This document shows, piece by piece, positions 1 through 64,000 of a DNA stretch of 64,000 nucleotides. How positions within the stretch are numbered: the stretch's first letter is position 1; the number at the start of each line of letters is the position of its first letter. The position numbers and the translations under genes are program-made. Origin of the DNA: Planctomycetota bacterium (lineage in GTDB: Bacteria > Planctomycetota > UBA8108 > SXIK01); NCBI GenBank assembly GCA_965223265.1, contig OZ244999.1, positions 8,000,001-8,064,000 on the forward strand. The letters are read 5' to 3'. The notes under the pieces are model-generated. The model was not told the DNA's origin and did no database searches. It worked only from the letters and a program-made list of their open reading frames with translations.

Positions 1-748
1 ACTGCCATGGGCTGAAGAGGCTGCCGGACGCATCGTCGAGCGCCTGGGGCGTAGCGGTCGGCTGTCGGTGCTCACAGGCGCAGGTGTCTCGGCGGAAAGT
101 GGCATCGCGACGTTTCGCGATGCGGGGGGACTGTGGGAGCAGCACTCCTTGGAGGACGTCGCGACGCCCGAGGGGTTCGCGCGTGACCCCGAACTGGTGC
201 TCAGCTTTTACAACGCGCGCCGACGCGGGCTGCACAAGGTCGAACCCAATCCGGCGCACAGAGCGCTGGCGCAGCTTGAGGCGATGCTCGGGGATCGTTT
301 CGCGCTCATCACGCAGAACATCGATGATCTGCATGAACGCGCTGGCTCGGAGCGAGTGCTCCACATGCACGGGGAGCTCTTCAAGGCGCGCTGCGTCGAC
401 TGTGCTGCTGTCAGCGCCTGGGCCGCGGATATCGTTCTCGGTACGAGCTGCAGCGACTGCGGCGCTCAGTTGCGCCCTCATATCGTCTGGTTCGGCGAGA
501 TGCCCTTCCACCTCGAACGCGAGATACCTACGGCGGTTGGGGCCGAGGTCTTTGTCAGCATCGGCACCAGCGGCACGGTCTATCCCGCGGCCGGATTCGT
601 CGGCGAGGCCAAGGCGTGCGGTGCGCTGACGGTCGAGCTCAACCTTGAGCCGAGTGAGAACGCCCACCTCTTCGAGCTGCAGATTGAGGGGCGAGCAGGT
701 GAGAGACTGCCGCAGCTTGTCGAGGCGATCGCATCGCTGCTGCGTTGA
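1..748 (+). CDS. cobB: NAD-dependent protein deacylase (sirtuin, class III), 5'-truncated by the window edge
   Basis: LTGAGVSAESGIATFR, ITQNIDDLHERAG, HG, two CxxC zinc pairs, LRPHIVWFGE, GTSGTVYPAA. YxxR (FYNARR) is typical of desuccinylases. The frame is open back to position 2. Confidence 0.92.
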   Translation, partial: LPWAEEAAGRIVERLGRSGRLSVLTGAGVSAESGIATFRDAGGLWEQHSLEDVATPEGFARDPELVLSFYNARRRGLHKVEPNPAHRALAQLEAMLGDRFALITQNIDDLHERAGSERVLHMHGELFKARCVDCAAVSAWAADIVLGTSCSDCGAQLRPHIVWFGEMPFHLEREIPTAVGAEVFVSIGTSGTVYPAAGFVGEAKACGALTVELNLEPSENAHLFELQIEGRAGERLPQLVEAIASLLR

Positions 749-813
749 AGTGTCAGATTCGCAGCGGGCGCGACGGCGAAGGATCTCTATCGTCCGATCG
801 CCTTGCTTGATGG

Positions 814-1785
814 TTACGAGGTCGCCGTCCGTCGCCACGGCAAGACATAACCCGACTGCTCGATGCGCATGGTGTAAAGATTCTTCCCGGCAGTGACGTA
901 AAGCGTCTTCGCATCCGGCGGCCCGAACGTAAGGTTGGTGACCAGGTCTTCGGGAATCGGTATGCGCCCAAGAAGAGTCCCTTCGGGGCTGACGATATAA
1001 ACCCCGGCGGGGACGTCGAGGTTTTCACCGGGGCCGCGTGCCGCATTGATTCCTGCGGCGATCCAAAGATTGCCGGTCGTGTCGAGGCGCATGCCATCTC
1101 CTCCGCGTCCTGGAGCGAAGTCGTAGACGAGCCGTCGATCCGCCAGCGATCCATCCGAGGCGTCGACCGTGAACGCCCAGATCCTGCGGTGACCGCCCGC
1201 CTCCGGGTTGGAGTCGACCACGTACAGGGTGCCGTCGTCCGGAGTGATGGCGAGCCCGTTCGGCTTTTGCACGTCCTCTTTGCCAAGGACGCGGCGCACC
1301 TCGCCACGCGTGTCGACGCGATACACGCCTTCGACATCCATTTCGCGTCCGCTCTGATCGCCGTAGCGAGGGTCCGTGAAGTAGATGTTGCCGCGAGTGT
1401 CGATGCAGACGTCGTTCGGGCTGTTGTAGCGCTTGCCCTCGTAGCGGTCGGTCAGCACTTCGATGCTTCCGTCGCTCAGGTTCGTTCGCGTTAGCCTCCT
1501 GCCGCCGCCCGGACCAAACTCGGCGCCCTCACACGTGACGAGTCGGCCCTCGTGATCGAACATGTTGCCGTTGGCCCGTCCAGAGCTTTCGCGAAACGTC
1601 GTTAACTCACCGCCGGCCGAAAGACGCAGAATGCGGTTGTTGTGGATGTCGCTAAAGAAGACGTTCCCGTCGGGGTCGACGGCCGGTCCCTCTGTGAAGG
1701 CGGCGATGCACGCAGGGACAACGTGACTCCCCTGATCGACGAGGTCGGCTGGCAGTGGCGCGTGCGCGGGTTGGGTCGTTGACAT
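814..1785 (-). CDS. SMP-30/gluconolactonase/LRE family beta-propeller protein
   Basis: FTEGP, FSDI, YNSPND, FTDPRYG, KPNGLA, GDGMRLD and TNLTFG motifs. Confidence 0.88.
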   Translation of the reverse strand: MSTTQPAHAPLPADLVDQGSHVVPACIAAFTEGPAVDPDGNVFFSDIHNNRILRLSAGGELTTFRESSGRANGNMFDHEGRLVTCEGAEFGPGGGRRLTRTNLSDGSIEVLTDRYEGKRYNSPNDVCIDTRGNIYFTDPRYGDQSGREMDVEGVYRVDTRGEVRRVLGKEDVQKPNGLAITPDDGTLYVVDSNPEAGGHRRIWAFTVDASDGSLADRRLVYDFAPGRGGDGMRLDTTGNLWIAAGINAARGPGENLDVPAGVYIVSPEGTLLGRIPIPEDLVTNLTFGPPDAKTLYVTAGKNLYTMRIEQSGYVLPWRRTATS

Positions 1786-2004
1786 GTAGCATCCTTTCCC
1801 CGAGTTCGGCTATGTCGCGGCGAGTCCATGCTGATCTTTCGCCGACGTCTTCGAGTCTGTGCTGCGACAGGGAACCGCTCGCGCGTTCGTGGAGTCGCGA
1901 GATCACGACGCTGATAGAAACCGCTCGATCGGCAGGCGTCAAGAATTGCCTCGGCGCGATGGCGCTTTGGCGCGCACGCTTCGACCGCTGAAACGAGTGT
2001 TCAC

Positions 2005-2036
2005 AAAAAAAAGCGAGGCCTCCGAAGAGGCCCCGC
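2005..2036 (-). terminator. Rho-independent terminator of the FG-GAP gene
   Basis: Minus strand reads GCGGGGCCTC-TTCG-GAGGCCTCGC-TTTTTTTT: 10-bp stem, C(UUCG)G loop, U8 tail, about 35 nt after the stop at 2071. Confidence 0.9.
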
Positions 2037-2070
2037 CAGCACAAGGGGTCATGATGCCGATTTCGTCGCA

Positions 2071-3654
2071 TCAGAACTTGAAGTCACCAGGGTTGCCCGG
2101 ATCGCGCGGATCAGGGTCGTCGTCGATCACGTCGATGATTTCGATCACGAGGCAGGCGTCGAAGCTCTCGCAGGTGAGCTCGTCACGCGTCGGGTCGAAC
2201 CCGCAGAAGATCGTTGCCGGCGCCGGGGGAGCCTCACCGTCGCTGAAGAGGTAGTTGAGAAGCGCGACCGGGTCGGCCACGTCGACCTGGCCGTCGTCGT
2301 TGGCGTCTACCGCGTCGATGCAGGTGGGCTCGTCCGCCTCCGTGCCACCGAAGAGCCAGTTGAGGCCGAAGACCGCGTCGGCGATATCGCGGCCGCCGTC
2401 GGCGTTCATGTCGCCACGACGAAACGGCGCGTTCTCCGGTTCCGGGTCGAAGCACGGGGAGTCAGACGCGAGGAAGTAGACGCCGTGGCCGGACGACACG
2501 ACCATGTCAGGGAGGCCGTCCTCGTTGAAATCGTCGAGGGCCAGATCATAGGCGCGTCCCGGAACGTCGTAGTGGAACGGACCGACCGCGTTGCCGGCGC
2601 CGTCGCCGAGGTAAATGCTGACGTTGTCGTCGCCGACGAGAAAGTGCGTCAGTGCGAAGTCCAGGTTGCCGTCGCGATCAATGTCTCGCATGTAGATCTG
2701 AAACGGGTTGTTGTTCGCCGGCGCTTCGACCGGACTTCCGAAAGTTCCCGCGCCGGTGCCGAGAACGCGGACGAGCGTGTGGTCATTGCGGGAGCCGAGG
2801 ATATCGAGGCGACCGTTACCATCTAGGTGCCCGACAGCAATGCTGGCGAAGTTCTCCGCGTGGCCGCTACCCATGTCGATTGGGTTGGGGCCACCGAAGC
2901 CGCCCGACTTGTCGTTGAGCCGGTAGTTGACCACAGAGTTGTGAACACCGCTCGGGTAGACGAGGTCGAGGTAGCCGTCCTTGTTCATGTCGGCGAGCTC
3001 GATGTCGTTGCTGTCGCCGCTACTGTAGGTCGTCGTGTCAAAGCCTCCGGCGGGCTTTCTCAGCGCCACGGTGAGGTTGTTCGTCAGCAGGTTCACCGTG
3101 ACGAAGTCGTCCAAGTTGTCCTTGTTGAAATCGCCCGTGGCAACGCGCCAGGGATTGTCGCCCGTGGCGACGTGCGAGTAGCTCCACCAGGGCTTTGACG
3201 CCGCGCCCCAGCGGATGCGGACGCGATCCTGGTCGGCGTCCGGGGCGATGATGTCTTTGTATCCGTCGTTGTTGAAGTCGGCGATGGCGACGTCGGTCGG
3301 GGTCTCGCCCATGGTGTAGTTGTAGCCGCCGCTGAAGCCGCCGTCGCCGGTACCGAAGCGAATCCGGATGGTGTTCGAACCTGTCGACGCCGCGACGAAA
3401 TCCTTGTCGCCGTCGGAGTTGAGATCTCCGGTCGCAATGCCGCTCATCTCACCGCCGAAGTCGGTGATCAGGACCGGGGCTCCCAGGGTCACCTGACCGT
3501 CTGCCTCGGGACAAAAAACTGGGTCGACGATAATGATGCCGCCCGTCGCCTTGCGGGAGGCCGCGGCGAGGACGACGAAGAGAAGAACTGCCGCCAGCGG
3601 CGTCGGGCGGGCGCTAGATCGATGGAACTGTCGGAAACTGAACTGACTGAACAT
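2071..3654 (-). CDS. Secreted FG-GAP/VCBS repeat beta-propeller protein with C-terminal dockerin-like domain
   Basis: About 7 DxNxDGxxD repeats, N-terminal signal peptide, C-terminal FRRGDMNADGGRDIADAV...DANDDGQVDVADPVALLNYLF. Start placed at the ATG at 3654, which follows AAGGAG. Confidence 0.85.
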   Translation of the reverse strand: MFSQFSFRQFHRSSARPTPLAAVLLFVVLAAASRKATGGIIIVDPVFCPEADGQVTLGAPVLITDFGGEMSGIATGDLNSDGDKDFVAASTGSNTIRIRFGTGDGGFSGGYNYTMGETPTDVAIADFNNDGYKDIIAPDADQDRVRIRWGAASKPWWSYSHVATGDNPWRVATGDFNKDNLDDFVTVNLLTNNLTVALRKPAGGFDTTTYSSGDSNDIELADMNKDGYLDLVYPSGVHNSVVNYRLNDKSGGFGGPNPIDMGSGHAENFASIAVGHLDGNGRLDILGSRNDHTLVRVLGTGAGTFGSPVEAPANNNPFQIYMRDIDRDGNLDFALTHFLVGDDNVSIYLGDGAGNAVGPFHYDVPGRAYDLALDDFNEDGLPDMVVSSGHGVYFLASDSPCFDPEPENAPFRRGDMNADGGRDIADAVFGLNWLFGGTEADEPTCIDAVDANDDGQVDVADPVALLNYLFSDGEAPPAPATIFCGFDPTRDELTCESFDACLVIEIIDVIDDDPDPRDPGNPGDFKF

Positions 3655-4176
3655 GACACACACTCCTTTGGGTTGAGGCCCTGACGGGCCGTTGTTTCCT
3701 AAATGAACCGACCACGGGTACCGGGGGGAAAGACGGCCGGCGCGGATCAGGAAATTCCACAACTCCCAGACGGAGTTCACTTGTTGCCGTCTGTGAGCGT
3801 CCGCTGGCGAGACTTCATCGAGAATCACTTCGCGGCGCCGCGGCGTCAGCGCCGGCGTTGCGGCCACAGCCGCCAGGGCGGACTTGCGAGGCTCCAGGTG
3901 ACGATCGCCCGTTTGGCTTCCCTCGCGCCCGCGCTGTGACCGGTTCGGGGTTGGGACGTCTTCTGGACAGAGACGGCGTCGCGCCGGCGCTTTCCATTGG
4001 GGTTGTCAACGTGCAAGAATAGCCAGACCGAAACGTGACCGGCGGCGTGCTCCACTTTGCCCGCCGCGCCAGCGGAGAGATCGATGCACCAAATCGAAGT
4101 GACGACGCGAAGCAGTGAAGCCTCAACCGCGTGGAGTCCGCGCCCAGTTCGGGCATCGCGCAAGACCCTCGGGGCC

Positions 4177-6342
4177 ATGCGACCGCTCTGCTGCGCATTC
4201 TTCCTCGCTCTCGCGAGCGCGCCGGCGTTAACGCCGCAGACCAGTTCGCCTCAGCTCGAGGCACTCGTAGACCAGCTCACCGAGCACATCAAAAAGGTCG
4301 ACCCACACAACTTTCGCGTCCCGGATTTCGCCGCTGGCAAGGAGTGGTTCAACTCTCCTCCGTTAAGCTTCGAGCGCCAACTCCGCGGCAAGATCGTCAT
4401 CCTCGACTTTTGGACGTACTGCTGCATCAACTGCATTCACGTCCTGCCGGATCTCGCCTACCTCGAGCGCAAGTATGCTGGCTATCCCGTCGCCTTCGTC
4501 GGCGTCCACTCCGCCAAGTTCGAGAACGAGAAGGTGTCGGAGAACATTCGCCAGGCCGTGATGCGCTACGACATCGAGCATCCGGTGATCAACGACGATG
4601 AGATGGCGCTGTGGCGTGCCATCGGCGTGCGCAGCTGGCCGACTCTTGCCGTGGTCGGACCGAAGGGTAATTTGCTGCTGATGGTGTCAGGAGAGGGTAA
4701 CCGCGATGTCCTCGACGCGGCGATCATCGCGGCGCTCGAGTTCTACCCGGCCGAGGCGTTTCGCCACGATCCAGTCCCCCACCGACTCGAACGCAGCGCG
4801 TCCGCAAACGAGTCGCCACTTAGCTATCCAGGCAAGCTGGCGGTCGACGCCGAGAGGCAGCGGCTCTACATAAGCGACTCGAACCATCACCGCATCGTCG
4901 TGACGGACTTGGCCGGGAAGTTCATCACCGCGATCGGCCGCGGCCGGCGCGGCCTCGACGACGGTGACTACGCCGCCGCGACGTTCCACCGTCTTCAAGG
5001 ACTGGCGGTGCACGGAGAACACCTCTACGTCGCGGACGCGGAGAACCACGCGCTGCGCCGTGTCGATCTCAAGGCGCAGACAGTCGTCACGCTTGTTGGC
5101 GACGGCACGCAGGGTCGCGACTACGAGGGCGGATCCAGCGGCAGCACGCAGCGCCTGAGCACGCCGTGGGATGTGGTCGTCGCCGACGGCGTCGTCTACA
5201 TCGCCATGGCCGGAACGCACCAGATTTGGAGTTACGATATCGCCCAAAACGTCTGCCGTCGCTTCAGCGGTACTGGGCGCGAGCAGAACCTGAATCATAC
5301 CGACCGCCTTGAAGCTGCCTGGGCCCAGCCTTCCGGATTAACGATCGGGGATGGTTGGCTCTTCGTCGCCGACAGCGAGAGCAGCACCGTGCGTGGAATT
5401 AGCATCGGCTCGGGCGAGACGGCGACGTTCGTCGGCGGTGTCGACAGTGAGCCCAGGAACCTGTTTGCCTTTGGCGATGTCGACGGCATTGGCGAAGCGG
5501 CACGCCTGCAGCATCCTCTAGGGGTGCTGTGGATCGAGAAGCTTGGGCGCGTACTGGTAGCGGATTCGTACAATCATCGCCTCAAGCTTGTGGACCATTC
5601 GGAGCGGCGCGTCGACACCTTCGCCGGCTCGGGCGTCGTCGGTTCGAGCGATGGCGAGGGCGCGAATGCCCAGTTCTTTGAGCCGTCCGGCTTCGCGCTC
5701 GACCCGGGCGGCGACCGCGTCTTCGTGGCGGACACCAACAATCACAGCATTCGCGTCTTGGATGTTGCTAGCCGCACGGTCTCGACGCTCGAGCTTGACG
5801 GAGTTCCCGCGGCCGTGCCGCAGGATGACCCTCGCAGCCGCCGTCTCGCGACGCTACCGGGGACGGTGCGTGTGCGCGCCGTGGCCCTGCGTCTGCCGCC
5901 GGCGGGTGTTGCCACACTTCGGGTGCACCTTGAACTGCCGGCGAACTATCACTACACCGATGGCGCCTCGAGTCGCTGGCAGGTGGTCGCAGCTGATGAC
6001 GCGCCGGCGACGGTTCAAAGCGGCGCCGCGCACGGCGAGCTCGTAAAACAGGTGGAAACGGCCGAGGTTCGAATCCTCGCCGCCCCACAGTCGACCGCAG
6101 GTACGCTGCTCGTCGAGGCGCTCGCGTATTACTGCCAGGCGCAGGGGGCATGTCAACTCGGCGCGGTGCTCTTCGAAATCCCGATCGAGGTGACAACGGA
6201 CGTGGAGGAACGAGAGCCGGCGGCGGTCGAGCTGCGGCACGTCTTCCCGGAGAAGCCGGACGCCTTGGGCTTCTTCCCGCCCGCGCGCCTCGAGACACCG
6301 GTGGCTCCCAGCGCACCACAGGAGAGTGAACCGCAGGACTGA
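4177..6342 (+). CDS. Thioredoxin-like + NHL-repeat protein (NHLRC2/SOQ1-like architecture)
   Basis: LDFWTYCCINCIHVLPDL, GVHSAKF, multiple ADxxNH NHL repeats, C-terminal YYC...GAC domain, signal peptide. Start uncertain. Confidence 0.88.
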   Translation: MRPLCCAFFLALASAPALTPQTSSPQLEALVDQLTEHIKKVDPHNFRVPDFAAGKEWFNSPPLSFERQLRGKIVILDFWTYCCINCIHVLPDLAYLERKYAGYPVAFVGVHSAKFENEKVSENIRQAVMRYDIEHPVINDDEMALWRAIGVRSWPTLAVVGPKGNLLLMVSGEGNRDVLDAAIIAALEFYPAEAFRHDPVPHRLERSASANESPLSYPGKLAVDAERQRLYISDSNHHRIVVTDLAGKFITAIGRGRRGLDDGDYAAATFHRLQGLAVHGEHLYVADAENHALRRVDLKAQTVVTLVGDGTQGRDYEGGSSGSTQRLSTPWDVVVADGVVYIAMAGTHQIWSYDIAQNVCRRFSGTGREQNLNHTDRLEAAWAQPSGLTIGDGWLFVADSESSTVRGISIGSGETATFVGGVDSEPRNLFAFGDVDGIGEAARLQHPLGVLWIEKLGRVLVADSYNHRLKLVDHSERRVDTFAGSGVVGSSDGEGANAQFFEPSGFALDPGGDRVFVADTNNHSIRVLDVASRTVSTLELDGVPAAVPQDDPRSRRLATLPGTVRVRAVALRLPPAGVATLRVHLELPANYHYTDGASSRWQVVAADDAPATVQSGAAHGELVKQVETAEVRILAAPQSTAGTLLVEALAYYCQAQGACQLGAVLFEIPIEVTTDVEEREPAAVELRHVFPEKPDALGFFPPARLETPVAPSAPQESEPQD

Positions 6343-6376
6343 AGGGAAGCGGGTGACGACGTTGCGTGCTCCCTCC

Positions 6377-7165
6377 TCAACCTTCTTCGCCGCCGCAGCT
6401 CGCCATGAAAACCTCGAACGCTGGCTCGGTCGTCCACCCCTTGCGTCCGGCGAGATCTCGGAACGCCGCCGGCAGCGGCGCGCTCAGTGTTTTCTCGGCG
6501 CCAAGAATCTCCGGCGGCAGCTCGATCTTGCTGGCGTGGAGAAGGAAGTGGTTGAGGTTGAACGAAGTCAGAAAAGCCTGCGCTGGCTTCGCTTTGCCGT
6601 AGCGCTGATCACCGGCGAGAGCGCGACCGGCCTGCGCGAAGAGCGCGCGCACCAGATGGCGACCGGTCGAAGTCGTCTTCACCGCAGCGAGGCTGAGTCG
6701 ATCGTCACTACACACCGTTGTGTATTCGAGGCTCGCTTTGCTTCGCGGTCTCGACCTCCTGCCGCGCGGCGTGAGGGAGCCTTCGAGGGTTCCGGCGGCG
6801 TCGAGTGGGCCGGCGACGACTGCGGCGTAGTGGCGTACCAGCGTACCTGCAGCCAGTGCGGTCGTCACGGCGCTGGCGATTTGCCTTCTGAGGCCGAACA
6901 TGACGGCGCCAGAGGCCTCGAGATCCAGAGGCTGTACGGGATAGACATCCTTTCCCGCGCGGATATCCAGGACGCCCGGGTTTGAGCGCACCCACTCGTT
7001 GATCATCTCGGCCAGGCCACAAGGATGGGTCGGGTCGCCGTGAACCGGAATGCCCGGCGGCTTGTTGACGCAGAGAAGCCCATGACCGTGGAACAAAATC
7101 CACGCGGCGTCGAACGCTGACGGCGACGCGGTAGGATCTGCTCGTGTTTCATCGCTTTCGGGCAT
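6377..7165 (-). CDS. RluA-family pseudouridine synthase-like protein (divergent)
   Basis: VNKPPGIPVH, QPLDLEASG (in place of HRLDxxTSG), YAAVV, TGRHLVR, GDQRYG, LHASKIEL. Confidence 0.75.
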   Translation of the reverse strand: MPESDETRADPTASPSAFDAAWILFHGHGLLCVNKPPGIPVHGDPTHPCGLAEMINEWVRSNPGVLDIRAGKDVYPVQPLDLEASGAVMFGLRRQIASAVTTALAAGTLVRHYAAVVAGPLDAAGTLEGSLTPRGRRSRPRSKASLEYTTVCSDDRLSLAAVKTTSTGRHLVRALFAQAGRALAGDQRYGKAKPAQAFLTSFNLNHFLLHASKIELPPEILGAEKTLSAPLPAAFRDLAGRKGWTTEPAFEVFMASCGGEEG

Positions 7166-7356
7166 GACCTAACTTCGAGTTTGGACTTTGCGCGCCGGCC
7201 GGGCGTTCGGTCCGATTCCTTTTTGGCTCGCCCCATCTCGTGCTTCTCGACTTCCGCGAGCTTGGCGAGAATCTTTCTCGTTGGCGCAAAGCTCCCGAAG
7301 CCAGTCGGCAAAGACGGAGTCGCGAGAGGCGTGGGCGTACACATGCTTCACGGTAG

Positions 7357-8124
7357 CTACTGACCGAAATAGAGCCCGCCGTTGACGTGAATCACTTCGC
7401 CGGTGATGTACGACGCTGCCGGCGAAGCGAGGAATGCAACGGCGCCCGCGACGTCTTCGTTGGTGCCGGCACGCCCGCACGGGACAGCAGCGACCATACT
7501 GTCGAACGCATCTCGTGGCGTGTGAACGGCGTGAAATCCATTGTCGATGAGCCCCGGAGCGACGGAGTTGATCGTGATTCCCTTCGCCGCATACCCCTTC
7601 GACAATGTGCGCGCCAGATCGGAAACCGCCGCCTTCGCTGGCCCATAGTGAGGCGTTGTCGGCGCGCCTCCGTTGTGTCCGGCGATCGAAGATATGTTGA
7701 CGACCCTCCCTTCGCCGCGAGCGACCATGTGCGGGATGACCGCCTTGGTGACGAGGACGACGCTCGAGAAGTTCAGACGCAGTACCTGCGTGAGCAGATC
7801 GTCCGTGACTTCCTCGAGGTGGGCGCGCTGCACGAGACCGCCAGCGTTGTTGACGAGGATGTCGATCCTTCCCGCGCCGAACTCTAGCGATTCTTGGACC
7901 AGCCCCTGGATCTGCCTTTCGTCGGTCACGTCGGCGGCGACGGCAACGGCGCGGCGGCCGAGGCCTTCGATCAGCCGCACGGTGTTCTCCGCATCTTCGC
8001 GGCTGCTCAAGTAGTTGACGATCACGTCGGCGCCGTTCTTTGCCAGCTCGATCGAAATCGCGCTGCCGATGTCGCGGCCGCCGCCCGTCACGAGCGCAGT
8101 CTTTCCGGTAAGATCAAACGACAT
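7357..8124 (-). CDS. SDR family oxidoreductase
   Basis: TGGGRDIG, LVNNAG, YxxxK (YGPAK), YITGEVIHVNGG. Confidence 0.92.
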   Translation of the reverse strand: MSFDLTGKTALVTGGGRDIGSAISIELAKNGADVIVNYLSSREDAENTVRLIEGLGRRAVAVAADVTDERQIQGLVQESLEFGAGRIDILVNNAGGLVQRAHLEEVTDDLLTQVLRLNFSSVVLVTKAVIPHMVARGEGRVVNISSIAGHNGGAPTTPHYGPAKAAVSDLARTLSKGYAAKGITINSVAPGLIDNGFHAVHTPRDAFDSMVAAVPCGRAGTNEDVAGAVAFLASPAASYITGEVIHVNGGLYFGQ

Positions 8125-8471
8125 AGAAATCCTCGAGTTCCGAGTTGTTGCTCTTCGACGAGACCACAGTATCCACGACGACGAAGAATTTGCAGCCCCC
8201 GCTTTCGCCTCGACATTCGTGCGTCGACGCGAGCCGCCGTCGGAGGGGCGAACCTACGGCCCGCGTTGCGGCGGCAACCGACGCCCGACTCGAGACTCCA
8301 GGAAGTCCGCCATCTTGACGATGCATCAGGTATCCATCGTTGGCGGGTACCTCTTCTTATCGGCCATCGCTTCGAGAGCTCGGCCGACGCCCGGGAGCGG
8401 GCGCCTCGAGCCGCAGACCACCTGCCTTGCCGACGCCGCAGAATCGCGAAACCCCAGAGAAAATCTTTCAA

Positions 8472-10811
8472 ATGAAACGCGGAACTGAGAGTACGGACGG
8501 TGCCATGGCAGGTCTTCTCGACGCGGTGCGATCGATCGCCACTGCTAGTCTCTACGTACGCGATCTGTCGGACGATACGTTCATCGCTGTCAGCGAGGGT
8601 TGGCTGGCGCTCACCGGTTATGAGCGAGCCGACGTTGAATCGCGGCATGGTTTTTGGCGCGAACGGATCCACGAGGAGGACCGCAGGAGCGTCGAGCGTG
8701 CCGGTGCCGGGCGCGACGGCCACCACGAACTGCAGTACCGATTCCGCCGAGCCGACGGCGGCTACGTGTGGATTCGCGACATCGCGGCGCCCGGCGCAAA
8801 GGCAGCGGACGCGTCCGCACCGAACCAGCTGCAGGGTTCGTGGGTCTCGATCGCGACCGAGAAGTCGCTCGCGAACGAGCTGGCGTCCTCCCGGCGAGCG
8901 CTGGACGATCTCAGCAAGAAAGCCGACGACGTCGCCGAGAGTAAGTACGCCTTTCTTGCCACCATGAGTCAGGAGATCCGTTCCCCTCTCTACGGAATGA
9001 CCGGAACGCTCGAGCTGCTCCTTGAGACGGAGCTCTCCGACGACCAAGAACGTTTGGTGAAGACCGTCCTGGAGTCAGGCGAGAATCTCCTCAGCCTCAT
9101 CGACAACACGCTGGACATCTCCAAGATCGAAGACGGTACGTTCTGGCTGCAGCAGATCGAATTCGATGTCCGCGAGCTCGTCGAGGACGCCGTCGACCTC
9201 TTCGCCGCCAGCGCGATGCAGAAAAATGTCGAGCTCGCTGGTTCCCTCGCGCCAGACATTCCGGCGCGCGTGCATGGCGATCCGGCGCGCCTCGGCCAAG
9301 TGATCAGCACACTCATCCAGACAGCGGTCGACTCCATCGAATGGGGTTCCGTTCTCGTCACGGTCGCGGTCGACGAAGTGACCGACGGTACGGCGCGGAT
9401 TGTCTTCGAGGTCGAGGATAAAGGCGTCGGAATCGACGTCTCATCACAAGAGGAAGTCTTTGATGAGCATTCTCAACCTGCCAGCCGCTACCACGGCGCG
9501 GCCCTTAGCATGGCCATTTGTCGTGAGCTCGTGCAGCTTATGGGCGGCCACGTGACCGTCGAAGCGAACGAGGATCGTCGTTCTGCCCTCCGTTTCTCTG
9601 TGCCGCTTGAGATCATCAGGCCCGCCGTCGCGCACGCACAGCTTGCCGTCGAAAGGGTTCTCGTTGTCCAGCAGGAGGACATCACGTCCGAAGTGCTGGC
9701 GCGGTACTTGGTCGAGCTCGGCGCGAGCTGCACTTTCGCGCGAACCACTCAGAACGCACTGCGAACTCTTGCAGAAGCTTCTGAGTCTGAGTCTGGAGGG
9801 TTCGACGCGCTCGTCGTCGATGTTGGTTTGGCCCGCAGCGATGAGCTTCTCGCCGGGCTGCGACGAGGTCCGCATGCCCAGCTTCCAGTCATCGGGTTGC
9901 ATGGGCCGAAGGTCGATGCGAAGAGCGCCGAGTTCGCAGCAGTCAGTACATGGGTGCCGAAGCCCGTGCGCCGTGAACGGTTGATCGAAGCCTTCGCCGC
10001 CGCGACAGGCGCTGCTGAAGTCGTGAGCGCGAGTTTGGGTCGAGTTCTCGTCGCAGAGGACCGTGCGCTCCAGCAACAGTTGACCCGCGATCTCCTCGAG
10101 TCGCACGTTGACCAGCTTGAGTTCGCCCCGAGCGGAGACGAGGTACGGAGCGCACTCTGCACACAGCCGCGGCGCTACGACGTTGCCTTCGTCGTACCCA
10201 AGCTTCCCGACGCGGAAGGTTCTGAACTCATCGCTCAGTTGCGCAGCTGGGAACATGCGAACAAAGCCAAACCGATGAAGATCGTCGCTCTCGTTGGCGA
10301 CGTGCCAGACTGCGAGCGTGAGGCCTACATCGCAGCAGGGGCTGACGAGCTGCTCGCGAAGACAGCCGCCGAAAGTGAGGTGTCGCGGCTCGTCGAAGTG
10401 CTCGGTATTGGTGGGTCCGCTCCCCAGACCTCGCGTCCGTCAGCCTCTATGGGACCGCCGATCGATGCGGAGCTGCTGAGTCAACTGCGGAGCTTTCTCG
10501 CCGACGATTTCGGCCTCCTGGTCGAGGAGGCGGTGGTCGAAGTTCCCGCGCTGGTGAAGGAGATCGAGAAATCGGCGCAGGCGTGTGACGTCGTGCGGCT
10601 GCGCGACGTGACGACGAAGCTCAAGCGGCTCTGTCATCACATCGGGGCCGAACCACTTGCAGGAATCGCTCACGAGCTGCTCGTAACGGACGACGATGGC
10701 CAGATGAGCGGCGTCGACAAGTGGTTGCACGCCACCCGCGTCGAGGCGGGGCGGCTTGTCGACATGCTGCAAGACCTCTTGACCAAGAAGACGGCGGTCG
10801 AAGAAAGCTAG
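8472..10811 (+). CDS. PAS - HisKA - HATPase - REC - REC - HPt hybrid sensor kinase-like protein with degenerate active sites
   Basis: PAS/PAC (IHEEDR...YRFRRADGGYVWIRD), FLATMSQEIRSPL, LDISKIE, GDPARLGQV, two receiver-like domains, HPt-like helix bundle. Start uncertain (8472 or 8505). Confidence 0.85.
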   Translation: MKRGTESTDGAMAGLLDAVRSIATASLYVRDLSDDTFIAVSEGWLALTGYERADVESRHGFWRERIHEEDRRSVERAGAGRDGHHELQYRFRRADGGYVWIRDIAAPGAKAADASAPNQLQGSWVSIATEKSLANELASSRRALDDLSKKADDVAESKYAFLATMSQEIRSPLYGMTGTLELLLETELSDDQERLVKTVLESGENLLSLIDNTLDISKIEDGTFWLQQIEFDVRELVEDAVDLFAASAMQKNVELAGSLAPDIPARVHGDPARLGQVISTLIQTAVDSIEWGSVLVTVAVDEVTDGTARIVFEVEDKGVGIDVSSQEEVFDEHSQPASRYHGAALSMAICRELVQLMGGHVTVEANEDRRSALRFSVPLEIIRPAVAHAQLAVERVLVVQQEDITSEVLARYLVELGASCTFARTTQNALRTLAEASESESGGFDALVVDVGLARSDELLAGLRRGPHAQLPVIGLHGPKVDAKSAEFAAVSTWVPKPVRRERLIEAFAAATGAAEVVSASLGRVLVAEDRALQQQLTRDLLESHVDQLEFAPSGDEVRSALCTQPRRYDVAFVVPKLPDAEGSELIAQLRSWEHANKAKPMKIVALVGDVPDCEREAYIAAGADELLAKTAAESEVSRLVEVLGIGGSAPQTSRPSASMGPPIDAELLSQLRSFLADDFGLLVEEAVVEVPALVKEIEKSAQACDVVRLRDVTTKLKRLCHHIGAEPLAGIAHELLVTDDDGQMSGVDKWLHATRVEAGRLVDMLQDLLTKKTAVEES

Positions 10812-11231
10812 GCCGCACTCTGCGCCGCTACCCCTGAGGATCTTGCCTGTGTGCAGAGATGCCTCTCGCGTGGCAGGTCCAGGGTGAGGCACGACCCAGG
10901 CAGGGTGAGACGACGCACGGGAGTGCCTCGCGCTGCATGTGGTCGAGGGCGAAGCAAGCGCTGTGTTTTCTTCGCCGAGCGATTCGTCGCTCCTAGCGCT
11001 AGGTGCGCATTTCTCACCAGATTCCTACTGCGAGCCGTAAGTCGCTCCGTGGACTGCGTCCGACTTCACGCTTCGATCCTCAATGTGCAGGAAGCACGCC
11101 TGCGGTCGAATCGCAAAGTCTTCCTTGCCACGACACGACTTACGGGTGAGAAACGCGGGCTGGAATTCTGGCGCGCGGCAAGGCTTGCGCGGGCGCGCTG
11201 CTGTCGGTAGAAGCGACGCAGGAGGATTTCC

Positions 11232-11603
11232 ATGGCTCGCCGCCGCCGCACGCGTTCGCCTTTCGCAGTCTTCACCGCACTCGGCATTGTCTCTGTGTTC
11301 CTTCTCGGTGCGCTGTTGCGTTTCCTCGCGAGTTGGCACTGGGTGTGGTGCTATCTCGCCGCAGTCTCGCTCACCGTGTTTTTCTATTACGGCATCGACA
11401 AAGCGCTGGCCCGGAGTCAGGCGCGCCGACGCATCCCTGAGAAGACGCTCCACTTTTTTGCGCTGATCGGTGGAACTCCCGGCGCATTTCTTGGTCAGCA
11501 GCTTTTTCGCCACAAGACGGTCAAGAGTCGCTTTCGGCTTGTCTTTTGGCTTGTCGTCGTCTTTCAGCTTGGTCTTGTCGGCGTTTGGCTTTGGTGGAGT
11601 TGA
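11232..11603 (+). CDS. DUF1294 family membrane protein
   Basis: YGIDKALAR...RIPEKTLH...GGTPGAFLGQQLFRHKT. AGGAGG RBS upstream. Confidence 0.85.
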   Translation: MARRRRTRSPFAVFTALGIVSVFLLGALLRFLASWHWVWCYLAAVSLTVFFYYGIDKALARSQARRRIPEKTLHFFALIGGTPGAFLGQQLFRHKTVKSRFRLVFWLVVVFQLGLVGVWLWWS

Positions 11604-11762
11604 ACGGCGCGCTGAGCGACTTGGCCGCATCTTCGTTCGTGGTGGCCTGCGGAACAGTCGGTGGACACCGAGCCTGCACGGGACCCATTTTTGTTTTTTT
11701 TGGGCGTCCGCAGTTTTTCCGCGGCGTAATATGGGGGGCCGTGAATGATGGAGGTTGTACAG

Positions 11763-12233
11763 ATGAGAAACACGCGGAACCGTCGATGGTCGGCGCTGCG
11801 CCGGCTGTGCGCACTGAGCCACGGGCGTTCGAGGCCTTGGTTCTGCGGTCGGTTACAGCAAGCCGGTATTCTCTTTGTGCTCGCGACGGGCGCCGGCTGC
11901 GTGTCGAACGCCGAGATCGACCAGCGTATGGATGAGTACTTTCTGACGCAGGAGATGGTCGAAGCTTGGTTCGATCGCGAGATTGCCACCGAGACCGATC
12001 CGCAGATTCAGAAAGATCTGAGGCGCCAAGCGAAGGCCACGTCCCTTCGACTTGCCGTGGCTGGTCTTCTGTTTGGCTCGCCGCAACCGCCGTTCGAAAA
12101 GATCGAAGCCGCGGTGGCGCAGGCGCGGGAGATTCAACTGCGGATCCTGCGACGGCGAAACGAGCGCAGCGGCGCTCGCGCAGACACGCCGGTGGCGACA
12201 CGAATGTCACTGAGTGAGAAATCTGTTCGCTGA
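11763..12233 (+). CDS. Hypothetical protein, possible lipoprotein
   Basis: GGAGG RBS, lipobox-like ILFVLATGAGC, helical body. Confidence 0.5.
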   Translation: MRNTRNRRWSALRRLCALSHGRSRPWFCGRLQQAGILFVLATGAGCVSNAEIDQRMDEYFLTQEMVEAWFDREIATETDPQIQKDLRRQAKATSLRLAVAGLLFGSPQPPFEKIEAAVAQAREIQLRILRRRNERSGARADTPVATRMSLSEKSVR

Positions 12234-12276
12234 ATCGGGTTGTTCAGCGGAGAAAGAGCAACGAAAGGAGTTTGAC

Positions 12277-12726
12277 GTGAGACGAAGTGTGCCGTTTTTC
12301 CGCGTCGCGGGAATCGTTTGTTTGGGCGTCTTGATCGCAGCGCCGTTCGCAGCGCTGGAGCGCGGCCCGATCGCCGCGGCAGACGCCGCCGACAAAGGGC
12401 GCGTCTTCGAACAGCGCGTCTACTTCTGCAATTCGGGTCTGCTGGACGATCTCCACGCGCGCTTTCGAAATCACACGAACTATCTCTTCGTCAAGCACGG
12501 CATGAGCCTCATCGGCTACTGGACGCCCGTCGACGAGAAGGACACACTGGTCTATATCCTCGCGTATCCAAGCCAGGAGGCGCGGGAGAAGTCGTGGCAA
12601 GCGTTCCGGGATGATCCGGTTTGGAAAGCCGTGTTCGCCGCGTCACGTGAGAAAGCCGGTGGTGCGCTCGTCAAGAAGGTCGAGTCGACGTTCCTACGCC
12701 CCACCGACTACTCGCCGATCCGGTAG
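12277..12726 (+). CDS. NIPSNAP family protein with signal peptide
   Basis: FEQRVY, LHARFRNHT, IGYW, LVYILAY, WQAFRDDPVW, PTDYSP. GTG start after AAGGAG. Confidence 0.88.
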   Translation: MRRSVPFFRVAGIVCLGVLIAAPFAALERGPIAAADAADKGRVFEQRVYFCNSGLLDDLHARFRNHTNYLFVKHGMSLIGYWTPVDEKDTLVYILAYPSQEAREKSWQAFRDDPVWKAVFAASREKAGGALVKKVESTFLRPTDYSPIR

Positions 12727-13027
12727 GGCGCCCCCGGCGGGGTTTGAGTCGAATGTTCGGCCTGCGACCTTTTTGCGGTTGGCCCGTTGCCGTCGCGGTT
12801 TAGTCCCGCACCTCAGCGCCGGGGAATCGAGCTGTCGAACTCGCGGCAGGCTCAATTCTGGGGTCGCCAACCAAGAGGGACCGACGAGCGATGGTAGACC
12901 GGTGCCCTTCATTCGGCGATTTCCCGGTTTCGGTCGATGCGTGTGGCATAATCGGTGGGGAGAGGTCAGAGCCGGCGCGGGAACGCCCGAGCTCGAAGGT
13001 AAGCGAGGACGCGGAAAGCCGGAAACT

Positions 13028-16000
13028 ATGCACAGTTGTTGTCGTTTTCGCTTTGTTCCAACGCGGACGATCGCTCGTCCCACCAAACGGTGCGTCAGGC
13101 TGCTCGAGGCGCTGACCCTGCTCCTGTGGCTGGCGAGCGTTCGATCGTCTGCGTTCGCCGACGAGACGTTCTTCGTCTCGTTCGGTAGCGAGTGGCGGTT
13201 CTTTCGAGGTCTTGAGGAACCCACACCCGAGTCGCCTGCGGCCTGGCGCAGCGTTGATTTCGACGACGCAGCATGGGACGTCGGTGCAGCGCCGCTGGGT
13301 TACGGTTTCGACGAGCTTGGAACCGACCTCAACGCGTCCGAGCCGCCGATGGAGGGGAACTACCTCTCCCTCTACGTGCGGCAAAGATTCAGCCTCTCGG
13401 AGCTCGATCGCATTGAGTCGTTGGAGGCGCGCGTCATCGCCGACGACGGTGCCATCGTTTGGCTCAACGGCACTGAGATCGCTCGCATCAATGCGCCCGG
13501 CGATCCAGGCGACCACATCCCATTCGATGAACGGGCCGCGCGCGCGCAGCTGAATCGGCGGGCGCACATCTTTCCGCTCGAAGACTTTCGTGATCTGATC
13601 GACGAAGGCGCGAACGTCCTTGCGGCCCAGGGCCTCAATCGATCGCTGACAAGCAATGACATGCGCCTCGCCATCGAGCTCGTCGACCGCTTCGGACCGG
13701 ACCGCACGCCGCCGGAGCTTGCCGGCGTCGTACCCGTGCCGCAGACGACGACGCGAACTCTCCAGCTCGTGCACGTCGACTTTGGCGAGCCAGTGAGCGG
13801 TGTCGATGCGCTCGATCTGCTGATGAACTCTGCACCGGCACTGAAGGTGCGATCCGATCCGAGCGGTCGTCACTATCGTTTCCTTTTCGCGCCGCCATCG
13901 CCGGGTGCCGTCGAGCTCGCCTGGGCGCTCGACCACTTGATTCTCGACCGCGCCGAAATACCGAACGCGTTCGCTGGCGGCAGTTGGAGCTACCGCTACG
14001 CGCCTGACGAGCCGTTGCCGGCGGTTGTCATCAGCGAGGTCAGCGCTGCCAGTGGCGCTCTCCGCGATGAAAACGGCGACGGCGCCGATTGGATCGAACT
14101 ACAGAACGTCGGCGATACGCTGGTCGACCTCGCGGGCTACGCGCTGAGCGACGACCCGGAGCGCCCCGATCGCTGGCGTCTGCCGACGCTACGCCTCGAG
14201 CCCGGCGCCTTTCTTCTCGTGCTTGCAACCGGCAAAGACCGAGCCGATCCCGCTGCGGAACTCCACGCCAGTTTTAAACTGGATCCCGATGGCGACTCCG
14301 TCTTCTTGTTTTCAAACGACGCGCCGCGACAGCTCGTCGCCGCGCTGCGTGATTACCCCGAGCAGCGCGGTCAACTCTCTTACGGTCGCAAGCGAAGTGG
14401 TGAACTCTCCTACTTCGCAACCCCCACGCCGGGCTCGCCCAACGTCGAGGAGGATGCGATCGATGGCGGCTTCGTCAGCGATCCCGAATTCAGCGTCGAG
14501 CATGGTCACTTCGAGGAGGCTTTCAGCGTTGAGCTCAGTTGCGCCACGACAGACGCGGAACTCTTCTACACCTTGGACGGCAGTTGGCCGACCCCGGAGA
14601 GCGCCCGATACTCCGGGCCTATCGAGATTGACGGCGAGCCTCGACGCGGTGCCGCTGTCCTGCGTGCGACGGCCTTCAAGTCGGGAATGGTTGCCTCGCG
14701 TACGATCACGCGCACCTTCATTTTTCCGACGCACGTGCTGACACAGCCCGCCGACCCAGATGGTTTCCCCGGCACATGGCGCGGCGCGGCGCGCACGTTC
14801 TACGGCATGAGTGCAGCGATCGTGAATGATCCGCGCAACGCGGACCTTTTTCCGGAGGCGTTACTGGCGCTGCCGAGCGTCTCGATCGTCGCCGACGTCG
14901 AAGATCTCTTCGGCGGCACCGGCCTCTACTCGAACCCGACGAGTTCCGGCATCGACTGGGAGCGCCCTGGCTCCGTCGAATTGATCGACCCGACCGGGGA
15001 GGAGAGCTTTCAGGTCAACTGCGGCCTGCGCATCCAAGGCGGCGCCAGCCGCGGTCCCAGCAATTCGCCGAAGCACAGTTTTCGCCTACTCTTCAAATCG
15101 GACTACGGGCCGAGCCGGCTGTCGTTTCCTCTCTTCGGGCGTAGCCGCGTCGAAGAGTTTGATACGTTGATCCTGCGTGCCGGCTACAACAACAGCTGGA
15201 TTCACAGTGACACCTCGCAGAATCGACGCGCCACCTATCTACGCGACCAGTGGGCTCGCGACACGCTGCGCGACATGGGCCAGCCGTCGGCGCGTGGTCG
15301 CTTCGTCCATCTCTATCTCAACGGCCTCTACTGGGGGATCTACAACCTCGTCGAACGTCCGAGCGGCCCGTTTGCCGCCGCCCATCTCGGCGGCAGGCGT
15401 GAGGATTGGGACGCTCTCAACTCTGCGAGCCCCGTCGATGGTGATTCCGCGGCGTGGAGGCAGCTGACGAGCGACGCGCAGGCGGCAACGGGCGAAGACA
15501 AGGAATACTTCGCGATTCTCGATCGTCTCGACGAGACGAACTTCATCGACTACATGTTGACGAACTACTATTGCTCCAACTCCGACTGGCCGCACCACAA
15601 CTGGTATGCAGCGCGACGTCGGGTCGTCGGCGCCGGGTATCGATTCTTTAGCTGGGACGCCGAACGTATCCTCGAAGGGCCGAACGAGTCGGCGGTCGGC
15701 CGCAACGACTCGAACTCGCCCGGCGTGATCTCGGTCCGACTGCGCCAACATGCGGAGCATCGCGTGCGCTTCGGCGATCGGGTGCAGCGCCACTGTTTTG
15801 GCGGCGGCGCCCTGACGGCGGCGGCGGTTGCAGCGCGCCTGCGCAGGCGCGCCGACGAGGTCGAGGCGGCCATCGTCGCCGAGTCAGCGCGCTGGGGAAC
15901 CTTTCGGCGCGAGAACGTACCGCTGACTTATCAGGAGAGCTGGCTGCCGGAGTTGCAGCGTCTTTTCGAAGACTATTTTCCCGTTCGACTTCCGGCCCTG

Positions 16001-18091
16001 GTCAGGCAACTGCGCAGTCGCGACATCTACCCGCAACTCGACGCGCCTCTCTTCTCCAAGCATGGAGGCGAAATTCCCGCTGCGTCCGCGCCGCTCTCGA
16101 TGGCGCTCCCCGAGGCGAGCCCGGCGATTGACGTCACGATCTATTTCACGCTCGACGGCAGGGATCCGCGCCTCGCATTCACGGGCGAGGTGTCGCCGTC
16201 GGCGATGGTGTACACCGGAACCTTCTCCGTCACGGCACCGACGACGGTGAGCGCGCGAGCCTTTGGACTCGCAGATGCGGAGGCGACGGAGCTGACGTGG
16301 AGTGCTCTCACGCAGGCGACTTTCTTGCCTGCGGCGGCCGGGCCGGTTGAGGATGTCGTCGTTTCGGAGATCATGTTTCACCCGCGCTCGAGTCCCAGTA
16401 CCTCTGCCACTGACGACTACGAATTCGTCGAGCTCTACAACGCCGGCGGGGATACGGTACGACTGGGTGGACTCGAGTTCTCGCGCGGTATTCGCTTTCG
16501 ATTCGCGCCGGACGACTTCCTCGCGCCGGGCGAGCGCGCGGTCATCGTGGCGCAAGTCGACACGTTCCAGGAGCGCTATCCTGGTGTCCCCATCCTCGGT
16601 GCCTACGGTGGTCGACTGGCGAACGACGGCGAGACGCTCACGCTTTCGACCGCGGACGGGAGCACGATTTTTTCCGTCGATTTCGACGACGAAAAGTTTT
16701 GGCCGGTGGCTGCCGACGGTCTCGGTCGCTCTCTCGTCCTCGAAGAGCTCGATCGGTCGCCGTCCGATCCGCGCGCCTGGCGCGCGAGCACCCACCGAGA
16801 TGGCTCTCCAGCCGCGCCTGAGCCGCCGCCGAGCCACGGCGCGGTCGTGATCAACGAGGTTCTGCATCACGCCGCAGACCGAAGCGGCGGTGCGATCGAG
16901 CTCTTCAACCCGACCCGTTTTGCCGTCGACCTTGGTGGCTGGTTCATGAGTCCGTCGCGCCGCGACGAGGACGATCTCAGAAAGTTTAGGATTCCGCTCG
17001 GCACAACGCTGCCAGCCGGCGGCTATCTTGTGTTCAGTGATGAGCTGTTTCGTTCGTTCGATGGTGATCCGGACGGGTTCGCACTTGAGCCGCGCGGCGG
17101 CGAGATCTTTCTCGTCGCAGCCGACAGTAGCGGCGAGCTCGACGGCTACATCGACGCGGTTGAATTTGGCCCGACGCCGCCGGGGGTGAGCTTTGGCCGT
17201 GTGGAGACGAGCGAGGGCATCGAGTTTACCGCACTCGAGCGTCCTTCCCTCAGCGAAGTCAACGCCGAGCCGCGGGCTCCCGAAGTTGCGATCAACGAGA
17301 TCCACTACCATCCCGTCGACGGCGACGATGAATTCGTGGAACTCTTCAATCCAGGATCGACCGCTGTCGACCTCGCCGGATGGGAGCTCCGGGGCGTGTC
17401 TGCGCCGGACGGCGAGCCGCAGTTTCTCTTCCCGCCTGGCGCCGCGGTGCCGCCGCGGTCGTATCTTCTCGTCGTTCCGGGGGATCCGGAGGCGTATCGG
17501 TCTCGCCACCAGATTCCGACCGACGCTGTCGTCGTCGGACCGTACGGCGGGGCTTTGAGCAACGGTGGTGAGCGCCTCGCGCTCCTCAAACCACTCTCCG
17601 ATCCGGCTGGTGCAGCGGAGGTTGTGGACAGCGTTCGCTATGACGATCGCGCGCCGTGGCCGGTCGCTGCCGACGGCGATGGCGCCAGTCTCGAACGCGT
17701 TCGCTCCTGGAGGCTGGGCGCGGAGGCGCTGAACTGGACTGAGTCGGCCGACGGTCCGACCCCCGGACGCGTCAACGCCGCGGCGCCACCGATCGATCCA
17801 GCCGGTGGCCTGCAGCTTCCCGGAGACGCTACGGAAGACGGCCTGCTGAATGTCTCCGATCCCATCCGGCTGATCGCACACCTTTTCGGCGGCGCCGACG
17901 TGCACGCTGCCTGCGGTGGGAGTGAGGGCGAGCGCGCAAGGGCTGCGCTTGTCGATGCCGACGGCAACGGCGCGAGCGACCTCGGGGACGTAATCTATCT
18001 TCTCAACTATCTGTTTCGGCAGGGCCCCGAGCACGCGCTCGGCGGGCGGTGCGTCGCGCTGCGTGGATGCTCGGCGACCTGTGTCCAGTGA
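13028..18091 (+). CDS. Large secreted lamin-tail-domain / CotH-kinase family protein with C-terminal dockerin-like domain
   Basis: Several LTD repeats (VISEIMFHP...EFVELYN), FYTLDG Fn3-associated modules, CotH motifs RIQGGASR...KHSFRL, YLNGLYWGIY, NSDWPHHNW, WDAE, C-terminal PGDATEDG...DVIYLLNYLF. Start uncertain. Confidence 0.85.
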   Translation: MHSCCRFRFVPTRTIARPTKRCVRLLEALTLLLWLASVRSSAFADETFFVSFGSEWRFFRGLEEPTPESPAAWRSVDFDDAAWDVGAAPLGYGFDELGTDLNASEPPMEGNYLSLYVRQRFSLSELDRIESLEARVIADDGAIVWLNGTEIARINAPGDPGDHIPFDERAARAQLNRRAHIFPLEDFRDLIDEGANVLAAQGLNRSLTSNDMRLAIELVDRFGPDRTPPELAGVVPVPQTTTRTLQLVHVDFGEPVSGVDALDLLMNSAPALKVRSDPSGRHYRFLFAPPSPGAVELAWALDHLILDRAEIPNAFAGGSWSYRYAPDEPLPAVVISEVSAASGALRDENGDGADWIELQNVGDTLVDLAGYALSDDPERPDRWRLPTLRLEPGAFLLVLATGKDRADPAAELHASFKLDPDGDSVFLFSNDAPRQLVAALRDYPEQRGQLSYGRKRSGELSYFATPTPGSPNVEEDAIDGGFVSDPEFSVEHGHFEEAFSVELSCATTDAELFYTLDGSWPTPESARYSGPIEIDGEPRRGAAVLRATAFKSGMVASRTITRTFIFPTHVLTQPADPDGFPGTWRGAARTFYGMSAAIVNDPRNADLFPEALLALPSVSIVADVEDLFGGTGLYSNPTSSGIDWERPGSVELIDPTGEESFQVNCGLRIQGGASRGPSNSPKHSFRLLFKSDYGPSRLSFPLFGRSRVEEFDTLILRAGYNNSWIHSDTSQNRRATYLRDQWARDTLRDMGQPSARGRFVHLYLNGLYWGIYNLVERPSGPFAAAHLGGRREDWDALNSASPVDGDSAAWRQLTSDAQAATGEDKEYFAILDRLDETNFIDYMLTNYYCSNSDWPHHNWYAARRRVVGAGYRFFSWDAERILEGPNESAVGRNDSNSPGVISVRLRQHAEHRVRFGDRVQRHCFGGGALTAAAVAARLRRRADEVEAAIVAESARWGTFRRENVPLTYQESWLPELQRLFEDYFPVRLPALVRQLRSRDIYPQLDAPLFSKHGGEIPAASAPLSMALPEASPAIDVTIYFTLDGRDPRLAFTGEVSPSAMVYTGTFSVTAPTTVSARAFGLADAEATELTWSALTQATFLPAAAGPVEDVVVSEIMFHPRSSPSTSATDDYEFVELYNAGGDTVRLGGLEFSRGIRFRFAPDDFLAPGERAVIVAQVDTFQERYPGVPILGAYGGRLANDGETLTLSTADGSTIFSVDFDDEKFWPVAADGLGRSLVLEELDRSPSDPRAWRASTHRDGSPAAPEPPPSHGAVVINEVLHHAADRSGGAIELFNPTRFAVDLGGWFMSPSRRDEDDLRKFRIPLGTTLPAGGYLVFSDELFRSFDGDPDGFALEPRGGEIFLVAADSSGELDGYIDAVEFGPTPPGVSFGRVETSEGIEFTALERPSLSEVNAEPRAPEVAINEIHYHPVDGDDEFVELFNPGSTAVDLAGWELRGVSAPDGEPQFLFPPGAAVPPRSYLLVVPGDPEAYRSRHQIPTDAVVVGPYGGALSNGGERLALLKPLSDPAGAAEVVDSVRYDDRAPWPVAADGDGASLERVRSWRLGAEALNWTESADGPTPGRVNAAAPPIDPAGGLQLPGDATEDGLLNVSDPIRLIAHLFGGADVHAACGGSEGERARAALVDADGNGASDLGDVIYLLNYLFRQGPEHALGGRCVALRGCSATCVQ

Positions 18092-18110
18092 CGCGCTCTT
18101 GCTGACGCCC

Positions 18111-19406
18111 ATGCGATGCCGCAGAATGAGCGCTATGATACGTTCTCGAGCTTTTGGCGGCCGACGACGATTTCGTGCGGCGTCTTTCCATCATCGGGCG
18201 TCGTTCGTGCTGCTCTGCATCGTCGCGTTTGCCGTAGTGCTCGGTGCCTCGCGTCACTCCCATGCCTGCTCGATTCCTGTCTTTCGATATGCGCTGCAGT
18301 TCTGGGAACCGGACCAGTTTGAACTTCTGGTCTTTCACCGCGGCGCTATGACGGAGGCTGCGGAGACGGTCGCTCATGCGCTCGAACGCGCCACGCTGAC
18401 GGGCGACCCGGTCAACCTGAGCGTCCGCCGCATCGATCTCGACGGCGCTGTGGAGCCAAAGGCGCGCCAGCTGTGGGATTCGATCGGCGACTCGACGCTG
18501 CCCCACGTCGTCCTCCGTTTCCCCGCGCGTTACAGTGGGCCTGAGGTCGTTCACTCCGGCGCACTGAAGGACTTTGATCTGGCGCCGTGGCTCGACTCGC
18601 CCCTGCGCCAGGAGATACGGCGCCGGCTGGCACGGGGTGATTCAGCGGTCTGGGTTCTCGTCGAGAGCGGCGACAGTGACAAGGACGCCACGGCGCAGAA
18701 GGTGCTGGAGGATACACTCGCGAAGCTTGAGAAAAGCCTCAAGCTGCCCGAGCTCGCGGCGGCAGACATCGGCTTGAGCGAGTCCGGCGCGGAAGTCAGT
18801 GCGCCGCTAGCGATCAAGTTTTCTGTGCTGCGCATGCGCCAAGGGGATGGGGCGGAGAAGAGCCTCCGGGATCTGCTCCTGCGCAGTGAGGCCGATCTGG
18901 CCGAGCTGACGGACCAGCCGATGGTGTTCGCTGTCTTTGGTCGTGGCCGCGTCCTGCCGGCGCTCGTCGGTGCGGGCATCAACGAAGAGAACGTCACGAG
19001 TTCTGCCTCATTCCTCGTTGGTCCGTGTTCTTGCCAGGTGAAAGAAGAGAACCCTGGTTTCGATTTTCTCGCGCGTGCAGATTGGGCGACGCTGCTGGCG
19101 CAGGCAAATGCTGGCGCGTCGTCGTCGCCACCGCGACTCGATCTAAGTTCCTCGGAACGTGGACCGTCCGGTGCTGGGGGAAGTCATTCCGCACGGAACG
19201 TCTCGGACGCCTCGGTCGTCGCCGCCTCGGGTGGCACGATCACCGACGCTGCTGCGGCGGCGTCAGAGCGCTCCGGCAGCACAGCGTCGAGCACTGCGAG
19301 CTCAACGCCGGCGAGTGACACGTTCTTGAGTCGGGTGCTGTTCCTCGTTGTTGTCGCCAGCGGCGTGCTCGTCTTGACCACCGCCCTGATCCTCAAGAAT
19401 TCCTAG
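18111..19406 (+). CDS. Conserved hypothetical exported protein with C-terminal membrane anchor
   Basis: Signal peptide ending AC-SIPVFRYALQFW, FGRGR, GPCSCQVKEENPG, C-terminal hydrophobic helix. Confidence 0.7.
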   Translation: MRCRRMSAMIRSRAFGGRRRFRAASFHHRASFVLLCIVAFAVVLGASRHSHACSIPVFRYALQFWEPDQFELLVFHRGAMTEAAETVAHALERATLTGDPVNLSVRRIDLDGAVEPKARQLWDSIGDSTLPHVVLRFPARYSGPEVVHSGALKDFDLAPWLDSPLRQEIRRRLARGDSAVWVLVESGDSDKDATAQKVLEDTLAKLEKSLKLPELAAADIGLSESGAEVSAPLAIKFSVLRMRQGDGAEKSLRDLLLRSEADLAELTDQPMVFAVFGRGRVLPALVGAGINEENVTSSASFLVGPCSCQVKEENPGFDFLARADWATLLAQANAGASSSPPRLDLSSSERGPSGAGGSHSARNVSDASVVAASGGTITDAAAAASERSGSTASSTASSTPASDTFLSRVLFLVVVASGVLVLTTALILKNS

Positions 19407-19447
19407 CGCCCTGTTCGGCGTGCACTAGCCAACATGACAATGCCATC

Positions 19448-20140
19448 ATGAGTCTCGCGATCGAAGAAGTGACCAAGACTTACAAAAGCGCGGAAGGACG
19501 CCCGATCGCGGCTCTGGAGGACGTCTCGCTGACCGTCGACGCGGGAGAGTTTGTTGCCATCATGGGTCCGAGCGGGTGTGGCAAGACGACACTTCTTCTC
19601 GCTGCTGGCGGGTTGCAAGCTCCGGATAGCGGTGCGATCCGTCTCGGTGGTACGGACATCTACAGCCTTGGGACGGAGTCGCGGGCGCGGTTTCGCGCGC
19701 AGAATATCGGTTTTGTCTTTCAGCAGTTTCATCTCGTCCCGTATCTCTCTGTACTCGACAACGTTCTCGCGCCAACGCTTGCGAGTGAGATCCCACGGGC
19801 ACGCGAGCGTGCCCGTGAGCTCCTTGAACGCTTTGGACTCGCGTCCCGTTTGACCCACGTTCCAGCGAAGCTCAGCACCGGTGAGCGCCAGCGTGTCGCT
19901 TTGGCTCGAGCACTCCTTCCGAAGCCGCAGCTATTGCTGGCGGACGAGCCGACTGGAAACCTCGACCGCGAGAATTCTGACACGGTGCTTTCCGACCTGC
20001 GCGATTTCGCCGCAGGTGGCGGCGCCGTCCTCCTCGTGACCCACGACACTGGTACTGCAGAACGCGCCGACAGAACGCTGCAGCTCGACCAGGGACGCTT
20101 GTGCGCTCTCTCTGACGCGGGTGAAGGTGACGGCAATTGA
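19448..20140 (+). CDS. ABC transporter ATP-binding protein (LolD/MacB type)
   Basis: GPSGCGKTT, IGFVFQQFHL, LSTGERQR, LLADEPTGNLD, VTHD. Confidence 0.92.
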   Translation: MSLAIEEVTKTYKSAEGRPIAALEDVSLTVDAGEFVAIMGPSGCGKTTLLLAAGGLQAPDSGAIRLGGTDIYSLGTESRARFRAQNIGFVFQQFHLVPYLSVLDNVLAPTLASEIPRARERARELLERFGLASRLTHVPAKLSTGERQRVALARALLPKPQLLLADEPTGNLDRENSDTVLSDLRDFAAGGGAVLLVTHDTGTAERADRTLQLDQGRLCALSDAGEGDGN

Positions 20141-20349
20141 CGAGCGCTTCCGCAGTCGACTGGGAAAGTCTGAAACCTCGTCTGCAGGTCAGAGGAGAGC
20201 GACGGCGCACAGATCGTTTCGCGCTGCCGCTAGCCTGGCTTCACCGGGGTGGTTGGCGCGGCGCTAGGCTAGCCAGGAGGTTCGAAGGAGTTGAGACGCG
20301 ATGACTGCCCACTCCATCTGTCCATGATTGCGGTGCACGGAGGTCGACC

Positions 20350-20649
20350 ATGAAGGTGAAGGTCGAGTACTCAGCGCAGATGCGAAAGACGATCGGACGC
20401 GCCAGCGAGGAGCTCGAGATCGCCGCTGGCGACACCGTCTGCGATCTCATTGGTTCGATTGCGCGCCGCGAAGGCGAGCCGCTGCAAGGATTTCTTCTCG
20501 GCGCTGGGGGCGAGCCGAGTCCGTCGATCTTGCTTTTTCTCAATGACGTTCAGGTCGAGTGGTGCGAGGCACCGTCGCTCGCCGACGGTGATGTGTTGAC
20601 GATCGCCTCGCCGATCGCGGGCGGCATCGACACTTGGTGGGGTCAATGA
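20350..20649 (+). CDS. MoaD/ThiS family sulfur-carrier protein with C-terminal extension after GG
   Basis: MKVKVEY..., LFLND, LADGDVLTIASPIAGG followed by IDTWWGQ. GGAGG RBS. Confidence 0.82.
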   Translation: MKVKVEYSAQMRKTIGRASEELEIAAGDTVCDLIGSIARREGEPLQGFLLGAGGEPSPSILLFLNDVQVEWCEAPSLADGDVLTIASPIAGGIDTWWGQ

Positions 20650-21446
20650 GCCAGGACAAGTCAGCAGATCGGTTCGGGGCGGGCCACGGCCACGACGAGC
20701 TCACCGCGGAGGAGCGAGCGACCTATGAGTGGCAGATGTGGGTGGACGAGTTTGGTGAGCGCGGCCAGGAAGCGCTGAAGCGTTCGACAGTGTTGATCTC
20801 GCGTGTCGGCGGTCTCGGTAGTGTCGTCGCCTATGAACTCGCTGCCGCCGGCGTCGGGCGACTCGTCTTGGCGCATGCCGGCAACGTCAAACACAGCGAT
20901 CTCAATCGTCAGCTCCTCATGACCCATGATTGGCTGGGAAAACCGCGGGTCGCCTGCGCCGAAAGACGTCTCAAGGAGCTCAATCCGCGCCTGGTCGTCG
21001 ACGCCGTTGCCGAAAACGTCTCGGAGGAGAACGCTGCCCACCTCGTGGCCGAGGCCGATGTCGTCGTTGACTGTGCGCCTCTCTTCGAGGAGCGCTTCCT
21101 GTTGAACCGCGAAGCGGTGCGTCAACGTCGGCCGATGGTCGAGTGCGCGATGTACGAGCTTGAGGCGTACCTGACGACGATTCGAGGGGGCGAAACGCCG
21201 TGTCTTGCGTGCCTCGTGCCGGAGCGGCCGCCGGCGTGGACGCGGGAGTTTCCGGTGTTCGGCGCGGTTTCCGGCAGCGTCGGTTGCCTCGGTGCGATGG
21301 AGGCTATCAAGCTTCTCGCGGGCTTCGGCGAACCGCTCACCGGCAAACTGTTAGCTTACGACACTCGGAGCATGCGGTTTCGCGTCGCGACGATTCAGCG
21401 CAACCCACGCTGCAGCGTCTGCGGTGACGCCACCCCCGCAGAGTGA
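20646..21446 (+). CDS. HesA/MoeB/ThiF family adenylyltransferase
   Basis: VGGLGS, SDLNRQLL, TPCLAC, C-terminal CSVCG. ATGA overlap with the moaD-like gene. Confidence 0.9.
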   Translation: MSQDKSADRFGAGHGHDELTAEERATYEWQMWVDEFGERGQEALKRSTVLISRVGGLGSVVAYELAAAGVGRLVLAHAGNVKHSDLNRQLLMTHDWLGKPRVACAERRLKELNPRLVVDAVAENVSEENAAHLVAEADVVVDCAPLFEERFLLNREAVRQRRPMVECAMYELEAYLTTIRGGETPCLACLVPERPPAWTREFPVFGAVSGSVGCLGAMEAIKLLAGFGEPLTGKLLAYDTRSMRFRVATIQRNPRCSVCGDATPAE

Positions 21447-21507
21447 ACCTCAACTGATCGACGGAGGAAATCAGCCGAGGGGAGCGTTCCTCTCGACGCT
21501 GGAGCCC

Positions 21508-22194
21508 ATGCGTTTTTTTGTTCTCTTCCTGCTCCTTTCACTGCTGCTCGCCGTACCGTTCCTTCTTTGGGGCGAGTTCTTCGAGACGAGTTTTTCGAAG
21601 GAGCGAACGCTCTCGTGGTTTGAGCGCTGTGGGCCGTGGGCGTGGGCAGCCGGTGTGGCCCTGCTCGCCGCCGACCTCGTGTTGCCGGTGCCGTCAACAG
21701 CGGTGATGGCGGCGCTCGGCGTTGTTTACGGGACGCTGCTCGGCGGACTGATTGGCGCTGCAGGGTCCTTCTTCGCCGGGCTGCTAGCCTACGGCCTGTC
21801 GCGCGCCGTCGGCGAGCGGGCGGCGATCTACATCGTCGGTGAGAAGGATTTGGACCGCGGCAAAACGTTTTTCGCCACCGCCGGGGGCGGCTGGGCGGTG
21901 GCTCTCTCACGCTGGCTACCGCTCCTTCCCGAAGTCATTGCATGTCTCGCTGGCCTGGCACGCATGCCGCTACCGCGGTTCTGCGCCGCCCTTCTGTGCG
22001 GTTCGCTGCCGATGGCGCTGGTTTTCGCTGGGGTTGGCGCCTCCGGACGAGAGAGTCCGTGGCTCGCAGTCGTTCTCAGCGCCGTTCTGCCCCTGGTGCT
22101 CTGGCCGCTCGCCGCGCGGCTCCTCCGCTCACGGGTCGATGGGGTCGACGGCGGCGGCCGGGGGACGGCGGAAAAGATTTCCCAAGACGACTGA
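21508..22194 (+). CDS. VTT domain (DedA/TVP38) membrane protein
   Basis: LPVPST, YG...GG, SRWLPLLPE, LAGL; multiple TM helices. Confidence 0.82.
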   Translation: MRFFVLFLLLSLLLAVPFLLWGEFFETSFSKERTLSWFERCGPWAWAAGVALLAADLVLPVPSTAVMAALGVVYGTLLGGLIGAAGSFFAGLLAYGLSRAVGERAAIYIVGEKDLDRGKTFFATAGGGWAVALSRWLPLLPEVIACLAGLARMPLPRFCAALLCGSLPMALVFAGVGASGRESPWLAVVLSAVLPLVLWPLAARLLRSRVDGVDGGGRGTAEKISQDD

Positions 22195-22221
22195 AGGGCG
22201 CGCTACGGCGACGCGAAGCGG

Positions 22222-22893
22222 CTAGCCGCCAGCCTGCCGCTTCGCGTCGCCGAGTTCGATCTCATGCAGCTTGCCAGCGTCGATGTGGAAGATTTGGTGG
22301 CCCAGCTGCCTGGCCTCTGTGCTGCTGTGCGTGACGTGGAGCACGGTGACACCGGTGTATTCCTGGACCTCCTTGAGCAGGCCACAGATCTCGTCGTGGG
22401 TCTGCTCGTCGAGCGCGTTGAGCGGCTCGTCAAGGCAGAGGAGACCAGGCCGACTCGCCACAGCCCTGGCGAGCGTGACGCGCTGTGCTTCGCCGCCACT
22501 TAGGTTCGCGGGCATGCGATCGAGGAGATGCGCGATCCCGAGAAGCTCTGCGAGTTCGTCGACGCGTGCCGCGATTTCGCTCTCGGGGCGCTTGCGGACA
22601 ACCAGCGAGAATGCGATCTGGTCGCGAACGGCCAGCGTGGGAAAGAGCGCGCGGTCCTGCGGCACGTAGCCAACGCCTCGCTCTCCCGGCGCTAACGTCG
22701 TGACATCGCGACCGAACAGGAGAATACGGCCGGCTCGCGGCGTGCGAAGGCCGCACACCGTCTCGAGGATCGACGACTTGCCGCAGCCGCTGCGACCCAT
22801 GAGGACGCCGTACGATCCCGCTCGCACGACGAACGAAACATCTTGCAGCACGAAATCCCCTTGAACGATCGACAAGCCTTGGACGTCGATCAT
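22222..22893 (-). CDS. modC: Molybdate/tungstate-type ABC transporter ATP-binding subunit
   Basis: GRSGCGKS, GYVPQDRALFP, LSGGE, LDEP, VTH. In an operon with modB/modA-like genes. Confidence 0.8.
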   Translation of the reverse strand: MIDVQGLSIVQGDFVLQDVSFVVRAGSYGVLMGRSGCGKSSILETVCGLRTPRAGRILLFGRDVTTLAPGERGVGYVPQDRALFPTLAVRDQIAFSLVVRKRPESEIAARVDELAELLGIAHLLDRMPANLSGGEAQRVTLARAVASRPGLLCLDEPLNALDEQTHDEICGLLKEVQEYTGVTVLHVTHSSTEARQLGHQIFHIDAGKLHEIELGDAKRQAGG

Positions 22894-23762
22894 GCGTGCA
22901 GTCTCCGCAGGCCGAGGAGACGAGCGACCACGAGCACGACCGCTGCGAGCACCACCATGATGATCGACACTGCGACCATGCCCTCGGTGCGGCCCGCCTG
23001 CATCTCAAGGAAAACGGATGTCGGCAACACTTCGGTGCGGAACGGCACGGAGGCGGCGAAGACGAGGATGGGACCGAACTCGCCGAGGGAACGGGCCCAG
23101 GCAAGAGTCGCCGCCGCCAGCAGGCCATTGCGCGTTTGCGGCATGACGACGCGCATGAACGCTTGCGGTAGGCTGCATCCCAATGTCAGCGCGACTTGTT
23201 CATAGCGCTTGGGAATCTGGTCAAACGTGACGCGCATGGTCCGAATCGCGAAGGCGCAGGCGACCATGAACTGCGCCAAAATGACTCCCGGCACTTCGTA
23301 GACGACCGCGTCGCTCACCCAGCGCGGCACGTAGCGAAACAGAATCAACAGACCGATGCCGACGACTAGCGGCGGCAGGACGATCGGGATGTCGAGAATC
23401 GTGTCGATATAGGCTTTGCCGCGGAACTCGTAGCGCGACATCAAGTACCCGATCGGCACCGCGACCCAGAGCGCGAGGAGAGTCGTGATCGTGCAGGAGA
23501 CGAGACTCAACATGACGGCGTACTGAATCGCGTCGTCTGCCAAGACGCGGAGAAACTCGCTCAGCCCTTTCTCGCTCAGCACCAAGAAGTGACACTTGGC
23601 GAGCATCATCAACACGATCAGAACGAGATAGACGCTCGACAGAAGCACGAGGCAAGCAATGAACGGCGTTCCGGACGCCACTCGATGCGTTGGGTGTGCG
23701 CCGCCACTTGCGGGCGAACGATCGGAACGACTGGTCTCGGCCGCCGCGTTTTCGTCGCTCAT
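22890..23762 (-). CDS. modB: Molybdate-type ABC transporter permease
   Basis: DIPIVLPPLVVGIGLL, EQVALTLG (EAA loop), WARSLGEFG. Confidence 0.85.
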   Translation of the reverse strand: MSDENAAAETSRSDRSPASGGAHPTHRVASGTPFIACLVLLSSVYLVLIVLMMLAKCHFLVLSEKGLSEFLRVLADDAIQYAVMLSLVSCTITTLLALWVAVPIGYLMSRYEFRGKAYIDTILDIPIVLPPLVVGIGLLILFRYVPRWVSDAVVYEVPGVILAQFMVACAFAIRTMRVTFDQIPKRYEQVALTLGCSLPQAFMRVVMPQTRNGLLAAATLAWARSLGEFGPILVFAASVPFRTEVLPTSVFLEMQAGRTEGMVAVSIIMVVLAAVVLVVARLLGLRRLHA

Positions 23763-25291
23763 GAATCGACGGCGATGGGCTCCCCGCGCCAAACGAATCC
23801 GGTCGACTCAAAACGCTGCTGCGATTTACTGGAGCGAATCGCCTCCATGAGGCGACCGATCAACTGCGGATGATCCGCGTCGCGCCCGAGCGCCATATTC
23901 TGCACCGCTTTAGCCCGCGGATGTTCGATGGCGACGATCTTGAGCGTCGAGCTGACGTTCTGACAATTGGCGCGGTAGACAAGGGCGACGTCGAGTTTGT
24001 CGTGCGCTTCCATCTTGAGTATCAAGTCATGCGCGGTCGCCCCGTGAGCGACGATATTCGGCTGCACCCGTTCCCAAATACCGACATCCTTGAGAAGGTC
24101 GATCGACAGCTTGCCCAGCGTGCTGGCTCGCGGCTCGGTGATGCCGATGTTGAGGCCTTTTTGCGTTAGGTCGTGGAGCGTTCGGACTGTGACGCCGGGT
24201 CGGTCGCGCACCAGCAGCACGATGTCTGTCTCCGAGACGTTGGTCGGGTCGAGGAAGAGATCTGCGACCATGGAGAGATAGGACGCGTCGCAGGTGACAA
24301 AGAGCTCGGGTTTGAGCGGTGTCGTTTGAATTTTGCCGACGAGAGTACCACAGCCATCGTAGCTGCGCTGAACCTCACAACCTTCTCGCTTCTCGAACTC
24401 GAGAAGCGTCGGTTCGAGGGCGTCGCGATTCACGCCGCCGGCGTAGACTGTGATCTTGGGCACCACAGCCCATGCGTCACCGGCGACCGCATCGTAGCCG
24501 TGTTGCTTGAAAATCTCTCCGCCCTTCGTTGGAGCTGCAAGGTACCGTGCCAGCCTGAGCGCCGTGGCCGGAGCTTCGCAACTCTTGAGCACGGCCACCG
24601 AGATCGTTGCTACGGCGGGCTCTAGCTCTGCCACCGGAACGATCTCAAGATCGAATTGCCTCGCCGTCGCATCCCAAATGAATCCGGCATCCACCGTGGG
24701 CGAAGTCTTCACCGCCTCTGCTGCCGCCACGACCGTCGGCTGCATCGTCTTGACCTTCTCGTTGACGTCAGCCCAGCGCCCTGCTTTCTCCAAGAAACCC
24801 TTCGTCTTGTGTCCGGCTCCAGCCTCGGTGTTGCAGACGACGAAATTGACGTCGCTGCGCAGGACATCGTCGAGGTTGCGGATGTTCTTCGGGTTGCCTT
24901 TCTTTACCGCGACGACGAGGCGGAACCTTGCCAGCGGGATCGACTCGGCGAAGAGACCTTTCTCGCGCCCACGTTCCACATAGAGGGCGTCCGCGGGAAC
25001 GTAGAGGTCGCCTTCTGGGCGCAGCGCGATCGTGCTGAGCAGCCCGCCGCTGTTGTTGTAGATCAGGCGGACCTGCGTCCCTTGCTCCTGAAAGAACTGT
25101 TCGGTCGCCGCGACAACCGGGGGTCTGATCCCGGCAGCGCAGTAGACGGTGAGTACGTGTCCACCGTCGTCAACGCGGTGCGAGCTCAAGCGATAGAGCA
25201 GGAACGAGAGCGCAGCGAGAAGGACGACCGAGACGACGAGAAACGGTAGGAACCGACTGCGTTTTGTGTACGCGACCGCAGGCTGCGACAT
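23759..25291 (-). CDS. modA: Molybdate-binding protein with two tandem ModA-like domains
   Basis: First domain: VYCAAGI, NNSGGLL, DLYVPAD, DAGFIW. Second domain: VYAGGV, YDGCGTLV, ELFVTCD, DVALVY. N-terminal TM anchor; 510 aa. Confidence 0.8.
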   Translation of the reverse strand: MSQPAVAYTKRSRFLPFLVVSVVLLAALSFLLYRLSSHRVDDGGHVLTVYCAAGIRPPVVAATEQFFQEQGTQVRLIYNNSGGLLSTIALRPEGDLYVPADALYVERGREKGLFAESIPLARFRLVVAVKKGNPKNIRNLDDVLRSDVNFVVCNTEAGAGHKTKGFLEKAGRWADVNEKVKTMQPTVVAAAEAVKTSPTVDAGFIWDATARQFDLEIVPVAELEPAVATISVAVLKSCEAPATALRLARYLAAPTKGGEIFKQHGYDAVAGDAWAVVPKITVYAGGVNRDALEPTLLEFEKREGCEVQRSYDGCGTLVGKIQTTPLKPELFVTCDASYLSMVADLFLDPTNVSETDIVLLVRDRPGVTVRTLHDLTQKGLNIGITEPRASTLGKLSIDLLKDVGIWERVQPNIVAHGATAHDLILKMEAHDKLDVALVYRANCQNVSSTLKIVAIEHPRAKAVQNMALGRDADHPQLIGRLMEAIRSSKSQQRFESTGFVWRGEPIAVDS

Positions 25292-25385
25292 GGTACTCGG
25301 GTGAAGGCGCTGGGAGGAGAGAGGGTCCGCACGTAGACCCGCTCACCATACCAGTTCGCTGCGGTCGCGTCAAAGAGGCCTTGGT

Positions 25386-25859
25386 CTAACCTTCGCCGCG
25401 AATGCGCTTCCACTCGCGGACCAGCGAGAAGACGAAACCCTCGTTGTCCTCGTCGAGATCGAACAAGTTGTAGTGCACGACCGATTCGCCGGACTCGAGG
25501 CGCAGTTTGACGCCCCACGAACCGACGATCAGCAGAGCGGCAAGAATGGCGACGACACTGCTGACGCCCCAGCTCCAACCGCTCGATTCGATGAAGATCT
25601 TCGCGATGACCGCGATCGCCGCGAGACCGATCCCGAGTAGCAGGGAGACGCCGTCGAGCTGCTTGACGATGCGGATGTCGGTGATCTCTTCGAGCTCGTG
25701 GCGGGCGACGAGTTTGCCATCACCTGTCTCGCGACGCAGCGCGCCGTCTTCGAGGATGAGGCCGGACTTTTGCAGCGTCAGCTTGACGTGCGGAGCCCGA
25801 TCCCTCGCCGTTTTCGATTGCGTTTCGTTCGCAGTCAGGGTTGCCGTCTCCTCTGCCAT
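25386..25859 (-). CDS. Hypothetical membrane protein (two TM helices)
   Basis: ATG after AAAGG. Two hydrophobic helices between soluble beta-rich segments. Confidence 0.65.
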   Translation of the reverse strand: MAEETATLTANETQSKTARDRAPHVKLTLQKSGLILEDGALRRETGDGKLVARHELEEITDIRIVKQLDGVSLLLGIGLAAIAVIAKIFIESSGWSWGVSSVVAILAALLIVGSWGVKLRLESGESVVHYNLFDLDEDNEGFVFSLVREWKRIRGEG

Positions 25860-26455
25860 AACGTCGTCGCCTTTCTTCTTTTCCGTTACGCGACTTTGCG
25901 TGCGTTTGGCCTTTGGCGGCCGGATCGACGCTCGTGCTCCCCGCGCGACGCGGCGCATCAGGGTGCGGTCTGGAGGCGACGAGGTGTCGCCCGAAGAAGT
26001 CTCCGCTGGTCGCCGAACCTCGTCAAGGGCCTATAAAGCGACGCTCCCCGCTGTCGCTCGCGCGAAGTTAGCCTGGTGACGCACGCTGCGGCGTTTTGGG
26101 TCCTCGCCTGATTCCTCAGGCTTGAGAGACGCAGATCCGCGTGCGGTTGTTGGGGGCGCCTCGATTCTGCGGTAGGATGGCGAAGCGAAAGGTTATCGGT
26201 CGATCTCAACAGGGCGGAACGATTCACGACGCGCCGATCACGGCAGCCACTGTGCGGAGATCGAACTTGTCAGAGCCAGATTCAGCGCAGGGTCGTCCGT
26301 TGCATTGCCGTTGGTTTGCTGTCGATTCTTGCCCCACCGCGCGCGAAAAAGAGACGCTAGGAAACGCCTTCGACCTGGCGCGTGGCACACCGTTCGCGAC
26401 GTCTTCGCCGTCTTGCGGCGGCCTGACTGCTCGACGCCTTTGCCGTCGTCCCGGT

Positions 26456-29400
26456 GTGGGTCGCTGGTGGGGAATCATCGTCGTGGTCGGCGTCTGCGGA
26501 GTGCTGAGCGGACCCCTGCACGCGCAGCTCTCATTGGCCATCACGGAGTTCGTCGCTGCCAATGCCGACGGTCTCCGCGACGTCGATGGCGATGCCGCGG
26601 ACTGGATCGAGATCTACAATTTCTCGGGCACGCCGCAGCCGCTGACGGGGTGGAGTCTGACCGATGCCCGTTCGGATCCGCGCAAGTGGGTCTTTCCTGA
26701 CGTCGAGCTCGCGGCGCGGTCGTTTCTCGTCGTCTTTGCTTCGGGCAAGGACAAGCTCGCGCCTGACGGCGAGCTCCACACGAACTTTCGGCTGCGTCGC
26801 GACGGCGAATATCTGGCTCTCGTCGACCCAGGTGGCGACGTGATTTCAGAGTTCGCGCCGCAGTACCCTGCGCAGCACCCGTTCGCAGCCTTCGGCCCAC
26901 GACTCGAGACGAGAACGCTGGGCGAGTGGCGCAGCGGCGATTTGAGGTACCTCGTGCCAACCGGCGAGGAGCTCAGCCTCGAGTGGGTGACTCCCGATTT
27001 CGACGACAGCGCATGGAGCCGAGCGCCTGCGCCCATCGGCTTCGATTTCACCGAAGAGTTGAAGGTCGCTCCTGCGGTGCGCACTGACGTCAGCGAAGGC
27101 ATGCTAGGCGTCAACCCCACCCTGTACGCGCGCCTGACGTTTGAAGTGGAGAGCGTGCTCGACGTGTCTTCCCTTCTCCTGCGCATGCGCTTCGACGACG
27201 GGTTCATCGCGTACCTCAACGGTGTTGAGGTGGCACGCGCGGCTGCACCTAGCGAGGCGGGATGGCGCTCCACGGCGACCTCCGAGCGGCCGGGGGCGCT
27301 CGCCGTTCAGTTCGAGCACTTCGCTCTACCGAGCGCGATCGAACACCTACGCACAGGAGAGAACGTTCTCGCGATTCATGCGCTCAATGCGATCGCGGCC
27401 GACCCGGACTTTCTCTTGGCACCGGAGATCGAGGTCGTGAGACTCCTGGGACTCGACGCTTCCGAGCACGAGTTTAGTGCCGAGCCCACGCCGGGGGCAG
27501 CGAATCGCCGCGGCTTTGCGCACGTGGCGCCGCCGCCAACGGCGTCGCACGCCGCCGGGGTTTACCATGACGCCTTGTCGTTATCCTTCGCCTCGTCGCT
27601 GGCAAACGCGACGATTCGCTTCACGACGGATGGCTCCGCGCCGACCGAGTTTTCGCCGGTTTTTTCAGCGCCGCTCCTCGTCGATGTCGACACAATCGTC
27701 AGGGCGCGCGTCTTCGCGCTTGACCATGTGCCGAGCCCTATCGGGACGCGCGAGTTCATTCTGCTCGACCCCGAGCTTCTCGACTTCTCGTCGAACCTGC
27801 CGGTGTTCGTCCTTAGCACTTTCGCGCGGCAACTCGACCGCCGCGAGTTCGCGCCGGCGCTCTTGGCGCTCTTCGAGCCGGAGGAGGACGGCGGGCAAGC
27901 ACGTCTGGCGGCGGCGCCCCACCTGACCCACTCCACCGGGCTGCGCGTCCGCGGCTCGAGTACGGGTCGCTCCGCGAAGAGCTCGTTCGCCGTCGAGATC
28001 TGGGACGACGACCAAGATGATGAAGCGCTGGAGATTCTTGGCATGCCGGCGAGCTCGGACTGGGTTCTCTACGGCGCTCTCGACTATGATCCGGCGCTCA
28101 TCCGCAACGACTTCATGTATGCGCTCAGTAACCGCATCGGGCGTTACGCCGTCCGTACTCAGTTCTGCGAGGTCTTCTCCAATCCACGCGGCGGGCGCAC
28201 ATCGATGGCGCACTACATGGGCGTCTATTCATTCATGGAGCGCATCAAGCTCGGCCCTGAGCGTGTCGACGTCGAGCCTCTCGGGCCGGCCGACAACGCG
28301 GAGCCGGAGATCAGCGGCGGCTACATGCTGAAGATCGACCGCGGCGCACCTGGAGACGTCGGCCTCGGCGCCGGCGGGCAGGGAATGCTTTTCGTCGAGC
28401 CGAAGCGACCGACCGCGGCGCAGAAGGCGTGGATCGAGTCGTACATCAACGAGTTCGCTGCCGTCCTCGATAGTGACGGGTTCACGGATCCGCAGAACGG
28501 CTACCACAAGTACATTGGCGTCGACGAGTGGATCGACCACCACATCCTCAACGAGTTCGCTCGGAATCCGGATGGTCTCGCGCTCAGCACGTATCTGTAC
28601 AAGCAGCGCGGCGGCAAGCTCAACTTCGGCCCGATTTGGGATTTCGATCGCACCATGGGTTCTATGGACGGGCGCTCGACGGACCCCTACAGTTGGCGAC
28701 CCGGAACGTTCACCGATTTTCGCTGGTGGAGTCGCCTCTTCACCGACCCCGCCTTTTGGGAAGCCTATAAGGCTCGCTGGGGAGAGCTCCGGCGCGGCCC
28801 GATGCGCACCGAGAATCTGCTCGCGCTGGTGGATTCGCTGGTCGAGACGATCGGCGAAGCCGGTACGCGCAATGAAGTGCGCTGGTTTAGCTCGCGCATA
28901 CCTGGCAGATGGATGGAGGAAGTCGAGCGGCTCAAGAGCTGGATCGAAGCCCGGGTCTTTTGGATCGATTCGCAGTTCGTTGCGCTGCCGCAGCTGAGCC
29001 ATCCCGGCGGTCGTGTCGACAGCGGCTTTGAGCTTGAGATCACAGCGGACGATGCGGGGGCGATCTACTACACGCTCGACGGCACGGATCCGCTCGTCGA
29101 CTTCGCAGTGTCGCCGAGCGCGACGCGCTACAGCGGGCCGATTCGCATCACGCGCAACGTGCGGGTGACGGCGCGCAGCCAGACGGGCGACGGGCGCTGG
29201 AGCGAAGCGGTGTCGGCGCCGTTCGTGGTCGAGCTGATGCCGCTGGTTGTCTCCGAGATCATGTACAACCCCCTTGAAGGTGCCAACCTGGAGTTCATCG
29301 AACTGGTGAACGCCGGCACGGAACCGGTGGACCTTGCGGGCGTGCGATTCGTCGCTGGGGTCGCATTCGACTTTTCGCGCCTCGACGACACAGCGCTGGC

Positions 29401-29989
29401 CCCGGGCGAGTATATCGTGGCGGCCCGGAGCGCTTCTGCGGTGAAGGCAAAATACGGAGACGTGGTGCGCGCCGTCGGGCCAGTGGGGGGATCGCTTCAC
29501 AATAGCGGCGAGGAGATTGTGCTCTTGGGACCGCTCGGGGAGGAGCTGCAGCGGTTTACTTACGACGGAACCTGGTTCACCGCTGCTCGTGAGCAGGGGC
29601 ACTCGATTGTGATCATCGACCCCAGCGGGCCGCCCTCCGCATGGAGCGAACGAGACGGCTGGCGGGCGAGCCTCGAGCCAGGCGGCTCACCCGGTCGATC
29701 TGAGGCCGATGAAACATCATCACGACGACTCGTCGGCGACGTCCACGCCGACGGCCGCCTCAACGTCGCCGACGCCATCGCGATTCTTCTTCACCTGACA
29801 CGGGGGGGCATCGACGCGTCGTGCAGCGAGGGGAGCAGCCGCAGCTTCGTGTTGGATGCTAGCGGCGATGGGAGCGTCGATCTCGGTGACGCCCTTCACC
29901 TCTTGAACTACTTGTTCCGCGGCGGCGAGGCGGGTGCGCTGAGCGACGGTTGCCGTGTGATCCCGGACTGCGCCGCGGCCTGTCCGTGA
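26456..29989 (+). CDS. Second lamin-tail-domain / CotH-kinase family protein with C-terminal dockerin-like domain
   Basis: AITEFVA...DWIEIYN LTD, RVRGSST...KSSF, SDWVL, RNDFMY, NPDG, GPIWDFD, C-terminal VGDVHADG...DALHLLNYLF. Start uncertain (frame open from 26141). Confidence 0.85.
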   Translation: MGRWWGIIVVVGVCGVLSGPLHAQLSLAITEFVAANADGLRDVDGDAADWIEIYNFSGTPQPLTGWSLTDARSDPRKWVFPDVELAARSFLVVFASGKDKLAPDGELHTNFRLRRDGEYLALVDPGGDVISEFAPQYPAQHPFAAFGPRLETRTLGEWRSGDLRYLVPTGEELSLEWVTPDFDDSAWSRAPAPIGFDFTEELKVAPAVRTDVSEGMLGVNPTLYARLTFEVESVLDVSSLLLRMRFDDGFIAYLNGVEVARAAAPSEAGWRSTATSERPGALAVQFEHFALPSAIEHLRTGENVLAIHALNAIAADPDFLLAPEIEVVRLLGLDASEHEFSAEPTPGAANRRGFAHVAPPPTASHAAGVYHDALSLSFASSLANATIRFTTDGSAPTEFSPVFSAPLLVDVDTIVRARVFALDHVPSPIGTREFILLDPELLDFSSNLPVFVLSTFARQLDRREFAPALLALFEPEEDGGQARLAAAPHLTHSTGLRVRGSSTGRSAKSSFAVEIWDDDQDDEALEILGMPASSDWVLYGALDYDPALIRNDFMYALSNRIGRYAVRTQFCEVFSNPRGGRTSMAHYMGVYSFMERIKLGPERVDVEPLGPADNAEPEISGGYMLKIDRGAPGDVGLGAGGQGMLFVEPKRPTAAQKAWIESYINEFAAVLDSDGFTDPQNGYHKYIGVDEWIDHHILNEFARNPDGLALSTYLYKQRGGKLNFGPIWDFDRTMGSMDGRSTDPYSWRPGTFTDFRWWSRLFTDPAFWEAYKARWGELRRGPMRTENLLALVDSLVETIGEAGTRNEVRWFSSRIPGRWMEEVERLKSWIEARVFWIDSQFVALPQLSHPGGRVDSGFELEITADDAGAIYYTLDGTDPLVDFAVSPSATRYSGPIRITRNVRVTARSQTGDGRWSEAVSAPFVVELMPLVVSEIMYNPLEGANLEFIELVNAGTEPVDLAGVRFVAGVAFDFSRLDDTALAPGEYIVAARSASAVKAKYGDVVRAVGPVGGSLHNSGEEIVLLGPLGEELQRFTYDGTWFTAAREQGHSIVIIDPSGPPSAWSERDGWRASLEPGGSPGRSEADETSSRRLVGDVHADGRLNVADAIAILLHLTRGGIDASCSEGSSRSFVLDASGDGSVDLGDALHLLNYLFRGGEAGALSDGCRVIPDCAAACP

Positions 29990-30260
29990 AGCGGTAGAAT
30001 CCATGCGCTGACGCCGAGGGCGGTCGGCACGATCGACGAGTCTTCCGTCCTGCCGCCTCGTGATGCGACGGACGTCTTCGATCGCGTGCTGAGGGGTGGT
30101 TCTTCGATTGCAGCGTCCGCCGCGCCTGTCGTACCCTGTGAGACCCGCCCACCGATCGACCGGGGCTGCACACCGCCTCCCGGTCGGGCGCCGGCGGGCC
30201 GAGCTCGCGCGGAGCGCGTGCGGGCCGATCCAACGACGCAAAAACCTGTAGGAGATCACC

Positions 30261-31034
30261 ATGGCGACGACGAACCTGTTTGATTTGAGCGGCCGCGTAG
30301 CACTTGTCACCGGTGGCAGCAAGGGACTCGGTAAGGCCATGGCGCGTGGCTTCGCGACTGCCGGTGCGGACGTCGTGATTTCGAGCCGTCACGAGGACGA
30401 GCTTCAGGCGGCGCTCGAAGAGATTCTGGCGGGGACGGGCTGTCGAGGCGAGTACATCGTCGCTGACTTGAGCGAACGTTCGGAGGTCAATCGACTCGCG
30501 GCCGCGGCGACGCAGAAGATGGGGCACGTTGATGTGCTGGTGAACAACGCTGGCAGCAACGTCCCGGAACCTATCGACGCCATCAAGGATGAGAATTGGG
30601 ACCGCATTGTGGAGCTCAACTTGAGCTCGTGCATGGCGCTGACGCGGGCACTCGTGCCGCAGATGAAAGAGCGTGGCTGGGGCCGTGTCATTCACATCTC
30701 TTCGGTGCTCGGACTCGGTTCGAAAGAGGCACGCAACGGCTACTCGGCGACGAAGTCCGGACTCATTGGTCTAGCCAGAGCAAGCGCGCTCGATCTTGGC
30801 GGCACGGGCATCACGGTGAACTGCATTGCCCCTGGACCGTTCCTTACGGACTTGCCGATGAGTCTCCTCAGCGACACCGAGAAAGAAGAGTTTGCCACTC
30901 GCACGGCGCTCGGGCGCTGGGGTGAGCCCGCGGAGATTGCCGGTGCCGCGCTCCTCCTTGGGAGTGACGCTGGCAGTTACATCACCGGTGAGACCATCGT
31001 CGTCGATGGCGGCGCTCTTGCGAAGGCGCTGTAA
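30261..31034 (+). CDS. SDR family oxidoreductase
   Basis: TGGSKGLG, LVNNAG, YSATK, YITGETIVVDGG. AGGAG RBS. Confidence 0.92.
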   Translation: MATTNLFDLSGRVALVTGGSKGLGKAMARGFATAGADVVISSRHEDELQAALEEILAGTGCRGEYIVADLSERSEVNRLAAAATQKMGHVDVLVNNAGSNVPEPIDAIKDENWDRIVELNLSSCMALTRALVPQMKERGWGRVIHISSVLGLGSKEARNGYSATKSGLIGLARASALDLGGTGITVNCIAPGPFLTDLPMSLLSDTEKEEFATRTALGRWGEPAEIAGAALLLGSDAGSYITGETIVVDGGALAKAL

Positions 31035-31396
31035 CGCGTCACTCGAGTTCGGCCATTTCGCGCCCACCAGCTCAGCCGCGACGGCTCGCGTCACGTTCTC
31101 TTGAAGACCTTGCGGAGAAGGCGATCTTCGAGACGGGGGCTCGAGATGATCGGATGGACTAGTGTCCTGATTCAGAAGTTCGTTCAATATCGAGTCGGTC
31201 GAGACCGGTGTCAACGGGCTGTCAACCGACGGCCGCGAAGAGCCTCAGCAGAACGAAACAAAGGGAACGAAGTCGCTGGACTGCTTGTCTGTGTTGCCTT
31301 CGTTTCCTTTTGGTGGCGTGAGACTTCTTGCTCGAGCAGTCGGCTCACCGCGCTGTGTTGCCGCCGCCAATCCGGACGCGAAGCTTCCTACATGCT

Positions 31397-32506
31397 TCAC
31401 GAGTAGCTTTTTCCGAACCCCTGAATCGTCTGCAGGATACGCTGCGCGCGGGCGACATGCGCGGGGTCGGTCTCGCTCTCGACGTAGAGTTTCAGAAAGC
31501 GGCGCGACTTGTTGAACGTTCGATTGAAGAAATGAATGTAGCCGAGGTTGAAGTACGTCTCGCTCGTGATGTCTTCGTTGGGATGCGTGGCGACGTGATG
31601 TTCAAACACGCGTGCGGCTTTGTCGAACTGCTTGCGACGTAAGAAGTGCTCGCCCAACTTCCGCTCCATGTCGCTCTGAAACTCCGCGCTGCCGGTGCGT
31701 TCGATCGATGCGATGTACGCAGCGTAGGCACCGTCGAAGTCCTTCGCCTTGAGGAGCTCGTGGATCGTTGAGGAATCTGCGGTCGTCTGGCCCGCGTCGT
31801 CGTCGAACTCAGCCGTCTTGAGCGCTTCCTCGTCAACAACCAGTGCGTACTCGCGATCAGTCTCGACTTCCGTCTCCTCCACTTCGCCGGTGAGCCGATC
31901 GGCAACGTCACGAACTTTGATCTTCGTGGTCGAATACTTGGCCTTGGAGCTGCTCTTCTCTTCGCTCCCTCCGGCGTCTTCGTCGTCGTCGAGCTCGAAG
32001 AACGCGGGCTCACCGCGTGCGTTCTTCGAGCGACCCAGGAAGATCCACGCCATGACCGCCACGATTCCAGCGCCCAGGATGGTGACGATCCAGACGCTGT
32101 TTCGACGGATGAACTCGACCAGCTGCTGGAAGTGCCGCTTTGTGCCTTGCCTTGAAGTCGAGGCTTTCGTCGCTTCGCTATCGGCCGCCGCCGACTTGTT
32201 TTTGGAATCGCCGCGCGGATCTTTTCCTTCGGTCCGCCGTTGAGCGCGCCGTTGGCTCGACTTGGCGGCGCGTCTTTGTTCCTCGCGCTTTTTTCGAGCG
32301 GCCGTCGGATCGAGGCGATTGCGCAGTCGCTCGCGGGCGTTCCGACTGGCGGCGTCGCGCTTGGGCTGTGTCGCGTCGCTTCTTTTCGGTTGTGATTGTG
32401 CCAGTAAGACGCTAGAGTTCCGACCTTGGTCGAGCGGCGTGAGCCAGCACAGCGACAGGGTCAGCAGAGTCAGGATGGGTGGGGCTGCATGGCGGAGTCG
32501 AGTCAT
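31397..32506 (-). CDS. Membrane-anchored protein with C-terminal TPR repeats
   Basis: Signal peptide, basic low-complexity region, TM helix, TPR-like LGEHF...AARVF and YFNLGYIHF. Confidence 0.7.
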   Translation of the reverse strand: MTRLRHAAPPILTLLTLSLCWLTPLDQGRNSSVLLAQSQPKRSDATQPKRDAASRNARERLRNRLDPTAARKKREEQRRAAKSSQRRAQRRTEGKDPRGDSKNKSAAADSEATKASTSRQGTKRHFQQLVEFIRRNSVWIVTILGAGIVAVMAWIFLGRSKNARGEPAFFELDDDEDAGGSEEKSSSKAKYSTTKIKVRDVADRLTGEVEETEVETDREYALVVDEEALKTAEFDDDAGQTTADSSTIHELLKAKDFDGAYAAYIASIERTGSAEFQSDMERKLGEHFLRRKQFDKAARVFEHHVATHPNEDITSETYFNLGYIHFFNRTFNKSRRFLKLYVESETDPAHVARAQRILQTIQGFGKSYS

Positions 32507-32851
32507 CGGGCGTTTGCGCCTTGGAGCTGTCGTTGGGAGTGGAGCGCCGAGCGGTTTTCTGAAGCCGGAGGGCGAATTCGTTGCCCAATCACTACGGGCC
32601 GCCGTTTTCCGCTGGCTCCGTTCTCGGCTGGATCGGACTGTCGGGAAAGGTTTCCGAAGATTGGGAATTGGACTCTGGGAAGACGTTCTGGAGTCAACGT
32701 CAGGAGCGTGGCGTCCGGGGAGTCATTTCTACGGTTCGCGCGCTCGGAGGTGGGGGGAACACCCTGCGCTCGGGTATTCTTAACCCGATCATACCAGGAA
32801 CTCCACCGAGCAGAACTGCACATTTCTTGAAGACTCCGCGAAACTGAGCGT

Positions 32852-33877
32852 ATGTCTCTCCCGGTACTCGAGTTGCGAGGCGTGGCGCAGCGCTACGGGC
32901 GTCACGAGGTCCTCCGTGAGCTCGACTTGAGCGTCGCGTCGGGCGAGATCTATGGCCTTCTTGGTCTCAACGGTGCCGGCAAAACGACCGCGCTCCGTCT
33001 TCTTCTCGGCATGATGCGCCCCGATGCTGGAGAGGTTCGGCTTCTTGGTCGAACTGCCCGAGACGCTGAGGTCCGGCGTCAGGTTGGCGTCTTGTTCGAA
33101 GACTACGCCGCCTATCCGTACCTCACCGGGCGGCAGCAACTCAGAGCGGTGGCGCGCCTCCATGGTGTTTCCGGAACCGAGCTGCGCCAAGCCGTGGAGT
33201 TTTGGCTCGACCGCGTCGGCCTGGGCGGCGCAGCCAACGAGAGAGTTCGGCGCTATTCGCTTGGCATGGTCAGGCGCCTTGGGATCGCGGCGGCCCTCGT
33301 GCACTCACCGCGGGTCGTCTTCTTTGACGAGCCGACCAACGGCCTCGACCCACAGGGGATCCAGGAGCTGCGGGAGTTGGTACTGGCGCTCAACCGCGAG
33401 TCACAGACGACCTTCTTCATCTCGAGCCATATCTTGAGCGAGGTCGAGAAGGTGTGCGATCGCGTTGGGATTCTGCACTGCGCGCGCGTCGTTCGCGAAG
33501 GCACGATCGCAGAGTTGACCGGCGTGCCGCGTGCAACCTCCGGGGGCAAGGGTGCACGACCGCGACGCTATTCTCTGCGCGTCGACGACACCGCGGCGGT
33601 GCGGGGAATTGTGGAGTCGATGGAAGGCGTCGAGTTGCTCGCGTCCGAACCGATCGCTCCAGGGCCCGACACCCGCCGTGGCGTCGAGCTGATCCTGACG
33701 CTGCCGGAGACGGCGGCCCCCGAATTGGTGCGCAGGCTTGTTAGCGCCGGCGCCTCGATATACGCGCTGACGCTGCGCGAGCGCAGCCTGGAAGATGTTT
33801 TTCGTGCTGTCGTCACCGCCGAGGCGTCCGCGCCGAGCGGCGGCGATGTGACGCCCGCCAGCAGGGGGTCGACGTGA
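32852..33877 (+). CDS. ABC-2 type transporter ATP-binding protein
   Basis: GLNGAGKTT, YSLGM signature, FFDEPTNGLDP, SSH, C-terminal SLEDVF. Confidence 0.92.
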   Translation: MSLPVLELRGVAQRYGRHEVLRELDLSVASGEIYGLLGLNGAGKTTALRLLLGMMRPDAGEVRLLGRTARDAEVRRQVGVLFEDYAAYPYLTGRQQLRAVARLHGVSGTELRQAVEFWLDRVGLGGAANERVRRYSLGMVRRLGIAAALVHSPRVVFFDEPTNGLDPQGIQELRELVLALNRESQTTFFISSHILSEVEKVCDRVGILHCARVVREGTIAELTGVPRATSGGKGARPRRYSLRVDDTAAVRGIVESMEGVELLASEPIAPGPDTRRGVELILTLPETAAPELVRRLVSAGASIYALTLRERSLEDVFRAVVTAEASAPSGGDVTPASRGST

Positions 33878-34707
33878 AGCTGCGTCAGCTCTTGTCTCTT
33901 GAGGCGACGAAGATGACCCGCCAGCGGCTGTCGCAGGTGACGCTCTTCGTACCGCTCGCGCTCGCCGCCAGCCTGCCGCAGCTCTTTTGGCTTCTTGAGA
34001 GCATCGCTCCCGAGGGCGGGTTCGAAGTGCTGACGCGGACGTTCGAGCTGACCCTGCTGCTCGCCTGTTATCTCTTGCTGCTGCAGTCGGCGGCGTCGGT
34101 GGCCGGCGAGTACCAAGACGGAACACTGCGAAACCTTCTCGTCACTCCGGCGCGGCGCAGCGAAATCGTCCTGGCGCGATGGATCGCATTGAGCGTGACG
34201 GCGCTGATCGTTCTGGTCACGGTCAGCATCGTCGCGGCGGCATCGACGGCGCTGCATTTTTCGTTCGACGATGTCTATGAAGAGGCGATCGAGCCGCTCG
34301 CCGAGGCTTCAGAGTTGCGGGACTTCTCGGTGGTGAGCATTCTTCACCTGATCCTGCCCCTCTGTGCTTTGGTATCGTTCGGGCTTTGCCTTTCGTTTTT
34401 TAGCTCGGCGCCGGCGCCGGCGGCCGCGGCTGCTCTCGGCGGTCTGCTCATCCTCGATATCGTCAAGTCCATCCTCCCAGCCGGCAGTGCGGCGCGGCGT
34501 TACTTGGTGAATAGTTACTTGCCAACGCTTTTCGACGAGACATCCTATCTGCAGGGCACCGCCGCCTACGCGAGAGGTTTTGCGGACCGCTTGTGGCTGC
34601 CCGACGCGCCGGAGCACAGCTTCGCGGTGATGGTGCCAGTCGCCACGGCGGTGCTGTTTGTCGGCGTTTCGCTCCTGCTCTTTTCACGACGCAGTTTTGT
34701 CAAGTGA
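33874..34707 (+). CDS. ABC-2 type transporter permease
   Basis: AGEYQDGTLRNLLVTPARR motif, 6 TM helices, GTGA overlap with the ATPase gene. Confidence 0.85.
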   Translation: MKLRQLLSLEATKMTRQRLSQVTLFVPLALAASLPQLFWLLESIAPEGGFEVLTRTFELTLLLACYLLLLQSAASVAGEYQDGTLRNLLVTPARRSEIVLARWIALSVTALIVLVTVSIVAAASTALHFSFDDVYEEAIEPLAEASELRDFSVVSILHLILPLCALVSFGLCLSFFSSAPAPAAAAALGGLLILDIVKSILPAGSAARRYLVNSYLPTLFDETSYLQGTAAYARGFADRLWLPDAPEHSFAVMVPVATAVLFVGVSLLLFSRRSFVK

Positions 34708-34969
34708 CGGATACCCCCGGCGCCACCAACAAAGTGACCGCGGTAGGACCAGTGACCGGTAGAACCATCGCTTCGCTCGGCGGAGAGCTTGGCGTGTTCG
34801 TCTCGTCGTCGGAAGGGGCCGAAAGGTCTTTGGAATACAGTCAACGCGCTCGGCGTTGCCGGCGCACAACGGCTGAGCTCACGGCGAGCAGTGGAACTGC
34901 CGGCCGGACCTGTGGGCACGCGGCGCGGCGCGACAGACACCACCACCAGCCCTCGAGAATGCGCAGCCC

Positions 34970-35851
34970 ATGACTCCCGCCATCTGCAGCTTATCCCTGA
35001 TCCTCTGGACGAGCGCGCCAGCGCCTGAGAGCTACTTTGGGGCTCACACGTCGCTGCCGCAATTCTCGGCGGAGGTCGATGAGTTTGACGGTGACGACGA
35101 AGTCGCGGGCGGCGTCCTCGTGTTTGCGGTCGTGGAGAACTCGCCAGCTGCGCAGGCAGGACTGCAGCCCGGCGACCGCGTTGTCGCCTTCAACGACCAC
35201 CCTGTGCGCAGCCCGGCGCAGCTTCAGCAGCTCGTGCGCGCCACGACGATCGGCGCTGATGTCGTCACCCGTGTCGTCCGCGATGACCGTCTCCTCGATT
35301 TGAAGTCCCGGACCGTGCGGCGGCTCGTGCCGCGGATCGAGCCCTCTGTGCGCGGTCATATCGAGTCGCGACGGCTGGGAGTTGTCGTCGAGGACGTGCG
35401 TGCCGCGGCGAGCGAAACAGCCGGGCTTGCAGGCGTCCGCGGCGTGCGCCTGCGTCGCCTGCTCAAGGGCAGTCCCGTGTCGCCTAAGAGACTGCGGCGT
35501 GGCGATCTGATACTCGCGGTTAACGATGAGAACGTGTACGGCGGGGAAGATTTTCTCGTCCTCGTGGATCGGCTCGGCGGCGGCGAGAAGGTGGAGCTCG
35601 GCGTGCGACGCGGCGAGCAAGATCTCAATGTCAAGCTCACGACCCGCGACCCGGGAGCGCACATCGCGGAGTTCAGTTTGCCGCTTCTTATCGATTACGA
35701 GCGCGAGCCGCATCGTCGTCGCACGAAGTTCGGCCTGTTGCCGTTCGACATGATCAAGTACGAGCGCAACGAAAACGAGCGCGAGTACTGTATTCTCTGG
35801 TTCATCTGCTGTCAGACCGGCTCGAACGATGAGCTCGAGGAGATGGAATGA
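34970..35851 (+). CDS. Exported tandem-PDZ domain protein without a protease domain
   Basis: VVENSPAAQAGLQPGDRVVAFND and LLKGSPV...RGDLILAVND. Confidence 0.8.
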   Translation: MTPAICSLSLILWTSAPAPESYFGAHTSLPQFSAEVDEFDGDDEVAGGVLVFAVVENSPAAQAGLQPGDRVVAFNDHPVRSPAQLQQLVRATTIGADVVTRVVRDDRLLDLKSRTVRRLVPRIEPSVRGHIESRRLGVVVEDVRAAASETAGLAGVRGVRLRRLLKGSPVSPKRLRRGDLILAVNDENVYGGEDFLVLVDRLGGGEKVELGVRRGEQDLNVKLTTRDPGAHIAEFSLPLLIDYEREPHRRRTKFGLLPFDMIKYERNENEREYCILWFICCQTGSNDELEEME

Positions 35852-37374
35852 GTCCGGGGCCGTCAGCTTTTCACCGCCGGCGAGGGGCGGTCAGCTCGAG
35901 ACGATACCAAGCTCTTCGAGCTGCCTGCCTGACGATCACGCTTGGCGCTGCTCCGCTCGCCTTCCTTGGCGCTGCCGAAGAGATCTTCGTCGCCGGCGAG
36001 ATCTCGGCGCTGCTTCTTCGTGACATCGATCTCGATGGGCGTGACGATATCTTGGTTTCGTTTGCTGCCTCGGGGCAGCGTTCAGTGGCGCTGTTTCGCA
36101 ATCAGAAACGGTTTTCGGCCGCGCCCGACCAGGTGGTGCCGATCGATCCGCAGGCGATCTTTTTCGCGGTGCGCGATTACGACCCCGCTCCCGGGCTGGA
36201 GCTCGTTCTGATGTCGCGCTCCAGCGGGGTTCTCCTGCCGCTCGTGGGGACCGCGCCGCCGCGTCGTCTGCTCGCCTGTGAGGCGTTTTTCAATCTACCG
36301 AGCCGCGAGGAGCTGCCGGCCTGGTTTTCGACGCTGCCGCTCGATCTTGACGCCGACGGCACCGAGGACTTCATCGTCGCCGAACGGGATCGTCTGAAGC
36401 TCCTCTTTGGGCCGCCACGTCCGGCTCGCGACTTCGCATGGGGCGGTGACGTTGGAATCGATCTCGCGGTTCAGTTTTACACACTCGTCGATGGGCGCCA
36501 GGAGCGCATTCGTCGATCGGTGGCGGACTTTGCCGGTCTGTCAGGCGACGACGACTACCTCCTTCAGAGCGCCGGCGCATTTCCTTTTCCGATCTTCAAA
36601 GACTTCGACGGTAACGGTCTGACCGACGTGATCGTGAAGACCGCAGGTCGCCGCCTCGACATTCACTTTCAGACGCAGCCGCGTCGCTTCTCGCGGCGAT
36701 CGCTCGGCGAACAGAAGTGGCTCAAGGGGACCTCGAGCGTGTCGTTTCGGGACGTGAACGGCGATGGCAAACTCGACGTGATCGCTTCGCAGCTTCTCCT
36801 GCGCGACCTCGCCACGGAGGTGCGGGTCTATTTACAGGACCCCGCCGACGAGGAGCTCGGCCTCGGTCGCCCCCACCAGATTCTGCGTTCAAGCGGCTTC
36901 TTCTCGCGGCCGCGGTTTGGGGACAGCAGCGGGGACGGCCGCGCCGATCTGATCGTGACTCCGTACCGTGTGGACCTTCTCGAGCAGCTGAAGCGTGAGA
37001 CGGTTGACGAAGTGGAGATCTCGTACCAAGTGTACGAAGCCGCCGCGAGCGGCGGTTTCAAGAGACGGCCAACGATGCAGCGCGATTTCGTCGTCCGCAC
37101 CGGCGTTCTTGAGGCGAGCGACGAGGCGCCGATCGTCTGCGATCAGGATTTCGATGGCGACGGCCGTGTCGATGTTCTTTACATTGACCGCGGTGGGCTC
37201 CTTCGCCTTGAGTGCGTGCGTGGTGAGGCGAGCTTAGAGGAGGAACGTAGCGCTGCCGCGCGAGTTCGAAATCCCCGCCGCATCCGCACCGGAGATCTCG
37301 ACGCGCGCCCGGGGGTCGAAGCTCTTCTCGTGTTCGAGCGCTCAGTTCAGATTCACCGGTTGCAGAGCCCATGA
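35848..37374 (+). CDS. FG-GAP/VCBS repeat protein
   Basis: Repeated DxDxDGxxD motifs, signal peptide, ATGA overlap. Confidence 0.8.
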   Translation: MSPGPSAFHRRRGAVSSRRYQALRAACLTITLGAAPLAFLGAAEEIFVAGEISALLLRDIDLDGRDDILVSFAASGQRSVALFRNQKRFSAAPDQVVPIDPQAIFFAVRDYDPAPGLELVLMSRSSGVLLPLVGTAPPRRLLACEAFFNLPSREELPAWFSTLPLDLDADGTEDFIVAERDRLKLLFGPPRPARDFAWGGDVGIDLAVQFYTLVDGRQERIRRSVADFAGLSGDDDYLLQSAGAFPFPIFKDFDGNGLTDVIVKTAGRRLDIHFQTQPRRFSRRSLGEQKWLKGTSSVSFRDVNGDGKLDVIASQLLLRDLATEVRVYLQDPADEELGLGRPHQILRSSGFFSRPRFGDSSGDGRADLIVTPYRVDLLEQLKRETVDEVEISYQVYEAAASGGFKRRPTMQRDFVVRTGVLEASDEAPIVCDQDFDGDGRVDVLYIDRGGLLRLECVRGEASLEEERSAAARVRNPRRIRTGDLDARPGVEALLVFERSVQIHRLQSP

Positions 37375-39140
37375 GTGCCGGATCGCAGCGGCGAGTCGCC
37401 CGAACGCTGATCTCCTGGGCCTGTGTTGCCGTGTCGTTCTCTGCCACTTTTCGAGCGGCCGGCTACGCCGCCGAGGCGGATCTTTCCTACCGGGCCGTGA
37501 CTCTTGACCTCGGCAGTTACGTACGCCACCTGCACTGGGGAAGCCGCCGCGGCACGGGCAAACTCGATCTCTTCGTCTTGAGCGGCAACGCCGTGCGCAT
37601 TTGGTGGCAGGGAGCGAGCGGATTCGGGCGTCGCCCGACCGAAGCGCTCGAGCTTCCCGAGGCGGAGAGCATCGTCGATTTCGGCAACCTCGCCGGTGAC
37701 GCGGGCGAAGAAGTGGTCGTTGTGACGCGGCGGGGAGTGTTTGTCGATCGCCGCCATGAGGGCGGTGCCAGCGAGCCTCCGGCCGACTCAAGTGCGAAGG
37801 ATGCGGAGCGTATCACCCCCGACGGTGCGTTTCGACGTTGGCGACTCGAGCGCAGCGGCGCGGGCGGCATCGGTGGTCCAGTGGTGATTCCCTTCGAGCC
37901 CACGGTGGCGCCGATTCTTGTCGATCTGCTGCCGCCGCACACGCATCCCGAGGTCGTTGTGCCGCGTCAGCGTCGCTATGAGATCTATTCGCCGCGCGGC
38001 GACGTGCTCCGAGGCGTCGCCATGCTCGAGGCGTCGCATCGCGTCGTCGTCGATCCTGGCGGCGATGAAATCCTCGATCCGATGCAACTCGAGGTCGACG
38101 TGCGAAGCCTCGAGTTCGATGACGTCAACGGTGACGGACGCGTCGACATCGTCGTCGCCGACGGTGACAACCGTAGTTTTTACCTCCAATCGCCGCAAGG
38201 ATTTTCGAGCGCACCGTCGTTTCGCTTTGACATGGAACGCCTGGCGCTGGGCTCGAGTCGCCGGAACCGACCGCAAAAGCCTCCGTCTCCCGGGGACATT
38301 GAGCTCAACCCAGCGCTGCGGCCGCGTTTTCACGCCGTCGACTTCGACGCCGACGGCCGCCAGGACTACATGATCGCCTCCGGCCAAGTCGTGCAGATCT
38401 ACTTCGGCGGCGCCGCTGGCGCTGACTTTGGAAGGCCGCACTTAGCTCGAAAACTCAGCGGTGAGGTGCAAGGTGTGGGCAGCTTCGACGTCAACAGTGA
38501 CGGTCGCCTCGACGTCGTCGTGGTGAAGTTCGATTTTCCCAGCGTCGCCAGAATCCTTGCCGCCTACTTCATTTCGATGCGGCTCGACTTTGAGGTGTTG
38601 GCGTACTTCAACCGCGACGGAAGGCGTTTCTCTCGACGGCCGGATACCAAGCTCGTGTTGACGCTGAAGGTGCCGCCGCTGCGCAGTATTCTGGAGAATT
38701 TCGACACGTTCGCGTCCGAGTTTCTCGACGCTGTTTCGGAGCAGGTGAAGTACGCAAAGGGTGACGTCAACGCAGATGGCCTACCTGACGCTGTGTTCGT
38801 CGACCCCGACGGCTTTGTGCGAGTTTTTCTAGGGCGCGCCTCCGACGCGGAGCGCATGGCCGACTCGCATCTGCTCGGCGACCTCTTTTTTCGCAGCGAT
38901 CAACGCGTTTGGGAGCTGGAGGAGTTTCTTGCCCACGTCTCCGGTGCCGCGCGCCGCGTTGCCCGGGAGCGATTGTCAGATCGGCGCCCCGACGTCTTCC
39001 TGCCGATCGACCGCGACTTCGCGAGCCACCGCCGTACCGCCCTGCGTCTGCTTGACGTCAACGCCGATGGTCGGCTGGACGTGATCCTCTGGCTGCGGGG
39101 GACACTCAAGATTTTCCTGTCGAACGGCCCGCAGGAGTAG
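37371..39140 (+). CDS. FG-GAP/VCBS repeat protein
   Basis: DVNGDGRVD, DFDADGRQD, DVNSDGRLD, DVNADGLPD, DVNADGRLD; signal peptide; ATGA overlap. Confidence 0.8.
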   Translation: MSAGSQRRVARTLISWACVAVSFSATFRAAGYAAEADLSYRAVTLDLGSYVRHLHWGSRRGTGKLDLFVLSGNAVRIWWQGASGFGRRPTEALELPEAESIVDFGNLAGDAGEEVVVVTRRGVFVDRRHEGGASEPPADSSAKDAERITPDGAFRRWRLERSGAGGIGGPVVIPFEPTVAPILVDLLPPHTHPEVVVPRQRRYEIYSPRGDVLRGVAMLEASHRVVVDPGGDEILDPMQLEVDVRSLEFDDVNGDGRVDIVVADGDNRSFYLQSPQGFSSAPSFRFDMERLALGSSRRNRPQKPPSPGDIELNPALRPRFHAVDFDADGRQDYMIASGQVVQIYFGGAAGADFGRPHLARKLSGEVQGVGSFDVNSDGRLDVVVVKFDFPSVARILAAYFISMRLDFEVLAYFNRDGRRFSRRPDTKLVLTLKVPPLRSILENFDTFASEFLDAVSEQVKYAKGDVNADGLPDAVFVDPDGFVRVFLGRASDAERMADSHLLGDLFFRSDQRVWELEEFLAHVSGAARRVARERLSDRRPDVFLPIDRDFASHRRTALRLLDVNADGRLDVILWLRGTLKIFLSNGPQE

Positions 39141-39280
39141 GCAGAAGCGTGGAATTGGGCCGTTCGCTGGGGCTCCGGCGATGCTATAGTGTGGCGGCTT
39201 TTTTTGGGCGCTTGCGCCGCCGCGGAGCGCTGACCCCACCCGAGACGGCGGAGCTATCAAGAGCAAGAGGTAAAACGAAC

Positions 39281-39553
39281 ATGGCTGAGAATCAGGAAGC
39301 GGCGGGCGACGCAGCCGCGGCCAGCGAGGTTGCCGACGAAAACACCGCCGCCGTCGTCAGCGAGCGGCCACCGCTGGTGATCAAACGGGGCACGCGGATT
39401 CAGATGGGGCCGCGGCGCGGTCGCATCGATCAAGTGCGCGGCGACCCTGTCTACGACGTGCGCGTCAAGTGGGAGGGAGAGAAGTACCCGCAGTTCCTTC
39501 TCTACCAAAGTCTCAAGCGCCAGTACGAGCTCGGAAACCTTCGCTGCGAGTGA
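39281..39553 (+). CDS. Small hypothetical protein (possible SH3/Tudor-like beta barrel)
   Basis: GAGG RBS; stop overlaps the next start (TGATG); GTRIQMG...GRID...YDVRVKWEG pattern. Confidence 0.6.
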   Translation: MAENQEAAGDAAAASEVADENTAAVVSERPPLVIKRGTRIQMGPRRGRIDQVRGDPVYDVRVKWEGEKYPQFLLYQSLKRQYELGNLRCE

Positions 39554-40536
39554 TGGAGCGCGGCGGCGTGCAGCTCCGGTCCTGCGGCGGCAGCGCGCTG
39601 AAGGTTTCCGAGCTAGGCGTCGGCTGCTGGCAGCTCGGAGGGCGCGGCTGGGGGCGGGTGTCGCAGCGCGATGTGGTCGCAGCCCTAGTGCTCGCTTGTG
39701 AGCGCGGGGTGAATCTTTTTGATACGGCTGCGGTGTATGGCTTCGGCGTCTCCGAGACACTTTTGGGGCAGGCGCTCAAACAATTTCGTACGGCGGCGGT
39801 GGTGGTCTCGAAAGGCGGCCTGGTGTGGGACTGGCGCCGGCGCGTGCGCCACGACGCCTCGCCGGAGAGTTTGCGCCAGCAGCTCGAGGCGAGCCTCGTG
39901 CGCCTGGGGCGCGATCACATCGATCTCTATCTGCTGCACTGGCCTGATGCGCAGACGCCGCTGGAAGCATCGGTTGAAGCCCTCGATGGTTTCGTCGATG
40001 CGGGGTTGATCCGGGCGTGGGGCGTCTCGAACCACAGCGACGACCTGGTCGCGCAAGCAGTGACCGCGGCGACCCCGCGGCCAGGAGCGGCGGCACCGGT
40101 GATCGAACTGCCGCTCAACGCGCTCGATTTTTATCCCCGTGCCTATCGCACTTCGGCGGCAGCCGGCGCCGAGCTCATGCGGCTGGCGGTGGCCCACGGC
40201 CTCGGCGTGATTGCCTTCGATGTGCTGGCGCGCGGCTACCTGGCGCGGCCAGAAGTCTCCTCTCCGGGACGACGCGACGTGCGTCGTGAGGACGAGCGAT
40301 TCTGCGCACCGCCACTGCACCAGACCGTTCAACGAGCACGCTTTTTCGAACTCGCGGCCGCGCTTGGAGTCGCGCCCGCCGCGCTCGCGGTGCGGGCGAC
40401 GTTGTCGCGGCCAGGTGTGTCGTCGGCGCTCGTCGGTGTGAAGTCGACGCAGCAGCTCGAGGAGTGCCTCGGCTACTCAGAAGTCGAGCTGCCGAGCGAG
40501 CTCAGGAGCGGCGTGCTCGAGCGGCCAGAGGACTAG
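39553..40536 (+). CDS. Aldo/keto reductase
   Basis: VSELGVGCW, FDTAAVYG, SKGG, SLVRLGRDHIDLYLLHWPD, WGVSN. Confidence 0.9.
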   Translation: MERGGVQLRSCGGSALKVSELGVGCWQLGGRGWGRVSQRDVVAALVLACERGVNLFDTAAVYGFGVSETLLGQALKQFRTAAVVVSKGGLVWDWRRRVRHDASPESLRQQLEASLVRLGRDHIDLYLLHWPDAQTPLEASVEALDGFVDAGLIRAWGVSNHSDDLVAQAVTAATPRPGAAAPVIELPLNALDFYPRAYRTSAAAGAELMRLAVAHGLGVIAFDVLARGYLARPEVSSPGRRDVRREDERFCAPPLHQTVQRARFFELAAALGVAPAALAVRATLSRPGVSSALVGVKSTQQLEECLGYSEVELPSELRSGVLERPED

Positions 40537-40646
40537 CCCAGCACTAGCAGCCCGTCTTGCGTGCCGGCCGTCAACCGCAGACGCGGTTTCGAGTTGCGGG
40601 CACGCCCCGAGTTCGAACGCGGTCGTCCCATCCCATCTGCGCGAGG

Positions 40647-41567
40647 CTAACCGAACAGCTCGTCGCGCGGCGGCGGGGCGCTGACCTGTTCCAGCCAAGC
40701 GATACACGCTGCGAGGCTTTTCTGCTCGGTGACCGTCCTTGTCGGCAGGAGCCAAAACGGAAGCTCGTTGAGAGCGGGGATGCGCTCTCTCCAGTCAAGC
40801 TGTCCATGACCTGGCAGGCAGGAGGGGGCATCTTCGCCTGCGCCCGGCGCATCTCCCGGCGTATCTCGCAGTGTCGCACCAACGACGGCTTCGCCGAATT
40901 GCCGCCACGCTGCTGTGTCGACCTCCTCCCCCACCTTGGATTCCTCCTCCGCCGCCGCAGACTCACGGGCGTCGGCAAGCGTGTCCGGCCACACCCCGAT
41001 CGGCGCGCCGCGAAACTCGTGCAGTAAGCGCGTCGTCTCGGCGCTGTTCGGCAGCATGCCGAGCTCAGCCACAGGCGTCACGAGCAGCTGCACGCTGGCC
41101 CGTTCGGCAGCGCTGAGCAGTCGATCAACGCTGCTGAGGAACGAGTCGAAATGGCGCTCGGCGAGCTCATGGCGGCGACGGTTCGCCACGGCTCTCGGCG
41201 AGCCCGGGGAATTGACCCAGGCGTCGATCCGAACGCTCGGCAGAAAGACGTACCCGAGCGTGAATGCGCTGGCGAAACGGATCGACTCGGCGCCGATGTT
41301 CTCCGCATCGCGCTTGTCTTCTCGGTGGAGAGTTCCGAGGCGCAGAGGACACGGCATGCCCGGGTGGAGGCCGCGCGGTAGCGGCGTGAAGAGCTCGCAG
41401 CCGAACAGAACGCCCGCAGGGAGGTCGGTGCGAAGTCGCTGCCAGTCGCGCCGGTAGAATGGCTGTGACAGGACCACGGATTCGCAGCCGGCGTCGAGGC
41501 AAGTCGACGTTTGTGCGTTAACGTCGCTGGCGTCCGAGTGGCGAACCGAGGCGATGATTCGAGGCAT
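40647..41567 (-). CDS. Xylose-isomerase-like TIM-barrel protein with degenerate metal ligands
   Basis: Family spacing recognisable: ESIRFA, LLHEFRGAPIGVWPDT, LPGHGQLDW. Confidence 0.6.
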   Translation of the reverse strand: MPRIIASVRHSDASDVNAQTSTCLDAGCESVVLSQPFYRRDWQRLRTDLPAGVLFGCELFTPLPRGLHPGMPCPLRLGTLHREDKRDAENIGAESIRFASAFTLGYVFLPSVRIDAWVNSPGSPRAVANRRRHELAERHFDSFLSSVDRLLSAAERASVQLLVTPVAELGMLPNSAETTRLLHEFRGAPIGVWPDTLADARESAAAEEESKVGEEVDTAAWRQFGEAVVGATLRDTPGDAPGAGEDAPSCLPGHGQLDWRERIPALNELPFWLLPTRTVTEQKSLAACIAWLEQVSAPPPRDELFG

Positions 41568-42040
41568 CGAATCGCATCTCCCTAAACAGCCCGTGACCAA
41601 AGCCTTCAAGAGGCGATCGATAGTGCCCGCTGCGGGCGAAGTTTGCGACGACAAAGCTTGGTGTCGAGCGACTGTCGTGTTGCACTTGCCCTCGCCGGCG
41701 GGCGCTTCAAGGCGCCGGACCGTGGACTACTTTGTTTCGAGACTTGTTCTCTTGCCACGTCACCGAGAGTGGTCCGTCCCTGTTCTCTCCGTTCCCGACT
41801 GCGGTCCCTCGCGCGACCGGCGTCGTTCGGCAGCCGAGCGTTCGGTTCACCGCGCTGCCAGCCTTTATTTGGCTCTGCAGCTGACGTATAGTCAGGGACT
41901 CGCGGTCGCGCCCACGGGCCGTGTCCCGGCGCCCGTTGCGGTGATTCCGCTCCGCCCGTCACTCGTCTCACGTGACTGATCGCGTTTCGTATTCTTCGTC
42001 ATTTTTCTTCGAATAGATCCTTTCGCAGCGAGGTTCGGCA

Positions 42041-43993
42041 ATGGCAGAGTCCCAAGACAACGCTCGTTTCGCCCCACCGTCCGATTTTGCCGCGCGAGCG
42101 CACGTCGGAAGCCTCTCCCAGTACAAGGAACTCTACGCCCAGTCCGTGAAGGATCCGGAAGGTTTCTGGGCGGAGCAGGCGAAGCGCCTCGACTGGATCG
42201 AACCTTGGTCGAAGGTCCTTGAGTGGGACTTCGACGAACCGCGTGTGGCGTGGTTCCAAGGCGGTCAGCTGAACGCCAGTGTCAACTGTCTCGACCGACA
42301 TGTCGACGCCGGAAACGGCGACCGCACAGCCATCATTTGGGAGGGCAACGACCCTTCTGAAAGCCGCACGTTGACCTACGCGGAGCTTCTCGGCGAGGTG
42401 TGCCAGTGCGCCAACGCCTTGCAGGAGCTTGGAGTGAGGAAGGGGGACCGCGTCTGTATCTACATGCCGATGGTGCCGGAACTAGCGGTGGCTGTACTCG
42501 CGTGCGCCCGCATCGGCGCCGTCCACAACGTCGTCTTCGGTGGGTTTAGCGCCGACTCGCTCCGCGATCGCATCCTCGACAGCGCGTGCGCGGTCGTTCT
42601 CACGGCGGACGAGGGCGTGCGCGGCAACAAAACCATCCCGCTGAAGGCGATCACCGATGAGGCGCTCGAGGGTGCCGACTGCGTTCAGCACTGCCTCGTG
42701 GTGCGCCGCACGGGCGGCGAGGTCGCCATGAAGGCCGGTCGGGATCACTGGTGGCACGAGACCGTGACGCCGATGTCGAAACGCTGTGCGCCATCGGTTC
42801 AAGACGCAGAAGATCCCCTCTTCATCCTTTACACCTCGGGCAGTACGGGCAAGCCGAAGGGGGTGCTGCACACGACGGCTGGGTACTTGCTCTATGCCTC
42901 GCTGACGCACGAGTTGGTTTTCGACTACCATCCTGGGGACGTGTATTGGTGCACCGCCGACATCGGCTGGATCACCGGACACAGCTACATCCTCTACGGA
43001 CCGCTCGCCAACGGCGCGACCACGATGATGTTCGAGGGCGTGCCGAACTATCCCGACTTCGATCGTTTTTGGGAAGTTGTGGAAAAACACTCGGTGAACA
43101 TTTTTTATACGGCACCGACAGCGATCCGAGCGCTCATGCGCGAGGGCACCTCGCACACCGAGAAACACTCCATGGAGAGTCTGCGCCTGCTCGGGACGGT
43201 CGGTGAGCCGATCAATCCGGAGGCGTGGCGCTGGTACCACGACAACGTCGGCAAGGGGCGCTGCCCCATCGTCGACACGTGGTGGCAAACCGAGACTGGA
43301 GGGATCTTGATCAGTCCGCTCCCCGGCGCCATCGACACCAAACCCGGGTCGGCCACACTCCCCTTCTTTGGCGTCAGGCCGCTCCTCGTCGACGACGAGG
43401 GCAAACGGCTGCCGGCGGAGGGCGAGGCGCGCGGGAACCTTTGCATCGACTTCCCGTGGCCATCGATGATGCGCACCGTTTACGGCGACCACAAGAGGTT
43501 CCGCGACACGTACTTCGTGCAGTATCCCGGTTACTACTTCACGGGTGACGGGTGTTTGCGCGACGCCGACGGTTATTATTGGATCACCGGGCGTGTCGAC
43601 GACGTCATGAACATCTCAGGCCACCGCCTCGGCACGGCAGAAGTCGAGAGCGCACTGGTCGCGCACCCGGCAGTGTCTGAGGCGGCGGTCGTCGGGATTC
43701 CGCACGACATCAAGGGGCAGGGGATCTACGCCTACGTCGCACTGACCGCCGGCGTCGATGCAACCGATGCCCTCCTCCAAGAGCTCGTCCAGCACGTACG
43801 CACGGTGATCGGTCCCATCGCCACGCCCGACAAGATCCAATTCGCCGCCGGTCTGCCGAAGACGCGCAGCGGCAAGATCATGCGTCGTATCCTACGCAAG
43901 ATTGCTTGCGGGGAGGTCTCGGACCTTGGCGACACCACCACCCTTGCCGACCCTGGCGTGGTCACCGACTTGTTGACCAACCGCGTCCAGTGA
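42041..43993 (+). CDS. acs: Acetyl-CoA synthetase
   Basis: [55 protein letters not shown]; 650 aa. Confidence 0.97.
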
Positions 43994-44029
43994 ATCTTTT
44001 TGTGACGCCTGCGCCTTTGACGTTTTTTC

Positions 44030-44057
44030 TTGGCAAGTACCGGTAAGGTCTTACAAT
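44030..44057 (+). promoter_or_regulatory. Candidate sigma70 promoter
   Basis: TTGGCA-N16-TACAAT in the intergenic region upstream of the 44294 gene. Confidence 0.45.
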
Positions 44058-44293
44058 CCACAGTCCGGAAAACGGCAATCCGGGAAAGAAGTGAAGTCGG
44101 TGATCTCAACCAGGCCCCTCGATTGTCGGGCCGAATGTTGAGGTCACCAAGGTCGAGCGAACGTCGAGCGAGCTCGTGAAGTGATTTTGAGTCGCGGCGC
44201 CGGTGCTCCCGGTGCGTGGTAGCGGCCTCGTCGTGAGGGATGCCTACCGGCGACCCATGCCGCTCGCGTCGCGCCGAGCAGAGGGACTCCCCC

Positions 44294-47200
44294 ATGAAGT
44301 CAGTCTTCTTCTTCTGTGTGATCTTTCTCTCGATGCTGACGGTGTTTCTCCTTGCCACCGGCGAAGTGCAGCGATGGTTCACTGACACCGGCAGCGGATT
44401 TCCCGAGTTTGAGCGCGTTCGTGCCGACGACGACGCGGAAAACCTTCTCATGTTCCCCTGGTGGGACACTGAAAACGGCCGCGTTGGATTTCGCATTCGG
44501 GCGGAACTCAATCAAGAGGACCTCGGACAGCACCAAAAGATCGATGACATCAGTCAACTGACGCTGCGCAACGGTGTGCTCGAGATTCCCCACGAAGGAC
44601 TCGAAGTGTCGCCGAGCGAGGGCGCGGAGGCGACTGCTCCAGACGCTGAGCAGTCGATCGTCGTCGAGTTCGACACAGCCGAGTGGTCTAAGGAGAGGAA
44701 AAATGTGCTGCTGCGCAGCGGTAAGGGGCGCACCGAAGACGGCTACGAATTCCAGTTCGAGACGCTTTCGTTCGCCTATCAGCAGGGTGATGATCACCAG
44801 GATTCGATCGTGCGCTCCGATCGGCCGGTGAGTATCGAGAATGAAGCGTTTTCGCTTTCTAGTCCTGCTGGGCTGGAGGGCCGGCTGGTTGCCGGCGAGC
44901 TGCGTAGCATCCGTTTTCTGCCCCCGGTGACGGCGAAGATCGATCCCAGCCGGGCTCCGGGGTTTGCGCCCGGGCTTGCGGCAGAGGGCGGAGACAAAGA
45001 GAACGAGAAAGAGGGCGGGCACGCCAGTGAATCCGGGGCCGCGACGCAAGGCGGCAAGGACGCCAAGGAGAAGCGCGGTTTCGTTGTCGTCACCAGCCAA
45101 GGGCCACTCGACCTGGAGCGGCTTCCGGGCGCTTCGGCCTCGGCGGTCCGGGACGGCGAGCACACCGCGATCACGTTTCGCGACGACGTCGTGATCCGCT
45201 CTGCCCCGGTCTCGACCGCCACCAAAGCCGCGGCAGCGTCTGGTTCGCGGTTCGAGTGCCAGCTTCTCGAGCTCTTTTTCGTCAAGAGAGGTAGCCGAGT
45301 GGTGCCCGATGGGGCGCGGGCGACCTGGCCGGGCGGCCGGGTTAAGGCCTATTTTCAGCCGGAAGGTGGCCGCGATCGGGATCTCTATGTGATCGACGGC
45401 GAGCGACTGGAGTGGCGCACCACCGCGGGCGCGGATGGCGACCCAGCCTCCGCCGTGCAGGAGGCTTTTCTTCTTGGGCGACCCACGCTCACGGGTGGCG
45501 CAATGCAATTCGAGGCGGAGCGGGCGACTCTGGGCGTGACCACCGGGCACGTGCTTCTCGCTCGCGTCAGCGGCACGTTTCGACGACCGGAGCCGAAGCG
45601 TCCGAAAGCGCACGGCGCCGGAACCGAAGAGCAGCGCCGGTCGCCCTTTCCATCGGACTGGAACGTCGAGGCCGACGAGATCGAATTCGTGTTCGACGCC
45701 GAGCGGCGACTTTCTCACTTCGTCGCGCGTGCCGAAGATCCGGGCGGGTTACGTCTCGTCAGCCGCGAGAGCGAGGACGGCGTAGATGGCAGCGCGGAGC
45801 GGGACGCAGCGGGGATGAGCTTGGACGCAACGCATCTGCGCTACGATGTTGGCGAGCGAGTGGTGACGATTTCTGGCAAGGGGGGCGACAAGCCAGTCGT
45901 GAAGCAGGGGCCGAACGAGATGAAAGCGGAAGTTCTCAAACTCCTTCTTGCCGAAGAGGTCGCGGTGTTCGAGAACGATGTCCACGCTATCATCGGCGAT
46001 CCGGAATCGTTCGCGGCGCTGCGTGGCGAGCCTCCTACGGCCGAGCCTCAGCCCGCGAATGGCGAGCCCGAGAGTGCCGAGACAAAGAACCAGACCGCCA
46101 AGGAGAACCGGAGCGGTCTTGGGCGACTCCTGGGCGACGGCGGACAGGGGGTGATCGAGCTGCACGCCGCGTCTCTGCGCATCGGCGGCGCGGACGATCG
46201 CATCGGTGCGCTGAGCGCCAGGGGGACGCCGGTGCGCGTCGAGATCGCGGGGCGCCGGCCGCGGGTTCTCGAGGCCGCGAAGCTTGACCTCCTCGACGGT
46301 CAAGTGATTCTCGAGGGTGATGTGAATCGGCGCGCCCGGCTTGAGGTCGGCGACGCCCGGCTGCAGGCGGGACGAGTACGCTTCGAGGAGCTGCACCTCA
46401 CCGCGATACTCGAAGAATCGGTTTCGCTCCAGCTGCGCAAGTCGGGTAAACGCCTCACGGTCCGCGGCGGGCGTGCGGAGGTGCAGTTTTATTCGCAGGA
46501 GGAGATGAAGGGACGGCAAGAGTCGACTGGGCCGCTCCGGGATCTCGATGAAGTGAAGCTACTCCATGTTGAGGGCGACGGCGACGATAGGGTCGAATTC
46601 GCGGGCGGCGGCGACGCGGAGGAGCCGACGCTGCGCGCCAGATCGCAGACCCTTCTGTGGGACGGGGAGACGCGCGAGCTGCGCCTCTTCGGTGACGGGG
46701 AGCAGGAGATTCGTCTGGCGAGCGACCGGCTGGACGGGCCGGTTTTCGCGCGGGAAATCCTCTACCGCGCGGAACAGTCGCTGATCGAGCTTCGCGGCAG
46801 CGTGCGCGGTGAAATCGCCTATCGCGTCGACCGCGAGCGTCCTTCGAAAAGCGGGCGTCGTCAGAAACTGTCGGAGCGTACCCCCACGCACTGGAAACTG
46901 GAGACCAGCCGTCTCGAGATCCGCCTCGGCGATGGCTCAGGAGACGGCACGTCGTCGAGGGGCGGATCCTCAAGTGACGATGCGTCAAGAGACCTTTTCG
47001 TGGAGTCCGTGCATGCGCGGGAATGGGTTCACCTGAAGAACGCGGAGCTGCAGCTGCAGCTCCTCGGCGATGAGCTGCGCTTCGACGCTGGGTCGAACAA
47101 GATCCACGTATTCTCCCCCGCCGGCAGGCCACAGACGTTTCAGCGCGGTACCTCGTTCGCCGCGCCGACCGAGACGGTTGCCGGTCAAGACGAGTCGGGA

Positions 47201-47680
47201 GGCGCCCCAGCTCCAGCATGGAAGACCGACAAAATCATCGCCCAGGAGATCTGGCTGCTGCCCTACTCGAATGCGCGCGCCCAGTTGGGGAGCCCGAGCC
47301 GTTGGCTTCTGATCAGCTTTCATCACGACGTCAAGGCGACGTTCCACCCAGCCGGTGAGACGCTGCTGTCACGGTCGGAGGGCGCGTGGAAGCTCGATGC
47401 CGAGGACGAGTTGACGCTACAGATCGATCCGGAGCGCGACGCCGCACACGCCGTGGTGAGCGCCCGGGCCGTCGGCAACGTTGTCTTCAAGGCTGGCGAT
47501 AACACCGCCACCGCTGAGACGGCTGAGTACGAGGGGCGGAGCCGCGACATGATCCTTCGGGGCCGTCCGGCACGGGTCACATACGACGGCACGACCGTCG
47601 AGAAGCGGGTTTTCCGGCTGGTGTACCAAACGGGAGGCGGGTTCAAACTGGAGTCGCGGCCGCACCCGCGCAGGTCATAG
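44294..47680 (+). CDS. Very large membrane-anchored LptC/LptA(OstA)-like beta-jellyroll repeat protein
   Basis: N-terminal TM helix. LptC-like SDRPVSIE...GLEGRL...IRFLPPVTAKID. C-terminal LptA-like AVGNVVFKAGDNTATAETAEYEG...ILRGRPARV. Beta-rich throughout. Confidence 0.65.
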   Translation: MKSVFFFCVIFLSMLTVFLLATGEVQRWFTDTGSGFPEFERVRADDDAENLLMFPWWDTENGRVGFRIRAELNQEDLGQHQKIDDISQLTLRNGVLEIPHEGLEVSPSEGAEATAPDAEQSIVVEFDTAEWSKERKNVLLRSGKGRTEDGYEFQFETLSFAYQQGDDHQDSIVRSDRPVSIENEAFSLSSPAGLEGRLVAGELRSIRFLPPVTAKIDPSRAPGFAPGLAAEGGDKENEKEGGHASESGAATQGGKDAKEKRGFVVVTSQGPLDLERLPGASASAVRDGEHTAITFRDDVVIRSAPVSTATKAAAASGSRFECQLLELFFVKRGSRVVPDGARATWPGGRVKAYFQPEGGRDRDLYVIDGERLEWRTTAGADGDPASAVQEAFLLGRPTLTGGAMQFEAERATLGVTTGHVLLARVSGTFRRPEPKRPKAHGAGTEEQRRSPFPSDWNVEADEIEFVFDAERRLSHFVARAEDPGGLRLVSRESEDGVDGSAERDAAGMSLDATHLRYDVGERVVTISGKGGDKPVVKQGPNEMKAEVLKLLLAEEVAVFENDVHAIIGDPESFAALRGEPPTAEPQPANGEPESAETKNQTAKENRSGLGRLLGDGGQGVIELHAASLRIGGADDRIGALSARGTPVRVEIAGRRPRVLEAAKLDLLDGQVILEGDVNRRARLEVGDARLQAGRVRFEELHLTAILEESVSLQLRKSGKRLTVRGGRAEVQFYSQEEMKGRQESTGPLRDLDEVKLLHVEGDGDDRVEFAGGGDAEEPTLRARSQTLLWDGETRELRLFGDGEQEIRLASDRLDGPVFAREILYRAEQSLIELRGSVRGEIAYRVDRERPSKSGRRQKLSERTPTHWKLETSRLEIRLGDGSGDGTSSRGGSSSDDASRDLFVESVHAREWVHLKNAELQLQLLGDELRFDAGSNKIHVFSPAGRPQTFQRGTSFAAPTETVAGQDESGGAPAPAWKTDKIIAQEIWLLPYSNARAQLGSPSRWLLISFHHDVKATFHPAGETLLSRSEGAWKLDAEDELTLQIDPERDAAHAVVSARAVGNVVFKAGDNTATAETAEYEGRSRDMILRGRPARVTYDGTTVEKRVFRLVYQTGGGFKLESRPHPRRS

Positions 47681-47942
47681 TCCGTCTCATTCGATCCCAA
47701 TCCTGGGACCGAAAGAATCTCGGTAAAGGATTCGCTCGGCGAGCAAAAGCCCAAGAGACCTTGGCCTCCCGGAAAACTCGTTCGGCCAGGCGGGTTCGAA
47801 AAGGCCCTGCTCGAGGTTAGACTTAGGAGTTGTCGATCGCGGTCCGAGACGGGCTTCGAGTCGACTCGCTCGCTTCTGGGCGGTGGTCGTCGTGCCGCGC
47901 CGTCGCGGGGCAGCCTCAGCGAACCTGCGGAGTGATCAATTC

Positions 47943-48557
47943 ATGCCTTATCTGCGTTTTCTTGGGCTCACCGTGCTGATCTGTCTTCCTGGCTGCAAGT
48001 CGTTCGAGCCAGCGCTGTTCAACCACGGTGACGGGCTCCGGTCTCAGACCGTCTTAGTGGTTCCGTTCGCTGAGATTCACCAGGATCGCTGGTATTTAGA
48101 GTCGATCCGCGGCGCTCAGCTGGCGCGCAACCTACAGAAGTGGGCGGCGCGCAATGGCGACGCCGACTTCATGGACACAGGCGACGCGAGGCCGATACTC
48201 AACGCGATTCGGGACTGGACCGAGTCGGCGATCACTCGTCGCGACTGGCAGAAGCTGCTCGCTGGCGCCGAAGTCGACTACGTCGTCGTCGGAGACATTC
48301 TCGAGTGGCGTCCGCGGAGCGATCGCACGATCGGTCTCCTTGACGCATCGATTCGGGCGCATTACCGCGTCCTGGACGGCGCGACCGGGCGAGAAAAGTA
48401 CTTCGGAATCACGAACTTGCAGTTGGGGGGGCTCGACGACGACGCCGACATCCCCATGCTCGAAATGGGGAGCCATCAGCAGAAAGTGGAGGAGCGGCTG
48501 CTTGTAGGACTGGCCAGGAAGATCGGCCAGGAATTGTATGGATACTACCGGCACTGA
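47943..48557 (+). CDS. Lipoprotein (CsgG/LptE/LpoB-like alpha-beta fold, uncertain)
   Basis: Lipobox LPGC, VLVVPF, VDYVVVGDI, YRVLDGATG. Confidence 0.65.
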   Translation: MPYLRFLGLTVLICLPGCKSFEPALFNHGDGLRSQTVLVVPFAEIHQDRWYLESIRGAQLARNLQKWAARNGDADFMDTGDARPILNAIRDWTESAITRRDWQKLLAGAEVDYVVVGDILEWRPRSDRTIGLLDASIRAHYRVLDGATGREKYFGITNLQLGGLDDDADIPMLEMGSHQQKVEERLLVGLARKIGQELYGYYRH

Positions 48558-48839
48558 CGCTAAAATGGCAGAGGTGACGTTGTCTGAGCGTTTTCTCGGG
48601 CAGCGATCCAGACAACTCGAGAACTCTCTCGAGGCTCTATCCCTCCACACACTGAGTTGCGTCGTCGCCGGGGTTTCTCCGTGAGGCCTTGCCGGTAGCA
48701 GGTAGAGAAGTGGAGGCGCCAGAGTCTCGTCCCGAACGGTCGGGAGGTTTCGGGCGGGCCAGCCTCGTCGAAGCTTTCAGCTGATGGCCGCGGGGACCCT
48801 CGGTTTGGGCCATAGCCCAACGGTTTCCAAGGTGATGCC

Positions 48840-49112
48840 ATGCAGACGATTCTTCTCTCCTTTGCGTTCGCCCCTGGTCCGTTCGAACTGGTCGTGATTC
48901 TTTTGGTCGGGCTCTTGCTCTTTGGCAAGAGGCTCCCCGAAATCGCCCGGAATCTGGGCAAAGGCGTCGTCGAATTCAAGCGCGGTTTGAAGAACGTCGA
49001 GGACGAGATCGAGCACGCTGAATACACGCCGCCGCCCAAGAAGCTCTACCGGGACGACGAAACGGGCTCGCAGGCGCCGGCTAACGGACCGACGACCTCG
49101 TCCGACGGCTAG
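48840..49112 (+). CDS. tatA: Twin-arginine translocase TatA/E subunit
   Basis: PGPFELVVILLVGLLLFGKRLPEIARNLGKGVVEFKRGL. Confidence 0.92.
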   Translation: MQTILLSFAFAPGPFELVVILLVGLLLFGKRLPEIARNLGKGVVEFKRGLKNVEDEIEHAEYTPPPKKLYRDDETGSQAPANGPTTSSDG

Positions 49113-49151
49113 TCGTTTAGTCGTTACGCTGGTCTGGCGGTTTTTCCCGCG

Positions 49152-49874
49152 TTAGCGACCGACTCGTAACCGCTCGCCCAGGGCGAGCGGCAGCCCTGCC
49201 TTTTGCACCTTGTGGACGACCGAATCGATGTCGTAGCGGAAGCGGTGCAGTTTGACTTCGCGTGTTTCGGTATCGAAGGTGGCGCAGCAGGCACGAGGGT
49301 CGCGATCGCGGGGCTGGCCGACGCTGCCGACGTTGACGATGATCCGCGTTTCGTCGCGCACCTTGACGCTCTTCTCCAAGCTATAGGAGATGAAACTCTC
49401 TTGGATGAAGATAATTGGCACGTGAGAGTGGCCGATGAAGCAGACGGGTGCCTGCATCTGTGCCATGGAGAGGGACGCGTCATAGCTGGTTTGGACGTAG
49501 TCGAAGAGCTCAGGCGAGCACAACGCGCCATGGACGATGTCGAGGCCATCTAGATGGTGAAGGAGCGGCAAGGCTGACAAGTACTCGACTTCGGCGCTCG
49601 AGAGTTCGTTTCGCGTCCACAGGGTCGCTTCACGAGCCAGCAAGTTGAATGTTTCGATGCTGAGCTTGTCGGCGACCGCGAGATCATGATTCCCAGCGAC
49701 AACAAATTCGGCGACACTGCGAATTCGCTCGACGCAGCGCGCTGGCTCCGGGCCGTAGCCGACGATATCGCCCAAGCAAATGAATGAGTCGATAGACTCG
49801 CCCCTCAGCCCGTCGAGCACGGACTCGAGGGCGTCATAGTTGCCGTGGATGTCTGAGAGAATGGCGTAGCGCAC
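49152..49874 (-). CDS. Metallophosphoesterase (calcineurin-like)
   Basis: SDIHGN, GDIVGYG, GNHD, HG, GHSH, NVGSVGQPRD. Confidence 0.92.
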   Translation of the reverse strand: MRYAILSDIHGNYDALESVLDGLRGESIDSFICLGDIVGYGPEPARCVERIRSVAEFVVAGNHDLAVADKLSIETFNLLAREATLWTRNELSSAEVEYLSALPLLHHLDGLDIVHGALCSPELFDYVQTSYDASLSMAQMQAPVCFIGHSHVPIIFIQESFISYSLEKSVKVRDETRIIVNVGSVGQPRDRDPRACCATFDTETREVKLHRFRYDIDSVVHKVQKAGLPLALGERLRVGR

Positions 49875-50080
49875 AGGTCGCGGCTCGTCATTAATTGTGA
49901 AATATTTAGAACTTATGCACCAGGGGCTGGCGAACTTGCGGAGTCCGCGAGGCCTGCCTCAACTCAGCATACAACGCGAGCGGAGACGCAACAAAGGTGA
50001 CGAGGTTATCAACCTCAACGCCCGCTTTCTCCGTGGCACGATAATTGCTAAGGATTGTCTCGGTCCGAGCGAGTACGAGA

Positions 50081-51199
50081 TGTTCCACGTGGAACAAATG
50101 GTGCTCCGAGACCAAATGTTCCACGTGGAACAATCATCTCGTGGTCCGGGCGGAGGCTGTCTGAGCCAGTTCTCTGAGAATGTTCCACGTGGAACATTTG
50201 TTCTACGGACCGAAATGCCCGAGATGTTCCACGTGGAACAATTTGGGTTCTATCGCGAAACGGGTCGCGATTGTTCCACGTGGAACAATCCCTTTTCGCG
50301 ATGACGGCAGTATGTTCCACGTGGAACAATGGTGCTCCGAGACCAAAATGTTCCACGTGGAACAATCATCTCGTGTCCGGGTGTGGAGGCTGTCTGAGCC
50401 AGTTCTCTGAAAATGTTCCACGTGGAACAATGCATGTTCTACGGCCGAAACGCGCCCGAGATGTTCCACGTGGAACAATCTATTGCGAAACGGGTCGTGA
50501 TTGTTCCACGTGGAACATCGTTTTCGCGTAGGACGGCAGAGTGTCAGTTTTCCGGGATCACGTTCCACGTGGAACAAACGCGCAGTCATGTTCCACGTGG
50601 AACAATGGTGCTCCGAGCCCAAATGTTCCACGTGGAACAATCTCTTTTCGCGATGACGGCAGTATGTTCCACGTGGAACAATGAGCTACGCGCGCAGGCA
50701 TGGTTCCACGTGGAACCATGGTGCGCCGAGACCGAATGTTCCACGTGGAACAATCATCTCGTGTCCGGGGTGTGGGCGCGGTCTGAGCCAGTTCTCTGAA
50801 ATGTTCCACGTGGAACAATCCTTTTCGCGATGACGGCAGTATGTTCCACGTGGAACAATGAGCTACACGCGCAGGCATGGTTCCACGTGGAACCATGGTG
50901 CGCCAAGACCAAATGTTCCACGTGGAACAATCTCGTGTCCGGGGTGTGGGCGGTCTGAGCCAGTTCTCTGAAATGTTCCACGTGGAACAATGCGTGTTCT
51001 ACGGCGCAAAACGCCCGAGATGTTCCACGTGGAACAATGAGCCACGCGCGCAGGCATGTTCCACGTGGAACCATGGTGCGCCGAGATGTTCCACGTGGAA
51101 CATTTTCGTTTGCAGCGGACCTCGACTCTCTGGCAAATGTTCCACGTGGAACATCTTTGGTTCCCCCCGAACACAAACCTAGATGTTCCACGTGGAACA
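50081..51199. repeat. Dense array of 26 parS palindromes (TGTTCCACGTGGAACA) with recurring spacers
   Basis: Sites start at 50081, 50117, 50181, 50225, 50272, 50313, 50349, 50414, 50462, 50502, 50561, 50589, 50624, 50665, 50702, 50737, 50802, 50842, 50879, 50914, 50974, 51021, 51057, 51087, 51138 and 51184. They match the bacterial chromosomal parS consensus TGTTNCACGTGAAACA-like, and the array lies directly upstream of parAB. Confidence 0.95.
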
Positions 51200-51274
51200 C
51201 CTCTCCGGGTGGCTTGAAACGCGCCCTGAGCGCCACTAAGATCGAACCAGGCTGTTTCTCCAGGAGTTCCCGGA

Positions 51275-52039
51275 TTGGGCACCATCATCACGGTTGCGAG
51301 TCAGAAGGGCGGCGTTGGCAAGACCACGTCCGCCGTGAACCTAGCGGCGAGTCTCACCCTAGCCCACCAGGAAGTCTTGCTGGTGGACCTCGACCCCCAG
51401 GGCAACGCGTCGAGCGGCGTCGGCGTCGAGCCGGGCCGATCCCCGGTTTTGTCTCAGTCCTTGGGCGGGGATGGAGATCTGCGGCCGCTGGTTTCTCCGA
51501 CCTGTTTCGAGCACCTTTCGGTGCTCGCTTCGTCGGCCGAACTGTCGCACCTTGATTTGATCCACTCGGTACAGACGACCGGACTGCGGCGTTTTCGCGA
51601 TCAACTCGCGACACTCGCTGCGGACTTTGACTACGTCCTGCTCGACTGTCCTCCCTCGCTCGGCGGTTTGCCGACGATCGCGCTCGCCAGTTGTCGATGG
51701 GTTCTGATACCGATCCAGTGCGAGTACTACGCGATGGAGGGGTTAAGCCAGATATTGCCAATTATCAAAAAAATACAGAATGATATAAATCATGACTTAG
51801 AGATCGGAGGGCTGCTTTTGACCATGTACTCCGACGAATTGGAGCTCTCCCAAGATGTGTTGAGGGAAGTCAAGGGGTACTTCGGCGACCAAGTCTTCGA
51901 GAGCATCGTGCCGCGCGACGTCGTCTTGGCCGAAGCCTCAAGCCATGGTCAGCCGGTCTACTTCTATGCCCCGCTGTCGCGCGGCGCGTGGAGCTACATC
52001 GAACTCGCCAAGGAGGTGCTCGAACATGGGTGGGCGTAA
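51275..52039 (+). CDS. parA: Chromosome partitioning ATPase ParA/Soj
   Basis: Deviant Walker A QKGGVGKTT, DLDPQGN, DCPPSLG, PIQCEYYAMEGL. TTG start after AGGAG. Confidence 0.95.
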   Translation: MGTIITVASQKGGVGKTTSAVNLAASLTLAHQEVLLVDLDPQGNASSGVGVEPGRSPVLSQSLGGDGDLRPLVSPTCFEHLSVLASSAELSHLDLIHSVQTTGLRRFRDQLATLAADFDYVLLDCPPSLGGLPTIALASCRWVLIPIQCEYYAMEGLSQILPIIKKIQNDINHDLEIGGLLLTMYSDELELSQDVLREVKGYFGDQVFESIVPRDVVLAEASSHGQPVYFYAPLSRGAWSYIELAKEVLEHGWA

Positions 52040-52973
52040 ACTAGGACGCGGACTCGATCTTCTCATTCGAAAGCCTGCGGAGCCGCCTCCACCGCTTCCC
52101 GAAGAGACCCCACGAGTCGCCGAGGCGGGGTCGGGCGCGGCGGTCGAGAGCGACGAGTTTCAGCTCGTATCTGTCGACCCAAGAGCGGTGCGCGCGAATC
52201 CCGATCAGCCTCGTAAGCAGTTTGATGAAGAAGAGTTAGAGGCTCTCAAAGCGTCGATCTCGCAGGACGGGATCCTGCAGCCGCTTGTCCTGCGACGCGT
52301 CGACGACAGCTACGAGCTGATCGCCGGGGAGCGCCGCTTGCGCGCCGCACTCGAGCTCGACCTGCAGCGCGTTCCAGCAATGCTGACGGACTTCGACGAC
52401 GACCGCTTGCTCGAACTTGCTCTGGTCGAAAACATCCAACGCCAGGACTTGAACCCGATCGAAGTCGCCAAGGCCTACGCGCAGCTCATGGCGACGAAGA
52501 ACTGGACGCAGGAGGCGCTTGCCCGCTCCCTCGGCCTGTCGCGCTCAAGCGTTGCGAACTCTCTGCGTGTGCTGGACCTTCCGGAGGACATGCAGGTCTC
52601 ACTCGCAAAGTCGCAGATCAGCCCCGGGCACGCGAAGGTCCTGCTTTCCATCGACGAGGAAGAGCCGCGCCGCGAACTCTTCGAGCGCATCGCGGAGGAG
52701 CGCCTGACTGTCCGCGAGCTCGAGGAGGCCCGAGACGCCGCGCCGCAGCCAGCGCCTGCTGGCGTGGAGGCGAGCGTTCCCCCGTCGTCCCACCGTCCGC
52801 GTCCCCAGAAGAGGCGCGCCGACCTGCGACGCCTCGAAGAGGAGATGAGCGAAGCCATTGGGACGAAGGTGTCGATTCAGGAGCGCCGCGGCGGGCGCGG
52901 CAAAGTCACGGTGGAGTTTTACTCCGCAGACGACTTCGCCCGGATCCGCGAGCGCCTGACTGGCAGCGACTGA
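52026..52973 (+). CDS. parB: Chromosome partitioning CTPase ParB/Spo0J
   Basis: N-terminal LGRGL, NPDQPRKQF, GILQP, AGERRLRA, ENIQRQDL, HTH TQEALARSLGLSRSSVANSLRVL...GHAK. Confidence 0.96.
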   Translation: MGGRKLGRGLDLLIRKPAEPPPPLPEETPRVAEAGSGAAVESDEFQLVSVDPRAVRANPDQPRKQFDEEELEALKASISQDGILQPLVLRRVDDSYELIAGERRLRAALELDLQRVPAMLTDFDDDRLLELALVENIQRQDLNPIEVAKAYAQLMATKNWTQEALARSLGLSRSSVANSLRVLDLPEDMQVSLAKSQISPGHAKVLLSIDEEEPRRELFERIAEERLTVRELEEARDAAPQPAPAGVEASVPPSSHRPRPQKRRADLRRLEEEMSEAIGTKVSIQERRGGRGKVTVEFYSADDFARIRERLTGSD

Positions 52974-53073
52974 AGCGCGTTTCACGCCTTTTTTTCAGGG
53001 TCGAGGCAGCGTCGAGCCGGCGCCTGTGGAAGGTGAGCTCTGGTCTTTTTTGTCCATGCGTTCCGACCGAGTG

Positions 53074-53082
53074 TGTGGATAA
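53074..53082 (-). promoter_or_regulatory. Perfect DnaA box (TTATCCACA)
   Basis: TGTGGATAA on the + strand in the parB-tolC intergenic region; single copy. Confidence 0.45.
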
Positions 53083-53249
53083 TGTCCGGGCTCGAGCGCC
53101 CTCCAGGTGACCTTCGACGTCACCATTCGGTGCCGGACGGAGCTGCCCGTTTCCGCCCGAAATCCCGCAAGGGGCGTCGACACTAGCGCCCGACGCGCCA
53201 TCGCGCCTGGGCGAAAACACCTTGGACGAGAATCGGTTGCGTCGCCTAC

Positions 53250-54908
53250 ATGAAAGCTCTCTCGGTGCGTCTTTGTGGGTTTGTTCTCGCTTTTGCTGTG
53301 ACCGCCCGGACGGCCGCGGAGTCCGACGTTCCCGCGCCGTCGAACTCCACGGCGGAATCTGCGGCAGCAAATCCGGGTGGAAGTTCCGCAGCCACCCCGC
53401 CGGCCGCTGACAGCGACTCCCACAACGTCGAGCTGGCACTCGCCGAGGCGGTGCGCATCGCCGTCGAGCACAATCTCGACGTCAGACTGGCGCGGCTCGA
53501 CGATGCCATCGGTCAGCGCAGTGTGGTCATCGCGCGGTCGGCGTTCGACCCGTTTTTCAACGTCTCGGCGAGCTTCGCCAAGAATCGCGACCCCACGGTC
53601 TCGTTCCTGGACGTCGGTACTGGAGTTCAGGGCGTCACCGTCAACCCATCTGAGATCACCAGCTATTCGGCGGGGCTCAATGGCACATGGCTCACTGGGG
53701 CGACTTACCAGCTGCAGCTGCAGCAGAACGCTTTCGATCGCCCGGCCGCCGCCGCCGGTGGGATCACCCGGCTCAACCCGATCAATCGCACCGACGTCGT
53801 CGCTGACCTTCGCCAACCCCTTTTGAAAGGAGCTTGGTTCGGCGTCAACAGCGCGGAGATTCGTATTGCGCGCAACGATCTCGATTTGACCCGTTACGAA
53901 TTCGAGCGTTTGCTCGCCGACACCATCTACGAGGTCGAAGCAGGCTATTGGGAGCTCACGTTCGCCCTGCAGAACCTGGCCGCAACGCAGAGTTCTGTCG
54001 CCGTCTCAACGCAAAACCTCGACAACGCCCGGAAGAATCGCGAGGCGGGAAGGTATTCCGACAACGATGTCCGCATCGCCGAAAGCCAGCTCTATCTGCG
54101 CAAAGTCGAGTTTCAAGAGGCGGAGCTGCTGGCGGCGAACGCACGGGATGCGCTGCTCAATCGCATCAACTACGCTGGCGAGATCTCGCTCCGTCAGCGC
54201 CGCAGCAGCGGTGATCGGCGCGGCTCGTACGACCACCTGCGTGTGCGGTGCACCACGGAGCCGAGCCTCGAGATGCCGCAGCTCGACCCTGATGCGGCAG
54301 TCGCCCTGGCGTTCGAGCTGCGCCCGGAGTACCGCCAGCTTGCGACCCGCATTGGTACGCAATCGATCCGCCTCGAGGTGGCGCGCAGCGAGCTTCTCCC
54401 GGCCCTCGATATCTTCGGACGCTGGACTCAGCTCGGAATGGAGGAGACCTACGACGATGCCTACCGGAGCCTAGGTCGAGGGAACTTCTACGACTGGCTC
54501 GTCGGGGTTGAAATGTCGGTGCCGCTGTCAAACCGCGGCCCGCGCAGCCGATACCGCAATGCCCGCAGCGAAAATGTGAAGCTCTACCTCGAGCGTCAGG
54601 CACTCGAGAATTCGATCGTCCTCGAGGTCGATCTCGCCGCTCGGACCCTGCGGAATCTCCGCGACCGCTCGATCGACTTGGACGCCCAGGTACAGGTCCA
54701 AGCACAGCTCCTGGCGGACGAGCGGAGCAATCTTGCGGCTGGCCGCACGATTCCCTACGCCGTCACGGTGGTGGAGAACGACCTCGTCGCGAGTCGCACG
54801 GCAGCACTTCGAGCCAAGGCGGATCTTGAGATCGCCAAGGCGGACTATTATCGCGCCACGGGGCAGCTTCTGCGGCGCTACGGCATCGTCGTCCTCGAGA
54901 GCGACTGA
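53250..54908 (+). CDS. TolC family outer membrane protein
   Basis: LALAEAVRIAVEHNL, LRQPLLKG, VEAGYWEL, RPEY, ELLPALD, MSVPL; signal peptide. Confidence 0.88.
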   Translation: MKALSVRLCGFVLAFAVTARTAAESDVPAPSNSTAESAAANPGGSSAATPPAADSDSHNVELALAEAVRIAVEHNLDVRLARLDDAIGQRSVVIARSAFDPFFNVSASFAKNRDPTVSFLDVGTGVQGVTVNPSEITSYSAGLNGTWLTGATYQLQLQQNAFDRPAAAAGGITRLNPINRTDVVADLRQPLLKGAWFGVNSAEIRIARNDLDLTRYEFERLLADTIYEVEAGYWELTFALQNLAATQSSVAVSTQNLDNARKNREAGRYSDNDVRIAESQLYLRKVEFQEAELLAANARDALLNRINYAGEISLRQRRSSGDRRGSYDHLRVRCTTEPSLEMPQLDPDAAVALAFELRPEYRQLATRIGTQSIRLEVARSELLPALDIFGRWTQLGMEETYDDAYRSLGRGNFYDWLVGVEMSVPLSNRGPRSRYRNARSENVKLYLERQALENSIVLEVDLAARTLRNLRDRSIDLDAQVQVQAQLLADERSNLAAGRTIPYAVTVVENDLVASRTAALRAKADLEIAKADYYRATGQLLRRYGIVVLESD

Positions 54909-54944
54909 CACCGCGCGTGCTGCGTTTCACACGGCGGCAGCCGC

Positions 54945-57380
54945 TCATCTCCCTCGGAGCTTGACGACCACCTCGACGGTCTTGCCATCTCGCCGCAGCT
55001 TGATGATCACCTCGTCTCCGGGAGAATGCTGCCGTAGTAGCTCGGTCCAGTGACTGACGCTGTCGATCTCGGTGTCTCCCCAGCGCAGGAGGACATCGCC
55101 CGCTTTGACGCCTGCGGCGGCCGCCGGCGACCCCTTGCGGATGTCCTCGAAACGTACACCGCGTTCTGAGAACGCATAGTCTGGCACCGACCCGAAGACG
55201 ACACGGAAGCCACCGGCCCGGGGGCGCGGAAACTCCACCCGCAGAGTCTCGATTTTGCCGTCGCGGCGCACTTCGAGTGCCACCTCGCTGCCGGCCTCTG
55301 CAGCTTGGACGGCTTCGACGAGCTGCGTGAAGTTGCTGATCGGTTCATTCCCGAAGCGGACGATCACATCGCCGGCCAACACGTTTCCTTTAGCGGCGGG
55401 TGATTCCGGCTCGACGTCGGTGACGCGGGCGCCTGGCTCGCTGAACTCCGAGTCGATGTGGACGCCGAGCTTCGGGCGGCCGCCGCCGTGGCCCGCCAGC
55501 GAAGTCGTTTCCTCGTTGAAACTGGGTGCCGACGGCATGGTCCGGACACGCTCAAGCACCGTCCCAATGACGTTGACGATTTGCTCGAGCGCCGGCAGGT
55601 TGAGCCGATCGACGTCATCTTCCGGCGTGTTGTAGTCGGCATGAATCCCTGTGAAAAAGAAGAGCGCCGGGATCTCGCGGCGCAGGAAGTGGGCATGGTC
55701 CGAGCCGCCGCCGCCAGGACCGCGGGTGCGATTGAGCTCGACCCCGCCACTTCCCTTGGCGACTTCGTCAAGCAGCTGTAGCAGCTCCGGGGAGCTGTCG
55801 CTGCCGATCACGTTGAGCACGGTGTTCTTCTTGGCACGGCCGATCATGTCGAGGTTGAGCATGGCAACGACCTCGTGGAGCAGAGCGGAACCGGCGATCT
55901 GCTCCACGCCGGTAGGTGCTACCCAGGTGCGATCGCCCGCTGGAGTCTCGACCTCGAGAAAGCCGTGATGCGTCCCACCGGTGGCGGTGACGCTGGTGCC
56001 CGCGGGGACGAGCTGCGTGCCATCGGCACCGGCGGCAGCGAACGGATCACGGGGGACGGCTTCGCTCAGGCGGAGGAGCCGCGGGGTACGCACCCAGTGG
56101 CGACTTCCCAGCAGGCCGATCTCCTCGCCGGAGAACAGGACGAAGATCACGGCTCGGCGCCCTTCCTCCGGGGTCGAGGCGGCGTCGGTCGCGTGCGCCA
56201 TCCTGGCCAGCTCCAGGACCCCGGCGACGCCGCTGGCGTTATCGTCGGCGCCATTATGGATTTTTCCCACGTTCTCCGGCTTGACCTGATCGCCAAAGCG
56301 GCCGATGTGGTCGTAGTGTCCACCAACGACGACGGTCTCCTTCCCGAGCGCGCCGCTCCCAGGCAGCTTGGCGGCGACGTTGCGCAGGAGGGCGTAGCCG
56401 AGTCGGGTCTCAAACTTTAGTCGCGTCTTGGGGATTTCGAAGCTGGCTGGCTTGAGCTCGTTCTCGATGGACTGCACGACCTCCGCGAGGCTGCGTCCGG
56501 CGCGACGAAGGACTGCGTCGACGACGTCGGCTCGCGCGATGAGTGCTGGTAGGGTGGGGTGCCGCGGCGCGGCGCGGCGCGCGAAACCTTGGAGATTGCG
56601 CACGCTCGCGACTTCGCTGCGCGCCAGGTTTGAGTCGGGAGGGGTGACGAAGACCACCCCGGCGGCGCCGTGCTTGCGGGCGTTTCGCAGCTTGCTGAGA
56701 AAGGGCGCGTGTGGGCTCCCGCGGCCGCCGAAAGGATCAACCCCGCTGCCCGCGCCGGGCACGAAGCGCAGGACGATGACGATCTTGCCGGTGACGTCGA
56801 TGCCGCTATAGTCATCGTAGGCGAGCCCTTCGTCGCGCTCATCTTCCGACGTGGTGATGCCGTAGCCGGCGAAGACCAGGGGCGCTTCGACAACGCGCGC
56901 GTCGCCGTAGGCGAGCGGCATGGCGTCGATCCACGGCGCCCACGTTGTCTCGCCCTGCTCGTCGCTGAGCTTGGCCCCGAGCTGGCGACCGAAGTCGGCG
57001 CCGAACGGCGCGGTGAAGTATTGAAAGAAGCTGCCGTGATCGCCGGCTGGCTCAAGTCCCATGGCCGCGAGCTCCGTCGCCAAGTATTCCGCCGCGATCT
57101 CTAGGCCGGGTTCGCCGCTGTCGCGACCACCGAGGGCGTCGCTGGCAAGGAATGAGACGTGCTCGTGAAGGCGCGCCCGGTTTGCCTGTGCGGCCGGTGC
57201 TGCAGCGTTTTCGGGCGCCGCGAAAACGCTCCCGCGCAAGGCAACCGGGAGTTGTGGCAGCTGTGCCGCGATCGTCAGCGCACAGGCTAGAGCAGCGAGG
57301 GCGGCGCCGGGAGCGCGACGCAGCCGCTGGCGCACGGACTGGTGAGGCTGATCGTGTAGGCTTGGCTGATAATGTGGCAT
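54945..57380 (-). CDS. M28 family aminopeptidase with PA domain and two PDZ domains
   Basis: LASDALGGR, LVFAGYGI (PA), GGHYDH, GADDNASG, GEEIGLLGS, NLDMIGR, SDHAHF, two C-terminal PDZ. Start uncertain. Confidence 0.9.
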   Translation of the reverse strand: MPHYQPSLHDQPHQSVRQRLRRAPGAALAALACALTIAAQLPQLPVALRGSVFAAPENAAAPAAQANRARLHEHVSFLASDALGGRDSGEPGLEIAAEYLATELAAMGLEPAGDHGSFFQYFTAPFGADFGRQLGAKLSDEQGETTWAPWIDAMPLAYGDARVVEAPLVFAGYGITTSEDERDEGLAYDDYSGIDVTGKIVIVLRFVPGAGSGVDPFGGRGSPHAPFLSKLRNARKHGAAGVVFVTPPDSNLARSEVASVRNLQGFARRAAPRHPTLPALIARADVVDAVLRRAGRSLAEVVQSIENELKPASFEIPKTRLKFETRLGYALLRNVAAKLPGSGALGKETVVVGGHYDHIGRFGDQVKPENVGKIHNGADDNASGVAGVLELARMAHATDAASTPEEGRRAVIFVLFSGEEIGLLGSRHWVRTPRLLRLSEAVPRDPFAAAGADGTQLVPAGTSVTATGGTHHGFLEVETPAGDRTWVAPTGVEQIAGSALLHEVVAMLNLDMIGRAKKNTVLNVIGSDSSPELLQLLDEVAKGSGGVELNRTRGPGGGGSDHAHFLRREIPALFFFTGIHADYNTPEDDVDRLNLPALEQIVNVIGTVLERVRTMPSAPSFNEETTSLAGHGGGRPKLGVHIDSEFSEPGARVTDVEPESPAAKGNVLAGDVIVRFGNEPISNFTQLVEAVQAAEAGSEVALEVRRDGKIETLRVEFPRPRAGGFRVVFGSVPDYAFSERGVRFEDIRKGSPAAAAGVKAGDVLLRWGDTEIDSVSHWTELLRQHSPGDEVIIKLRRDGKTVEVVVKLRGR

Positions 57381-57608
57381 GCAACTCTCCGAGCTGTTCT
57401 TCCCGCCGTTTGAATCGGCACTCGCCGGCGATGGCGAGGTGATCATGAAAGCGAAAAACGCTGGTGGGTCTCCAGGCGGGCCCGGCGTCAACGCCTGCTT
57501 CGCCGCTTGTTTTATGGTACCTGAAATCTTCTGTTTTATCCTACCGGGGCCGGGCGACCGAAGGTCGAGACCCAGCCGGTATCAAGCCCTGGGCGCGACG
57601 CTGTTTCG

Positions 57609-58601
57609 TCATGTCGCGCTGGGCTCGGGCACGACGATAGCGAACCTCGACGGCAGCACCTCGACCCTGAAATGATCGGCACTGAGCCAGACATCACCGT
57701 CCACGAGAAGGGGTGCCGGGCGGTCGAGTCGCAGCTGTACGGGGCCGTGGGTTTGATGGTAGGCGATCTCCGGACGATCCAGATGCTCACCGCGCGATAT
57801 GGCCCGAAAGACCGCGAGAAAGGAATCCGCGTCCGCACGCACATAGCAGATGTCGGCTTTTCCGTCGTCGAGCCGTGCTCCTGGGCAGGGAAAGAATTTG
57901 CCGCCGAGTGAGCGCTCGTTACCGACGAATGCGGCGACGATGTTCTCGTCGCTCGAGGCCCCGCCGGGCAGCTCGAGGCGCAGTCGGAGCGTGGCGCGCC
58001 GCAGCCCTTCCGGCCGCCGGAGCGTCGTCAGTCCTCGCGCCGCCAGCAGCCGATAGATCTGGGGGCCGAGCGGTTTGAGAATGGGACGAAGCCAGCGCCG
58101 CCGGCGGAGCCGGTCGTACTGCGCGGCGATCTCCGTTGCGAATCCGAGCGTCGCCGATTGCACCGACAGCCGCGTCGCCTGTCCGTTCGCCCCCGGTGCG
58201 GAGAAAAGGAGAGCGTCGATACGGCGGAGGCGCTCGCCGTGGAGGGCCAGGTGGAACGCCGCCGCGGGCTCGAGCGGCAGGGAGAGCCCGCGGCAAAGGT
58301 TGTTACCGGTGCCTGCGGGAACGATCCCCACCGGGCAGTCGGTGGCGCTGCGGCCCAGTCGATGGAGCCACTCGAAGGCCGCATTGACGCTGCCGTCGCC
58401 GCCAATGACGATCACCCGGTCGGGGGCGGCGATCGAATCGATGCCCATGCCCGCATCGCCACTGCGGAAATCAAGCGCGACCCAGTCGAGCTCCGGGCTC
58501 GGCGAGCGAGCGCTTGGACTCGGCAGCGGCAGCCGGCGAAGCGCGGCAGCAACGCGGCCTCCTTGGCGAGAACTCGGATTGTAGAGTACGGCGTAGCGCA
58601 T
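57609..58601 (-). CDS. Diacylglycerol/lipid kinase family protein
   Basis: YNPSS, GGDGS, PAGTGNN, GN...GG, DDG, VDGD. Confidence 0.85.
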   Translation of the reverse strand: MRYAVLYNPSSRQGGRVAAALRRLPLPSPSARSPSPELDWVALDFRSGDAGMGIDSIAAPDRVIVIGGDGSVNAAFEWLHRLGRSATDCPVGIVPAGTGNNLCRGLSLPLEPAAAFHLALHGERLRRIDALLFSAPGANGQATRLSVQSATLGFATEIAAQYDRLRRRRWLRPILKPLGPQIYRLLAARGLTTLRRPEGLRRATLRLRLELPGGASSDENIVAAFVGNERSLGGKFFPCPGARLDDGKADICYVRADADSFLAVFRAISRGEHLDRPEIAYHQTHGPVQLRLDRPAPLLVDGDVWLSADHFRVEVLPSRFAIVVPEPSAT

Positions 58602-58833
58602 CGATTTTGGCGGTCTCCTTTTCTCTTCAGCGCGGATCGTTGCCGCCGGTCGACACTGACCGCGACCAAGGATGACCGCGGTGGTACGGGCCACTCGCAG
58701 GCCGCGTGACTCCCCAACCGCGAGGAAGGTGGGCGTGTCTCCCCGCTGCTTGACTCATTCTGCACTCCTCCTGTGAATTCTGCTCGCCCGACCCCGGCAA
58801 AGCTCGTGCGTCGTCCGCTGATTCTCCTGTTCC

Positions 58834-58861
58834 TTGACCGCCCCCCGGCCGCTACTATAAT
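58834..58861 (+). promoter_or_regulatory. Near-consensus sigma70 promoter
   Basis: TTGACC-N16-TATAAT. Confidence 0.65.
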
Positions 58862-58865
58862 CCGG

Positions 58866-58994
58866 GCGGTAGTTGATCCTTCCTTTCAAGATTCCGCCGT
58901 GCTTTGAAGCCGGCCAGGAGACCAAGCTCACTTTGGGCCGACGCCGACACGCGACTCAAGCGACCTCCAAGCCAAAGTCTTCAGACGGGGCCGC
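58866..58994 (+). ncRNA. Candidate structured ncRNA or 5' leader
   Basis: Begins right after the promoter. Nested pairings: GCGGT/GCCGC, CCGT/ACGG, TGAAG/CTTCA, GGC/GCC, GGAG/CTCC. No family recognised. Confidence 0.3.
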
Positions 58995-58995
58995 G

Positions 58996-59985
58996 GTGTC
59001 CGGGAGCACCGACGAAAGTGAGGAGAGATCGAGCGACGGTGCGCACGTCATTGCGTCGGCTCGTTCCGCGCCGCGGCTTTGGCCCTTGGCGGTTGTGCTT
59101 CTGATCCAGGCGAGCTACATCGCGCTGATCTACTTCGTTTCGGGGGTCTACGCCTCACCCGGCCATTTGGAGGCGCAGGATGCGGTGGCGCTGCCGCAGC
59201 AGACAGCCGAGCTGTCGGTGCGTATCCATCGACAGCGTGCGGCGCTGGTGAGCACGCGGGCAAGTCGAGACGTCGCGAGCGTCGAGCTGAGGATCGCCGG
59301 CCCGCGGCCGGCGGCCCATGACCTCCCAACCGACCACGACCACCCCTCGGCGCACGACGACGAGGCTCACGGCGAAGCAACCCGCGGCGCGCACGATTCT
59401 GGGATTGAGGACGGTGCGGCGCGCGACGCCAACGGCGGCAGTCCGAGCTTGGCAGCCGTCGCCTCCACGGACGCTGACGGTGTCGCTACCTGGTCGATTC
59501 AGGCGCCGTCGACTCCGGGGGTCTATGCTTTTGATGTCGCAGCGTCGCCCGGTGGTCCTGCTCCAGCGACGCTCCTCCTGGCGGTGACGGCGGCGGACAA
59601 CCCACCGCTCCTTGTCAGTGTGGAGGCTCTCGACCCGCGCCTCTCGCCGGCGCCGCTGCTCAACGTCACGAATCCTGTGGTACTTTACTTTCGCCGCGGT
59701 GTCGGTGAGTGGCGTCCGAGGCGTCCGCAGTTCGCCGCCCTCGGGCCGCGGCCGATGGTCGCGTGGCCCGCCGATGAGAGTGAGCTGCGGGAAGCAGCGA
59801 CGCGCTTCGCCGGTAGGTTCCAGCAGCCGGTCTGGGCCGTGAGCGCGAACGTTGCGGAGGCGCAGAGGCTGAAGCTTGCGGGCATCCAGGTGGTGCTCCT
59901 GGGCGTCGCGGCACCCGGCACCGGGATCGAGAGCGTGCCTTCGTGGGAAGCGGTGGTCGACCGCGTCCAGTCGCGTCAGCGCTGA
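58996..59985 (+). CDS. Hypothetical membrane-anchored protein (Ig-like module plus possible degenerate HAD-like domain)
   Basis: TM helix WPLAVVLLIQASYIALIYF; TDADGVATW...PGVY Ig-like pattern. Start uncertain. Confidence 0.55.
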   Translation: MSGSTDESEERSSDGAHVIASARSAPRLWPLAVVLLIQASYIALIYFVSGVYASPGHLEAQDAVALPQQTAELSVRIHRQRAALVSTRASRDVASVELRIAGPRPAAHDLPTDHDHPSAHDDEAHGEATRGAHDSGIEDGAARDANGGSPSLAAVASTDADGVATWSIQAPSTPGVYAFDVAASPGGPAPATLLLAVTAADNPPLLVSVEALDPRLSPAPLLNVTNPVVLYFRRGVGEWRPRRPQFAALGPRPMVAWPADESELREAATRFAGRFQQPVWAVSANVAEAQRLKLAGIQVVLLGVAAPGTGIESVPSWEAVVDRVQSRQR

Positions 59986-60034
59986 GAGCTTGGTGACGAC
60001 CACCCGAAGCGCCACGCAGGGCTGGTGCGTTGTT

Positions 60035-60619
60035 TCACGATGGGGCGTTTTCGACGTCTGATTCTTCGGGCTCGATCGGCGTGATCGCGAAGGCGACACC
60101 ACTGCGCACGAGAATTGCAGCGACGATCTCCGCGACCGTCGCGGCGATATTGGTGCAAAAGCGTTGGCGCTCGATGCTGGCGAAGTCGCCGAACGGCTCC
60201 GTCAGAGTGTTGCAGATCGTGCATCCGCCCTCGCCGCCGGGGCCGCGGTCGACACGTTCCTGCCAGGCGCGCCGATAGTGGCCCGCTGCCGCGCGCAGCG
60301 CCGGGGTGACGCCCGCGGTCGGATCGGGGTCGCCGAGGAGCTCCCCCAGCACGAGCTCGCCTGCTTTGATCGCGCCGCATTCACCTTCGCCCGTAATGCC
60401 GCCGCGGCGTAGCGACTGATAGGGCGGCGACGGCAAGTTGAAGGTCTCGGCCAGAGCGATGCCGCAGCTTCGGTGCGGCGTCACGCGCCCTTCGTAGAGA
60501 ACGAACGCTTTGTCGCGAGCCGCCGCCACGAGAGACTTCTCTGCGGCGCTGAGTGGGCGCTCGAGGTCGGCAGCGTTCGACGCAGGTGGAGGCGGTGGAC
60601 TGTCGGGCGAGTTTGGCAT
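60035..60619 (-). CDS. C-GCAxxG-C-C family putative redox-active protein
   Basis: HRSCG, GGITGEGECGAIKAG, TICNTLT, FCTNI. Confidence 0.8.
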   Translation of the reverse strand: MPNSPDSPPPPPASNAADLERPLSAAEKSLVAAARDKAFVLYEGRVTPHRSCGIALAETFNLPSPPYQSLRRGGITGEGECGAIKAGELVLGELLGDPDPTAGVTPALRAAAGHYRRAWQERVDRGPGGEGGCTICNTLTEPFGDFASIERQRFCTNIAATVAEIVAAILVRSGVAFAITPIEPEESDVENAPS

Positions 60620-60861
60620 GTATTTGGTGTTTCGGATCGAGACGACGGCAGAAACGACGCCTTTGGCGCCGGACATTCTTCGCGTGGCCGTCGGTTGAAT
60701 GATACCGTCGAGGGGAGCTACGTCACGGATCGGAGCAGGTTATCACAACGTCTTGGAGCACCATAGCCTCCTTGCCTGAACTCGTCCGCGCGTGTTCCAA
60801 TGCGGCGGCACTTGGACCCCAGAATCCACCGAGTCTTGCCTTTTAGGGTCGTTGAGCATCG

Positions 60862-62061
60862 ATGAGATTTGTCACCGCCACCACAACATCCGACGTTCCA
60901 GCACAAGCTGCGCGGGAGCTCGTTGACGGAGTTCAGGCTGAGCTTGGGTCTGCGACGCGGGACCTCGCGTGTCTGTTCATGACACCGCACTACGCGCACG
61001 AGCTCGAGGAGATGGTGGAGTCGCTCCATCGCGATCTGGCACCTGAACATCTGGTCGGCTGCACCGCTGAAAGCGTCATTGGCGGCGGCGAGGAATTTGA
61101 GCGCGGACCCGCGGCGACGCTCTGGGTCGCTTCGCTTCCGGGCATCGAGGTCGAGACGACGCATATCCGTTTCGAGCAGACGCTCGATGGATACCTTTTC
61201 GCAGCGCAGCCGCAGTTTCCTCCGGACGCGCGCGGTCTCGTCCTATTTTGTGAGCCGCATTCGTTTCCGGCACATCTGTTTCTCAAGCAGCTCGCTGAGT
61301 CGCACCAGGAACTGCCGGTGGTTGGGGGCATGGCCAGCGGATCGCGCTCGCCGGGCGAGAATCGCCTCTTCCACGGCGGTCGCGTGCACGTCCATGGCGC
61401 CGTTGCCGCGCGCCTCTCGGGGCCGATTTGTGTACGGCCTGTCGTCTCGCAGGGGTGCCGACCCATCGGCAAGACGTGCGTGGTCACCAAGGCGGACGAC
61501 AACGTCATCTTCGAGCTTGGTGGCCGTCCGGCTCTCGAGCAACTGATGGAGATCGTTCGAGGCCTGCCGTCGCACGAGCAGACGCTCGTTGAGCAAGGGC
61601 TCCACATCGGCATCGCGGTCGACGCAGGAAAGAACGAGCAACGCCGCGGCGACTTCTTGGTGCGGGCGGTCGTCGGCATCGACCGTGACCGCGGGGCGGT
61701 CGCGATTGGCGATCACGTCCGTCCCGGGCAGACGGTTCAGTTTCACATTCGTGACGCCGAGTCGGCGAGTGAGGATCTGAGAGAGCTCCTCGACGTGGCA
61801 CGCGCCGAGGGTGCTGCGCCGCGCGGGGCGCTTCTCTTCACCTGTAACGGCCGTGGTCGGCGCCTCTTCGACGAAGAACATCACGATGCTTCCCGGGTCT
61901 TTCGCGGCTTCTCTCAGGTGCCGCTCGGGGGTTTTTTCGCAGCCGGTGAACTCGGCCCCATCGGCAGCCGGAACTTTGTGCACGGGTTCACTGCCAGCAT
62001 TGCGCTTTTCGAGCACCAGCAGGAACGCCAGGACCACCGGCGAGACAGGATGCGACCGTAA
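60862..62061 (+). CDS. FIST signal-transduction domain protein
   Basis: VGCTAESVIG, GGMASG, VSQGCRPIG, GQTVQFHIRD, FTCNGRG, GFFAAGELGP, HGFT. Confidence 0.92.
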   Translation: MRFVTATTTSDVPAQAARELVDGVQAELGSATRDLACLFMTPHYAHELEEMVESLHRDLAPEHLVGCTAESVIGGGEEFERGPAATLWVASLPGIEVETTHIRFEQTLDGYLFAAQPQFPPDARGLVLFCEPHSFPAHLFLKQLAESHQELPVVGGMASGSRSPGENRLFHGGRVHVHGAVAARLSGPICVRPVVSQGCRPIGKTCVVTKADDNVIFELGGRPALEQLMEIVRGLPSHEQTLVEQGLHIGIAVDAGKNEQRRGDFLVRAVVGIDRDRGAVAIGDHVRPGQTVQFHIRDAESASEDLRELLDVARAEGAAPRGALLFTCNGRGRRLFDEEHHDASRVFRGFSQVPLGGFFAAGELGPIGSRNFVHGFTASIALFEHQQERQDHRRDRMRP

Positions 62062-62227
62062 TGCTTCCAGGCCGTACGCTTTTGTTTCACCCATCCATCG
62101 CGCTCTGATTGAGCTTGGCGCTTCGAGCGAGGCGCATCACCCTCATCGGAATGTTTCAGTTTCTGTCTCTGTCTCTGTCTCCTTCATAGACTCCGCGAAT
62201 TCTTGGAATCAGGTCATGCTGCCGCGA

Positions 62228-63421
62228 ATGAACTCTCGTCTTGAACCCACCGGCCGGCTTCTTCTGGGCCCCGGTCCGTCCAGCGTTCACCCCCGTGTCT
62301 ACGAAGCGCTCGCCAAGCCGCTGGTCGGCCACCTCGATCCGCAGTTTTTGGCGCTCATGGACGAGACGCAAAACATGCTGCGCCATCTCTTTCAGGCGAC
62401 TCACCCACTAACGATCTCGGTGCCGGGAACTGGCAGCTGCGGCATGGAAGCGGCGTTCGTCAACTTCGTCGAGCCCGGTGACGAGGTACTCGTCTGCGTC
62501 AACGGAGTCTTTGGCGGGCGCATGAGCGACCTCGTCGAGCGCCTCGGGGCGCGACTGCACCGCATTGAGCGGCCGTGGGGCGAGGTGTTCGAGGCCCAAG
62601 AGATCGCCGACGCCCTCAAACGCCACCCCGACACTCGTTTCGTCGCGATCGTTCACGCCGAGACGTCAACCGGCGCTCACCAACCGCTCGCCGAGATCGG
62701 GCAGCTGTGCCGCGATCAGGACAAGCTCTTCATTGTCGACGCAGTGACATCGCTGGCCGGTGAGGAGCTTGAAGTCGACGCCTGGAACATCGACGTCTGC
62801 TACAGCGGCACGCAAAAGTGCCTCAGCTGCCCGCCCGGGCTGGCGCCGCTGACCGTCGGTCCGCGTGCGCTTGAGAAGCTCGAGAAGCGTGCCAGCAAAG
62901 TCCCGAGCTGGTACCTCGATCTTGGGATGATTGTGCGCTACTGGACGGAAGGGGAGCGCGTCTATCACCACACTGCACCCATTTCGATGAACTACGCACT
63001 CCACCAGGCACTGACGCTGGTCCTTGAGGAGGGTTTGCCAGCGCGCGTAGCGCGTCACCGCCTCAACTCGCGGGCGCTTGTCGCCGGTCTCGAGGCGCTT
63101 GAGTTTCGGCTGTTCGCGCAGCCCGGTCACCGTCTGCCGATGCTGAACTCGGTGTGGATACCGGACGGTGTCGACGATGCCGCATTGCGCCGGCGGCTGC
63201 TGGAGAGCTACAACATCGAGGTCGGCGCCGGCCTTGGTGAGCTGGCCGGAAAGATTTGGCGCATCGGGCTCATGGGGGAGTCGAGCCGCCGCACGTCGGT
63301 GTTCACGTTCCTCGCCGCGCTCGAAGCGTGTCTCGCCGATGCGGGAGGCGCCGGTGCGGTCGGTCGCGGCATCGACGCTGCAGCTTCGGTGTATCGTCAA
63401 GCCGAGGCGGCGGAGCGCTGA
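62228..63421 (+). CDS. Alanine-glyoxylate / serine-pyruvate aminotransferase (class V PLP enzyme)
   Basis: LLLGPGPS, GTGSCGME, VHAETSTG, DAVTS, YSGTQKCLSCPPG, YHHTAP, WRIGLMG. Confidence 0.93.
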   Translation: MNSRLEPTGRLLLGPGPSSVHPRVYEALAKPLVGHLDPQFLALMDETQNMLRHLFQATHPLTISVPGTGSCGMEAAFVNFVEPGDEVLVCVNGVFGGRMSDLVERLGARLHRIERPWGEVFEAQEIADALKRHPDTRFVAIVHAETSTGAHQPLAEIGQLCRDQDKLFIVDAVTSLAGEELEVDAWNIDVCYSGTQKCLSCPPGLAPLTVGPRALEKLEKRASKVPSWYLDLGMIVRYWTEGERVYHHTAPISMNYALHQALTLVLEEGLPARVARHRLNSRALVAGLEALEFRLFAQPGHRLPMLNSVWIPDGVDDAALRRRLLESYNIEVGAGLGELAGKIWRIGLMGESSRRTSVFTFLAALEACLADAGGAGAVGRGIDAAASVYRQAEAAER

Positions 63422-63549
63422 CGCTCGCTGGCACTGTTTCTGCACCATTTTTCGTCGCGCTCGGTTAAACTGAGTTCCCCATGGCCGCCGGAAGCCTCGT
63501 CAGCGGGCGACTGGTCTCGGGCGGCGGGAAACGAAAGGAGATGAGCGAA

Positions 63550-64000
63550 ATGATGCAAACAACCCTGGTTCGCAGCTCGCTGCCGCTGGTGGCTGCGGCG
63601 CTGCTCGCAACCGTACCGATCGCCGCGGCCGACGCCGACGGTTCGAAGAAGGGGGCCAAGTCGGTGCACGCCTTCACTGTCAAGACCATCGACGACATTG
63701 ACTACAGCCTCAAGAAGCTGCAGGGAAAGGTGCTGGTCATCGTCAACGTCGCCAGCAAGTGAGGCCTCACGGACAAACAGTACTCGAGTCTCGAGTCACT
63801 CTACCGCAAGTACAAAGATCAGGGCCTTGAGGTGCTCGCCTTTCCTGCCAACAACTTCGGTGCGCAGGAACCCGGCACGAATCTGCAGATCAAGTCGTTT
63901 TGCGCCGGCAAGGGCGTCAGTTTTCCGCTGTTCGCCAAGATTTCTGTCAAGGGAGGCGACCAGCATCCCCTCTACAAGTACCTGACGGACAAGAAGCGCG
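63550..64000 (+). CDS. Selenocysteine-containing glutathione peroxidase (3'-truncated by the window edge); in-frame TGA at 63760-63762
   Basis: [22 protein letters not shown]...[17 protein letters not shown]...[11 protein letters not shown]...HPLYKYLT. The TGA sits exactly at the catalytic C/U of NVASxCG, and the frame stays open to the window end. Confidence 0.9.
63779..63800 (+). promoter_or_regulatory. Candidate bacterial SECIS hairpin
   Basis: AGT-ACTCGA-GTC-TCGAGT-C-ACT: stem with a one-base bulge and a G-initiated apical loop 25 nt after the TGA. Confidence 0.6.

Follow-up and report, generated by a model that had tools for sequence, protein, structure and literature searches.

The 64-kb window (the whole stretch of DNA analysed here) carries 26 chromosomal parS sites in a single run at 50081..51199, immediately upstream of its own parA and parB genes. 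Among the uninterrupted chromosomal parS runs that we could compare, none was longer or denser. The array very likely serves a planctomycete-like bacterium as its chromosomal centromere; its perfect parS sites lie 5' of the parAB genes, and the copies are under selection and presumably load ParB clamps. It is an extreme instance of a known arrangement, real and selected, and it reveals no new mechanism.

Composition of the parS array

An exact-match count over the whole 64-kb window found 26 invariant copies of the 14-bp core GTTCCACGTGGAAC, all at 50082-51198, and 100 dinucleotide-preserving shuffles of the window yielded no match to this core. At 22 of the 26 sites the core lies within the full palindromic 16-mer TGTTCCACGTGGAACA. 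The other four sites deviate at the outermost positions only and keep the core intact; they read CGTT.. (50561), GGTT..AACC (50702 and 50879) and ..AACC (51057). The 26 palindromes are separated by 25 spacers of 14-51 bp (no strand is assigned to the array), with start-to-start distances of 28-65 bp and a mean of 44.1, and they span 1.12 kb at a density of one per 44 bp. Between the end of the final 16-mer (51199) and the start of the parA reading frame (51275) lies a gap of 75 bp. The G+C content is 53.8% in the array and 63.6% in the window. In the remaining 63 kb of the window, no parS-like site with up to three mismatches to TGTTCCACGTGGAACA or TGTTTCACGTGAAACA was found.

When tested for membership in the chromosomal parS family, the array sites matched the 16-bp consensus tGTTNCACGTGAAACa, with 26 exact GTTCCACGTGGAAC cores. 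A review table gives this 16-mer, TGTTCCACGTGGAACA, as the parS of Pseudomonas aeruginosa, and the parS consensus of Myxococcus xanthus is given as TGTTCCACGTGGAACG (Iniesta 2014, PMC3899335). A preliminary description of this DNA had counted 26 cores and 22 full 16-mers by hand and had recognized the motif as chromosomal parS. Both counts proved exact in our motif search, its coordinates, its spacing of 28-65 bp and its 75-bp gap to parA were all reproduced on recomputation, and the identity of the motif is borne out by the published P. aeruginosa and M. xanthus sites.

The spacings show no helical phasing in a Rayleigh test modulo 10.0, 10.5 and 11.0 bp (R = 0.21-0.26, p = 0.18-0.33). Site phasing defines the centromere families of type Ib/II style, and a phased-repeat centromere of this kind was rejected because the array spacings keep no helical register.

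The array is unlikely to be an artefact or another kind of repeat

Misassembly often arises at tandem repeats, and it could be argued that the true locus holds few parS sites and that the repeat was inflated by the assembler. However, no exact direct repeat in 50000-51280 is longer than 46 bp, so that ordinary reads would bridge every repeat. The units moreover differ from one another by substitutions and indels, the 177-bp period described below has 91% matches, and two spacers are unique. The contig that holds the database copy of the ParB protein (315 aa) is 9,179,496 bp long, a length that implies an assembly of finished quality. Misassembly of the array is unlikely on these observations, and an artefact that turned a few sites into 26 is highly improbable. 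It is more improbable still, to the point of being scarcely credible, that the array is no centromere at all and that a repetitive extragenic palindrome, a CRISPR-like element or a terminator array merely resembles parS. The palindromes do score as terminator-like hairpins (12 against 1.8 expected), but these calls simply follow from their being palindromes. The core agrees exactly with parS consensus sequences in the literature, occurs nowhere else in the 64 kb and adjoins parAB; the 16-bp repeats with recurring spacers are unlike CRISPR, and Rfam gave no match.

Two further candidates were rejected. A CRISPR, RNA or tRNA element was discarded after Rfam returned 0 matches and ARAGORN 0 genes in the window. 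Coding across the array was discarded as well, the open reading frame at 49897-50304 having a GC3 of 0.57, compared with about 0.75 in real genes, and no Pfam match.

The array adjoins a chromosomal-type parA-parB pair

The parA gene (51275..52039, + strand) encodes a 254-aa Soj-type Walker ATPase with a KGGVGKT motif and without an N-terminal HTH domain. Its start codon is a TTG at 51275, and AGGAG stands nine bases upstream. The protein matched the domains AAA_31 (1.9e-46), CbiA (9e-26) and ParA_partition, and tblastn found it to be 35-46% identical to the products of parA genes that adjoin parS clusters in other phyla, among the matches listed. The parB gene (52026..52973, + strand, in its 315-aa form; the longest reading frame begins at 51945) shares its first 14 nt with the end of parA. 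Its product carries ParB_N, HTH_ParB and ParB_C domains and matches TIGR00180 with 168 bits, compared with a cut-off of 58. The closest ParB relative is 59% identical, and those ParB relatives that are named, a small number, carry the label Planctomycetota.

Window ParB contains an N-terminal LGRGL motif, GERRLRAA and ENIQRQDLNPIE, and in the alignments its GERRLRAA falls on the corresponding motif of 1vz0 and 6sdk. The GERRxRA motif of the ParB N-terminus binds CTP. The best structural-chain alignments were to the Spo0J proteins of Thermus and Bacillus and to Myxococcus ParB; Noc chains were aligned as well. All parS-binding ParB proteins are reported to carry R173 and G201 (Caulobacter numbering), whereas Noc carries Q and R at these positions. 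At the specificity positions window ParB reads LGLSRSSVANSLRVLDLP...ISPGHAK and Noc reads LGKGQSTIANKLRLLKLP...ITERHAR, which gives R and G in the window protein; mapped through the G-K-S-R motif, these two residues would correspond to Caulobacter R173 and G201. Judged by their sequences, the two genes are a canonical chromosomal-type parA-parB operon.

A sigma-70-like promoter candidate, TTGAAA-17 nt-TAAGAT, lies between the last parS and parA at 51214..51242 (+ strand), at a frequency not above chance (one site, compared with 0.8 expected in shuffles). No intrinsic terminator was found after parB in a scan of 52974-53249. On the other side of the array, a calcineurin-like metallophosphoesterase gene (49152..49874, - strand; Metallophos_2, 7e-20) is divergently oriented, its start being 206 bp away from the first parS. 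We count it as a neighbour of the array rather than as a component of the partition system. The gap of 206 bp between the two (49875-50080) opens with an A+T-rich stretch at about 49888-49919, within a window of 64% G+C; this stretch may hold the divergent promoter.

A short way upstream of the partition locus, three open reading frames without Pfam or NCBIfam match are found at 44240-47680 (+), 47883-48557 (+) and 48560-49039 (-), encoding 1146, 224 and 159 aa. Codon bias is gene-like in the 1146-aa and 224-aa frames, and the 159-aa frame was not selected by it. Elsewhere in the window, 12611-18091 and 26141-29989 (both + strand) encode giant proteins of 1826 and 1282 aa, each with CotH kinase, lamin-tail (LTD) and chitobiase C-terminal domains; the two are paralogous surface-type proteins. 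FG-GAP, NHL, and CotH plus LTD giant proteins are all encoded in the window.

With regard to the replication origin, neither dnaA nor dnaN was found in the 64-kb window, and there is no GC-skew switch, the cumulative skew climbing across the whole 64 kb. Three DnaA boxes within one mismatch are present, compared with 2.35 expected, and they form no cluster. The sole perfect DnaA box (53074-53082, - strand), in the 276 bp that separate parB from a TolC-like gene, is within chance.

The array grew by duplication of multi-site blocks

The 25 spacers can be assigned to families, whose order along the array is ABCDE ABCDF G AEH ABEH ABCH A I J. By these families, sites 1-5 (spacers A-B-C-D-E) and sites 6-10 (A-B-C-D-F) are two older duplicated blocks at 50081..50560 (no strand assigned), and outside the cores they are 74.7% identical (142/190 columns). 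Tandem Repeats Finder revealed a younger higher-order repeat at 50621..51086 (again without strand), with a period of 177 bp, about four parS per unit, 2.6 copies and 91% matches, and between sites 13-16 and 17-20 the identity outside the cores is 92.6%. The last three parS, at 51087..51199 (likewise without strand), are closest to parA and have unique spacers (families I and J), spacers 24 and 25 being without relatives inside the array. Periodicity is confined to about 177 bp and about 232-248 bp, and the site spacing itself is variable. An asymmetric extended flank, A-[16-mer]-A, is present at 16 of the 26 sites, as direct duplication would predict. The identities of 74.7% and 92.6% outside the cores imply duplications of different ages. 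The array has therefore been enlarged by repeated duplication of 4-5-site blocks at different times, and it preserves the trace of its own growth.

Each of three family C spacers (50196-50225, 50429-50462 and 50989-51021) holds TGTTCTACGG, followed by a GAAA-like stretch. The TGTTCTACGG stretch may be an old, heavily decayed parS that was already decayed when it was duplicated, in which case perhaps not every past copy was preserved.

The cores are kept by purifying selection

The spacers and the cores of the array have fared very differently. In the spacers, 64/664 aligned cells differ from the family consensus (9.6%; 18% in pairwise comparison, indels included), whereas in the cores none of 364 cells (26 sites of 14 bp) has changed. 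At the spacer rate, about a quarter of the 14-bp cores would be expected to be unchanged, compared with the 26/26 observed. A site-by-site check together with a 3-mismatch scan of the window found no array copies with one to three core mismatches. The combination of invariant cores, diverged spacers and the lack of copies with one to three mismatches points to purifying selection on every copy, and indicates that every parS copy now present is kept by it.

Small parS clusters upstream of parA recur in other phyla

A collection of species-representative genomes was searched for three parS cores 12-42 bp apart, which identified at least 122 loci (L001-L122). The 122 loci listed are an arbitrary sample, not a census, and the genome of the window is not among them. 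They span Actinomycetota (Collinsella, Streptomyces), Acidobacteriota, Bacillota, Bacteroidota, Proteobacteria, Parcubacteria and nine planctomycete MAGs. With a run defined by start-to-start distances of up to 70 bp, the longest run was three sites at 91 of the 122 listed loci, four at 19, five at six and two at three; one locus reached six sites, and two (L070 and L053) reached seven. The window run of 26 thus compares with a maximum of seven among the 122 listed loci, and the most sites at any listed locus were 12 in 1.2 kb (L029). The nine planctomycete loci among the matches listed carry 3-4 parS each. The GTTCCACGTGGAAC variant of the core accounts for 89/467 parS sites in the listed loci.

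Flanks of about 2 kb were examined for 80 of the 122 listed loci. In these, the cluster lies upstream of the parA start at 42 loci and elsewhere at two, and no ParA was found in the flank at 36; for all 122 listed loci the corresponding counts are 61, 2 and 59. At the listed loci, cluster and parA are 42-741 bp apart (median 79). Collinsella dominates this median; about two dozen Collinsella species among those listed have three sites at a pitch of 39-40 bp, exactly 79 bp from parA. Like the window array, the listed small clusters comprise at least three parS, 23-55 bp apart, and typically stand 42-250 bp upstream of parA; unlike it, their runs hold at most seven sites, where the window has 26 in one run. 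Tight clusters of at least three parS, 42-250 bp upstream of parA, were seen in several phyla (for example L010, L012, L034, L076 and L079), with Actinomycetota, Acidobacteriota, Bacillota and Planctomycetota represented among the small clusters. A tight, promoter-proximal parS cluster thus looks like a general arrangement across phyla, and we found no description of it in the related parS literature examined. The recurrence of clusters in the parA 5' region suggests a widespread arrangement, of which the window array is a greatly expanded version.

The largest other arrays, of 8-12 sites, are those at L029 (2001-3229), L070 (1836-2913), L025/L026 (on the same contig), L023 (1209-2117) and L053 (94-735). 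The L029 array is made of repeated three-site modules. No ParA or ParB match was found within the 2-kb flanks of these arrays, implying that some dense parS arrays do not adjoin parAB.

Comparison with known centromeres

According to the survey of Livny 2007, as quoted by Iniesta 2014 (PMC3899335), most species have 1-4 parS, several have 5-8 and a few have 20 or more. The chromosomal cluster of M. xanthus is given as 22 parS in 3 kb, about 4 kb upstream of parA in a 9.1-Mb genome (Iniesta 2014, PMC3899335), or as 24 parS about 30 kb from ori (Harms 2013, PMC3778016), with most of the 24 within 3 kb (2021 preprint). Binding of M. xanthus ParB to the consensus is reported by EMSA (Iniesta 2014, PMC3899335; Harms 2013, PMC3778016). 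As these sources describe it, the M. xanthus cluster resembles the window array in its 14-bp core, its 22-24 copies, its position as one cluster upstream of parAB and a genome of about 9.1 Mb. It differs in having about one site per 139 bp in both orientations, compared with one per 44 bp in a direct higher-order repeat with asymmetric flanks in the window, which makes the window array about 3-fold denser; and it lies about 4 kb from parA, whereas the window array ends 75 bp from parA.

The sopC centromere of the F plasmid is built of 12 direct repeats of 43 bp, and every one of them contains an inverted repeat of 16 bp (PMC3177203). It is similar to the window array in carrying tandem 16-bp inverted-repeat sites for a ParB-family protein, at a pitch of 43 bp compared with a mean of 44 bp. 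It is dissimilar in being on a plasmid, in having another motif, bound by SopB, and in having a fixed 43-bp unit in 12 copies, whereas the window array belongs to a chromosome, consists of universal parS motifs at variable spacings of 28-65 bp, arranged in blocks of about 177-240 bp, and stands upstream of parA. The sopC repeats lie downstream of sopAB. Membership in the sopC type was rejected on the spacing of 28-65 bp and the lack of a fixed 43-bp unit in the window array. A plasmid or SopB-type system was also rejected, given the contig of 9,179,496 bp, the chromosomal parS motif and a ParB closest to chromosomal ParB/Spo0J structures.

Arrays of this size have also been made in the laboratory. 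With synthetic 7x, 13x and 26x parS, the condensation force of Bacillus subtilis ParB grows with the number of sites, and the authors state that more parS give a higher ParB loading rate (Balaguer 2021, PMC8299390). The synthetic 26x and 39x DNAs have many clustered sites like the window but are laboratory constructs from re-ligated 6- and 13-site fragments (PMC8299390); the window array is a natural counterpart with the same copy number as the synthetic 26x DNA. A literature search, judged by titles and the openings of abstracts, found no parS or ParB work in Planctomycetes/Planctomycetota.

The preliminary description had called the array unusually concentrated. With regard to the length of the run this holds, 26 being extreme against a maximum of seven among the 122 listed loci. 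As a statement of exceptional density it went too far: M. xanthus is about 3-fold less dense, sopC has a pitch of 43 bp, and tight clusters are common. As for equally dense arrays in other taxa, tight clusters of at least three sites occur in many phyla, with a longest run of seven among the matches listed.

Proposed function and alternative readings

We propose that ParB dimers would bind each palindrome through their HTH domains, and that the bound ParB would close into CTP-bound clamps and slide onto the flanking DNA. Many loading sites at a pitch of about 44 bp would then give a higher loading rate and a higher local density of ParB, and one compact, robust partition complex may form for the ParA-driven segregation of a chromosome of about 9.2 Mb. 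This complex would probably also load SMC. The likely mechanism is the standard CTP-dependent loading of ParB clamps. One parS suffices for segregation in several species (PMC8299390; Jalal and Le 2020), so that the benefit of 26 copies is one that we infer. Clamps leaving toward parA would have to cross the 75-bp promoter region, which makes a feedback of the array on parAB expression probable as well.

The preliminary description had proposed ParB-CTP clamp loading at the array and suggested that spreading ParB could autoregulate parAB and the divergent phosphoesterase gene. The promoter-proximal position lends mild support to these proposals, since small parS clusters stand 42-250 bp upstream of parA in many phyla among the loci listed. 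A review notes that chromosomal ParA is without the HTH domain used for autoregulation in plasmid systems, and that P. aeruginosa ParB represses promoters beside intergenic parS. The same literature reports that loss of Spo0J in B. subtilis leaves the expression of parS-adjacent genes unchanged, and that in V. cholerae there is little local regulation by ParB (review). The B. subtilis data mean that autoregulation is not a given.

Two readings deny that the high copy number serves segregation. In one, the centromere is functional but its size is neutral, unequal recombination or slippage having inflated a small promoter-proximal parS cluster, so that the additional copies contribute nothing beyond a few sites. 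The array is visibly made by block duplication, a single parS is enough in other species and the nine planctomycete loci among the matches listed carry just 3-4 sites, all of which agrees with such inflation. Neutral copies, however, should decay like the spacers, yet 26/26 cores are unchanged, and even between the oldest blocks, which are just 74.7% identical outside the cores, the cores are still intact; we consider neutral inflation unlikely. In the other, the array would chiefly sense ParB and repress parAB (perhaps also the phosphoesterase gene), or buffer free ParB, segregation being served equally well by one site. The distance of 75 bp to the parA start, the small clusters at the same promoter-proximal position across phyla among the matches listed, the chromosomal ParA without an autoregulatory HTH, and the repression of parS-adjacent promoters reported in P. 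aeruginosa are all compatible with an operator or titration array. Against them stand the reports of little local ParB regulation in B. subtilis and Vibrio cholerae. In other phyla 3-4 sites are evidently enough at this position, so that regulation alone leaves the number of 26 unexplained, and we regard a chiefly regulatory role as decidedly unlikely.

The close packing of the sites may have physical consequences of its own. A simulation in the 2021 preprint assumes that ParB dimers cannot pass one another, and dimers bound at such closely spaced parS could get in one another's way when sliding. In a bolder form of this idea, up to 26 side-by-side ParB dimers would block mutual escape, forming a largely static, saturated, kinetochore-like core flanked by sliding clamps, together with a copy-number-tuned parAB operator. 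We hold this to be rather improbable. If true, it would represent another physical regime than that of the one-to-few-site loaders studied so far, and it might be selected in a very large chromosome (about 9.2 Mb) of a phylum with unusual cell division.

Implications

Jalal and Le 2020 name two open questions about parS: the reason for copy numbers between 1 and more than 20 although a single site often suffices, and the cause of the clustering of the sites. The window array is a natural extreme in this respect, combining the copy number of the synthetic 26x DNA, the pitch of sopC and a signature of selection on every copy. As a centromere that would load ParB clamps by the standard mechanism, it may offer a natural test case for how the number of loading sites relates to the size of the partition complex and to parAB feedback.

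Follow-up and report, generated by a model that had tools for sequence, protein, structure and literature searches.

A Planctomycetota parB-linked ParA lacking both canonical DNA-binding arginines, with a remodelled pocket for the ParB arginine

Both the diffusion-ratchet and the DNA-relay model of ParABS assume that ParA, as an ATP-bound dimer, grips the nucleoid through a basic patch. In Soj of Bacillus subtilis, two residues stand for DNA binding, R189 and R218, which we take to be carried by the motifs LTMLDARTNL and PRNVRLSE, respectively. Six basic residues of Caulobacter crescentus ParA contact DNA, namely R194, R195, R221, R224, K233 and K241 (PMC7229837). According to the available text of PMC10711552, the R195E variant of this protein does not bind DNA in EMSA, its ATPase is not triggered and parS is trapped at the pole via PopZ; the same text likens Soj R189A and R189E, in which DNA binding is reduced, to Caulobacter R195A and R195E. 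In Myxococcus xanthus ParA the corresponding evidence concerns R238 (residue 219 of the 8ray chain), whose replacement in the R238E variant removes non-specific DNA binding, as described in the available part of PMC12462528. The structure of Helicobacter pylori Soj with DNA identified four DNA-binding lysines, K199, K227, K230 and K247, and binding by the quadruple Lys-to-Glu mutant was not measurable (PMC6393308). The contact with ParB has also been described for the M. xanthus enzyme, where the arginine of the ParB N-terminal peptide is held in a pocket made of Y81, E82, D110 and E117. The Y81L, D110R and E117R variants show no ATPase activity with ParB and limiting parS DNA; with excess non-specific DNA turnover is present, markedly below wild type, and ParB binding is hardly changed (PMC12462528, available part).

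The window analysed here is a stretch of 64,000 nucleotides (G000:C1:8000001-8064000) of a 9.18 Mb single-contig genome, and the named proteins most closely related to its own carry the label Planctomycetota. All feature coordinates below are those of the window. The parA gene (51275..52039, forward strand) encodes a 254-residue ATPase of the Soj/ParA type with a deviant Walker A motif, belonging to the parB-linked lineage of Planctomycetota. It begins with TTG, the earliest start codon in a 269-codon open frame, with AGGAG placed 8 nt upstream. The protein matches the Pfam families AAA_31 (1.9e-46) and CbiA, and among solved chains phmmer aligns it best with ParA and Soj structures (8ray_B, E 8e-65; Thermus thermophilus Soj, 4e-48; H. 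pylori Soj, 3e-42). The AF2 model, built with 70 homologues in the alignment, has a pLDDT of 94.3, and Foldseek superimposes it on both M. xanthus ParA (8ray) and the B. subtilis Soj model 9a6n with a TM of 0.92 and a probability of 1.00, which places the protein in the Soj/ParA fold. The deviant Walker A motif KGGVGKT (residues 11-17; 51305..51325, forward strand) is intact with its signature lysines K11 and K16, and K11, G12-G15 and K16 are invariant among the 70 aligned homologues. Motif 2 (DLDPQGN at 38-44, with DLDPQ at 38-42) and Walker B (DCPP at 124-127) are likewise present. A decaying pseudogene was considered and ruled out, the catalytic motifs being intact and the odd residues conserved in homologues that are 50-66% identical.

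The parB gene (52026..52973, forward strand) starts with ATG, shares its first 14 nt with the 3' end of parA and encodes a canonical ParB of 315 residues with the Pfam domains ParB_N, HTH_ParB and ParB_C, the last being the C-terminal dimerisation domain, a GERRxRA CTPase box and a TIGR00180 score of 168.5 bits against a cut-off of 58.45. Its N-terminus, MGGRKLGRGL, contains the ParA-activating peptide KLGRGL, of which L6-L10 is encoded by 52041-52055. In 23 aligned Planctomycetota ParBs, L6, G7, G9 and the GERRxRA box are invariant and R8 is conserved in at least 90%. The cumulative GC skew of the genome is lowest near 7.95 Mb and highest near 3.55 Mb, with a dnaA-like gene at 7.9625 Mb; since the parS-parAB locus is at 8.05 Mb, it is located about 0.1 Mb from the GC-skew origin. 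As in known chromosomal ParABS systems, parA is thus found directly upstream of a CTPase-type parB, with parS alongside and the origin close by. The locus is the partition system of the chromosome itself, and by fold, motifs and genomic context its ParA is a chromosomal Soj/ParA, from a divergent lineage of the family.

Both DNA-binding arginines are absent from this protein. The counterparts of the two Soj motifs read LTMYSDELEL (residues 182-191) and PRDVVLAE (residues 213-220), and the sequence-only reading had assigned E188 (GAA, 51836-51838) and V217 (GTC, 51923-51925) to the arginine positions by manual alignment. The two residues are found at exactly these codons, and the register is right: over residues 103-250 the phmmer alignments with 8ray, 1wcv and 2bek contain no insertion or deletion, with E188 placed opposite the Arg of 'tmfdsRani' or 'tmydgRtll' and V217 opposite the second Arg of 'prnvRlse' or 'prnvRlae'. 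Named Bacillaceae ParAs (L017 and L057) read TMLDARTNLGIQ and PRNVRL[GS]E at these sites. E188, at the position of Soj R189 and Caulobacter R195, belongs to an acidic loop, D187-E188-L189-E190 (51833..51844, forward strand), at the start of helix 190-206. V217, at the position of Soj R218, M. xanthus R238 and H. pylori K230, ends the segment R214-D215-V216-V217 (51914..51925, forward strand), in which R214 is kept and D215 occupies the position of the canonical Asn of the P-R-N motif. When the published contacts are transferred to ParA, the four H. pylori lysines (K199/K227/K230/K247) become Q193/R214/V217/L234 in the phmmer alignment, and the Caulobacter residues R194/R195/R221/R224/K233/K241 become D187/E188/R214/V217/Q226/L234. 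Five of the six basic Caulobacter contacts are thus gone, R214 being the sole survivor. Its retention says little about DNA, because the equivalent H. pylori K227 also makes a water-mediated contact with ATP (PMC11229316).

These absences extend far beyond one genome. We grouped ParAs by phylum and by the presence of parB following on the same strand, a grouping independent of the residues that were counted. The Planctomycetota sample comprises 201 genomes, 171 of which have a ParA match at E <=1e-30, G000 included; of the remaining 170, 89 had their best match inspected (29 loci obtained automatically and 60 fetched), and two named MAGs (Planctomycetaceae and Rhodopirellula sp.) were added. 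The comparison set from other phyla holds 78 ParAs, 76 of them parB-adjacent, taken from the best 80 loci of one species-genome scan. Among the 53 parB-linked Planctomycetota ParAs, 41 are without both basic residues, nine keep the one at 188 alone and three keep both (L098, L151 and L168), so that the second basic residue, at 217, is absent in 50 of the 53. For the 78 other-phyla ParAs among the matches listed, a basic residue stands at 188 in 76, at 217 in 72 and at both positions in 70, and there is no case with neither. Given these last frequencies (76/78 and 72/78 among the matches listed), the absence of the arginines is far from chance. D215 follows the same division (50/53 parB-linked Planctomycetota ParAs vs 0/78 from other phyla among the matches listed). 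Within the 150 best 50%-identity representatives, D215 occurs in 21, none of which has a basic residue at 217, and 118 of the 129 others have one. In a FastTree phylogeny (171 rows, unrooted, a quick tree with two long branches flagged), ParA falls within a 52-row set with a branch support of 97, consisting of 51 parB-linked Planctomycetota ParAs and L089, a locus truncated where its contig stops; L098, L151 and L168 fall outside this set. Among sister lineages in the PVC group, both basic residues are kept in a Verrucomicrobiia MAG (L028), and a Kiritimatiellia MAG (L062) has N at 188 and R at 217. The trait is present in the MAGs labelled Rhodopirellula sp. and Planctomycetaceae. Judged by these alignments, arginine loss appears to be a phylum-wide lineage trait of the parB-linked ParAs in the sample and not a peculiarity of this genome. 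No description of an arginine-less planctomycete ParA was found in the available portions of the open full-text literature.

The loss of the arginines is accompanied by a change of charge over the whole DNA face. Here, face charge is a sequence-based count at ten literature-mapped positions, and the net value is -2 in ParA vs a mean of +4.4 and a minimum of +2 for the 78 other-phyla ParAs among the matches listed. Close relatives were represented by 94 homologues of 50-66% identity and at least 240 aa, drawn from the first 99 matches. Compared with the 78 other-phyla ParAs among the matches listed, this clade has gained acidic residues at 187, 188, 190, 194, 215 and 243 and has lost basic residues at 103, 115, 188, 201, 206 and 217. 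Position 188 is acidic in 86% and position 190 in 80% of the 94 homologues vs 0% at both in the 78 other-phyla ParAs among the matches listed; D215 is present in 100% of the clade, and the residue is non-basic in 93/94 at 188 and in 94/94 at 217. The sequence-only reading had recognised that compensating basic residues could restore a DNA-binding patch, and in the same comparison of 94 close homologues with the 78 other-phyla ParAs among the matches listed no conserved basic gain was found at any position. What ParA keeps of a basic face is R214, R236 and K246, the last two basic in 95% and 99% of the close clade, respectively. The conserved acidic gains at 187, 188, 190, 194 and 215 argue for selection instead of decay, and the changes of the face are conserved charge reversals.

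The surface that should receive the ParB arginine also differs. In the 8ray alignment, the helix carrying M. xanthus Y81 and E82 corresponds to SPVLSQSL (residues 56-63; 51440..51463, forward strand), which has neither a Tyr nor an acidic residue. The canonical D-L-x-G-A-E-[IV]-E-L is replaced by ELSHLDLIHS (residues 89-98; 51539..51568, forward strand), in which E89 keeps the acidic character of D110, and the position of E117 is occupied by I96 according to phmmer or by S98 according to MAFFT, a non-acidic residue in both registers. Of the four M. xanthus pocket residues (Y81, E82, D110 and E117), the D110 equivalent E89 alone is therefore kept. Close homologues share this arrangement, with G-[FL]-[LFM]-[SA] vs the canonical x-Y-[DE]-x-L and L-S-x-L-[DE]-L-I-[QH] vs the canonical L-x-G-A-E-[IV]-E-L. 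A regex count of Y[DE], which is rough because the expression misses many canonical sequences, gave 56 of the 78 other-phyla ParAs among the matches listed, 5 of the 53 parB-linked Planctomycetota ParAs and none of the 94 close homologues. The pocket for the LGRGL arginine is thus remodelled. The sequence-only reading had described Walker A, DLDPQ, DCPP and the LGRGL peptide of ParB as intact; all four are indeed present, but the ParA side of the ParB-peptide contact is changed. Complex prediction for a ParA dimer with two ATP and ParB residues 1-40, run without controls, returned a score of 0.00 in both runs and weighs neither for nor against any reading.

The genome contains a second ParA (C1:5401110-5401850), 43% identical to the first and without an adjacent parB. 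In this unlinked paralogue position 188 is R, position 217 is K and position 215 is Asn, and the Y-x, GAE-x-EL and RE motifs are retained. The best ParA match is likewise parB-less in 38 of the 89 other genomes inspected (a contig end truncates one of the 38 loci). Counting the paralogue of this genome, the 39 unlinked rows have a basic residue at 217 in 36 cases and at 188 in 23, and 37 of the 39 cluster with a support of 97 beside ParAs of other phyla in the FastTree phylogeny. In five of five tested genomes of this unlinked kind, there is a parB with parS nearby and no parA within 1.5 kb of it. The neighbours of the unlinked ParAs form family-specific clusters of 4-8 loci, which gave no functional clue and no hint of a centromere-related role.

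Upstream of parA lies a large parS array (50081..51199) with 22 exact and 4 near matches to TGTTCCACGTGGAACA, 26 matches in all vs 0 expected. No parS was found elsewhere in the 9.18 Mb genome: every one of the 24 sites with one mismatch or none falls inside the array. Across the 201 genomes, exact TGTTNCACGTGNAACA sites number 22 in this genome (G000), 14 in G144, 12 in G064, 9 each in G188 and G120 and 8 in G067; the remaining genomes have at most 7, and 102 have none. At least 8 exact sites are therefore found in 6 of the 201 genomes, which represent at least three families. In G188 (same family) and G120 (same order), the 9 sites lie directly upstream of a parA of the E188 type. G172, of the same order, has E188, yet contains no exact parS site; the 8-site array of G067 precedes parB, with no parA within 12 kb. 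Most arginine-less ParAs adjoin 0-3 sites.

Several properties taken together make it likely that ParA has lost canonical nucleoid binding or retains it only in a much weakened form: the arginines are missing, the catalytic motifs and the LGRGL peptide are intact, and there is no conserved compensating basic residue. [quoted passage not shown] The parB-linked ParA would remain the partner of ParB, given that both the operon and the peptide of ParB have been conserved. A lost nucleoid patch combined with a kept ParB partnership suggests that the dimer probably relies on a different or indirect support, and the ATPase switch triggered by ParB and DNA is probably rewired. We hold with about even confidence that the ATP dimer has left the canonical nucleoid patch, still works with ParB on such a support and has an activation switch differing from the synergy of ParB and DNA described in M. 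xanthus. Our preferred guess for the support is a basic protein partner that would dock on the conserved acidic patch of ParA. The sequence-only reading had suggested a protein or membrane matrix. MinD carries a C-terminal amphipathic membrane-targeting helix and, like MipZ with its different DNA-binding surface, illustrates that proteins of this fold can change the surface by which they are positioned. ParA ends 4 residues past its last core helix (236-250 of 254) and has no N- or C-terminal extension, which rules out a MinD-like terminal membrane helix and makes a membrane matrix unlikely; it also aligns much better with ParA/Soj (E 8e-65) than with MinD, for which the matches are weak (E 1e-6 to 7e-18). 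A protein scaffold is possible as the support, and none was identified in this analysis. A wider form of the proposal, which we regard as tentative and on the doubtful side, holds that in Planctomycetota the ancestral chromosomal ParA has left the nucleoid track, that the ParB-linked ParA docks by its acidic face on another support, for example the ParB complex, a nucleoid-associated protein or some scaffold of basic charge, and has a rewired ParB switch, and that canonical nucleoid binding would be found only in the unlinked paralogue.

The main alternative is that ParA works as an ordinary diffusion-ratchet ATPase with lower-affinity nucleoid binding through R214, R236, K246 and perhaps R197/K200, the arginine loss being lineage drift. 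The clade conserves R214, R236 and K246 strongly, and these three might form a weak patch; position 188 is still basic in 9 of the 53 parB-linked ParAs of Planctomycetota. Nor do all DNA-binding ParAs carry an arginine of the R189 type: H. pylori Soj (HpParA; 6iub, 6iuc and 8jmj) resembles our ParA in missing the Arg at the 188 position, where it has Gln, and binds DNA with a Kd of 122 nM, its single K-to-E mutants being about two-fold weaker (PMC6393308). The likeness ends there, for H. pylori Soj has four DNA-face lysines and ParA only R214, the equivalent of K227. [quoted passage not shown] Drift is also hard to reconcile with the conserved charge reversals in the 94 homologues (E/D at 188 in 86%, D215 in 100%) and with a face charge of -2 where the minimum is +2 for the 78 other-phyla ParAs among the matches listed, and the available texts on Caulobacter and Myxococcus indicate that the single changes R195E and R238E suffice to abolish DNA binding (PMC10711552, PMC12462528). 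We consider such an ordinary ratchet a minority possibility, somewhat unlikely on this evidence.

A division of labour between the two ParAs would account for the same residues in another way, the unlinked paralogue being the nucleoid motor activated by LGRGL and the linked ParA a regulator or anchor and not a transport ATPase. The paralogue is canonical at 188 (R), at 217 (K) and in its Y-x, GAE-x-EL and RE motifs; unlinked ParAs form a group of their own (37/39 rows, support 97); a parB-less best ParA is found in 38 of 89 genomes, and in all five tested genomes of this kind parB is present with no parA closer than 1.5 kb; and the ParB peptide is conserved although the linked ParA has an altered pocket. 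Many families nevertheless conserve parA and parB as a tight operon with translational coupling, an argument that the linked ParA continues to act with ParB, and the neighbours of unlinked ParAs vary by family without any sign of a centromere-related role, so we find this division improbable. ParB loading, origin tethering and replication initiation are possible roles for a linked ParA of the regulator or anchor kind. Least probable by far, to the point of being close to negligible, is that arginine loss and the giant parS array are co-evolved halves of one ParABS variant. The two do occur together here and in the two same-order relatives with 9 exact sites each upstream of an E188-type parA. 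Arginine-less ParAs are, however, normal in the phylum sample and mostly stand beside 0-3 sites, arrays of at least 8 exact sites are confined to 6 of 201 genomes from at least three families, one 8-site array has no parA within 12 kb, and G172 of the same order combines E188 with the absence of exact sites. These distributions do not co-vary: the check proposed in the sequence-only reading, whether arginine loss goes with large parS arrays, gave a negative answer in this sample, a link between the two is not supported, and arrays have arisen separately elsewhere.

Like the chromosomal Soj/ParA proteins of B. subtilis, T. thermophilus (1wcv/2bek), M. xanthus (8ray) and C. crescentus, ParA has the usual size and fold, with 45% identity to 8ray. 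Unlike them, it lacks both arginines and three further basic contacts (now D187, Q226 and L234), carries Asp in place of Asn at 215, has an acidic loop spanning 187-190, and is without the Tyr and Glu of the pocket. At the level of residues, ParA thus departs from two near-universal features of the family, the DNA-binding arginines and the pocket for the ParB arginine. Its natural Glu at the position of R195 and its non-basic residue at that of R238 make it resemble the engineered null variants (Caulobacter R195E, M. xanthus R238E and Soj R189A/E). Those variants, however, are single laboratory changes that disable segregation; here, the state is conserved in a phylum, within an intact and presumably functional operon.

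The normal ParB-linked ParA of apparently a whole phylum would thus be the equivalent of laboratory DNA-binding-null mutants, with a changed pocket in addition. Planctomycetota often divide by budding and, to our knowledge, lack FtsZ, and genetically tractable model species exist among them. If their ParB-linked ParAs bind DNA, they would show that the ParA fold has found a new way of binding DNA. If they do not, the phylum would offer a natural system for other tracks of partition ATPases and for a rewired ParB activation, and, should the loss of the nucleoid track prove true, a two-ParA, DNA-independent mode of chromosome segregation. Because nearly all sampled ParB-linked ParAs of the phylum lack basic residues that grip DNA in other bacteria, chromosome segregation in Planctomycetota may differ from the textbook model.

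The centromere of the window is extremely dense, with 26 parS sites packed into 1.12 kb (50081-51199), or approximately one every 45 bp, and this array holds all the parS sites of the 9.18 Mb genome, none being found elsewhere. The final site ends 75 bp ahead of the parA start, so the array itself must contain the parAB promoter. The many open reading frames beginning with MFHVEH in this region were rejected as artefacts, being the parS palindrome in translation. Two relatives carry similar arrays of 9 parS sites each.

The window parAB locus does not have the classical rsmG-parA-parB arrangement. By eye, the neighbouring genes (48840-49874 and 53250-57491) look like candidates for a TatA-like small membrane protein, a metallophosphoesterase, a TolC-like outer-membrane protein and an M28/PDZ peptidase. 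In some relatives (loci L086 and L087; ParB alignment columns 20-80), a Lys-rich stretch follows the LGRGL peptide of ParB; a Pro-rich linker occupies this place in the window protein.

Independent parS arrays are also observed in other families. In G067, a genome from another family of the same phylum, 8 sites spaced by about 50 bp (positions 5682-6116 of locus L184, G067:C2:67000-79000) lie directly upstream of a parB gene lacking any parA within 12 kb.

The source genome possesses two dnaA-like genes (C1:5353177-5354622 and 7962515-7963483), neither of which reaches the TIGR00362 cut-off. The weaker match (247 bits), which is N-terminally shorter, adjoins the GC-skew origin (~7.95 Mb), and the stronger one (313 bits) sits mid-replichore, with 48 kb separating it from the unlinked ParA paralogue. 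The latter (G000:C1:5401110-5401850; 1483-2238 of locus L002, minus strand; 43% identity) keeps all the canonical DNA-binding residues as well as those of the pocket sensing the arginine of the ParB peptide. Such unlinked paralogues form a phylum-wide group, and in some families a ParA of this type appears to be the sole ParA, with parB standing alone at another site.
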